A stretch of 64,000 nt of DNA from Eledone cirrhosa (GCA_964016885.1 OZ024744.1:89218001-89282000); one strand, 5' to 3'. Numbered from the stretch's first letter, positions 1 through 64,000 are shown. The notes: generated from the sequence alone by a model not told the origin. Program-made: numbers and translations.

Positions 1-2469
1 GTGTAAGATAGTGTATGCCTGTGATGATAGTGTATATGTGTGTGATGATAGAGTATGTTTGTGTAAGATAGTGTGTATGTATGATAGTGTATGTGTGTGT
101 GTATGATAGTGTATGTGTGTGTAAGATTGTGTATGTGTGTGTAACATAGTGTATGTGTGTGTAAGATAGTGTATGTGTGTATGTATGATAGAGTATGTAT
201 GTGTGTATGATAGTGTATATGTGTGTGATGATAGTGTATGTGTGTGTAAGATAGTGTATGTGTGTGTAAGATAGTGTGTATGTATGATAGTGTATGTGTG
301 TATGTATGATAGTGTATTTGGGTGTGTATGATAGTGTATATGTGTTTGATGATAGAGTATGGTTGTGTAATATAATGTATGTGTGTTTAAGATAGTGTAT
401 GTGTGTATGTATAATAGTGTAAGTGTGTGTATGATAGTGTATATGTGTGTGATGATAGTGTATATGTGTGTGATGATAGAGAATGTGTGTGTAAGATAGT
501 GTGTAGGTATGATAGCGTATGTGTGTGTGTAAGATAGTGTATGTGTGTGATGATAGTGTATGTGTTTGTAAGATTGTGTATGTGTATGTAACATAGTGTA
601 TGTGTGTGATGATATTGTATGTGTGTGTAAGATAGTGTATGTGTGTATAAGATAGTGTATGTGTGTGTAAGATAGTGTATGTGTGTATGTAAGATAGTGT
701 ATTTGTGTGTGTATGATAGTGTATATGTGTGTGATGATAGTGTATGTGTGTAAGATAGTGTATGTGTGTGTAAGATAGTATATGTGTGTGTAAGATAGTG
801 TATGTGTGTGTATGATAGTGTATGTGTGTGTAAGATAGTGTATGTATGTGATGATAGTGTATGTGTTTGTAAGATTGTGTATGTGTATGTAACATAGTGT
901 ATGTGTGTGATGATATTGTATGTGTGTGTAAGATAGTGTATGTGTGTATAAGATAGTGTATGTGTGTGTAAGATAGTGTATGTGTGTATGTATGATAGTG
1001 TATGTGTGTGTGTATGATAGTGTATATGTGTGTGATGATAGTGTATGTGTGTGTATGATAGTGTATGTGTGTGTAAGATAGTGTATGTGTGTGTAAGATT
1101 GTATATGTGTGTATGTATGATAGTATATGTGTGTGTGTATGATAGTGTATATGTGTGTGATGATAGTGTTTGTGTGTTTAAGATAGTGTATGTGTGTGTA
1201 AGATAGTGTATGTGTGGATGTATGATAGTGTATGTGTGTATGATAGTGTATATGTGTGTGATGATATTGTATGTGTATGTAAGATAGTGTATGTGTGTGT
1301 AAGATAGTGTATGTGTGTGTAAGATTGTGTACGTGTGTGTGTATGATAGTGTATATGTGTGTGATGATAGTGTATGTGGGTGTATGATAGTGTATGTGTG
1401 TGTAAGATAGTGTATGTGTTTATAAGATAGTGTATGTGTATGTATGATACTGTATGTGTGTGTGTATGATAGTGTATATGTGTGTGATGATAGTGTATAT
1501 GGGTGTGATGATAGAGTATGTGTGTGTAAGACAGTGTATGTGTGAGTAAGATAGTGTATGTGTGTATATATGATAGTGTATGTGTGTGTGTATGATAGTG
1601 TATATGTGTGTGATGATAGTGTATATGTGTGTGATGATAGAGTACGTGTGTGTAAAATAGTGTGTATGTATAATAGTGTATGTGTGTGTATGATAGTGTA
1701 TATGTGTGTGATGATAGTGTATATGTGTGTGATGATAGAGAATGTGTGTGCAAGATAGTGTGTAGGTATGATAGTGTATGTGTGTGTGTAAGATAGTGTA
1801 TGTGTGTGATGATAGTGTATGTGTTTGTAAGATTGTGTATGTGTATGTAAGATAGTGTATGTGTGTGATGATATTGTATGTGTGTTAGATTGTGTATGTG
1901 TGTGTAAGATAGTGTATGTATGTATAAGATAGTGTATGTGTGTGTAAGATAGTGTATGTGTGTATGTAAGATAGTGTATTTGTGTGTGTATGATAGTGTA
2001 TATGTGTGTGATGATAGTGTATGTGGGTGTATGATAGTGTATGTGTGTGTAAGATAGTGTGTATGTATGATAGTGTATATGTGTGTGATGATAGTGTATA
2101 TGCGTGTGATGATAGAGTATGTGTGTGTAAGACAGTGTATGTGTGAGTAAGATAGTGTATGTGTGTATGTATGATAGTGTATGTGTGTGTGTATGATAGT
2201 GTATATGTGTATGATGATAGTGTATGTGTGTGTATGATAGTGTATGTGTGTGTAAGATAGTGTATGTGTGTGTAAGATTGTATATGTGTGTGTAAGATAG
2301 TGTATGTGTGTGATGATTATGTATGTGTGTGTAAGATTGTGTATGTGTGTGTAAGATAGTGTATGTGTGTATAAAATAGTGTATGTGTGTGTATGATAGT
2401 GTATGTGTGTGTGTAAGATAGTGTATGTCTGTGTGTATGATAATGTATATGTGTGTGATGATAGTGTAT

Positions 2470-5400
2470 GTGTGTGTAAGATAGTGTATGGGTGTAAGAT
2501 AGTGTATGTGTATGTATGATACTGTATGTGTGTGTGTAAGATAGTGTATGTCTGTGTGTATGATAATGTATATGTGTGTGATGATAGTGTATGTGTGTGT
2601 AAGATAGTGTATGGGTGTAAGATAGTGTATGTGTGTGTAAGATAGTGTATGTGTGTATGTATGATAGAGTATGTGCGTGTGTATGATAATGTATATGTGT
2701 GTGATGATAGTGTATGTGGGTGTATGATAGTGTATGTGTGTGTAAGATAGTGTGTATGTATGATAGTGTATATGTGTGTGATGATAGTGTATATGCGTGT
2801 GATGATAGAGTATGTGTGTGTAAGACAGTGTATGTGTGAGTAAGATAGTGTATGTGTGTATGTATGATAGTGTATGTGTGTGTGTATGATAGTTTATATG
2901 TGTGTGATGATAGTGTATATGTGTGTGATGATAGAGTATGTGTGTGTAAGATAGTGTGTATGTATGATAGTGTATGTGTGTGTGTAAGATAGTGTATGTG
3001 TGTGATGATTATGTATGTGTGTGTAAGATTGTGTATGTGTGTGTAAGATAGTGTATGCGTGTGATGATAGTGTATGTGTGTGTAAGATTGTGTATGTGTG
3101 TGTAAGATAGTGTATGTGTGTTATGATTATGTATGTGTGTGTAAGACTGTGTATGTGTGTGTAAGATAGTGTATGCGTGTGATGATAGTGTATGTGCGTG
3201 TAAGATTGTGTATGTGTGTGTAAGATAGTGTATGTGTGTGTAAGATAGTGTATTTGTGTGTAAGATGGTGTATTGGTGTGATGATAGTGTGTGTGTGTGT
3301 AAGATTGTGTATGTGTGTGTAAGATAGTGTATGTGTGTGATGATAGTGTATGTGTGTGTAAGATTGTGTATGTGTGTGTGAGATAGTGTATTTGTGTGAT
3401 GATAGTGTATGTGTTTGTAAGATTGTGTATGTGAGCGTAAGATAGTGTATGCGTGTGATGATAGTGTATGTGTGTATAAGATTGTGTATGGGTGTGTAAG
3501 ATAGTGTATGTGTGTGTAAGATAGTGTATGTGTGTGATGATAGTGTATGTATGTGTAAGATTGTGTATGTGTGTGTAAGATAGTGTATGTGTGTGATGAT
3601 AGTGTATGTGTGTGTAAGATTGTGTATGTGTGTGTAAGATAGTGTATGTATGTATGCATGATAGTGTATTTGTGTGTGTATTATAGTGTATATGTGTGTG
3701 ATGATAGTGTATGTGTGTCAAAGATAGTGTATGTGTGTGTAAGATAGTGTATGATAGAGTATGATAGAGTATGTGTGTGTGTATGATAGTGTATATGTGT
3801 GTGATTATAGTGTATGTGTGTGTAAGTTAGTGTTTGTGTGTGTAAGATAGTGTATTCGTGTATGTATGATACTGTATGTGTGTGTGTATGATAGTGTATA
3901 TGTGTGTGATGATAGTGTATATGTGTGTGTGATAGAGTATATGTGTGAAAGATAGTGTGTATGTATGATAATGTATGTGTGTTTGTAAGATAGTGTATGT
4001 GTGTAATAATTGTGTATGTGTTTGTAAGATCGTGTATGTGTGTAAGATATTGTATGTGTGTGTAAGATAGTGTATGTGTGTATGTATGATAGTGTATGTG
4101 TGTGTGTATGATAGTGTATATGTGTGTGATGATAGTGTATGTGTGTCAAAGATAGTGTATGTGTGTGTAAGATAGTGTATGCGTGTGTAAGATAGTGTCT
4201 ATGTATGATAGTGTATGAGTGTATGTATGATAGTGTATTTGTGTGTGTATGATAGTGTATATGTGTGTGATGATAGAGTATGTGTGTGTAATATAATGTA
4301 TGTGTGTTTAAGATAGAGTATGTGTGTATGTATAATAGTATATGTGTGTGTGTATGATAGTGTATATGTGTGTGATGATAGTGTATATGTGTGTGATGAT
4401 AGAGAATATGTGTGTAAGATAGTGTGTATGTATGATAGTGTATGTGTGTGGGTAAGATAGTGTATGTGTGTGCTGATAGTATATGTGTGTGTAAGATTGT
4501 GTATGTCTGTAGAAGATAGTGTATGTGTGTGTATGATAGTGTATGTGTGTATGTATGATAGTGTATTTGTGTATGTATGATAGTGTATATGTGTGTGATG
4601 ATAGTGTATGTGTGTGTAAGATTGTGTATGTGTATGTAAGATAGTGTACGTGTGTGATGATATTGTATGTGTGTGTAAGATTGTGTATGTGTGTGTCAGA
4701 TAGTGTATGTGTGTATAAGATAGTCTATGTGTGTGTAAGATAGTGTATATATGTATGTATCATAGTGTATTTGTGTGTGTATGATAGTGTATGTGTGTAA
4801 GATAGTGTATCTGTGTGTAAGATAGTCTCTGTGTGTGTATGATAGTGTATGTGTGTGTAAGATTGTGTATGTGTATGTAAGATAGTGTATGTGTGTGATG
4901 ATATTGTATGTGTGTATAACATAGTGTATGTGTGTGTAAGATAGTGTATATGTGTATGCATGATGGTGTATTTGTGTGTGTATGATAGTGTATATGTGTG
5001 TGATGATAGTGTATGTGTGTAAGATAGTGTATGTGTGTGTAAGATAGTGTGTGTGTGTGTATGATAGTGTATGTGTGTGTAAAATAGTGTATGTGTTTGT
5101 AAGATAGTGTATGTGTGTGTAAGATAGTGTATGTGTGTGTAAGATAGTGTATGTGTGTGTATGATAGTGTATGTGTGTGTAAGATAGTGTATGTGTGTGT
5201 AAGATAGTGTATGTGTGTGTAAGATAGTGTATGTGTGTGTAAGATAGTGTATGTGTGTGTAAGGTAGTGTATATATGTATGTATGATAGTGTATTTGTGT
5301 GTGTATGATAGTGCATATGTGTGTGATGATAGTGTTTGTGTGTGTAAGATAGTGTATGTGTGTATGTATGATAGTGTATGTGTGTGTGTATGATAGTGTA

Positions 5401-8400
5401 TGTGTGTGTAAGATAGTGTATGTGTGTGTGTATGATAGTGTATTTGTGTGTGATGATAGTGTATGTGTGTAAGATAGTGTATGTGTGTGATGATAGTGTA
5501 TGTGCGTGTAAGATTGTTTATGTGTGTGTAAGATAGTGTATGTGTGTGATGATATTGTATGTGTGTGATGATAGTGTATGTGTGTGTAAGATAGTGTATG
5601 CGTGTGATGATAGTGTATGTGTGGGTAAGATTGTGTATGTGTGTGTAAGATAGTGTATGGGTGTAAGATAGTGTATGTGTATGTATGATACTGTATGTGT
5701 GTGTGTAAGATAGTGTATGTCTGTGTGTATGATAATGTATATGTGTGTGATGATAGTGTATGTGTGTGTAAGATAGTGTATGGGTGTAAGATAGTGTATG
5801 TGTGTGTAAGATAGTGTATGTGTGTATGTATGATAGAGTATGTGCGTGTGTATGATAATGTATATGTGTGTGATGATAGTGTATGTGGGTGTATGATAGT
5901 GTATGTGTGTGTAAGATAGTGTGTATGTATGATAGTGTATATGTGTGTGATGATAGTGTATATGCGTGTGATGATAGAGTATGTGTGTGTGTAAGACAGT
6001 GTATGTGTGAGTAAGATAGTGTATGTGTGTATGTATGATAGTGTATGTGTGTGTGTATGATAGTTTATATGTGTGTGATGATAGTGTATATGTGTGTGAT
6101 GATAGAGTATGTGTGTGTAAGATAGTGTGTATGTATGATAGTGTATGTGTGTGTGTAAGATAGTGTATGTGTGTGATGATTATGTATGTGTGTGTAAGAT
6201 TGTGTATGTGTGTGTAAGATAGTGTATGCGTGTGATGATAGTGTATGTGTGTGTAAGATTGTGTATGTGTGTGTAAGATAGTGTATGTGTGTTATGATTA
6301 TGTATGTGTGTGTAAGACTGTGTATGTGTGTGTAAGATAGTGTATGCGTGTGATGATAGTGTATGTGCGTGTAAGATTGTGTATGTGTGTGTAAGATAGT
6401 GTATGTGTGTGTAAGATAGTGTATTTGTGTGTAAGATGGTGTATTGGTGTGATGATAGTGTGTGTGTGTGTAAGATTGTGTATGTGTGTGTAAGATAGTG
6501 TATGTGTGTGATGATAGTGTATGTGTGTGTAAGATTGTGTATGTGTGTGTGAGATAGTGTATTTGTGTGATGATAGTGTATGTGTTTGTAAGATTGTGTA
6601 TGTGAGCGTAAGATAGTGTATGCGTGTGATGATAGTGTATGTGTGTATAAGATTGTGTATGGGTGTGTAAGATAGTGTATGTGTGTGTAAGATAGTGTAT
6701 GTGTGTGATGATAGTGTATGTATGTGTAAGATTGTGTATGTGTGTGTAAGATAGTGTATGTGTGTGATGATAGTGTATGTGTGTGTAAGATTGTGTATGT
6801 GTGTGTAAGATAGTGTATGTATGTATGCATGATAGTGTATTTGTGTGTGTATTATAGTGTATATGTGTGTGATGATAGTGTATGTGTGTCAAAGATAGTG
6901 TATGTGTGTGTAAGATAGTGTATGATAGAGTATGATAGAGTATGTGTGTGTGTATGATAGTGTATATGTGTGTGATTATAGTGTATGTGTGTGTAAGTTA
7001 GTGTTTGTGTGTGTAAGATAGTGTATTCGTGTATGTATGATACTGTATGTGTGTGTGTATGATAGTGTATATGTGTGTGATGATAGTGTATATGTGTGTG
7101 TGATAGAGTATATGTGTGAAAGATAGTGTGTATGTATGATAATGTATGTGTGTTTGTAAGATAGTGTATGTGTGTAATAATTGTGTATGTGTTTGTAAGA
7201 TCGTGTATGTGTGTAAGATATTGTATGTGTGTGTAAGATAGTGTATGTGTGTATGTATGATAGTGTATGTGTGTGTGTATGATAGTGTATATGTGTGTGA
7301 TGATAGTGTATGTGTGTCAAAGATAGTGTATGTGTGTGTAAGATAGTGTATGCGTGTGTAAGATAGTGTCTATGTATGATAGTGTATGAGTGTATGTATG
7401 ATAGTGTATTTGTGTGTGTATGATAGTGTATATGTGTGTGATGATAGAGTATGTGTGTGTAATATAATGTATGTGTGTTTAAGATAGAGTATGTGTGTAT
7501 GTATAATAGTATATGTGTGTGTGTATGATAGTGTATATGTGTGTGATGATAGTGTATATGTGTGTGATGATAGAGAATATGTGTGTAAGATAGTGTGTAT
7601 GTATGATAGTGTATGTGTGTGGGTAAGATAGTGTATGTGTGTGCTGATAGTATATGTGTGTGTAAGATTGTGTATGTCTGTAGAAGATAGTGTATGTGTG
7701 TGTATGATAGTGTATGTGTGTATGTATGATAGTGTATTTGTGTATGTATGATAGTGTATATGTGTGTGATGATAGTGTATGTGTGTGTAAGATTGTGTAT
7801 GTGTATGTAAGATAGTGTATGTGTGTGATGATATTGTATGTGTGTGTAAGATTGTGTATGTGTGTGTCAGATAGTGTATGTGTGTATAAGATAGTCTATG
7901 TGTGTGTAAGATAGTGTATATATGTATGTATCATAGTGTATTTGTGTGTGTATGATAGTGTATGTGTGTAAGATAGTGTATCTGTGTGTAAGATAGTCTC
8001 TGTGTGTGTATGATAGTGTATGTGTGTGTAAGATTGTGTATGTGTATGTAAGATAGTGTATGTGTGTGATGATATTGTATGTGTGTATAACATAGTGTAT
8101 GTGTGTGTAAGATAGTGTATATGTGTATGCATGATGGTGTATTTGTGTATGTATGATAGTGTATATGTGTGTGATGATAGTGTATGTGTGTAAGATAGTG
8201 TATGTGTGTGTAAGATAGTGTGTGTGTGTGTATGATAGTGTATGTGTGTGTAAAATAGTGTATGTGTTTGTAAGATAGTGTATGTGTGTGTAAGATAGTG
8301 TATGTGTGTGTAAGATAGTGTATGTGTGTGTATGATAGTGTATGTGTGTGTAAGATAGTGTATGTGTGTGTAAGATAGTGTATGTGTGTGTAAGATAGTG

Positions 8401-8830
8401 TATGTGTGTGTAAGATAGTGTATGTGTGTGTAAGGTAGTGTATATATGTATGTATGATAGTGTATTTGTGTGTGTATGATAGTGCATATGTGTGTGATGA
8501 TAGTGTTTGTGTGTGTAAGATAGTGTATGTGTGTATGTATGATAGTGTATGTGTGTGTGTATGATAGTGTATGTGTGTGTAAGATAGTGTATGTGTGTGT
8601 GTATGATAGTGTATATGTGTGTGATGATAGTGTATGTGTGTAAGATAGTGTATGTGTGTGATGATAGTGTATGTGCGTGTAAGATTGTTTATGTGTGTGT
8701 AAGATAGTGTATGTGTGTGATGATATTGTATGTGTGTGATGATAGTGTATGTGTGTGTAAGATAGTGTATGCGTGTGATGATAGTGTATGTGTGGGTAAG
8801 ATTGTGTATGTGTGTGTAAGATAGTGTATG
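2470..8830. repeat. Higher-order tandem duplication in satellite A, period ~3,171 bp (2 copies)
   Basis: Identical translations recur at a fixed offset (2894/6065, 3009/6180, 3805/6976, 4696/7867) and rare variant monomers recur. Edges approximate. Confidence 0.93.
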
Positions 8831-9290
8831 AGTGTAAGATTGTGTATGTGTCTGATGATAGTGTATGTGTGTGTAAGATTGTGTATGTGTGTATAAGATA
8901 GTGTATGTGTGTGATGATAGTGTATGTGTGTGTAAGATTGTTTATGTGTGTGTAAGATAGTGTATGACTGTATAAGATAGTGGATGAGTGTGTAAGATAG
9001 TGTATGTGTGTATGTATGATAATGTATTTGTGTGTGTATGATAGTGTATATGTGTGTGTTGATAGTGTATGTGTGTAAGATAGTGTTTGTGTGTGTAAGA
9101 TCGTGTATGTGTGTATGTATGATAGTGTATATATGTGTGAGGATAGTGTATGTGTGTGTATGATAGTGTATGTGTGTGTAAGATAGTGTATGTGTGTGTA
9201 AGATAGTGTATGTGCGTGTAAGATAGTGTATGTGTGTAAGAGAGTTTATGTGTGTGATGATAGTGTATGTGTGTAAGATTGTGTATGTGT

Positions 9291-11315
9291 GTTTAAGATA
9301 GTGTATGCCTGTGATGATAGTGTATATGTGTGTGATGATAGAGTATGTTTGTGTAAGATAGTGTGTATGTATGATAGTGTATGTGTGTGTGTATGATAGT
9401 GTATGTGTGTGTAAGATTGTGTATGTGTGTGTAACATAGTGTATGTGTGTGTAAGATAGTGTATGTGTGTATGTATGATAGAGTATGTATGTGTGTATGA
9501 TAGTGTATATGTGTGTGATGATAGTGTATGTGTGTGTAAGATAGTGTATGTGTGTGTAAGATAGTGTGTATGTATGATAGTGTATGTGTGTATGTATGAT
9601 AGTGTATTTGGGTGTGTATGATAGTGTATATGTGTTTGATGATAGAGTATGGTTGTGTAATATAATGTATGTGTGTTTAAGATAGTGTATGTGTGTATGT
9701 ATAATAGTGTATGTGTGTGTATGATAGTGTATATGTGTGTGATGATAGTGTATATGTGTGTGATGATAGAGAATGTGTGTGTAAGATAGTGTGTAGGTAT
9801 GATAGCGTATGTGTGTGTGTAAGATAGTGTATGTGTGTGATGATAGTGTATGTGTTTGTAAAATTGTGTATGTGTATGTAACATAGTGTATGTGTGTGAT
9901 GATATTGTATGTGTGTGTAAGATAGTGTATGTGTGTATAAGATAGTGTATGTGTGTGTAAGATAGTGTATGTGTGTATGTAAGATAGTGTATTTGTGTGT
10001 GTATGATAGTGTATATGTGTGTGATGATAGTGTATGTGTGTAAGATAGTGTATGTGTGTGTAAGATAGTATATGTGTGTGTAAGATAGTGTATGTGTGTG
10101 TATGATAGTGTATGTGTGTGTAAGATAGTGTATGTATGTGATGATAGTGTATGTGTTTGTAAGATTGTGTATGTGTATGTAACATAGTGTATGTGTGTGA
10201 TGATATTGTATGTGTGTGTAAGATAGTGTATGTGTGTATAAGATAGTGTATGTGTGTGTAAGATAGTGTATGTGTGTATGTATGATAGTGTATGTGTGTG
10301 TGTATGATAGTGTATATGTCTGTGATGATAGTGTATGTGTGTGTATGATAGTGTATGTGTGTGTAAGATAGTGTATGTGTGTGTAAGATTGTATATGTGT
10401 GTATGTATGATAGTATATGTGTGTGTGTATGATAGTGTATATGTGTGTGATGATAGTGTTTGTGTGTTTAAGATAGTGTATGTGTGTGTAAGATAGTGTA
10501 TGTGTGGATGTATGATAGTGTATGTGTGTATGATAGTGTATATGTGTGTGATGATATTGTATGTGTATGTAAGATAGTGTATGTGTGTGTAAGTTAGTGT
10601 ATGTGTGCGTAAGATTGTGTACGTGTGTGTGTATGATAGTGTATATGTGTGTAATGATAGTGTATATGGGTGTATGATAGTGTATGTGTGTGTAAGATAG
10701 TGTATGTGTTTGTAAGATAGTGTATGTGTATGTATGATACTGTATGTGTGTGTGTATGATAGTGTATATGTGTGTGATGATAGTGTATATGTGTGTGATG
10801 ATAGAGTATGTGTGTGTAAGACAGTGTATGTGTGAGTAAGATAGTGTATGTGTATATGTATGATAGTGTATGTGTGTGTGTATGATAGTGTATATGTGTG
10901 TGATGATAGTGTATATGTGTGTGATGATAGAGTACGTGTGTGTAAGATAGTGTGTATGTATAATAGTGTATGTGTGTGTATGATAGTGTATATGTGTGTG
11001 ATGATAGTGTATATGTGTGTGATGATAGAGAATGTGTGTGCAAGACAGTGTGTAGGTATGATAGTGTATGTGTGTGTGTAAGATAGTGTATGTGTGTGAT
11101 GATAGTGTATGTGTTTGTAAGATTGTGTATGTGTATGTAAGATAGTGTATGTGTGTGATGATATTGTATGTGTGTTAGATTGTGTATGTGTGTGTAAGAT
11201 AGTGTATGTGTGTATAAGATAGTGTATGTGTGTGTAAGATAGTGTATGTGTGTATGTAAGATAGTGTATTTGTGTGTGTATGATAGTGTATATGTGTGTG
11301 ATGATAGTGTATGTG
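9291..11315. repeat. Second copy of satellite A block 1-2025 (offset 9,290 bp)
   Basis: Rare variants GTGTATGCCTGTG, GGTTGTGTAATATAAT and GTAGGTATGATAGCG occur at both places; ORF starts 1753 and 11043 differ by 9,290. Confidence 0.9.
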
Positions 11316-14300
11316 TGTAAGATAGTGTATGTGTGTGTAAGATAGTATATGTGTGTGTAAGATAGTGTATGTGTGTGTATGATAGTGTATATGTGTGTAA
11401 GATAGTGTATGTGTGTGTAAGATAGTGTATGTGTGTGTAAGATAGTGTATGTGTGTATGTATGATAGTGTATGTGTGTGTGTATGATAGTGTATATGTGT
11501 GTGATGATAGTGTATGTGTGTGTATGATAGTGTATGTGTGTGTAAGATAGTGTATGTGTGTGTAAGATTGTATATGTGTGTGTAAGATAGTGTATGTGTG
11601 TGATGATTATGTATGTGTGTGTAAGATTGTGTATGTGTGTGTAAGATAGTGTATGTGTGTATAAAATAGTGTATGTGTGTGTATAAGATAGTGTATGTGT
11701 GTGTGTAAGATAGTGTATGTCTGTGTGTATGATAATGTATATGTGTGTGATGATAGTGTATGTGTGTGTAAGATAGTGTATGGGTGTAAGATAGTGTATG
11801 TGTATGTATGATACTGTATGCGTGTGTGTAAGATAGTGTATGTCTGTGTGTATGATAATGTATATGTGTGTGATGATAGTGTATGTGTGTGTAAGATAGT
11901 GTATGGGTGTAAGATAGTGTATGTGTGTGTAAGATAGTGTATGTGTGTATGTATGATAGAGTATGTGCGTGTGTATGATAGTGTATATGTGTGTGATGAT
12001 AGTGTATGTGGGTGTATGATAGTGTATGTGTGTGTAAGATAGTGTGTATGTATGATAGTGTATATGTGTGTGATGATAGTGTATATGCGTGTGATGATAG
12101 AGTATGTGTGTGTAAGACAGTGTATGTGTGAGTAAGATAGTGTATGTGTGTATGTATGATAGTGTATGTGTGTGTGTATGATAGTTTATATGTGTGTGAT
12201 GATAGTGTATATGTGTGTGATGATAGAGTATATGTGTGTAAGATAGTGTGTATGTATGATAGTGTATGTGTGTGTGTAAGATAGTGTATGTGTGTGATGA
12301 TAGTGTATGTGTGTGAAAGATTGTGTATGTGTGTGTAAGATAGTGTATGTGTGTGATGATTATGTATGTGTGTGTAAGATTGTGTATGTGTGTGTAAGAT
12401 AGTGTATGTGTGTATAAAATAGTGTATGTGTGTGTATGATAGTGTATATGTATGTGATAATAGTGTATGTGTGTGTAAGATAGTGTTTGTGTGTATGTAT
12501 GTTATTGTATGTGTGTGTGTATGATAGTGTATGTGTGTGATGATAGAGTATGTGTGTGTAAGATAGTGTATGTCTGAGTAAGATAGTGTATGTGTGTATG
12601 GATGATAGTGTATGTGTGTGTGTATGATATTGTATATGTGTGTGATGATAGTGTATATGTGTGTGATGATAGTGTATGTGTGTATGTAAGATAGTGTATG
12701 TGTATGTATGATAGTGTATGTGTGTGTGTAAGATAGTGTATGTGTGTAAGATAGTGTATGTGTGTGTAAGATAGTGAATGTGTGTATAAGATAGTGTATG
12801 TGTGTGTAAGATTGTGTATGTGTGTGTAAGATAGTGTATGTGTGTGATGATAGTGTATGTGTGTGTAAGATTGTGTATGTGTGTGTAAGATAGTGTATGT
12901 GTGTATAAAATAGTGTACGTGTGTGTAAGATAGTGTATGTGTGTATGTATGTTAGTGTATTTGTGTGTGTATGATAGTGTATATGTGTGTGATGATAGTG
13001 TATGTGTGTATAAGATAGTATATGTGTGTGTAAGATAGTGTATGTGTGTGTAAGATAGTGTATGTGTGTATGTATGATAGTGTATGTGTGTGTAAGATAG
13101 TGTATGTGTGTATGTATGATAGAGTATGTGTGTGTGTATGATAGTGTATATGTGTGTGATGATAGTGTATGTGTGTGTAAGATAGTGTATGTGTGTGTAA
13201 GATAGTGTATGTGTGAGTAAGATAGTGTATGTGTGTATGTAAGATAGTGTATGTGTGTGTGTGTATGATAGTGTATATGTGTGTGATGATAGTGTATATG
13301 TGTGTGATCATAGAGTATGTATGTTAGATAGTGTGTATGTATGATAGTGTATGTGTGTGTGTAAGATAGTGTATGTGTGTAAGATAGTGTATGTGTGTGT
13401 AAGATAGTGAATGTGTGTGATGATAGTGTATGTGTGTGTAAGATTGTGTATGTGTGTGTAAGATAGTGTATGTGTGTGATGATAGTGTATGTGTGTGTAA
13501 GATAGTGTATGGGTGTAAGATAGTGTATGTGTGTGTAAGATAGTGTATGTGTGTATGTATGATAGAGTATGTGCGTGTGTATGATAGTGTATATGTGTGT
13601 GATGATAGTGTATGTGGGTGTATGATAGTGTATGTGTGTGTAAGATAGTGTGTATGTATGATAGTGTATATGTGTGTGATGATAGTGTATATGCGTGTGA
13701 TGATAGAGTATGTGTGTGTAAGACAGTGTATGTGTGAGTAAGATAGTGTATGTGTGTATGTATGATAGTGTATGTGTGTGTGTATGATAGTTTATATGTG
13801 TGTGATGATAGTGTATATGTGTGTGATGATAGAGTATGTGTGTGTAAGATAGTGTGTATGTATGATAGTGTATGTGTGTGTGTAAGATAGTGTATGTGTG
13901 TGATGATAGTGTATGTGTGTGAAAGATTGTGTGTGTAAGATAGTGTATGTGTGTGATGATTATGTATGTGTTTGTAAGATTGTGTATGTGTGTGTAAGAT
14001 AGTGTATGTGTGTATAAAATAGTGTATGTGTGTGTAAGATAGTGTATGTGTGTATGTATGATAGTGTATTTGTGTGTGTATGATAGTGTATATGTGTGTG
14101 ATGATAGTGTATGTGTGTGTAAGATAGTGTATGTGTGTGTAAGATAGTGTATGTGTGTGTAAGATAGTGTATGTGTGTATGTATGATAGTGTATGTGCGT
14201 GTGTATGATAGTGTATATTTGTGTGATGATAGTGTATGTGTGTTTAAGATAGTGTATGTGTGTGTAAGATAGTGTATGTGTGTATGTATGATAGAGTATG

Positions 14301-14809
14301 TGTGTGTGTATGATAGTGTATATGTGTGTGATGATAGTGTATGTGTGTGTAAGATAGTGTATGTGTGTGTAAGATAGTGTATGTGTGTGATGATAGTGTA
14401 TGTGTGTGTAAGATTGTGTATGTGTGTGTAAGATAGTGTATGTGTGTGATGATAGTGTATGTGTTTGATGATAGTGTATGTGTGTGTAAGATAGTGAATG
14501 TGTGTGTAAGATAGAGTATGTGTGTGTAAGATAGTGTATATGTGTGTAAGATAGTGTATGTGTGTGATGATAGTGTATGTGTGTGTAAGATTGTGTATAT
14601 GTGTGTGTAAGATAGTATATGTGTGTGATGATAGTGTATGTGTGTGTATGATTGTGTATATATGTGTGTAAGATAGTATATGTGTGTGATGATAGTGTAT
14701 ATATGTGTATGAAGAGAAGTGATTTGCCGTTTTACTTACACACCAAGACATTCATATACGAAGCAGTATGTACATAGTGTTCAGTACAAACACACAGCGT
14801 TGCAAAAGA

Positions 14810-15855
14810 GCACACACATTTACATTAACACACACATGCACACATATACACACATGCACACAAATGCACACACATATGCACACACGCAGACGCAGACGGA
14901 CGCTAATCAACATGAATACACAACGTTACTCAGGCACATACACACATACATACACACATACATACTTACGTACATACATACACATATACACACATACATA
15001 CACACATACATAGATGCATACATACATACATACATAGATACATACATACATACACAACACATACATACATGTACACATACATACATACTCATATATACAT
15101 ACATACATACATATATACACACACACATACACACATACATACATACATACACATACATACAAACATGCATTTCATACACATACACACACGCGCAGACGCA
15201 CGCTAATCAATATGAATACATAACGTTACACAGGCACATACATACATATATACATACACACATACACACATACATACATACATACATACATACATACATA
15301 CATACATACATACATACATACATACATACATACATACATACATACATACATACATACACAACACATACATACATGTACACATACATACATACACATATAT
15401 ACATACATACATGTTATATACCAACCCGCTTGGACCAAAGTATGACCGAACTTGGATTTGCGGACAAAAAGCGCAGCTCCCTAATTCATAGTCTACAAAT
15501 GGCTGCGATAGCTGGTACCTTCAAAATTTGCAAAACATTCTTGCGATTCAAGGGATGACAATTTCTTTTCTTTTACAACCTTGCCACCAGGAAGGTGACC
15601 GGTCAAAAAAATATACTCGAAATTAAGAGAAAGAGAAAACATACATACATACATACATACATACATACATAAATTCATATATACACACACACATACACAC
15701 ATACATACATACATACATACATACATTTATACACATATACACACACGCACGCTAATCAAAATGAATACACAACGTTACACAAGCACATACACACATACAC
15801 ATATACACACATACATACATACATGCATACATGCAAACATATATATACACACACA
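14810..15855 (+). repeat. Three ~300-bp units made of a ~50-bp anchor plus (CATA)n/(CA)n microsatellite
   Basis: Anchor CGCTAATCAA.ATGAATACA.AACGTTAC..A.GCACATA at ~14901, ~15201 and ~15750. Confidence 0.85.
15413..15639 (+). mobile_element. 5'-truncated 3' end of an RLE-type (R4/Dong/NeSL/CRE-like) non-LTR retrotransposon inserted in (CATA)n
   Basis: Encodes YIPTRLDQSMTELGFADKKRSSLIHSLQMAAIAGTFKICKTFLRFKG* (stop at 15558), resembling the C-terminal G(T/Y)IP...LQ.AA..GT.KI.(R/K)..L signature of restriction-like endonuclease ORFs; ~80-nt 3' UTR, then (CATA)n. Confidence 0.7.
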
Positions 15856-15859
15856 TGCT

Positions 15860-16137
15860 TGATGGCTGCTCCCTCGTTATCGAATATGGCCATTGCACGA
15901 TATACCATAGTTACGTCCCTTTACGATCTGAGTTCAAATCTCGCCGAAGTTGACTTTGCCTTTCATCCTTACGGGGTAGATAAATTAAAGTACCAGTAAT
16001 GCACTGGTTAATTGCTGGCCTTGTGCCTAACGTAGAAAAATATTATTAATAATTATTAATAAATTCTAATTTGCAATGACTGTGCGTGAAGATATTTTTT
16101 AAAGTGAGGAAAGACTGTGCACTGAACCAATCCTAAT
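15860..16137. mobile_element. Truncated copy of the RTE-like repeat seen at 52571-53062, carrying a nested SINE; cut off by satellite B
   Basis: GATGGCTGC.CCC..GTTATCGA.TATGGCCATTGCACGATA and TGTGCGTGAAGATATTTTTTAAAGTGAG.AAAGACTGTGCACTGA.CCAATCC are shared with the 52.6-kb locus. Confidence 0.7.
15907..16050 (+). mobile_element. tRNA-derived SINE, 5'-truncated
   Basis: B-box-like GAGTTCAAATC, core ACTTTGCCTTTCATCCTTACGGGGT.GATAAA.TAAAGTACCAGT, tail TTGCTGGCCTTGTGCC..GTAGAAA(ATT)n; four more copies in the window. Confidence 0.85.
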
Positions 16138-19100
16138 CACTTTCACACTACTACACATTCACACTATTACACATTCACACTCATACACATTCACAGAACT
16201 ACACATTCACACTATAACACGTTTACACAACTACACATTCAAACTACCACACATTCACAATATTACACATTCACACTATTACACATTCACACTACTACAC
16301 ATTCACACTACTACACATTCATACTACATTACATTCACACCACTACACATTCACACTACTACACATTCATACTACATTACATTCACACAACTACACATTC
16401 ACACTACTACACATTCACACTACTGCACATTTACACCACTACACATTCACACTACTACACAATTACACTACAACACATTCACACTACTACACATTCACAC
16501 TACTATACATTCACACTACTACACATTGACACTACTACACATTCACACTACTACACATTCACACTACTACACATCTCACTACTACACATTTACACTACTA
16601 CACATTCAAATACTACACATTCACACTATTACACATTCACACTTCTACACATTCACACTACTGAACATTCACACTACTACACATTCACACTACTACACAC
16701 ATTCACACAAATACACATTCACATTATTACACATTCACACTACTACACATTTGCACTACTACACACATTCACGCTACTGCACACATTTTCACTACTAAAC
16801 ATTCTGACTACTACACATTTACACTACTACACACAATTTCACACAACTACACATTCACACTACTACACATTTACACTACTACACATTCACATACTACAGA
16901 TTCACACTACTACACATTCACATTATTACACATTCACACTACTACACATTCACACTATTACACACATTCACACTATTACACACATCACACTACTACACAT
17001 TCACGCTACTGCACACATTTTCACTACTAAACATTCACACAACTACAAATTTACACTACTACAAACACATTCACACTACTACACATTTACACTACTACAC
17101 ATTCTCACTACTACACATTTACATTCTACACATGTACACTACTACACACACATTCACACTATTATACATTCACATACTACACATTCACACTACTACACAT
17201 TCACACTACAACACATTCACACTACTACACATTCACACTACTACACATTCACACTATTACACACATTCACACTACTACACACATTCATACTACTACACAC
17301 ATTCACACTACTACACATTCACACTATTACACGCATTCACACTACTACACACATTCACACTATTACACATTCACACTACTACACACATTCACACTACTAC
17401 ACATTCAAACTACTACACATTTACACCACTACACATTCACACTACTACACATTCACACTAGTATACACATTCACACTAGTACACATTCACACTACTACAC
17501 ATTTACACTACTACACATTCACACTACTATACATTAAACCTACTACACATTCACACTACTACACATTCACACTGCTACAGATTTACACCACTACACATTT
17601 ACACTACTACACTTTTACACTACTACACATTTACACCACTACACATTTACACCACTACACATTTACACTACTACACATTTACACTACGACACATATTTAA
17701 ACTACTACACATTTACACCACTACACATTCACACTACTACACACATTCACACTACTACACATTTACACCACTACACATTTACACTACTACACATTTACAC
17801 TAATACACATTTACACCACTACACATTCACACTACTACACACATTCACACTACTACACATTCACACTACTACACATTTACACCACTACACATTGATACTA
17901 CACACATTAACACTACTATACATTCACACTACTACACATTCACACGATTACACATTATCACTACTACACACATTCACACTACTACACACATTTACACTAC
18001 TACATATTCACTCTACTACACATTCACAGAATTACACACATTCAGACTACTAAACATTTTCACTACTAAACATTCACACTACTACACACATTTGCACTAC
18101 TACACATTCACACTACTACACATTCACACTACTACACACATTCACACTACTACACATTCACACTACTACACATTTACACCACTACACATTCATACTACTA
18201 CACATTAACACTGCTACACATTCACACTACTACACATTTACACCACTACACGTTCACACTACTACACAATTACACTACTACACATTCACACTACTACACA
18301 TTCACACTACTATACATTCACACTACTACACATTCACACTACTACACATTCACACTACTACACATTCACACTACTACACATCTCACTACTACACATTTAC
18401 ACTACTACACATTCAAATACTACACATTCACGCTACTACACATTCACACTATTACACATTCACACTTCTACACATTCACACTACTGAACATTCACACTAC
18501 TACACACATTCAGACTACTACACATTGACACTACTACACATTCACACTACTACACGTTCACACTACTACACATTCACATTATTACACACATGCACACTAT
18601 TACACACATCACACTACTACACATTCACATACTACCCATTCACACTACTACACATTCACACTACAACACATTCACACTACTACACATTCACACTACTACA
18701 CATTCACACTATTACACACATTCACAGTACTACACTTTCACACTACTACACATTCACACTACTACACACATTCACACGACTACACACATTCACACTACTA
18801 CACACATTCACACTACTACACATTCACACTATTACACACATTCACACTACTACACACATTCACACTACTACACATTCACACTACTACACACATTCACACT
18901 ACTACACATTCAATCTACTATAAATTTACACCACTACACATTCACACTACTACACATTCACACTAGTACACATTCACACTACTACACATTTACACTACTA
19001 CATATTTACACTACTACACATTTACACCACTACACATTTACACCACTACACATTTACACTACTACACATTTACACTACTACACATATTTACAGTACTACA

Positions 19101-19499
19101 CGTTTACACCACTACACATTCAAATTACTACACACATTCACACTACTACACATTTACACTACTACACACATTCACACTACTACACGTTCACTCTACTACA
19201 CATTTACACCACTACACATTCATACTACACACGTTAACACTACTATACATTCACACTACTACACATTATCACTACTACACACATTCACACTACTACACAC
19301 ATTCACACTACTACACTTTCGCAATACTACATATTTACACTACTACACACATTTAGACTACTACATATTCACTCTACTACACATTCACAGAACTACACAC
19401 ATTCAGACTACTAAACATATTCACTACTAAACATTCACACTACTACACATTCACACTACTACACACATTTGCACTACTACACATTTACACCACTACACA

Positions 19500-22400
19500 T
19501 TCACACTACTACACACATTCACACTACTACACGTTCACACTACTACACATTCCCACTACTACACACATTAACACTACTACACACATTCACTCTACTACAC
19601 ATTCACACTACTACACATTCACACTACTACACATTAACCCTACTATATACGTTCACACTACTACACTGTTACACTACTACACACACATTCACACTACTAC
19701 ACTTTCACACTACTTCACACATTCACACTACTACACATTCGCACTACTACATATTTACACTACTACACATTCACACTACTATACATTCGGACTACTACAC
19801 ACATTCAAATTACTACACACATTCACACTACAATACATTTACACTACTACACATTCACACTACTACACATTCACACTATTACACATTCACACTACTACAC
19901 ATTAACACTACTACATGTTGACACTACTACACATTTACACTACTGCACATTCACACTACTACACATTCCCACTCCTTCCCATTAATACCACTACACATTT
20001 ACACTACTACACATTTACACTAATACACATTTACACTACTACACGTTCACTCTACTACACATTTATACTACTACACATTTACACTACTACAAATTTACAC
20101 TACTACACGTTCACTCTACTACACATTGACACTACTACACACATTTACATAACTACACATTCACACTACTACACACATTCACACTACTACACATTCACAC
20201 TACTACACATTTAGACTACTACACACATTTACATAACTACACATTCACACTACTACACACATTCACACAGCTATACATTCACACTACTACACATTGACAC
20301 TAATACACATTTACACTACTACACACATTCACGCTATTGCACATATTTACAATACTACACATTCACACTACTACACATTTACACCACTACACATTCTCAC
20401 TACTACACATTAACACTACTATACATTCGCACTACTACACACATTCACACTACTATTCACATTCACACTACTACACATTCACACTACTACACATTTACAC
20501 CACTACACATGTACACTACTACACATTCACACTAATACACACATTTACACTACTATACATTCAAACTACTACACATTCAAACTACTACACAATAACATTA
20601 CTACACATTGACACAACTACATACATTCACACTACTACACATATTTACACCATTACACATTCACACTACTACACATTCACACTACTACACATATTTACAC
20701 TACTACACATTTACACCACTAAGCATTCACCCTATTACACACATTCACACTACTACACATTCACACTACTATACATTAAAACTACTACATATTTACACTA
20801 CTACACATTCACACTACTACACATTTACACTACTACACATTCACACTACTACACATTGACACTACTACATATTCACACTACTACACATTCACACTACTAC
20901 ACATTTACACTACTACACATTCACACTACTACACATTTGCACTACTACACATTCACACTACTACACATTCACACTATTAGACATTCACACTTCTACACAT
21001 TCACAATACTGAACATTCACGTTAATATACATTCACACTACTACACACATTCACACAACTACACATTCACATTATTACACACTGACACTACTACACATTT
21101 ACACTACTACACACAATTTCACACTACTACACATTCACACTACTACACATTTACACTACTACACATTCACATACTACACATTTACACTACTACACGTTCA
21201 CACTATTACACATTCACACTACTAAACATTCACACAACTACAAACATTCACAATATTACACACATTCACACTACTACACATTCACACTACTACACATTCA
21301 AACTACTACACACATTCACTCTACTACACATTCTCACTACTACACATTCTCACTACTACACATTCTCACTACTACACATTCACATACTACACGTTCACAC
21401 TACTACACATTCACACTACTTCACATTCACACTACTACACATTTACACCACTACACATTCATACTACTACACATTCAAACTACTACACAGTTACACCACT
21501 ACATATTCACACTACTACACATTCACACTAGTAGAGACATTCACACTACTACACACATTCACACTACTACACATTCACACTACTACACATTTAGACGACT
21601 ACACACATTCAAACTACTACTCATTCACAATACTACACATTTACACCACTACACATTTACACTACTACATATTTACACTAATACACATTTACACCACTAC
21701 ACATTTACACTACTACACATTCACACTACTCCACACATTCACACTACTACACATTCACACTACTACACATTTAGACGACTACACACATTTACACTACTAC
21801 ACATTCACACTACTACACATTCACACTACTACATACATCCACACAACTACAAATCTCACTACTACACATTTACACCACTACACATTTACACTACTACACA
21901 TTTACACTACTACACACATTCACACTACTACACATTTAGACTAGTATACACATTTACACTACTACACATTCACACTAGTATACATTAAACCTACTACACA
22001 TTCACACTTCTAGACATTCACACTACTACACATTCACGCTACTACAGGTTTACACTACTACACATTCACAATACTACACATTTAGACTGCTACACACATT
22101 TACATTACTACACATTCAAAGTACTACACATTTACACCACTACACACTTACACTATTACACATTTACACTACTACACATTCACACTACTACAAATATTTA
22201 CACTACTACACATTTACACCACTACACATTCACACTACTAGACACATTCTAAACTACTACACATTCACATTGCTACACATTTCCACCACTACACATTCAT
22301 ACTACACACATTAACACTACTACACATTCACACAACTACACATAAGACTACTACACATTCACACTACTACGCATTCTCACTACTACACACGTTCACACTA

Positions 22401-25400
22401 CTACACACCTTCACATTACTACACTTTCGCAATACTACATATTTACACTACTAAACACATTCAAACTACTACACACATTTACACTACTACATATTCACTC
22501 TACAACACATTCACAGAACTACACACATTCAGACTACTAAACATTTTCACTACTACACATTCACACTACTACACATATTTACACTACTACAGATTTACAC
22601 CACTACACATTCACACTGCTACACACATTCACACTACTACACATTCACACTACTACACATTTACACCACTACACATTTACACTACTACACATTTACACTA
22701 TTACACATTCACACTACTACACATTCACACTACTACATATTTACACTACTACACATTCACTCTACTACACATTTAGACGACTACACACATTTACACTACT
22801 ACACATTCACACTACTACACATTTACACCACTACACATTCACGGTACTAAAAATTCCCACTACTACACACATTAACACTACTACACACAGTCACACTAGT
22901 ATACAATTACACTACTACACATTTACACTACTACACATTTACACTACTACATATTTACACTACTATACATTTATACTACTACACATTCAGACTACTACAC
23001 ATTTACACTACTACACATTTACACTACTACACATTTACACTATTACACATTCACACTACTCCATATTTACACTACTACACATTCACTCTACTACACATTT
23101 AGACGACTACACACATTTACACTACTACACATTCACACTACTACACATTCACACTACTACATACATCCACACAACTACTAATCTCACTACTACACATTTA
23201 CACTACTACACATTCAAGTACTACACTTTCACACTGCTACACATTCACACTATTACACATTCACACTTCTACACATTCAGACTACTGAACATTCACACTA
23301 CTACACACATTCACACTATTACACATTCACACTACTACACACATTCACACAACTACACATTCACACTATTACACATTGACACTACTACACATTTACACTA
23401 TTATACACATTCACGCTACTGCACACATTTTCACTACTAAACATTCTGACTACTACACACTTACACTACTACACACAATTTCACACTACTACACATTTAC
23501 ACTACTACACATTCACATACTACACATTCACACTACTACACGTTCACACTATTATACATTCACACTATTATACATTCACACTACTACACATTCACACTAT
23601 TACACACATTCACACTATTACACACATTCACACTACTACACATTCAGACTAGTATTCACATTCACACTAGTACACATTCACACTACTACACATTTACACT
23701 ACTATACATTCACACTACTATACATTAAACCTACAACACATTCACACTTCTACACATTCACACTACTACACATTCACACTACTACAGATTTACACTACTA
23801 CACATTCACACTACTACACATTCACACTACTACACATTTACACCACTACACATTCATACTACACACATTAACACTACTACACATTCACACTACTACAGAT
23901 TTACACTACTACACATTCACACTACTACACATTTAGACTACTACACACATTTACATTACTACACATTCACACTACTACACATTTACACCACTACACATTT
24001 ACACTACTACACATTTACACTAATACACATTTACACCACTACACATTCACACTACTACACACATTCACACTACTACACATTCACACTGCTACACATTTAC
24101 ACCACTACACATTCATACTACACACATTAACACTACTACACATTCACACAACTAGACATTAAAACTACTACACATTCACACTACTATGCATTCTCCTACT
24201 ACAAACATTCACACTACTACACACATTCACACTACTACACACAGTCACCCTACTACACACATTCACACTACTACACTCTCGCAATACTACATATTTACTC
24301 TACTAAACACATTCAAACTACTACACACATTTACACTACTGCATATTCACTTTACAACACATTCACAGAACTACACACATTCAGACTACTAAACATTTTC
24401 ACTACTACACATTCACACTACTACATACATTCACACTACTACACGTTCACACTACTACACATTTACACCACTACACATTCATACTACACACATTAACACT
24501 ACTACACATTCACACTACTACACATTTACTCCACTACACATTCACGGTACTACACATTCCCACTACTACACACATTAACACTACTACACACATTCACACT
24601 ACTAGACATTCACACTACTACACATTCACACTACTACACATTCACACTACTATACACGTTCAGACTACTACACAGTTACACTACTACACATTTAAACTAC
24701 TACACATTTACACTACGACACATTTACACTACTACACATTCATACTACTACACATTCACACTACTACACATTTACACTACTACACATTCACTCTACTACA
24801 CATTTAGACGACTAAACACATTTACACTACTACACATTCACATTACTACACATTCACACTACTACACACATTCACACTACTACACATCTCACTTCTACAT
24901 ATTTACACTGCTACACATTCACACTACTACACATTCACACTACTACACACATTCACACTACTACACATTCGCACTACTACATATTTACACTACTACACGT
25001 TTACACTACTACACATTAACACTATTACATATTGACACTACTACACATTTACGCTACTACACATTTACACTACTACACATTTACACTACTACACATTCAC
25101 ACCACTACACATTCACACTATTAAACATTCACACTACTACACATTAACACTATTATACATTGACACTACTACACATTTACACTACTTCACATTCACACTA
25201 CTAAACATTTCCACTACTACACATTTACACCACTACATATTTACACTACTACACATTTACACTAATACACATTTACACTACTACACATTCACACTACTAT
25301 ACATTTAAACTACTACACATTTACACTACTACACATTTACACTACTACACATTCACACTACTACACATTCACACTACTGCACATTTACACTACTACACAT

Positions 25401-28400
25401 TCACTCTACTACACATTTAGACGACTAAACACATTTACACTACTACACATTCACACTACTACACGTTCACACTACTACACACATTCACACTACTACACAT
25501 TTACACTACTATACATTCACACTACTATACATTAAACCTACAACACATTCACACTTCTACACATTCACACTACTACACATTCACACTACTACAGATTTAC
25601 ACTACTACACATTCACACTACTACACATTTAGACTACTACACACATTTACATTACTACACATTCAAACTACTACACATTTACACTACTACACATTTACAC
25701 TAATACACATTTACACTACTACACATTCACATTACTACACATATTTACACTACTACACATTCACACTACTACACAGATTCCCACTACTACACATTCACAC
25801 TACTACACATTTACACCACTACACATTCACACTACTACACATTTACACCACTACACATTCATACTACAAACATTAACACCACTACACATTCACACTACTA
25901 CAGATTTACACTACTACACATTCACACTACTACTCATTTAGACTACTACACACATTTACATTACTACACATTCACACTACTACACATTTACACCACTACA
26001 CATTCACACTACTACACATTTACACTAATACACATTTACACTACTACACATTCACACTACTACACATATTTACACTACTACACATTTACACCACTACACA
26101 TTCACACTACTACACACATTCACACTACTACACATTCACACTGCTACACATTTACACCACTACACATTCATACTACACACATTAACACTACTACACATTC
26201 ACACAACTAGACATTAAATCTACTACACATTCACACTACTATGCATTCTCCTACTACACACATTCACCCTACTACACACATTCACACTACTACACTCTCG
26301 CAATACTACATATTTACACTACTAAACACATTTAAACTACTACACACATTTACACTACTGCATGTTCACTCTACAACACATTCACAGAACTACACACATT
26401 CAGACTACTAAACATTTTCACTACTACACATTCACACTACTACACACATTTACACTACTACACATTTACACCACTACACATTCACACTACTACATACATT
26501 CACACTACTACACTTCACACTACTACACATTTACACCACTACACATTCATACTGCACACATTAACACTACTACACATTCACACTACTACACATTTACACC
26601 ACTACACATTCACGGTACTACACATTCCCACTACTACACACATTAACACTACTACACACATTCACACTACTAGACATTCACACTACTACACATTCACACT
26701 ACTACACATTCACACTACTATACACGTTCAGACTACTACACAGTTACACTACTACACATTTACACTACTACACATTCACACTACTACACATTTAAACTAC
26801 TACACATTTACACTACGACACATTTACACTACTACACATTCATACTACTACACATTCACACTACTACACATTTACACTACTACACATTCACTCTACTACA
26901 CATTTAGACGACTACACACATTTACACTACTACACATTCACACTACTACACATTCACACTACTACACACATTCACACTACTACACATCTCACTTCTACAT
27001 ATTTACACTGCTACACATTCACACTACTACACATTCATACTACTACACACATTCACACTACTACACATTCGCACTACTACATATTTACACTACTACACGT
27101 TTAAACTACTACACATTAACACTATTACATATTGACACTACTACACATTTACGCTAATACACATTTACACTACTACACATTTACACTACTACACATTTAC
27201 ACTACTTCACATTCACACTACTAAACATTCCCACTACTACACATTTACACCACTACATATTTACACTACTACACATTTACACTAATACACATTTACACTA
27301 CTACATATTCACACTACTATACATTTAAACTACTACACATTTACACTACTACACATTTACGCTACTACACATTCACACTACTACACATTCACACTACTGC
27401 ACATTTACACTACTACACATTCACTCTACTACACATTTAGACGACTAAACACATTTACACTACTACACATTCAAACTACTACACGTTCACACTACTACAC
27501 ACATTCACACTACTACACATCTCACTTCTACATATTTACACTGCTACACACATTTACACTACTGCACATTCACACTACTACACATCCACACTACTACACA
27601 TTTACACTACTACACATTCAAATACTACACATTCAGACTATTACACATTCACACTACTACATATTCACACTACTACACATTCACGCTACTATACATTCAC
27701 ACTACTATACATTTACACTACTCAACATTTAAACTACTACACATTTACACTACTTCAGATTTACACTACTACAAATTCACATTACTTCACATTCACACTA
27801 CTACACATTCACACTACTACCCACATTCAAACTACTACACATTCACACTACTACACACATTTACACTACTACACAATCACATTACTATACATTCACACTA
27901 CTACACATTCACACTACTACACGCATTTACACCATTATACATTCACACTACTACACATTGACACTACTACACACATTTACACTACTACACATTTACACCA
28001 CTACACATTGACACTACTACATACATTCACACTATTACACATTCACACTACTACACATTGACACTACTACACATTCACACTACTACACAATTAAACTACT
28101 ACACATTCACACTACTACACGTTCACACTACTACACACTAAAACTACTACACATTCACACAACTACACACATTCATACTACTACACTTCCACACTACTAC
28201 ATATTTACACTACTACACACATTCACACTACTACACACATTCACACTACTACACGTTCACACTACTACACATTCCCACTACTACACACATTAACACTACT
28301 ACACACATTCACTCTACTACATATTCACACTACTACACATTCACACTACTACACATTCACCCTACTATATACGTTCACACTACTACACTGTTACACTACT

Positions 28401-31400
28401 ACACACACATTCACACTACTACACTTTCACACTACTTCACACATTCACACTACTACACATTCGCACTACTACATATTTACACTACTACACATTCACACTA
28501 CTATACATTCGGACTACTACACACATTCAAATTACTACACACATTCACACTACAATACATTTACACTACTACACATTCACACTACTACACATTCACACTA
28601 TTACACATTCACACTACTACACATTAACACTACTACATGTTGACACTACTACACATTTACACTACTGCACATTCACACTACTACACATTCCCACTCCTTC
28701 CCATTAATACCACTACACATTTACACTACTACACATTTACACTAATACACATTTACACTACTACACGTTCACTCTACTACACATTTATACTACTACACAT
28801 TTACACTACTACAAATTTACACTACTACACGTTCACTCTACTACACATTGACACTACTACACACATTTACATAACTACACATTCACACTACTACACACAT
28901 TCACACTACTACACATTCACACTACTACACATTTAGACTACTGCACACATTTACATAACTACACATTCACACTACTACACACATTCACACAGCTATACAT
29001 TCACACTACTACACATTGACACTAATACACATTTACACTACTACACACATTCACGCTATTGCACATATTTACAATACTACACATTCACACTACTACACAT
29101 TTACACCACTACACATTCTCACTACTACACATTAACACTACTATACATTCGCACTACTACACACATTCACACTACTATTCACATTCACACTACTACACAT
29201 TCACACTACTACACATTTACACCACTACACATGTACACTACTACACATTCACACTAATACACACATTTACACTACTATACATTCAAACTACTACACATTC
29301 AAACTACTACACAATAACATTACTACACATTGACACAACTACATACATTCACACTACTACACATATTTACACCATTACACATTCACACTACTACACATTC
29401 ATACTACTACACATATTTACACTACTACACATTTACACCACTAAGCATTCACCCTATTACACACATTCACACTACTACACATTCACACTACTATACATTA
29501 AAACTACTACATATTTACACTACTACACATTCACACTACTACACATTTACACTACTACACATTCACACTACTACACATTGACACTACTACATATTCACAC
29601 TACTACACATTCACACTACTACACATTTACACTACTACACATTCACACTACTACACATTTACACTACTACACATTCACACTACTACACATTCACACTATT
29701 AGACATTCACACTTCTACACATTCACAATACTGAACATTCACGTTAATATACATTCACACTACTACACACATTCACACAACTACACATTCACATTATTAC
29801 ACACTGACACTACTACACATTTACACTACTACACACAATTTCACACTACTACACATTCACACTACTACACATTTACACTACTACACATTCACATACTACA
29901 CATTCACACTACTACACGTTCACACTATTACACATTCACACTACTAAACATTCACACAACTACAAACATTCACAATATTACACACATTCACACTACTACA
30001 CATTCACACTACTACACATTCAAACTACTACACACATTCACTCTACTACACATTCTCACTACTACACATTCTCACTACTACACATTCTCACTACTACACA
30101 TTCACATACTACACGTTCACACTACTACACATTCACACTACTTCACATTCACACTACTACACATTTACACCACTACACATTCATACTACTACACATTCAA
30201 ACTACTACACAGTTACACCACTACATATTCACACTACTACACATTCACACTAGTAGAGACATTCACACTACTACACACATTCACACTACTACACATTCAC
30301 ACTACTACACATTTAGACGACTACACACATTCAAACTACTACTCATTCACAATACTACACATTTACACCACTACACATTTACACTACTACATATTTACAC
30401 TAATACACATTTACACCACTACACATTTACACTACTACACATTCACACTACTCCACACATTCACACTACTACACATTCACACTACTACACATTTAGACGA
30501 CTACACACATTTACACTACTACACATTCACACTACTACACATTCACACTACTACATACATCCACACAACTACAAATCTCACTACTACACATTTACACCAC
30601 TACACATTTACACTACTACACATTTACACTACTACACACATTCACACTACTACACATTTAGACTAGTATACACATTTACACTACTACACATTCACACTAG
30701 TATACATTAAACCTACTACACATTCACACTTCTAGACATTCACACTACTACACATTCACGCTACTACAGGTTTACACTACTACACATTCACAATACTACA
30801 CATTTAGACTGCTACACACATTTACATTACTACACATTCAAAGTACTACACATTTACACCACTACACACTTACACTATTACACATTTACACTACTACACA
30901 TTCACACTACTACAAATATTTACACTACTACACATTTACACCACTACACATTCACACTACTAGACACATTCTAAACTACTACACATTCACATTGCTACAC
31001 ATTTCCACCACTACACATTCATACTACACACATTAACACTACTACACATTCACACAACTACACATAAGACTACTACACATTCACACTACTACGCATTCTC
31101 ACTACTACACACGTTCACACTACTACACACCTTCACATTACTACACTTTCGCAATACTACATATTTACACTACTAAACACATTCAAACTACTACACACAT
31201 TTACACTACTACATATTCACTCTACAACACATTCACAGAACTACACACATTCAGACTACTAAACATTTTCACTACTACACATTCACACTACTACACATAT
31301 TTACACTACTACAGATTTACACCACTACACATTCACACTGCTACACACATTCACACTACTACACATTCACACTACTACACATTTACACCACTACACATTT

Positions 31401-34400
31401 ACACTACTACACATTTACACTATTACACATTCACACTACTACACATTCACACTACTACATATTTACACTACTACACATTCACTCTACTACACATTTAGAC
31501 GACTACACACATTTACACTACTACACATTCACACTACTACACATTTACACCACTACACATTCACGGTACTAAAAATTCCCACTACTACACACATTAACAC
31601 TACTACACACAGTCACACTAGTATACAATTACACTACTACACATTTACACTACTACACATTTACACTACTACATATTTACACTACTATACATTTATACTA
31701 CTACACATTCAGACTACTACACATTTACACTACTACACATTTACACTACTACACATTTACACTATTACACATTCACACTACTCCATATTTACACTACTAC
31801 ACATTCACTCTACTACACATTTAGACGACTACACACATTTACACTACTACACATTCACACTACTACACATTCACACTACTACATACATCCACACAACTAC
31901 TAATCTCACTACTACACATTTACACTACTACACATTCAAGTACTACACTTTCACACTGCTACACATTCACACTATTACACATTCACACTTCTACACATTC
32001 AGACTACTGAACATTCACACTACTACACACATTCACACTATTACACATTCACACTACTACACACATTCACACAACTACACATTCACACTATTACACATTG
32101 ACACTACTACACATTTACACTATTATACACATTCACGCTACTGCACACATTTTCACTACTAAACATTCTGACTACTACACACTTACACTACTACACACAA
32201 TTTCACACTACTACACATTTACACTACTACACATTCACATACTACACATTCACACTACTACACGTTCACACTATTATACATTCACACTATTATACATTCA
32301 CACTACTACACATTCACACTATTACACACATTCACACTATTACACACATTCACACTACTACACATTCAGACTAGTATTCACATTCACACTAGTACACATT
32401 CACACTACTACACATTTACACTACTATACATTCACACTACTATACATTAAACCTACAACACATTCACACTTCTACACATTCACACTACTACACATTCACA
32501 CTACTACAGATTTACACTACTACACATTCACACTACTACACATTCACACTACTACACATTTACACCACTACACATTCATACTACACACATTAACACTACT
32601 ACACATTCACACTACTACAGATTTACACTACTACACATTCACACTACTACACATTTAGACTACTACACACATTTACATTACTACACATTCACACTACTAC
32701 ACATTTACACCACTACACATTTACACTACTATACATTTACACTAATACACATTTACACCACTACACATTCACACTACTACACACATTCACACTACTACAC
32801 ATTCACACTGCTACACATTTACACCACTACACATTCATACTACACACATTAACACTACTACACATTCACACAACTAGACATTAAAACTACTACACATTCA
32901 CACTACTATGCATTCTCCTACTACAAACATTCACACTACTACACACATTCACACTACTACACACAGTCACCCTACTACACACATTCACACTACTACACTC
33001 TCGCAATACTACATATTTACTCTACTAAACACATTCAAACTACTACACACATTTACACTACTGCATATTCACTTTACAACACATTCACAGAACTACACAC
33101 ATTCAGACTACTAAACATTTTCACTACTACACATTCACACTACTACATACATTCACACTACTACACGTTCACACTACTACACATTTACACCACTACACAT
33201 TCATACTACACACATTAACACTACTACACATTCACACTACTACACATTTACTCCACTACACATTCACGGTACTACACATTCCCACTACTACACACATTAA
33301 CACTACTACACACATTCACACTACTAGACATTCACACTACTACACATTCACACTACTACACATTCACACTACTATACACGTTCAGACTACTACACAGTTA
33401 CACTACTACACATTTAAACTACTACACATTTACACTACGACACATTTACACTACTACACATTCATACTACTACACATTCACACTACTACACATTTACACT
33501 ACTACACATTCACTCTACTACACATTTAGACGACTAAACACATTTACACTACTACACATTCACATTACTACACATTCACACTACTACACACATTCACACT
33601 ACTACACATCTCACTTCTACATATTTACACTGCTACACATTCACACTACTACACATTCACACTACTACACACATTCACACTACTACACATTCGCACTACT
33701 ACATATTTACACTACTACACGTTTACACTACTACACATTAACACTATTACATATTGACACTACTACACATTTACGCTACTACACATTTACACTACTACAC
33801 ATTTACACTACTACACATTCACACCACTACACATTCACACTATTAAACATTCACACTACTACACATTAACACTATTATACATTGACACTACTACACATTT
33901 ACACTACTTCACATTCACACTACTAAACATTTCCACTACTACACATTTACACCACTACATATTTACACTACTACACATTTACACTAATACACATTTACAC
34001 TACTACACATTCACACTACTATACATTTAAACTACTACACATTTACACTACTACACATTTACACTACTACACATTCACACTACTACACATTCACACTACT
34101 GCACATTTACACTACTACACATTCACTCTACTACACATTTAGACGACTAAACACATTTACACTACTACACATTCACACTACTACACGTTCACACTACTAC
34201 ACACATTCACACTACTACACATTTACACTACTATACATTCACACTACTATACATTAAACCTACAACACATTCACACTTCTACACATTCACACTACTACAC
34301 ATTCACACTACTACAGATTTACACTACTACACATTCACACTACTACACATTTAGACTACTACACACATTTACATTACTACACATTCAAACTACTACACAT

Positions 34401-36960
34401 TTACACTACTACACATTTACACTAATACACATTTACACTACTACACATTCACATTACTACACATATTTACACTACTACACATTCACACTACTACACAGAT
34501 TCCCACTACTACACATTCACACTACTACACATTTACACCACTACACATTCACACTACTACACATTTACACCACTACACATTCATACTACAAACATTAACA
34601 CCACTACACATTCACACTACTACAGATTTACACTACTACACATTCACACTACTACTCATTTAGACTACTACACACATTTACATTACTACACATTCACACT
34701 ACTACACATTTACACCACTACACATTCACACTACTACACATTTACACTAATACACATTTACACTACTACACATTCACACTACTACACATATTTACACTAC
34801 TACACATTTACACCACTACACATTCACACTACTACACACATTCACACTACTACACATTCACACTGCTACACATTTACACCACTACACATTCATACTACAC
34901 ACATTAACACTACTACACATTCACACAACTAGACATTAAATCTACTACACATTCACACTACTATGCATTCTCCTACTACACACATTCACCCTACTACACA
35001 CATTCACACTACTACACTCTCGCAATACTACATATTTACACTACTAAACACATTTAAACTACTACACACATTTACACTACTGCATGTTCACTCTACAACA
35101 CATTCACAGAACTACACACATTCAGACTACTAAACATTTTCACTACTACACATTCACACTACTACACACATTTACACTACTACACATTTACACCACTACA
35201 CATTCACACTACTACATACATTCACACTACTACACTTCACACTACTACACATTTACACCACTACACATTCATACTGCACACATTAACACTACTACACATT
35301 CACACTACTACACATTTACACCACTACACATTCACGGTACTACACATTCCCACTACTACACACATTAACACTACTACACACATTCACACTACTAGACATT
35401 CACACTACTACACATTCACACTACTACACATTCACACTACTATACACGTTCAGACTACTACACAGTTACACTACTACACATTTACACTACTACACATTCA
35501 CACTACTACACATTTAAACTACTACACATTTACACTACGACACATTTACACTACTACACATTCATACTACTACACATTCACACTACTACACATTTACACT
35601 ACTACACATTCACTCTACTACACATTTAGACGACTACACACATTTACACTACTACACATTCACACTACTACACATTCACACTACTACACACATTCACACT
35701 ACTACACATCTCACTTCTACATATTTACACTGCTACACATTCACACTACTACACATTCACACTACTACACACATTCACACTACTACACATTCGCACTACT
35801 ACATATTTACACTACTACACGTTTAAACTACTACACATTAACACTATTACATATTGACACTACTACACATTTACGCTAATACACATTTACACTACTACAC
35901 ATTTACACTACTACACATTTACACTACTTCACATTCACACTACTAAACATTCCCACTACTACACATTTACACCACTACATATTTACACTACTACACATTT
36001 ACACTAATACACATTTACACTACTACATATTCACACTACTATACATTTAAACTACTACACATTTACACTACTACACATTTACGCTACTACACATTCACAC
36101 TACTACACATTCACACTACTGCACATTTACACTACTACACATTCACTCTACTACACATTTAGACGACTAAACACATTTACACTACTACACATTCACACTA
36201 CTACACGTTCACACTACTACACACATTCACACTACTACACATCTCACTTCTACATATTTACACTGCTACACACATTTACACTACTGCACATTCACACTAC
36301 TACACATCCACACTACTACACATTTACACTACTACACATTCAAATACTACACATTCAGACTATTACACATTCACACTACTACATATTCACACTACTACAC
36401 ATTCACGCTACTATACATTCACACTACTATACATTTACACTACTCAACATTTAAACTACTACACATTTACACTACTTCAGATTTACACTACTACAAATTC
36501 ACATTACTTCACATTCACACTACTACACATTCACACTACTACCCACATTCAAACTACTACACATTCACACTACTACACACATTTACACTACTACACAATC
36601 ACATTACTATACATTCACACTACTACACATTCACACTACTACACGCATTTACACCATTATACATTCACACTACTACACATTGACACTACTACACACATTT
36701 ACACTACTACACATTTACACCACTACACATTGACACTACTACATACATTCACACTATTACACATTCACACTACTACACATTGACACTACTACACATTCAC
36801 ACTACTACACAATTAAACTACTACACATTCACACTACTACACGTTCACACTACTACACACTAAAACTACTACACATTCACACAACTACACACATTCATAC
36901 TACTACACTTCCACACTACTACATATTTACACTACTACACACATTCACACTACTACACAC
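19500..36960. repeat. Higher-order tandem duplication in satellite B, period 8,722 bp (2 near-identical copies)
   Basis: Translated frames repeat at a fixed offset (19915/28637, 20337/29059, 23376/32098, 24186/32908, 26362/35084) with only isolated substitutions. Confidence 0.95.
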
Positions 36961-38250
36961 ATTTATTCTACTAGATATTCACACTACTGCACATTCACAC
37001 TACTTCACATACATTTACACTACTACATATTCACACTACTACACATTCACACAGCTACACACATTCAGACTACTATACATTTTCACTAGTAAACATTCAC
37101 AATACTACACATTCACACTACTACACATTCACACTAATATACATTCCCACTACTACACACATTCATACTACTGCACAAATTGACACTACTACACATTCAC
37201 ACTACTATACATATTCACACTACTACACATTCACACTATTACACATTCACGCTACTACACATTCACACTACTAAACATTCACACTACTACACACATTCAG
37301 ACTACTACACATTGACACTACTACACACATTCACACAACTACACATTCACACTACTACACATTTACACTACTAAACACATTGACGCTACTAAACATCCTG
37401 ACTACTACACATTTACACTACTACACACACATTCACACTACTACACATTCACACTACTACACATTCACACTACTACACATTTACACTACTACTCATTTAC
37501 ACTTCTGCACATTTACACTACTACACATTCACACTACTACACATTCACACTACTACACATTCACACTACTACACATTTACACTACTACACATTCACACAA
37601 CTACACACATTCATACTACTACACACATAAATACTACATATTTACACTACTACACACATTCACACTACTACACACATTTATTCTACTAGATGTTCACGCT
37701 TCTGCACATTCACACTACTACACATTCACACTACTTCACACACATTTACACTACTACATATTCACACTACTACACATTCACACAGCTACACAGATTCAGG
37801 CTACTAAACATTTTCACTAGTAAACATTCACAATACTACACATTTACACTACTACACATTCACACTACTACACATTCACACTAATATACATTCCCACTAC
37901 TACACATTCACACTACTACACACATTCACACTACTACACATTCACACTACTATACATATTCACACTACTACACATTCACACTACTACACATTTACACTAC
38001 TACACAAATTGACACTACTACACATTTACACCACTACACATTCACACTACTACACATTTACACTACTACACATTCACACTACTACACATTTACACCACTA
38101 CACATTCACACTACTACACATTTACACTACTACACATTCACACTACTATAAATTCGCACTACTACACATTCACACTACTCCACACATCCAGACTAATACA
38201 CATTTACACTACTACACATTCACACTACTACACATTCACACTACTACACC

Positions 38251-38532
38251 CATATTGGCTCATACAAACATATACAAATAATTCCAAAATTCATACATAT
38301 TACAATTGTAGGTGTATTTCCCTTCGTCAGCTGTCAACTGAATAAATTTGTAGTTTCAGGTGTGACGGGAGCAATACGCTTCCCAGTGCACCAGTCGACC
38401 CTAAAGAAAGGAATTTTTTCAGCACGAATACCAGACAATACCTGTAGATTTCGGTGTAAATAGAGCTGTCGAGAGAGAGAGATACATATATATAAACACA
38501 CATACACACACACATACATAAATATATATATA
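38251..38532 (-). ncRNA. Satellite-embedded cassette copy 1: split/permuted hammerhead-like structured RNA (GUA triplet)
   Basis: Minus strand reads acacc-GAAA-tctacagg-TA-ttgtc ...~100-nt nested hairpin... gacag-CTGACGA-agggaaatacacc. The repeat is certain; the ribozyme call is inferred from motifs and manual pairing. Confidence 0.55.
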
Positions 38533-40139
38533 TTTACACTACTACACATTCTCACTACTACACACATTCACACTACTACACACATTCAGACTACTACACT
38601 TTCACACTACTACACATTTACACTAATACACACATTCACACTACTAAACATTTTCACTACTAAACATTCAAACTACTACACATTTACACTACTACACACA
38701 CATTCACACTACAACCCATTCACACTACTACACATTTACACTACTACACACATTTACAATACTACACATTGACACTACTACACATTTACACTGCTACACA
38801 AATTCACACTACTACACAGATGTACACTACTACACATTTACAATACAACACATTGACACTACTACACAATCACACTACTACACATTCACACTACTACATA
38901 TTTACACTACTACAAATTTACACTACTACACATTCACACTACTACACTTTCACGCTACTACACATTCACACTACTACACATTGACACTACCACACATTCA
39001 CACTACTACATACATTCACACAACTACACATTCACACTACTAAACTTTTACACTACTACACATTCAGACTACTACACATTTACACAACTACACATTTAAA
39101 TACTACACATTCACACTACTACACATTCACACTATTACACATTCACACTACTACACATTCACACTACTAAACATTCACACTACTACACACATTCAGACTA
39201 CTACACATTGACACTACTACACACATTCACACAACTACACATTCACACTGCTACACACATTCAGACTACTACACATTGACACTACTACACACATTCACAC
39301 AACTACACATTCACACTACTACACATTTACACTACTAAACACATTGACGCTACTAAACACATTTCCACTACTAAACATCCTGACTACTACACATTTACAC
39401 TACTACACACACATTCACACTACTACACATTCACACTACTACACATTCACACTACTACCCATTTACACTACTACTCATTTACACTTCTACACATTTACAC
39501 TACTACACATTCACACTACTACACATTCACACTACTACCCACATTCACGCTATTACACATTCACACTACTACACATTCACACTACTACACATTTACACTA
39601 CTACACATTCACACAACTACACACATTCATACTACTACACTTCCACACTACTACATATTTACACTACTACACACATTCACACTACTACACACATTTATTC
39701 TACTAGATATTCACACTACTACACATTCACACTACTTCACACACATTTACACTACTACATATTCACACTACTACACATTCACACAGCTACACACATTCAG
39801 ACTACTAAACATTTTCACTAGTAAACATTCACAATACTACACATTCACACTACTACACATTCACACTAATATACATTCCCACTACTACACACATTCACAC
39901 TACTACACAAATTCACACTACTACACATTCATACTACTATACATATTCACACTACTACACATTCACACTACGACACATTCACACTACTACACATTTACAC
40001 CACTACACATTCACACTACTACACATTCACACTACTATAAATTCCCACTACTACACATTCACACTACTCCACACATCCAGACTAATACACATTTACACTA
40101 CTACACATTCACACTACTACACATTCACACTACTACACC

Positions 40140-40421
40140 CATATTGGCTCATACAAACATATACAAATAATTCCAAAATTCATACATATTACAATTGTAG
40201 GTGTATTTCCCTTCGTCAGCTGTCAACTGAATAAATTTGTAGTTTCAGGTGTGACGGGAGCGATACGCTTCCCAGTGCACCAGTCGACCCTAAAGAAAGG
40301 AATTTTTTCAGCACGAATACCAGACAAGACCTGTAGATTTCGGTGTAAATAGAGCTGTCGAGAGAGAGAGATACATATATATAAACACACATACACACAC
40401 ACATACATAAATATATATATA
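40140..40421 (-). ncRNA. Satellite-embedded cassette copy 2 (GUC triplet)
   Basis: Near-identical to copy 1; GAAA-tctacagg-TC-ttgtc; apical hairpin AGCG-TAT-CGCT fully Watson-Crick. Confidence 0.55.
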
Positions 40422-41991
40422 TTTACACTACTACACATTCTCACTACTACACACATTCAAACTACTACACACATTCACACTACTACACTTTCACACTACT
40501 ACACATTTACACTACTACACACATTCACACTAAAAAACATTTTCACTACTAAACATTCACACTACTACACATTTACACTACTACACACACATTCACACTA
40601 CAACACATTCACACTACTAGACATTCGCACTACTACACACATTTACAATACTACACGTTGACACTACTACACATTTACACTACTGCACAAATTCACACTA
40701 CTACACAGATGTACACTACTACACATTTACACCACTAAACATTCACATTACTATGCATTTACACTACTAAACATTCACACTACTACACATTTACACTACT
40801 ACGCACATTTACAATACTACACATTGACACTACTACACATTCACACTACTACACAGATTTACACTACTACACGATCACACTACTACACATTCACACTACT
40901 ACACATTTACACTACTACACATTCACACTACAACACATTAACACTACCACACATTCACACTACTACATACATTCACACAATTACACATTCACACTACTAA
41001 ACATTTACACTACTACACATTCAGACTATTACACGTTCACACGACTACATATTTACACTGCTACACACATTTAGACTACTGCACATTCACATTACTACAC
41101 ATTTACACTACTACACATTTAAATACTACACATTCACACTACTACACATTCACACTATTACACATTCACACTACTACACATTCACACTATTACACATTCA
41201 CACTACTACATATTCACACTACTAAACATTCACACTACTACACACATTCAGATTACTACACATTGACACTACTACACACATTCACACTACTACACATTCA
41301 CACTACTACACATTGACACTACTACACATTTACACTACTAAACACATTGACGCTACTAAACACATTTTCACTACTAAAAATCCTGACTACTACACATTTA
41401 CACTACTACACACACATTCACACTACTACGCATTCACACTACTACACATTCACACTACTACACATTCACACTACTACACATTCACACTACTACACATTTA
41501 CACTACTACACATTTACACTACACACACATTCACACTACAACACATTCACACTACCACACAATCACACTACTACATACATTCATACAACTACACATTCAC
41601 ACTACTAAACATTTACACTACTACACATTCAGACTATTACACATTCACACTACTACATATTTACACTGCTACACACATTTACACTACTACACATTCCCAC
41701 TACTACACATTCACACTACTACACATTTACACTACTACACATTGACACTACTACACATTTACACTACTAAACACATTCACGCTACTAAACACATTTTCAC
41801 TTCTAAACATCCTGACTACTAACTACACATTCACACTACTACACATTCTCACTACTACACATTCACACCACTACACATTCACACTACTATAAATTCCCAC
41901 TACTACACATTCACACTACTCCACACATCCAGACTACTACACATTTAGACTACTACACATTCACACTACTACACATTCACACTACTACACA

Positions 41992-42273
41992 CATATTGGC
42001 TCATACAAACATATACAAATAATTCAAAAATTCATACATATTACAATTGTAGGTGTATTTCCCTTCGTCAGCTGTCAACTGAATAAATTTGTAGTTTCAG
42101 GTGTGACGGGAGCAATACGCTTCCCAGTGCACCAGTCGACCCTAATGAAAGGAATTTTTTCAGCACGAATACCAGACAAGACCTGTAGATTTCGGTGTAA
42201 ATAGAGCTGTCGAGAGAGAGAGATACATATATATAAACACACATATAAACACACATACATAAATATATATATA
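41992..42273 (-). ncRNA. Satellite-embedded cassette copy 3 (GUC triplet)
   Basis: Near-identical to copy 1; shares diagnostic variants (CTAATGAAAGG, ATTCAAAAA) with copy 5. Confidence 0.55.
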
Positions 42274-43145
42274 TTTACACTACTACACATTCTCACTACT
42301 TCACACATTCACACTACTACACACATTCACACTACTACACTTTCACACTACTACACATTTACACTACTACACGCATTCACACTACAAAACATTTTCACTA
42401 CTAAACATTCACACTACTACACATTTATACTACTACACACACATTCACACTACAACACATTCACACTACTAGACATTCACACTACTACACACATTTACAA
42501 TACTACACGTTGACACTACTACACATTTACACTACTGCACAAATTCACACTACTACACAGATGTACACTACTATACATTTACACCACTACACATTCACGC
42601 TACTACACATTTACACTACTAAACATTCACACTACTACACATTTACACTACTACACACATTTACAATACTACACGTTGACACTACTACACAGTCACACTA
42701 CTACACATTCACACTACTACATATTTACACTACTACAAATTTACACCACTACACATTCACACTACTACACTTTCACGCTACTACACATTCACACTACTAC
42801 ACATTGACACTACCACACATTCACACTACTACATACATTCACACAACTACACATTCACACTACTAAACATTTACACTACTACACATTCAGACTATTACAC
42901 ATTTAGACTACTACATATTTACACTGCTACACAAATTTACACTACTACACTTTCACACTACTACACTTTCACACTACTACACATTCACACTACTACACAT
43001 TCACACTACTACACATTCACACTATTACACATTCACACTACTACACATTCACACTACTAAACATTCACACTACTCCACACATCCAGACTACTACACATTT
43101 ACACTACTACACATTCACACTACTACACATTCACACTACTACACC

Positions 43146-43430
43146 CATATTGGCTCATACAAACATATACAAATAATTGCAAAATTCATACATATTACAA
43201 TTGTAGGTGTATTTCCCTTCGTCAGCTGTCAACTGAATAAATTTGTAGTTTCAGGTGTGACGGGAGCAATACGCTTCCCAGTGCACCAGTCGACCCTAAA
43301 GAAAGGAATTTTTTTCAGCACGAATACCAGACAAGACCTGTAGATTTGGGTGTAAATAGAGCTGTCGAGAGAGAGAGATACATATATATAAACACACATA
43401 CACACACACATACATAAATATATATATATA
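43146..43430 (-). ncRNA. Satellite-embedded cassette copy 4 (core GAAA mutated to CAAA, predicted inactive)
   Basis: Plus strand has GATTTGGGTGT instead of GATTTCGGTGT, and one extra T in the T-run. Confidence 0.45.
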
Positions 43431-45000
43431 TTTACACTACTACACATTCTCTCTACTACACACATTAACACTACTACACACATTCACACTACTACACTTT
43501 CACACTACTACACATTTACACTACTACACACATTCACACTACAAAACATTTTCACTACTAAACATTCACACTACTACACATTTACACTACTACACACACA
43601 TTCACACTACAACACATTCACACTACTAGACATTCGCACTACTACACACATTTACAATACTACACGTTGACACTACTATACATTTACACTACTGCACAAA
43701 TTCACACTACTACACAGATGTACACTACTACACATTTACACCACTAAACATTCACATTACTATGCATTTACACTACTAAACATTCACACTACTACACATT
43801 TACACTACTACGCACATTTACAATACTACACATTGACACTACTACGCATTCACACTACTACACAGATTTACACTACTACACGATCACACTACTACACATT
43901 CACACTACTACACATTTACACTACTACACATTCACACTACAACACATTAACACTACCACACATTCACACTACTACATACATTCACACAACTACACATTCA
44001 CACTACTAAACATTTACACTACTACACATTCAGACTATTACACGTTCACACTACTACATATTTACACTGCTACACACATTTAGACTACTGCACATTCACA
44101 TTACTACACATTTACACTACTACACATTTAAATACTACACATTCACACTACTACACATTCACACTTTTACACATTCACACTACTACACATTCACACTATT
44201 ACACATTCACACTACTACATATTCACACTACTAAACATTCACACTCCTACACACATTCAGATTACTACACATTGACACTACTACACACATTCACACTACT
44301 ACACATTCACACTACTACACATTGACACTACTACACATTTACACTACTAAACACATTGACGCTACTAAACACATTTTCACTACTAAAAATCCTGACTACT
44401 ACACATTTACACTACTACACACACATTCACACTACTACGCATTCACACTACTACACATTCACACTACTACACATTCACACTACTACACATTCACACTACT
44501 ACACATTTACACTACTTCACATTTACACTACACACACATTCACACTACAAGACATTGACACTACCACACAATCACACTACTACATACATTCACACAACTA
44601 CACATTCACACTACTAAACATTTACACTACTACACATTCAGACTATTACACATTCACACTACTACATATTTACACTGCTACACACATTTACACTACTACA
44701 CATTCCCACTACTACACATTCACACTACTACACATTTACACTACTACACATTGACACTACTACACATTTACACTACTAAACACATTCACGCTACTAAACA
44801 CATTTTCACTTCTAAACATCCTGACTACTAACTACACATTCACACTACTACACATTCTCACTACTACACATTCACACCACTACACATTCACACTACTATA
44901 AATTCCCACTACTACACATTCACACTACTCCACACATCCAGACTACTACACATTTAGACTACTACACATTCACACTACTACACATTCACACTACTACACA

Positions 45001-45282
45001 CATATTGGCTCATACAAACATATACAAATAATTCAAAAATTCATACATATTACAATTGTAGGTGTATTTCCCTTCGTCAGCTGTCAACTGAATAAATTTG
45101 TAGTTTCAGGTGTGACGGGAGCAATACGCTTCCCAGTGCACCAGTCGACCCTAATGAAAGGAATTTTTTCAGCACGAATACCAGACAAGACCTGTAGATT
45201 TCGGTGTAAATAGAGCTGTCGAGAGAGAGAGATACATATATATAAACACACATATAAACACACATACATAAATATATATATA
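45001..45282 (-). ncRNA. Satellite-embedded cassette copy 5 (GUC triplet)
   Basis: Matches copy 3 at +3,009 bp. Confidence 0.55.
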
Positions 45283-46741
45283 TTTACACTACTACACATT
45301 CTCACTACTTCACACATTCACACTACTACACACATTCACACTACTACACTTTCACACTACTACACATTTACACTACTACACACATTCACACTACAAAACA
45401 TTTTCACTACTAAACATTCACACTACTACACATTTATACTACTACACACACATTCACACTACAACACATTCACACTACTAGACATTCACACTACTACACA
45501 CATTTACAATACTACACGTTGACACTACTACACATTTACACTACTGCACAAATTCACACTACTACACAGATGTACACTACTACACATTTACACCACTACA
45601 CATTCACGCTACTACACATTTACACTACTAAACATTCACACTACTACACATTTACACTACTACACACATTTACAATACTACACGTTGACACTACTACACA
45701 ATCACACTACTACACATTCACACTACTACATATTTACACTACTACAAATTTACACCACTACACATTTACACTACTACTCTTTCACGCTACTACACATTCA
45801 CACTACTACACATTGACACTACCACACATTCACACTACTACATACATTCACACAACTACACATTCACACTACTAAACATTTACACTACTACACATTCAGA
45901 CTATTACACATTTAGACTACTACATATTTACACTGCTACACAAATTTACACTACTACACTTTCACACTACTACACTTTCACACTACTACACATTCACACT
46001 ACTACACATTCACACTACTACACATTCACACTATTACACATTCACACTACTACACATTCACACTACTAAACATTCACACTACTACACACATTCAGACTAC
46101 TACACATTGACACTACTACACACATTCACACAACTACACATTCACACTACTACACATTTACACTACTAAACACATTGACGCTACTAAACACATTTCCACT
46201 ACTAAACATCCTGACTACTACACATTTACACTACTACACACACATTCACATTACTACACATTCACACTAACTACACATTTACACTACTACACATTTACAC
46301 TACTACTCATTTACACTTCTACACCTTTACACTACTACACATTCACACTACTACACATTCACACTACTACCCACATTCACACTACTACACATTCACACTA
46401 CTACACATTCACACTACTACACATTTACACTACTACACATTTACACTACTACACATTCACACTACTATACATTCTCACAACTACACACATTCAGACTACT
46501 AAACATTTTCACTACTAAACATTCACAAAACTACACATTTACTCTACTCCACATTCACACTACTACACATTCCCACTACTACACATTCACACTACTACAC
46601 ATTTACACTACTACATATTGACACTACTACACATTTACACTACTATATATTCACACTACTACACACACATTTACACTACTACACATTTACACTACTACAC
46701 ATTCACTACTACACATTCACGAGTGAAAGTATAAAGAAAAA

Positions 46742-46979
46742 AAGATGAAATCGAAAATGCAACTGGAGTCTTATTTTAAAATATATATATATATTTATTT
46801 GGTTCCTTTACCGGTTTCGCAGTTCTTCTGCTTTTTACAGATGTGAGAAAAACCACAGACCCTCCATCTCAACTCTACTTTTAAAAAGCAGAAGAACTGC
46901 GAAATCGGTAAAGTAACCAAATAAATATATATATATATTTTTTTAAATAAGACTCCAGTTGCATTTTCGATTACATCTT
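46742..46979. repeat. ~95-bp inverted repeat (arms 46742-46837 and 46882-46979) containing decayed minimal hammerhead motifs
   Basis: Arms are near-perfect reverse complements. Right arm: tactt-TTAAAAA-gcag(aagaa)ctgc-GAAA-tcgg-TA-aagta; left arm (minus) has GAAA-CCGG-TA. The CUGANGA box is degenerate. Confidence 0.8.
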
Positions 46980-47011
46980 CTTATATATTTATATATATAT
47001 ATATATATATA

Positions 47012-47649
47012 TAATGTATAAAAATCAATACAATATAATTACCTCATTACCAGAGGTTTCCCGAATGAGGCGAATACGAAAGAAACGTCTTCATTCGTTC
47101 GTCAGACGAGGCAATATAAAAGATGGGTAAATACTTGCAAAGTCTCATCAAAAAAAGCAAAGAAACAAAAAAACAAAAAAGATATAGACAAATGAATTAG
47201 AATATGAAATATATAATAATCTTTCAAGAAATATAGTTAGGTGTGTGTATATGTATGTATATACGCTCACAGATGTGCATATATGTGTATGCACATATGT
47301 ATACGTATAGTGAAAAAGTGTGCGTAAATATATAATTTAGAGCAAATGTATCTGTATGTCTGTAATCTACAGACAGAATAGATACATCATAAGAATATGA
47401 AGGCACGCGCATAAACACACCTACACACACGTACACTTAGATGCGGAAGTAAAAGAGGTAAGGGAGTGTAATAATTAAAGGAAAGTATCAATCTCGATAT
47501 ATTTATAAAAATGGAACAATAATTTAGAAAGAAAAAATTAAAGAAAAGAAGACAAACATACATACACACACACGTATATCTCACAAAAGAAACGCAAAAA
47601 TATACATGCTTATATACACATGCACACTTACACATCCATACGTTCGATA

Positions 47650-47702
<53 letters not shown>

Positions 47703-47833
47703 TTACACTCACGCATATTGACCTGTTTGCATGCACACGCATAAAAATGAGTAAGTAAAAAAAGGGGGAGAAGAAAAAAGGAACAAAACATAAAACCTAG
47801 ATGTAAAAAACACGGATATAAAGACATACACAT

Positions 47834-47905
<72 letters not shown>

Positions 47906-48369
47906 GCACGCGCGCGCATATACGTAGTCGCTCATGTACATATATAGAAAGTATACACACATTAAGGCGTTCAGCCACATTGATACTGGGTGTAAAAAAC
48001 TTGTGGATAAGTAAGTACAAATATAAAATTATAAAATTGTAAGATTGGCTGCCCCAAAATAAAAAATAATAAAATAAAGATAAAAAAATATATCTGGAGT
48101 GGAAAACGCAAATGACATGTATAATCAGTTAGTGAAGGAAATAGGGAAGTAAAAAATGGAAAGTGAAGATATTAGGTAAGTGAATCGGAGAATAAAGGGG
48201 GGGGGGGGGGTTTATTGGTGGATGTGAAGTAAAAATAAAAAAATAAAAAAATAAAATTTAAAAAAATAATAAAATAATAATATATAAATAAAAATAAAAA
48301 TAAAAATAAATGAAATTAATGATAAGGATAAAAATGAAAGTAAATCAGAAAGGGTAATTATAAAGAGAA
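47012..48369 (-). repeat. PLE1 3' pseudo-LTR (left arm)
   Basis: Starts ~10 nt after the ORF stop; reverse complement of 49950-51327; contains (CA)23, (TA)n and poly-G. Confidence 0.92.
47039..47114 (-). ncRNA. Type I hammerhead ribozyme motif (PLE1 left arm)
   Basis: ttgcctcgt-CTGACGA-a-cgaatga...tcattcg-g-GAAA-cc(tct)gg-TA-atgaggtaa: 9-bp stem I with 2 GU pairs, 7+-bp stem II, short stem III, GUA site. Confidence 0.85.
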
Positions 48370-48379
48370 TAATAAGAGT

Positions 48380-49804
48380 TTATGGAGGATAAGTATCTGA
48401 AAGTGTGTTAAGTTTATATGAGCTGGAAAGCAGGTGTGATTTCATGTGTGGGCAACTGGTGAAAATTTCCGTCTTTGTGTTCAGGCAGGTCTTTGATGAT
48501 TTTAGATTTTGCAATATCCAATATTTTTCATTTATACAGAGCGTGCATTTTCTTGTTCCTCTAGCATATTCTTTAGATTGGTTCAAAATTGACCAATCTA
48601 ATTTATATTGGATGCCTTGGTCTTTCAAATCCCAAATTCTGCTAGCCAGAGCTGTTGTAAATCTTTTTTCTGGATGTCGAAAGGATGCGACATGTGAGTA
48701 AAAACGCGTTTTGAATTTGTCTTGCGTCATACCCATATATCGTTCACTGGTGGCTGGATGGTTGTTGCTGATGGTTGTCACTTTAGCCCCATATACAATG
48801 GCTTTGGTGTTGCATTTACCTTGTAATGGGCATTCACTTTTGATTCTACAGGAGCAAGTTTGATTTTCTCTAGGTGATATTTTGTTGATGATATAGGACT
48901 TAATAGGGGGACCGCAGGAATAGCTAATTTTGACACAGTTTCTGTTAAAGATCTTATAGTATCTATGTGTTCTAGGGAAATGTTTATCTAGGAGCTCTAG
49001 GAATCTTTTGCCTACATTAGTTTTAACTGCTAGAGAGTAGGGGTGTGTGAACCAGATTATTTTTCTTTTCCTGTTTTTATGTTTAATAGAGTTAGTATAG
49101 TTGGGTATGTATTTAATCGGTTCGCTAAAACCGCTATTTTGGAGGGCTTTATTATAGTAGGGGGATGCCTTATTAAAAATAGCTTCTGAGGAAGAGAGGG
49201 TGGAGATCCTACGGCTAATATTAGGGATAAGGTTTTTAAAAACTATAGGTGGATGGCAAGAGCCTTTATTTATATATTTTAAGTTTTCATTAGGTTTATG
49301 GTATGGTTTATAAGAAGCAGTAGGCAAATCTAGGTTTATATCTAGGAAATCTACATTGGAAAGGTTAGTATCAATAGTAATTTGAAGATTAAAACTAGCG
49401 AAGGTTTTTATTAAGTCTTTCCTTAATCTATCTAAGTTATGGCCTATGGTGGTATGGGAAAGTATTAGACCATCGTCGCGATAAAGCCCAAAAATATGGT
49501 TAGGAAATTTTTCTTTAAGTGTATGTAGGAGGAATAGGCCGACCAGATCACAAACATCAGCACTGTCGTAAGAGCCCATTGAGACATCGAATGGGTTCTG
49601 TGGGTTAGATATTTTTACCCAAGTGTCATTATCATTAAAGAGTAGAGTGTTTCTAGCGTGCAAGATGACATTCTCTTCAATATCGGAGATGTTAGTAAAC
49701 CCTCTAGCGAAATTTAAAGCTTTCGCTAAAAGGGTCTGAGTGATAGATGGGTAGAAATCTACAATGTCAAATTGGGTGAATCTAGAACTATTTTGAAATA
49801 TCAT
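48380..49804 (-). CDS. PLE reverse transcriptase + GIY-YIG endonuclease, N-terminally incomplete (474 aa open)
   Basis: Motifs QFDIVDFYPSI, SMGSYDSADVCDLVG, GLYRDDGL, FLD, RKRKIIWF, CSCRIKSECPLQGKC, VYGAKV..YMGMT..FKTRF, KCTLC, LNTKTEIFTSCPH. Confidence 0.92.
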   Translation of the reverse strand: MIFQNSSRFTQFDIVDFYPSITQTLLAKALNFARGFTNISDIEENVILHARNTLLFNDNDTWVKISNPQNPFDVSMGSYDSADVCDLVGLFLLHTLKEKFPNHIFGLYRDDGLILSHTTIGHNLDRLRKDLIKTFASFNLQITIDTNLSNVDFLDINLDLPTASYKPYHKPNENLKYINKGSCHPPIVFKNLIPNISRRISTLSSSEAIFNKASPYYNKALQNSGFSEPIKYIPNYTNSIKHKNRKRKIIWFTHPYSLAVKTNVGKRFLELLDKHFPRTHRYYKIFNRNCVKISYSCGPPIKSYIINKISPRENQTCSCRIKSECPLQGKCNTKAIVYGAKVTTISNNHPATSERYMGMTQDKFKTRFYSHVASFRHPEKRFTTALASRIWDLKDQGIQYKLDWSILNQSKEYARGTRKCTLCINEKYWILQNLKSSKTCLNTKTEIFTSCPHMKSHLLSSSYKLNTLSDTYPP

Positions 49805-49949
49805 TAGATAATTTAGATTGAAAAGGGTTAGAGTACTTACGAAAATTGATATTGTTGATTAGTTTAACTAGGTCTAATTCAATATAGTTAACTAGGTCTA
49901 ATTCAATAATATTAAAACAAAAATAGTTCTAGATTCACCCAATTTGACA

Positions 49950-51327
<1,378 letters not shown>

Positions 51328-51402
51328 AATTTTGCTCTGATACTTACATAGAGCACTCTTCACTTCTATCACCTTTTCTGTTTTCAACGGAAACTTCAAT
51401 AC

Positions 51403-51527
<125 letters not shown>

Positions 51528-51646
51528 CATATACCGAGAGATAATATAGATGCAGATATGTAGATACATACAAACTCACACACATACATTTCTAATTCTT
51601 AAATATCACGTGCAGCGCCGCACAAACACACATGCACAATTTCTGT

Positions 51647-51681
<35 letters not shown>

Positions 51682-51765
51682 GGGGGGGGGGGTGTATTTA
51701 TACCCCCCCCCCCCTCTATATATATATATAGGTCATATAATATGATATATTAATATATATTATAT

Positions 51766-51950
51766 CAGTATCGGTAGAGGGTCGGACGCCATGCTTTCCA
51801 GGATAGTTACGTCCCTTTACGATCTTAGTTCAAATCCCGCCGAGGTTGACTTTGCCTTTCATCCTTACGGGGTCGATAAAATAAAGTACCAGTAATGCAC
51901 CGGGTTTTTGCTGGCCTTGTGCCTAAAGTAGAAACAATTATATTATATTA
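51766..51950 (+). mobile_element. tRNA-derived SINE, nearly full length
   Basis: Partial A box CAGTATCGG, B box AGTTCAAATCC, same core and tail as the other copies. Confidence 0.88.
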
Positions 51951-51960
51951 TATCATTTGA

Positions 51961-52149
51961 AGGGCGGTGGATTGGCAGTATCGGTAGAGGGTCGAACACC
52001 ATGCTTTGACGCATAGAGTTACGGCCCTTGCCATTCTGAGTTCAAATCCCGCCGTGGTTAACTTTGCCTTTCATTCTTACCGGGTCCATAAAATAAAGTA
52101 CCAGTAATACACTGAGTAATTGCTGGCCTTGTGCCAAATGTAGAAACAG
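51961..52149 (+). mobile_element. tRNA-derived SINE, full length, with a 13-bp flanking direct repeat
   Basis: GGCGGTGGATTGGCAGTATCGG (A box), GAGTTCAAATCC (B box); TTATATCATTTGA at 51948-51960 and 52150-52162. Confidence 0.9.
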
Positions 52150-52300
52150 TTATATCATTTGACATATGTTGTTTCACACACACTGTGTGTCTCTTTCATC
52201 AAACAGATATTTTTTTCTCATTTTACATCACAGGCACACACTCACAGACACACACACAGAAACACACACACACAGACACACACACACATATAAATATATA

Positions 52301-52387
<87 letters not shown>

Positions 52388-52570
52388 ATATATATTTATA
52401 TATATATATTCACATGTACACATATAGATACATATTCATATGTGTGTTTCGTGTTTTGTGTATCTGAGTTAGTGTACGTGTCTCCATGAGTGTGCATACG
52501 TGTGTGTGTGTGTTTGTGTATGATCAACAGAGCTGTCTACTCCCGAAATTAACTTACAAACATACATACA

Positions 52571-53062
52571 TGATGGCTGCCCCCTTGTTATCGAGTATGG
52601 CCATTGCACGATATAACATTAATAATTATTAACCTCGACGGGGTATGAGTTCAAATCCCGTCGAGGTTAACTTTGCCTTTCATCCTTACGGGGTCGATAA
52701 AATAAAGTACCAGTAATGTACTGGGTATTTTCTGGCCTTGTGCCAAAAGTAGAAACAATTAATAATTCTTAATTAATTCTATCGTGCAATGCCTGTGCGT
52801 GAAGATATTTTTTAAAGTGAGCAAAGACTGTGCACTGAGCCAATCCCATTCTCTGAGAGACAGTAGCTATAACCCGAAAAGAAGAAAAGATCAACATCAT
52901 CGGTAACTACTGAGCTGCAGGTTTTATATCGGAGTTATCCCAGTTTCCTGAGTTGCCTTCTCCTAGAAGAATGCCCTGAGAAAGGCTAGGGGTCCTTCAC
53001 TCCCAGTGGTTTAACAGCACGATCGGGTATCCAGCCCGACTATTTCTATGTCCCCGCGCATA
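52571..53062. mobile_element. RTE-like non-coding repeat fragment (probably minus strand) with nested SINE
   Basis: Duplicated at 15860-16137. GTTGCCTTCTCCTAGA...AAGGCTAG resembles the antisense of RTE/BovB-type 5' UTRs (from memory, needs a search). Confidence 0.55.
52645..52765 (+). mobile_element. tRNA-derived SINE, 5'-truncated at the B box
   Basis: GAGTTCAAATCCCG...CTTTGCCTTTCATCCTTACGGGGTCGATAAAATAAAGTACCAGT...CTGGCCTTGTGCCAAAAGTAGAAACAATT. Confidence 0.87.
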
Positions 53063-53159
53063 TACATACACATGCACCCATGTATATACACATATACATA
53101 TGTACATGTGTATATACACACTTTCGAGTGGCCGTTGACTCTTATGAGTTCTTCCGCCC

Positions 53160-53487
53160 TTTATACATACATATATACAAACATACATACATACAAACAT
53201 ACATACATACATATATACGTGCATACATATATATACGTAAATATATACATACGTATGTACATACATATATATAGATATATACATATGTACATACATACAT
53301 ATATAGATACATACATATGTACATGCATACATGCGTACATACATACATACAAATATACATACATACATACATATATACATACATATGTACATGCATACAT
53401 GCGTACATGCATACATGCATACATACATACATACATACATACATACATACATACATACATACATACATACATACATACATACATACA

Positions 53488-53517
<30 letters not shown>
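53160..53517. repeat. (CATA)n microsatellite, degenerate then pure
   Basis: Seen directly. Confidence 0.95.
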
Positions 53518-53519
<2 letters not shown>

Positions 53520-54596
53520 ATTTTTCCGTCATTTTTCCTCCCGATTATATTTTTTTTATATTTTTCTTTTCATATTTTTTTATTTTTATATTTTTATTAT
53601 ATTATACTTATTTTTATTATATATATATTTTTTATTATATTATATATATTTTTATTTTAACATATTATACAATAGCCCCGCCCAATGGACTCCCAATTTG
53701 AATACCTAACAATACTTATTCAAATAATAGTTTCTCCCTCATTACCTCCCTTCCCATAACAAAGAATGAAAGAAAGAACTAAAAGAAAACCTCTTTATAT
53801 TTGTATTATCCGCCAAAATACTGTTATCCACCCGCCTCATATGAAAAACATATCATAAATAAATATTGGGTTTTCTTTATTTTTCTCAAATAATAATAAG
53901 CTAAAGAAGCAAAGGAAAGGAAAGGGAAAAAGACGTCTCCCTCTACTTCCTCCTCCACCTCCTCATTATCCTCCCCCTACTCCTCCTCTCCATTCTCCTC
54001 ACGCACCTCATCTCCATTCTCCTCATCCCGATCCTCTTTATCGGCCTCCTCTCCATCCACGTCTTCCTCCCTCCTCTCCCACCTACTACTCTCCCTCCCT
54101 CCCCCCACTATCCCTCCTCGGCGGCTTCCCCCATCACCCCCTCCACCCCAGCCCCTGGTGCTTCATTATAACTCTTTTATTTCATCATCAGCTCCTCCTA
54201 CTGCTTCCTCTCATCATTTCAATTTAGGGTTGCTTCCCTTACTTTTAACCACGCTGCTGTCAATGATAATTCTTTTTTCCCAGGCGTTTAAATCGTCATT
54301 TTACTACAATAAAACAAAACACAACTGATTATTGTCATGCGCCAGCGTGTGTATTTGTGTGTGTGTGTGTGTGTCTGTGTGTGCGTGCTTGTGTGTGCTC
54401 GCGCGTGTGGGTGTGTGTGTGTGTGTACGTGCGCGCACGTGTGTGTGTGTGTGAGTCTGCGTGTGTGTCTGTGTGTCTCCGTGTAACTGAGTGAAACAGT
54501 ATACTGTCATGTATAATGTTAGTGGGTGTGTATTTACGTACACACACACACACTTATATACATACATATAAACATATATATATATATATATACATA

Positions 54597-54696
<100 letters not shown>

Positions 54697-54777
54697 CTTA
54701 AGAATTTCCGTAGAAAAGGTAAAGGAAAGAAGAGTGCTCTATCTATTGTACAGAGCTACTTAATTACGTAGTATAAT

Positions 54778-54841
54778 TATTCCATTACCAAAGGTTTCAG
54801 GAAACTAGACGATCTTAACAGGACGTTCATCAGATGAAATA
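54778..54841 (-). ncRNA. Type I hammerhead motif, left arm of a ~105-bp inverted repeat (54778-54884 / 54978-55085)
   Basis: tatttcat-CTGATGA-acgtcc...tttcct-GAAA-cc(ttt)gg-TA-atggaata; stems I and III good, stem II poorly paired. Confidence 0.7.
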
Positions 54842-54879
54842 TATTTATGTTATGGATATGAGTTATAAGTTTTGAAATT

Positions 54880-54917
<38 letters not shown>

Positions 54918-55010
54918 TCTGTGTGTACATGTATTTTTTCCGTTATTTTAATTCAACCTCACTTTCATTTTTACTAAATGTTAATTTCAAAACTTATATC
55001 CATAACATAA

Positions 55011-55080
55011 ATATTTCGTCTGATGAACGTCCTGGACGTTTCTGTTAAGATCGTCTAATTTGCTGAAACCTTTGGTAATG

Positions 55081-55086
<6 letters not shown>
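55011..55086 (+). ncRNA. Type I hammerhead motif, right arm of the same inverted repeat
   Basis: atatttcgt-CTGATGA-...-GAAA-cc(ttt)gg-TA-atggaatat; 9-bp stem I; stem II degenerate. Confidence 0.7.
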
Positions 55087-55145
<59 letters not shown>

Positions 55146-55185
55146 TACTAATATTAATAAAATAGATGTTCGTTTTATCAATTAC

Positions 55186-55238
55186 ATTTTATTATACATA
55201 TTTCAGATGTTCAACAGTGCGTCCTCATCAGACAAAAT
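55186..55238 (-). ncRNA. Minimal type I hammerhead motif (PLE2 left arm)
   Basis: attttgt-CTGATGA-ggacgc..acatct-GAA-ATATGTAT-A-ataaaat; near-palindromic stem III as in dimer-forming PLE HHRs. Confidence 0.68.
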
Positions 55239-55826
55239 ATAATGATACATGACATACCCTGAGATGTTAAATGATTAAGATTTAATCAAGGTAGTGATTA
55301 ACCTAAGAGAAAGTTTAACATTTATACCCTAATAATGAGAAAATGCGAAAACGTAATAAATTCAATAGAAAAACGTTGCTTAATGTAACAGTTATAGAGA
55401 TTTTAAAATGTATGATACTACAATTTATCAGGGAAAGCGGGGTCAATGAGAGCTGCTGAGATAATATATATATAGAGAGAGAGGGAATATATGTAGAAGG
55501 AGATTTTCCGAAAGTTAAACGGTTAAGTTTGAAAATATTTAATTTATGCTATTTTAGGGTGAAGAATCAAGATTTTAGGTTCTTTTAAAAAAAAATTGCA
55601 GGTTATTTATTAGTTTTGTAAATTCAATAAGTGTTTTAACATTTCTAAACTTCGGAATTTTATGAGGATAACTTTTAAAGGATTTAGCTGGCCAGCGGGA
55701 AATAAAGTTTACACTGTCGAATATTTTTCTAAATGTAAACTTTACCGCAGATATTGATTGTCAACATATATGGTATGTAAATCTTATGAAGTATTTATTG
55801 TTAGAAATATTTAAATAACTATTATG

Positions 55827-55897
<71 letters not shown>

Positions 55898-56870
55898 TAT
55901 ATCATGTCTTTAGAATTATTAAATAAAATATATACCATTTCCTCTCCCAATTATGTATATGTAAACCTTTATATATATATATATATGAGCCTGTATATTT
56001 TAGGTAAATAAGATAATAGATTTAGGCATGCTAAAGTTAAATATATACGTATATATAAAAGGGTGTAAATGCATTGATTAATCACAGTTCAAAATAAATG
56101 ATAATCAATAAATTTAACTAAAAATTATGTATAGAATGATACATGGAGGTTTATATGGATATAAATGAGCTATTATTGATATAAATTAGGTATTATTGAT
56201 ACAGTATACTTTAGGTAAATGATAACGGTTATAATTTTATATAATAAGGTTCCAAACGTGCTATAGTTAAATATATATATATAAAAAAAGCAAGGAAAAT
56301 TTACACTGTTGAATATTTTCCTAAATGTAAACTTTACCGAAGATAATCAATTGTCAACTTATAGTATGTAAATCTTATGAAGTACTTATTGTTAGAAATA
56401 TTTAATTAACGATTATGTATATAGATATTTATTAATGAGTCAGTATATTTTAGGTAAATGATAACGAAAAAAATATAATAGATTGAGGCATGCGAAGTTA
56501 AATATATACCAATATAACAGGGTGTAAATGCATTAATTATTCATAGTTCGGAATAAATAATAATCAAAAACACATGAAAATTTCACAGTTAGAAATAAGT
56601 TCCATAAAAATGTATGGGTTGGATATTAAACTAAAATTTACACCTTAGATAGGAAGATAAAGATAGAGAAATAAAGAAATAATGGTATGGATCAAAGTTA
56701 ATAATTATAATATTATATTATGTATATCAATGTTCCGGCATGTGTTTAACAAGTGTTTTTCATTCAAGCGTTATTTCTTCTATAGATAGATTATAAGATA
56801 ATGCAATATTAAAGGCCATTAATGTTTTTCCCTGTTGATTATATACGTCTGACAACCAAGTTTTTAATGG

Positions 56871-57490
56871 TTAAGTGTTTCTCTCTCTTTTTTTTCTCGT
56901 TTTGTGGGAGGCTAAGAATGTGGACGTAGCTTTGTGGAGGCAACTAGAGAATAATTCACTTTTTTTGTTAATTAGGGTCTCATAGTTATTAATAATCAAC
57001 AGGGTCTCCATTGTACAGAGCGCGCAGTTATTTGATATACTGGAGTTGCGGTAAACTCCACAGTTCCGAAGTTTAGTCCAAAGAATGGAGTATTTTAATG
57101 ACCATATGAGCTGTGATAAAGACGTGGATGATTTCCTCTTGGAGTTCGAGAATGAGCATTTATGGTTCGCAAATCTGGCTTTAAATTTAGAAGACGTCAA
57201 TCCTATGTAGTTGTATGTGTTGTGGTCAGTTTTTACGGTGCATTTATAAACCAAGTTACTATCTAGACAATTATTTTGCAAAGGGCAATCAGTTTTATTT
57301 CTACAATTACATTTTGGTTTAGTATCATTTATGTTAACTCTATTATTAATATCATTATGCTGGTTTTGTTTTAGGATTTTAGTGTTTAATTTGGCAATGT
57401 TTTGGGCCATGTTCATCGTTGTCGAATATGAGAATTTAATGGTATGTCTATTAAAAATGGAATGGTATTTATGTTGAGTAGGGAAAGATA
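56871..57490 (-). pseudogene. PLE linker + GIY-YIG endonuclease fragment (different family from PLE1)
   Basis: FPTQHKYHSIFNRHTIKFSYS, CNCRNKTDCPLQNNC, VYKCTV..YIGLT..FKARF, NCALC, LINKKSELFSSCLH; colinear with the PLE1 C-terminus. Confidence 0.9.
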
Positions 57491-57832
57491 TAAACTGCAA
57501 TTTAAAAAAAAAAACCTAAAATCTTGATTCTTCACCCTAAAATAGCATAAATTAAATATTTTCAAACTTAACCGTTTAACTTTCGGAAAATCTCCTTCTA
57601 CATATATTCCCTCTCTCTATGTATATTATCTCAGCGGCTCTCATTGACCCCGCTTTCCCTGATAAATTGTAGTATCATACATTTTAAAATCTCTATAACT
57701 GTTACATTAAGCAACGTTTTTCTATTGAATTTATTACGTTTTCGCATTTTCTCATTATTAGGGTATAAATGTTAAACTTTCTCTTAGGTTAATCACTACC
57801 TTGATTAAATCTTAATCATTTAACATCATTAT

Positions 57833-57885
57833 ATTTTGTCTGTTGAGGACGTACTGTTGAACATCTGAAATATGTATAATAAAAT
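57833..57885 (+). ncRNA. Minimal hammerhead motif, mutated core CTGTTGA (PLE2 right arm)
   Basis: Same as the left copy but with A6 changed to U in the CUGANGA box; predicted inactive. Confidence 0.58.
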
Positions 57886-58082
57886 GTAATTGATAAAAAG
57901 AACATCTATTTTATTAATATTTGTATTTTAATATTAATAATTCTGGAAAATTATTTTTCCATAGAGTGCTTCCAAATCTACTGTAAAACTCATTCTTTGA
58001 TATACTCATTGAATATTGTTTAACTCTTTAATATATATATATATATATTGAAAATTGCAAACTTAACTGCCACCACTGAATA

Positions 58083-58121
58083 TGAACCTGAAGATCGCGA
58101 AAGCATGAAAGTACTTGTTCA
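58083..58121 (+). ncRNA. Solo minimal type I hammerhead motif (39 nt)
   Basis: tgaac-CTGAAGA-tc-gc(gaaa)gc-at-GAA-AGTACT-T-gttca: perfect 5-bp stem I, palindromic stem III, weak stem II. Confidence 0.65.
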
Positions 58122-58410
58122 ATTAACACTTAACATTTAATATTCTACCATACTATTTCATTATAATATCATTATCATTTTAAAGGATTGTAAATAAAAC
58201 GAGTGAATCAGACAAAGTTGGAATTCCTTTTATTAATATAATCTATACACAATCATAACACCCGTGTATATTTATTTATATATATATATCTATATATTTA
58301 TATATATGTATATATATATATATAATATATGTAAAAGGTAAACAGAAATAACAACACAATCGTTACAGTATATGGAAAGAATATATGTGTGTGTGTGTAT
58401 ATACATATAT

Positions 58411-58610
58411 AGCAGTATAGATAGAGCGTGAGACACCATGGTTTGCAGCACAGAGTTCAAATCTCGCTGAGGTTAATTTTATCTTTCATCATTACAGGGT
58501 CGATAAAATAAAGTACCAGTAATGCACTGGGGTGGATTTAGTTGAACTTCTCCTCCCCTTCAAATTGCTGGCCTTGTACCAAAGAAAGAAACAATTTTTA
58601 TTATTATTAT
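58411..58610 (+). mobile_element. tRNA-derived SINE, more diverged variant with a longer 3' segment
   Basis: GAGTTCAAATC, GGGTCGATAAAATAAAGTACCAGTAATGCACTGGGG...TTGCTGGCCTTGTACCAAAG..GAAACAATT(ATT)n. Confidence 0.83.
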
Positions 58611-61600
58611 GTCGTATATAGACAGGATCTTCATTAGGAAAATAGATAGAAATATTGTAGGTTGACCAATTTTTAAAACGGTCGCCTATTCAGATCACAT
58701 ATTTGTGATATGTACGGTCGACCTAGATAAAACGCGTAGGTTGGGACCGGGTTACTGGAAGCTGAACATGTCATTTCCGGCACATAAGGCTTACGGGGAC
58801 CGAGTCAACAATTTAGTTAAGCAAAAGTTGACAGGGGGATCATCAATAACAGATGGTGGGGGGGGGGGCTCTTAAAAGAGAGATTACAGTAACTTCGATG
58901 GAGTTCAGCAAAGAACTAGCGTTAGAGAAAAATAGAAAGGAGGAGGAGCTGGTAGCTAAGTGACACGAGGCTATTTGTAGTGGCATTACAACGGACGTGC
59001 TAGCGGCGAGAATGGCATTAGACCATTTCTTCAATGCGAAACACGAAGGTTGCATTGTCAGAGCTAAGGCGGGTGCGCTGAGAAACGAGGGAACCAAAGC
59101 TGTTCGATGGGCCCGCGTGGAAGAGGCACACCGTGCTAATAAAACCACAATTCGATCTTTGGCGGTCCGAGACGGACACGAGATAAGCGATTCCGAGCGG
59201 ATGTGTGAGGCCTTTCGCCAGCACATCTCTCGACGGTCGACGCTGAGCGCTGCGAAAGGCAGATTACTTCAGCCGAAATTCAGGATGCCCTTGTCGGCTG
59301 CATGAGGCACAAGTCACCCGGTTTAGATGGCCTGCCCTACGAGCTTTACGTAAATATGCCAAACTTATTCTCCGATTTCCTCGAAGCGCTCTACTGCAAC
59401 TGGCAGCAGAATGGGAGTATTCCCAGTTCAGTGAGCAGGGGAGTGGTGACGCTGATAAGGAAAGACGAGAACAAGAGAGATACATTGGACAACTTCAGGC
59501 CCATAACTCTGCTCAACACAGAGTTTAAGATTTTGGCCAAGGTGTTACCAAAGAGATTGGCGCTTGTCGTCGAGGATTTGTTTGGGGAGGCGCAAACTTG
59601 TGCAATCCCAGCCAGGTCCATAAACGAGAATCTTAACCTCATGCGATACATCAGAGAGAGGGTAGGGTGTAAACCTGGCTTCGGTGGGGCACTGATCAAT
59701 TTAGATCAATCGAAAGCATTCGATAGGGTCGACCATCGGTATCTGGAGGCTGTCATCAAAGCGGCTGGCTTCGGCCCTGTCTTCAGAAGCTGGATCGCTG
59801 CAATGCACAGCGGCACATACTCGGTCGTCAAGGTTAATGGCCACTTCTCGGAACCATTTCGGCTCTCCCGATCGGTCCGTCAAGGGTGCCGTCTCTCTTC
59901 ACTTCTGTACGTATTGACTCTCGAGCCTTTACTGCGGAAGCTGGAGCTGTTGCAGGGCATCCCGCTCGAATCGGGACGTGGAAAGGCGGTGTCGGCTTAT
60001 GCGGAGGACATCACCGTGATGGTGTCAGACACCTCAGAAATCGAGGTGCTCGGCACCTTATTGGAGGAATATGAAAGGTTGACGGGAGCAAAACTTAACC
60101 CGGAAAAGTCGGTGGGCTTGCAGCTCGACACCTGCCGTCCAACAACGTCGTTGGGCACTGGACGGAGGAACCGGTAAAGTTGCTCGGGGTTTGGTTCGGG
60201 CCAGACCTCCAGATGGATAAGAATTGGGACGAGGTGACGGGCATGATAGCCAGTCTCACCCAGAAATGGGCTGGGAGGAAGCTATCACTGAAAGGTCGGG
60301 CTGAGGTGGCGAACGCGTACATCGCGTCCGTCATCTACTACCACCTGACTGTTGTGCCTTGCCCCCGTTCGCCCTCGCCATCTTGGAGCGCCTCCTCTCC
60401 AAATTCTTGTGGAGAGGTCAGGTTCCGTTGGTGAGGTGGTCCATCTGCTTCCAGCACCCTCTATTGTGGACGGCTGGGCATACTGTGGCTAATGATGCGC
60501 AGACACGCGCTGAGGCTGCGGCATCTACAGATATTCTGCCTAAACGGTGAACAGGTGTGGTCGACGTTTGTAGGGTGGGCCTTTACGCAGCTCGTCTCTT
60601 TGACTGAGCTGCAGTCCTGGGTCAAGAAGAGACCAAGACTGGGTAACTGGTATCTGGAATGTTGCCAGGCGCTGACTGCCCTCTACCAGGCAGGCAATGC
60701 GGAACTTCCATTCTCGAGTTCTATAGAGGATTAGTGGTGGGCAAGTGCGACGACGCACTTGGAGAGGCTCTGGGCGTCGACGAAGTCAAACTAACCACTC
60801 TGTTCCGGATGACTTTCGATCCGGGGACGATGGACAATTTCCAAAAATCCCTCGCTTGGCAGTGCTACCGGGGGGCCCTGCCGGTTCGAGATAAACTCTA
60901 CAGGCACGGAAGTGCTGTCAGGCGGACCTGCCCGAGATGCCCGTAGAGCGATGAAACCGTTCTCACTCACTCGTCCAGTGTCCGTGCATTACTGACGTGT
61001 GGAGTTATGTCGAACAGTTGTTGTCGCGTGTAGAACGGATCCGGCTATCGGCCGAGTCCAAAGTGAAGATCGACCCGCCGCCTTCCTTTGGACAGGAAGG
61101 GCAGGCAATTTTCCTCTGTCTGTTGGCAGTAGCGAAAGAGGTTGTATGGTGGACGAGGTTGAAAGGGCTGAAGACCGGCACTTTTCTCTTCGGCAAATCC
61201 TTCAACTTTTTCATGTTTCACATGGAAAGGAAGGTGAGGGTGGAGAGAGAAGTGCTGCCCCCGGTACATTTTCTGAAATGTGGATGAATGTGGCGAGAAT
61301 GGCCCGTGTCAGTTGGCCTACTCTGGTCATGCGGCTGTAGGTAGGGTAAATTTGAGGAGCATAGGGGGTGCCCTTCCAAGGTGCTCTCGAAGCGCCGGGT
61401 CGTTCAGGATTGGTGGGGTACCTGAGCGAACCCTGGGTGGTCATCCCCCCTATTGGGGAATTTTTTTCTTGTTGTAATTTTCTTGTTACTTTGTTATTGT
61501 GATTCTTATTGTTTACTCGATTTTTCTGTAAAACCCCACTGTCCCAGTCTTTTGTATTGTCCCCTATATGTCAGCCCTTGTGGCCAATAAATGAAATCAT

Positions 61601-61616
61601 TATTATTATTATTATT
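58611..61616 (+). mobile_element. Tx1/L1-clade LINE, 5'-truncated and decayed ORF2 (APE C-terminus, RT, zinc knuckle), 3' UTR and (ATT)n
   Basis: SYIDRIF..SDH..GPGYWKLN (58612-58770), KSPGLDGLP, NFRPITLLN, DQSKAFDRVDH, VRQG, YAED (from YADD), CPRC..ET; stops and frameshifts; AATAAA then (ATT)n at ~61598-61616. Confidence 0.92.
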
Positions 61617-61844
61617 GATATGTTCGGACATCTTTTTTGCTTGCTCCCAGTAAGTCGCTTTATTTGCCTGTCAAAATTATTTATTGTTAAATATTTCTTG
61701 TTGCGTAAGGGATATAAGCCCTTAGACTTTGCCCTGTGAAGGGGAAAGTATAATATTTGGGCCTTTTGGCCTAAATATTTGAACATTTTACTTTTAAAAA
61801 TTATTTGAAAAAAAGAAACAGGGCTGAGCCACACCCCCAGCAAT

Positions 61845-63790
61845 ATGTCTGCTGTCGTGTGACAACGGCGTAAAGGTTGAGAGGAGGGTTAGTGAAATTC
61901 ATACAACAAACACCACCACAAACAACGTGAACAAAGACAACACTGAGAACACTAATTTTACCACACCAACTACAACAATAACAGCGTCAACCAAAATACA
62001 GACAACAGAAAAAAATGATAACAAAGGGAACAATGATATTAACACCACTAACAAGAAAATAAACAACGACAACACCAACAACAACAATACAAATTGCACC
62101 GAAAACAACAACAACGGTGGCACCAAAAACACAACCAACCACAACAGTGATAACAGCAACAACACCAACAACACCGTTTGTAGCAGTAGCAACAGCAGCA
62201 GCACCAACAACAAGACCAGTAGCGGCAGCAATAATGGTGCCGCTGAAAAAGGGGCCACTTCTTTCGCAGGTGTGGCCCGAAATATAGAGACAGTGTTAGT
62301 CATGGAAGAGGAGATAGCAGTCGCAAGAACCATGGTGTCGAGAAACGACAATAGAGTTTCCCTGAAACCTCCACCCGATTTCTTCAAAGACAAGCAGCTG
62401 CGCACGGTGACTTACCGCACCGTAAACAAAATGTCACATCGGATGGAGAGAGCCACGGAGGCTCAAATCCAAAAGGTCTTGGGGTGCGTCTGGGTGGGCA
62501 AAACCCACATCACCCTAGGCAAAAAGTACGCCACAGTAGACGTACGTTTCGCCACCCCGCAAGCGGCGAAGTCTCACTCTTTGCAAACCCTAAAGAGTGA
62601 GGAGATAGTCTTAGTGCCCTCCTACTGCGAGTAGAAAATTGTGAGGGTCAAAGTGACCCAGATCCCGCCCGACGTGCCCATACCTTGGCTGGCCGCGTCT
62701 GTACTGGCTGGAATCGAGGTGAAGACCACCATACTGCAAATACAGAGAATGGGAAGAGAGAACTGGTTAGGAGTAGGCATGCAAATGCTAATACAGACTG
62801 ACCAGAAGTGTATCGAGGCCATCCCAGATATCATAGACCTCGAAGAAAGGCTCCAACCCCCTATAAGAGTGGAACGAAGGCGCCCAAAGTGCTATCTCTG
62901 TGGGCAGAAGGGTCACCCCAGGGTCTTCTGCCCGCAGAAGACAGCCAAGAAGAGGAGCTCCCCTCCTTCCGAGGCCTGATCCACTACTACCAAAAGCAGG
63001 GCAGGCAACAGAGGCAGAAGACCCTTCCATGGTGACTATGAGGGCAACGTCCGTGGCACCCATACCAAGGCCACGGACAACTAAAGCAGCGGCAGCAGTG
63101 GCGGCAACACCAACAGTCGCAGTAGATACACCGGAGGCAAAATCGCCGGAGCGGGCTCCAGTACCACCACCAACAGCAGTAGAGCTCATACCCCTCCCAG
63201 ACGTCATGGAATCTGACATGGAGTATTAGGCGAGTGGGAAGTGGCAAACGGTCTGCCCCAAAAAACAAAAGAGGAAAAAACCCTTAGCTTCATCCTTCAA
63301 AAGTGAAGGCAGACAAAGCGGGGTAAAGGCTGAAAGGAGACTTGCAGCAACACCACCACCATCACCATCACTACCACAATCATCACCACCAAGAACAACC
63401 AAAACACCACCAGCATCACCAAAAACACCAGCATCGCAAACACAACAAAACACACACACCCAACAGCAACAACAAGAGTACAGCAACAAAATCACCCCTC
63501 CCTCCAAAAAGTACACGGCCATAAACATGACAAATAAAGAACTCATACAAACATCACAGAAAAAAAATGACTACGCCCCATCAACACCAAGGACTCTCCC
63601 GACAAACATAAACATCATTGAAATCTCAATAGAACAGTACAAACTTTTTAAACAAAAATTCCCCAACGCAGTTGGAGACTTCAGAGGGTCGGTTACCAAG
63701 AGGATATACACTGACATCCTCTTGGAAATACCCATGACCAGCCAAAGGGACGGTTCTACTGTCCCTTCACCACACGATCAGGGTAAGTGA
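61845..63790 (+). pseudogene. ORF1 of a second Tx1/L1-type LINE (Asn/Thr-rich N-terminus, RRM-like region, CCHC knuckle, Pro-rich tail), disrupted
   Basis: CYLCGQKGHPRVFCP (CX2CX4HX4C); in-frame TAG at 62632 and 63227; frameshift near 62960; probable ATG at 61845 is one base out of frame; lies directly upstream of an APE start. Confidence 0.8.
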
Positions 63791-63822
63791 CCCTTTCTCA
63801 CTTGCCCCGTTTCTCATCCAAC

Positions 63823-64000
63823 ATGGCCGTACTTAGAATAGGCAGTATAAATGTACGTGGCCTAGGGTCATCTTGGAAGCAGGGTCACCTGCTCAACGAC
63901 CTGAAGCCACTAAACATAGATGTGGTGGCCATCAGTGAGACCAGAATCTAGGAAGCACGAGCCTTCGCACCGATCTTCGGCGGCTACGATGTATACGCAT
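63823..64000 (+). pseudogene. Start of ORF2 (APE endonuclease) of the second LINE; continues beyond the window
   Basis: MAVLRIGSINVRGLGSSWKQGHLLNDLKPLNIDVVAISETRI*EARAF: NVRGL and D...SET motifs; premature TAG at 63949-63951. Confidence 0.88.

What the first reader, a model, noticed from the sequence alone, without database searches (positions are those of the whole stretch)
38251..45282. Five satellite-embedded cassettes carry a split, circularly permuted hammerhead closing a ~140-nt rod-like RNA
Seen: a ~280-bp unique cassette interrupts satellite B five times (38251, 40140, 41992, 43146, 45001). In copy 1 the minus strand reads tacacc-GAAA(38452-38449)-tctacagg-U-H-ttgtc ... gacag-CUGACGA(38330-38324)-agggaaa-tacacc. 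All HHR core bases are present but in permuted order; ttgtc/gacag forms stem I; TACACC is repeated 142 nt apart, so joining the ends rebuilds an intact type I HHR (gacag CUGACGA a gg gaaataca cc GAAA ucuacagg UC uuguc). Between the halves are nested helices: ctgaaaaaatt/aatttattcag, ggtg/cacc and gggaagcg-tat-(c/t)gctccc. Two of the variants fit the fold (GUC vs GUA triplet; GC vs GU pair). Known: non-LTR retrozymes and newt, schistosome and cricket satellites carry HHRs and yield small monomeric or circular RNAs. Inference: this is an integrated permuted retrozyme/circRNA monomer or a type II HHR that could cut satellite transcripts into 1.2-1.9-kb pieces. The linear-form stem II is weak.
Basis: partly seen in the sequence, partly recalled or inferred. 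Interest (0 to 1): 0.8.

Follow-up and report, generated by a model that had tools for sequence, protein, structure and literature searches.

The report
Re-wired hammerhead ribozyme of Naiad retroelements
The five inserts are near-identical, damaged copies of one mobile repeat caught in a satellite, and that repeat family, like the published Naiad jumping genes of octopus, squid, coral and a comb jelly that were said to lack a standard self-cutting RNA, carries a predicted hammerhead ribozyme wired in an order I could not find described; cutting is untested.

Summary
The five ~280-bp cassettes and the quoted motifs are real. The cassette is instead a colinear, decayed member of a dispersed Penelope-type repeat family (111 near-full motif copies collected, six subfamilies). 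The family keeps all hammerhead core elements in the non-circular order cleavage site - GAAA - CUGANGA (type SGC-like). Helix III and its extension covary between subfamilies (2 of 720 permutations each). Helix II is apparently formed by an upstream strand, not by the bases after CUGANGA, so block C is split. By eye the same wiring, with different helix sequences, lies at the 3' end of 7 of 53 published Naiad consensus ends (octopus, squid, Acropora, Beroe), elements reported to lack canonical hammerheads. The window's copies have a broken cleavage site and are probably inactive. No Naiad ORF was linked in this genome; cleavage is untested.

The parts
38251..38535 (-). Cassette copy 1: decayed fragment of subfamily A of the repeat family plus a (GA)n/(TA)n/(CA)n microsatellite flank
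40140..40424 (-). Cassette copy 2 (family-homologous part about 40350-40160)
   Evidence: covered by a public-run contig
41992..42276 (-). Cassette copy 3
43146..43433 (-).
45001..45285 (-). Cassette copy 5; shares diagnostic bases and a 100% identical 300-nt upstream flank with copy 3 (recent 3,009-bp duplication)
40277..40281 (-). Strand X (copy 2): pairs with the bases just before GAAA and is predicted to form helix II; 4 of 5 pairs kept here
40270..40275 (-). 5' strand of helix Pb, the outer extension of helix III (partner 40232-40227); 5 of 6 pairs kept
40256..40266 (-). Block S homologue (helix III 3' strand, cleavage dinucleotide, helix I 3' strand): broken in all five copies (position 17 is G, helix I 3 of 5, helix III 3 of 4)
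40239..40252 (-). Block G: X partner, family-conserved GAAA (40246-40243) and helix III 5' strand
40213..40224 (-). Block C: helix I 5' strand GACAG and core CUGACGA (40219-40213), intact
40323..40343 (-).
16138..46720 (.). Host satellite (16-bp period) whose 1.2-1.9-kb higher-order duplications multiplied the cassette

Best explanation
The cassettes are five satellite-duplicated copies of one decayed, likely inactive fragment of a dispersed repeat family that is likely derived from Naiad-type Penelope-like retroelements and carries a predicted hammerhead ribozyme in a re-wired order. Family layout, 5' to 3': strand X - helix Pb - helix III strand - U-H cleavage site - helix I strand - short linker - partner of X - GAAA - helix III strand - (3-nt bulge, GA) - helix Pb - 2 nt - helix I strand - CUGANGA - tail. 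Helices III and Pb form one long hairpin; helix I and helix X are two pseudoknots into its loop. This is the block order S-G-C of Eckert et al. 2023, but helix II is supplied by X, far upstream, so the chain is opened inside block C, between A9 and position 10. In most subfamilies the bulge between helices III and Pb fits the kink-turn pattern (recalled consensus), which would bend the long hairpin back so that X and the helix I strand reach the core. In an intact element the ribozyme would cut tandem read-through transcripts into unit-length RNA for the retroelement's reverse transcriptase; with a full 4-bp or longer helix III it would work as a monomer, unlike the dimer-dependent minimal hammerheads of other Penelope-like elements. 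Shown: family membership, colinearity, conservation of the three blocks, covariation of helix III and Pb, damage in the cassette. Read by eye from published consensus sequences: the same wiring in Naiads. Inferred: cleavage, kink-turn, helix II identity, role in transposition, descent of this family from a Naiad.
For: Family: 48 exact matches of the block C pattern and 38 of an S-G-C pattern with a fixed 13-nt spacer, both with 0 control matches; 111 near-full-length motif copies of 150 distinct profile hits, six subfamilies. All six subfamilies have majority U16.1, H17 = A or C, C3, G5, A6, G8, A9, GAAA, with position 7 free (T, C, A). Helix III: 24 of 24 majority pairs within subfamilies, four different sequences, cross-subfamily mean 2.5 of 4, 2 of 720 label permutations as good; Pb 33 of 36, 2 of 720. 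On an independent MAFFT alignment of 32 of the 111 copies: 88.9% of cells paired against 77.1% shuffled and 22-52% slid; covariation score 0.392 against 0.190, 0 of 500. Helix X: Watson-Crick pairs 5 of 720 permutations; in 16 further subfamily-F-like copies found by flank similarity 67 of 93 cells paired against 27-44% slid; pairing of the tail after CUGANGA with the same strand has no support (184-306 of 720; 39-60% with slid controls 30-72%). Element anatomy is Penelope-like: partial tandems (motif spacings about 0.1, 0.33 and 0.58-0.86 kb), inverted 5' copies and (TA)n flanks, features that Craig et al. 2021 give for Naiads. Published Naiad consensus 3' ends (PMC8557442 supplement, read by eye): Naiad_Obim and _Ovul show X GACACC/GGTGTC, helix III ATGG/CCAT, helix I CTGCC/GGCAG and the same 23-nt GAAA-to-CUGAUGA distance; three Acropora Naiads show helix III 11 of 11 pairs, helix I TAGGA/TCCTA, X GGCTCC/GGAGCC, Pb 10 of 10; Naiad_Bfor and Naiad_Esco also fit. 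In the Acropora, Beroe and Euprymna elements the tail cannot pair with position 11.1, so X has to supply helix II. Cassette damage: position 17 G, helix I 3 of 5, helix III 3 of 4, bulge GA lost. Amplification with the satellite: flanks 87-100% alike against 80-86% for 19 of 20 random satellite pairs.
Against: No cleavage or RNA data; no RNA holder was listed (see Tried and rejected). No Naiad ORF was found beside any motif in this genome and a Naiad endonuclease pattern found nothing, so descent rests on shared layout and partial sequence likeness to octopus Naiad ends. Helix I is nearly invariant within this genome (no covariation, 720 of 720 permutations); its covariation comes only from the by-eye reading of Naiads. 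Helix X loses significance when G-U pairs count (120 of 720) and in subfamilies A and B it does not include position 11.1. In one search the number of pairs with two-sided change (9 of 16) was reached by 44 of 500 shuffles. Part of the sample was selected with patterns holding the core, so core conservation is partly circular; in the flank-selected subfamily B sample position 4 is C in 22 of 41 copies (a U4C variant lowers activity in vitro, PMC3088659 passage). Only 9 of 111 copies are fully intact. Position 11.1 is A in several C and D copies. The second kink-turn G is U in subfamilies D, E and half of C. Six subfamilies, two of them with 3-4 copies, are few independent lineages. 46 of 53 displayed Naiad ends did not show this wiring.
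Confidence: 0.72

Rival explanations
1. The family motif is an ordinary type-SGC hammerhead with block C intact: the first one or two bases after CUGANGA form a 1-2-bp helix II, and helix X is only an auxiliary or regulatory helix.
For: A purine follows A9 in nearly all copies and pairs with position 11.1 in 90% of subfamily A and 85% of B cells. Natural hammerheads with 1-2-bp helix II exist (PMC3088659 passage). In A and B, X does not reach 11.1.
Against: No covariation for any tail register; the pair fails in majority for D, E, F; the tail folds on itself in 72 of 88 copies tested; in the Acropora, Beroe and Euprymna Naiad ends the tail cannot pair with 11.1 while X makes 6 pairs (by eye).
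Confidence: 0.13
2. One reading: the cassette is a type II hammerhead, or one permuted 142-nt retrozyme monomer, that cuts satellite transcripts; in its mildest form the decayed copy regained a working hammerhead by recruiting an upstream GAAA and cleavage site.
For: All core bases are present in type II order with a perfect 5-bp helix I in four of five copies; 2-bp helix II occurs in natural type II hammerheads; the arrangement is absent from the other 76 evaluable family copies, so it is at least unusual.
Against: Helix I and II probabilities 0.0; fold 13-17 kcal/mol above the minimum; z about -1.5; hexamer repeat expected by chance; an upstream U-H plus helix I complement is cheap (50 of 79 copies); no other genomic copy of its 5' half; colinear with the family; no Rfam hammerhead match.
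Confidence: 0.07
3. The double-pseudoknot fold is real but no longer catalytic; it serves as the RNA handle by which the retroelement's protein recognises its 3' end.
For: U4C majority in subfamily B, A at 11.1 in C and D, invariant helix I flank sequence in this genome; minimal PLE hammerheads cleave poorly in vitro (PMC4209133).
Against: Every catalytic position, the free position 7 and the U-H rule are kept while helix sequences change, in this genome and in Naiads of three phyla.
Confidence: 0.08

Closest known systems
Type-SGC hammerhead ribozymes (HRIMA-1 and variants; Eckert, Friedrich, Weinberg, Weinberg 2023, PMC10085705; sections 7, 13-16, 18 part 1 and passages read)
   Same: Block order cleavage site - GAAA - CUGANGA, doubly pseudoknotted core, short linker between helix I and helix II strands, full core.
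   Different: [quoted passage not shown] It assumes block C cannot be interrupted; here helix II is supplied by an upstream strand, helix III is extended through a bulge, and the tail is free.
Naiad clade of Penelope-like elements (Craig, Yushenova, Rodriguez, Arkhipova 2021, PMC8557442; passages and supplement passages read)
   Same: (TA)n targets, partial tandem and inverted copies; the same motif at the 3' end of 7 published consensus sequences; cephalopod copies described as remnants.
   Different: The paper found no canonical hammerhead in Naiads and marked some only as core or half core; it gives no structure. The copies here carry no ORF.
Non-LTR retrozymes of animals (Cervera and de la Pena 2020, PMC7229834, passages; Li, Clavereau, Pollet 2026 preprint, part 1 of 5 and passages)
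   Same: Non-coding, ribozyme-bearing, tandem-prone repeats thought to use PLE proteins.
   Different: Those carry type I hammerheads in 150-450-bp tandem units and yield circular RNA; here the order is not type I, copies are mostly single or partial tandems, and expression is untested.
Minimal hammerheads of Penelope-like elements (Cervera and de la Pena 2014, PMC4209133, parts 1-2 of 4 read)
   Same: Same place (3' end / pseudo-LTR), tolerance of an extra base between positions 9 and 10.1.
   Different: Type I order with vestigial palindromic helix III needing dimers; here helix III is a full intramolecular helix.

Membership tests
Hammerhead ribozyme (family motif) | Core CUGANGA, GAAA and U-H with free position 7 | tested here: met
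   Majority in six of six subfamilies except U4C in B; sample partly pattern-selected
Hammerhead ribozyme (family motif) | Helices I and III flanking the cleavage site | tested here: met
   Helix III covaries; helix I 30 of 30 majority pairs but invariant here
Hammerhead ribozyme (family motif) | Helix II closing the GAAA / CUGANGA junction | tested here: inconclusive
   Upstream strand X favoured, tail not supported; not directly attached to A9
Hammerhead ribozyme (family motif) | Site-specific self-cleavage | not testable with these tools
   No assay or RNA reads
Hammerhead ribozyme (window cassettes, family register) | Intact U-H site and helix I | tested here: not met
   Position 17 G, helix I 3 of 5 in all versions
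Type-SGC hammerhead | Block order S-G-C | tested here: met
Type-SGC hammerhead | Block C uninterrupted (helix II strand directly after CUGANGA) | tested here: not met
   Naiad ends by eye
Non-LTR retrozyme | Type I hammerhead in each tandem unit | tested here: not met
   Order is S-G-C; Rfam gave no hammerhead match on the region or among the 150 of 154 rows shown for 8 family loci
Non-LTR retrozyme | Monomeric and circular RNA in cells | not testable with these tools
   No RNA run listed
Naiad PLE | ORF with N-terminal GIY-YIG and C-terminal RT | tested here: not met
   None next to the motif in the loci held; copies are non-coding fragments
Naiad PLE | Partial tandem / inverted pseudo-LTR structure and (TA)n targets | tested here: met
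Kink-turn (recalled consensus) | 3-nt bulge followed by tandem G-A / A-G | tested here: inconclusive
   GA after a 3-nt bulge and opposite A in six of six subfamilies; second G in A, B, F and half of C; Acropora and Beroe ends have other inserts

The most novel reading that the evidence does not exclude
Naiad retroelements of molluscs, corals and ctenophores, and their non-coding derivatives, carry an active hammerhead in a wiring outside the six block orders thought possible: non-circular S-G-C order with the chain opened between A9 and helix II, folded as a double pseudoknot (with a kink-turn in cephalopods). It would be the first non-circularly permuted ribozyme family in animal genomes and would explain why Naiads seemed to lack hammerheads.
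Probability: 0.6. Interest if true: 0.85.

Novelty: new variant of a known kind. Interest (0 to 1): 0.72.

Why it matters
Craig et al. 2021 left open why Naiads, among the most prolific Penelope-like elements, lack the hammerhead that other clades keep, and suggested hammerheads may be mere passengers. A conserved, re-wired hammerhead at the same place would turn that around and is testable with a 100-nt transcript. For ribozyme structure, Eckert et al. 2023 counted six possible wirings on the assumption that block C is never split and found non-circular forms almost only in environmental sequence; this would add a wiring, show the A9-10.1 link is dispensable, and place it in animal genomes. 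Descriptor searches for type I hammerheads would have missed these elements. The five window copies themselves are ordinary fossils.

Tried and rejected
Rfam scans of 36000-48000 and of 8 family loci: no hammerhead family among the rows shown, only microsatellite-driven miRNA matches below threshold plus a U6 and a tRNA. Sequencing runs: no RNA holder listed; two RAD-seq runs gave no reads and were no test. Searching for the parent ORF: Pfam scan of 102 of 133 listed open frames near motifs found two GIY-YIG pieces and several RT pieces; the GIY-YIG family of L047 has its own ordinary type I motif and none of its 30 loci had the family motif downstream on the same strand; PLE ORFs beside L150, L153, L155, L256 showed no shared flank with the motif and were judged neighbours; 20 upstream extensions and 25 further loci gave no linked ORF; a Naiad endonuclease DNA pattern found nothing; a Naiad 3' pattern gave 4 matches against 7 control matches, two of which (L238, L239) resemble the motif. 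ViennaRNA on single intact copies cannot form pseudoknots and picked different helices in different copies, so it is uninformative. A minimal type I reading (CUGANGA-3 nt-GAAA in the tail) was dropped: no conserved cleavage site and helix I strand follow. The helix X rows (one register only; wrong columns) are superseded. Dropped rows: 15 truncated or palindromic copies left out of the profile seed, 39 partial hits of 150 left out of counts, 3 cassette versions excluded from majority counts, 32 copies without a readable core box excluded. Not-in-print claim rests on searches: hammerhead + non-circular permutation, octopus + hammerhead ribozyme (38), Naiad + hammerhead + Penelope (74), hammerhead + type-SGC (75), 4 of hammerhead/Penelope/pseudoknot/permut/kink-turn (87); the library lacks most subscription papers, and I did not read the supplement of PMC10085705, where further type-SGC hosts could be listed.


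Full report
Observation. The window holds two simple satellites; the second (16-bp period, 16138-46720) is interrupted five times by a cassette 98.3-100% identical over 235 nt. Flanks of the five copies are 87-100% (upstream) and 94-99% (downstream) alike against 80-86% for 19 of 20 random satellite pairs, so this is one insertion multiplied by satellite duplications; copies 3 and 5 are the youngest pair. The genome is 3.0 Gb in 1,796 contigs; from its size, repeats and likeness to octopus Naiad ends I infer a cephalopod, which I did not test.

Rfam gave no hammerhead match. The segment folds no better than shuffles as a line (z -1.48) or as the 142-nt circle (z -1.49). Its helices I and II have pairing probability 0.0, and forcing them costs 16.7 or 13.4 kcal/mol. 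A repeated hexamer occurs in 458 of 500 shuffles.

The family. A DNA search found one distant relative; patterns around CUGACGA then found 48 exact matches, and flank-based searches many more. A sequence-only profile gave 226 hits in the loci held, 150 distinct, 111 near full length, in six subfamilies (A 43 with three cassette versions, B 41, C 11, F 9, D 4, E 3). An upstream GAAA-helix III-UH-helix I block exists in 3 of 79 evaluable copies, all cassettes, whereas U-H plus a helix I complement alone occurs in 50 of 79.

What the family conserves. In every subfamily GAAA lies 23 nt upstream of CUGANGA, and upstream of GAAA lies U-H followed by a strand complementary to the five bases before CUGANGA. 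The four bases before U-H pair with the four after GAAA in 24 of 24 majority pairs, in four different sequences; swapping subfamily labels matches this in 2 of 720 permutations. A second helix (Pb) extends helix III across a 3-nt bulge followed by GA (33 of 36, 2 of 720). An independent alignment of 32 of the 111 copies, chosen by me to balance subfamilies, gave 88.9% paired cells (77.1% shuffled, 22-52% slid) and a covariation score of 0.392 against 0.190, though the count of pairs with two-sided change was reached by 44 of 500 shuffles. This is the order S-G-C, the non-circular permutation of Eckert et al. [quoted passage not shown]

Helix II. The bases after CUGANGA show no supported pairing with the strand before GAAA in any of three registers and mostly fold on themselves (72 of 88). 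That strand pairs instead with strand X just 5' of Pb (Watson-Crick only 5 of 720; with G-U 120 of 720; 67 of 93 cells in 16 new flank-selected copies, slid 27-44%). Eckert et al. assume block C is never interrupted by more than one or two bases; here it appears opened between A9 and helix II. PLE hammerheads commonly hold an extra base at that link (PMC4209133), so the backbone there tolerates change. The bulge fits the kink-turn pattern as I recall it in A, B, F and half of C; a kink would bring the far end of the long hairpin back to the core (inference).

Link to Naiads. The repeats show partial tandems, inverted 5' copies and (TA)n flanks. Craig et al. 2021 (PMC8557442) describe these traits for Naiads, report no canonical hammerhead in them and flag eight as half core, including one octopus and one squid element. 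I displayed the last 260-330 nt of 53 of the 54 Naiad consensus sequences in their supplement and read them by eye, without computation. Seven show the same wiring with different helix sequences: two octopus elements (same 23-nt spacing and bulge, helix I and III changed on both sides), Euprymna, three Acropora (helix III 11 bp, Pb 10 bp, X 6 bp, helix I unrelated in sequence) and Beroe (helix I only 2 bp, large insert). These are about four independent lineages in three phyla. In the coral, ctenophore and squid elements the tail cannot pair with position 11.1. The other 46 ends did not show it; six nematode ends show the ordinary order with a long helix II, and nine bivalve or hemichordate ends resemble HDV-like ribozymes (recalled). 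I could not tie the family to a Naiad ORF in this genome, in line with the paper's remark that cephalopod Naiads are remnants.

The window copies. In family register they keep blocks G and C, 4 of 5 X pairs and 5 of 6 Pb pairs, but position 17 is G, helix I keeps 3 of 5 pairs, helix III 3 of 4, and the bulge GA is lost. They are most likely inactive. Nine of 111 copies, in subfamilies B and C, are complete by the same test.

Mechanism, rivals and weight. Most likely the intact motif cuts tandem element transcripts to unit length as a monomer (inferred from the role proposed for PLE hammerheads). Weak points are listed in the Against line: no cleavage data, partly pattern-selected sample, U4C majority in subfamily B (active in vivo but slow in vitro in a viroid, PMC3088659 passage), few lineages, by-eye Naiad reading.

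Novelty. Five literature searches found no description of a non-circular hammerhead in PLEs or animals. Earlier unchecked notes of this scan mention a rearranged hammerhead in a Naiad-like element of another genome and a phage hammerhead opened inside its core; they are leads, not support.

Noticed in passing
PMC8557442 supplement, nematode Naiad consensus ends: Six or more nematode Naiads end in an ordinary-order hammerhead core with an unusually long helix II insert, which fixed-length descriptors would miss.
   Followed up: no
PMC8557442 supplement, bivalve and hemichordate Naiad ends: Nine ends carry a motif that looks like an HDV-like ribozyme (recalled pattern, untested), suggesting Naiad lineages swapped ribozyme classes.
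   Followed up: no
PMC8557442 supplement, ostracod and spider Naiad ends: CUGANGA preceded by a C run and followed by a strand pairing upstream: possibly another hammerhead wiring.
   Followed up: no
L159, L165, L184, L185, about 410-470 nt after the GIY-YIG stop: A very abundant Neptune-like PLE family (11,910 first-look candidates; clade name recalled) carries an ordinary type I minimal hammerhead with the U3-A8 core variant and a palindromic helix III.
   Followed up: partly
L145:1206-1665: Short tandem array (about 107-146-nt units) of the re-wired motif, the closest thing to a classical retrozyme array in this family.
   Followed up: partly
L186-L215: Subfamily B is a non-coding 0.6-0.86-kb unit inserted as more-than-unit tandems with inverted ends; its commonest core is CCGAAGA.
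   Followed up: partly
window 47105, 51234, 54833, 55020, 55231: Other CUGANGA-bearing repeat fragments, two pairs of them in inverted orientation; the family profile does not match them.
   Followed up: no
window 48383-49858 (-) and 56874-57515 (-): Open frames resembling Penelope-like RT and GIY-YIG pieces (by motif, recalled).
   Followed up: no
window 59209-60174 and 61828-62631 (+): LINE-like RT frame and a low-complexity frame like the ORF1 seen in L154.
   Followed up: no
window 46791-46928: Long inverted repeat flanked by (TA)n; a longer perfect version lies in L044.
   Followed up: no
window 1-14712: A second satellite of 10/20-bp period with opposite strand skew to the 16-bp one.
   Followed up: no
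L108:3545-3649 and L145:2887-2958: A U6 snRNA copy and a tRNA above Rfam thresholds.
   Followed up: no
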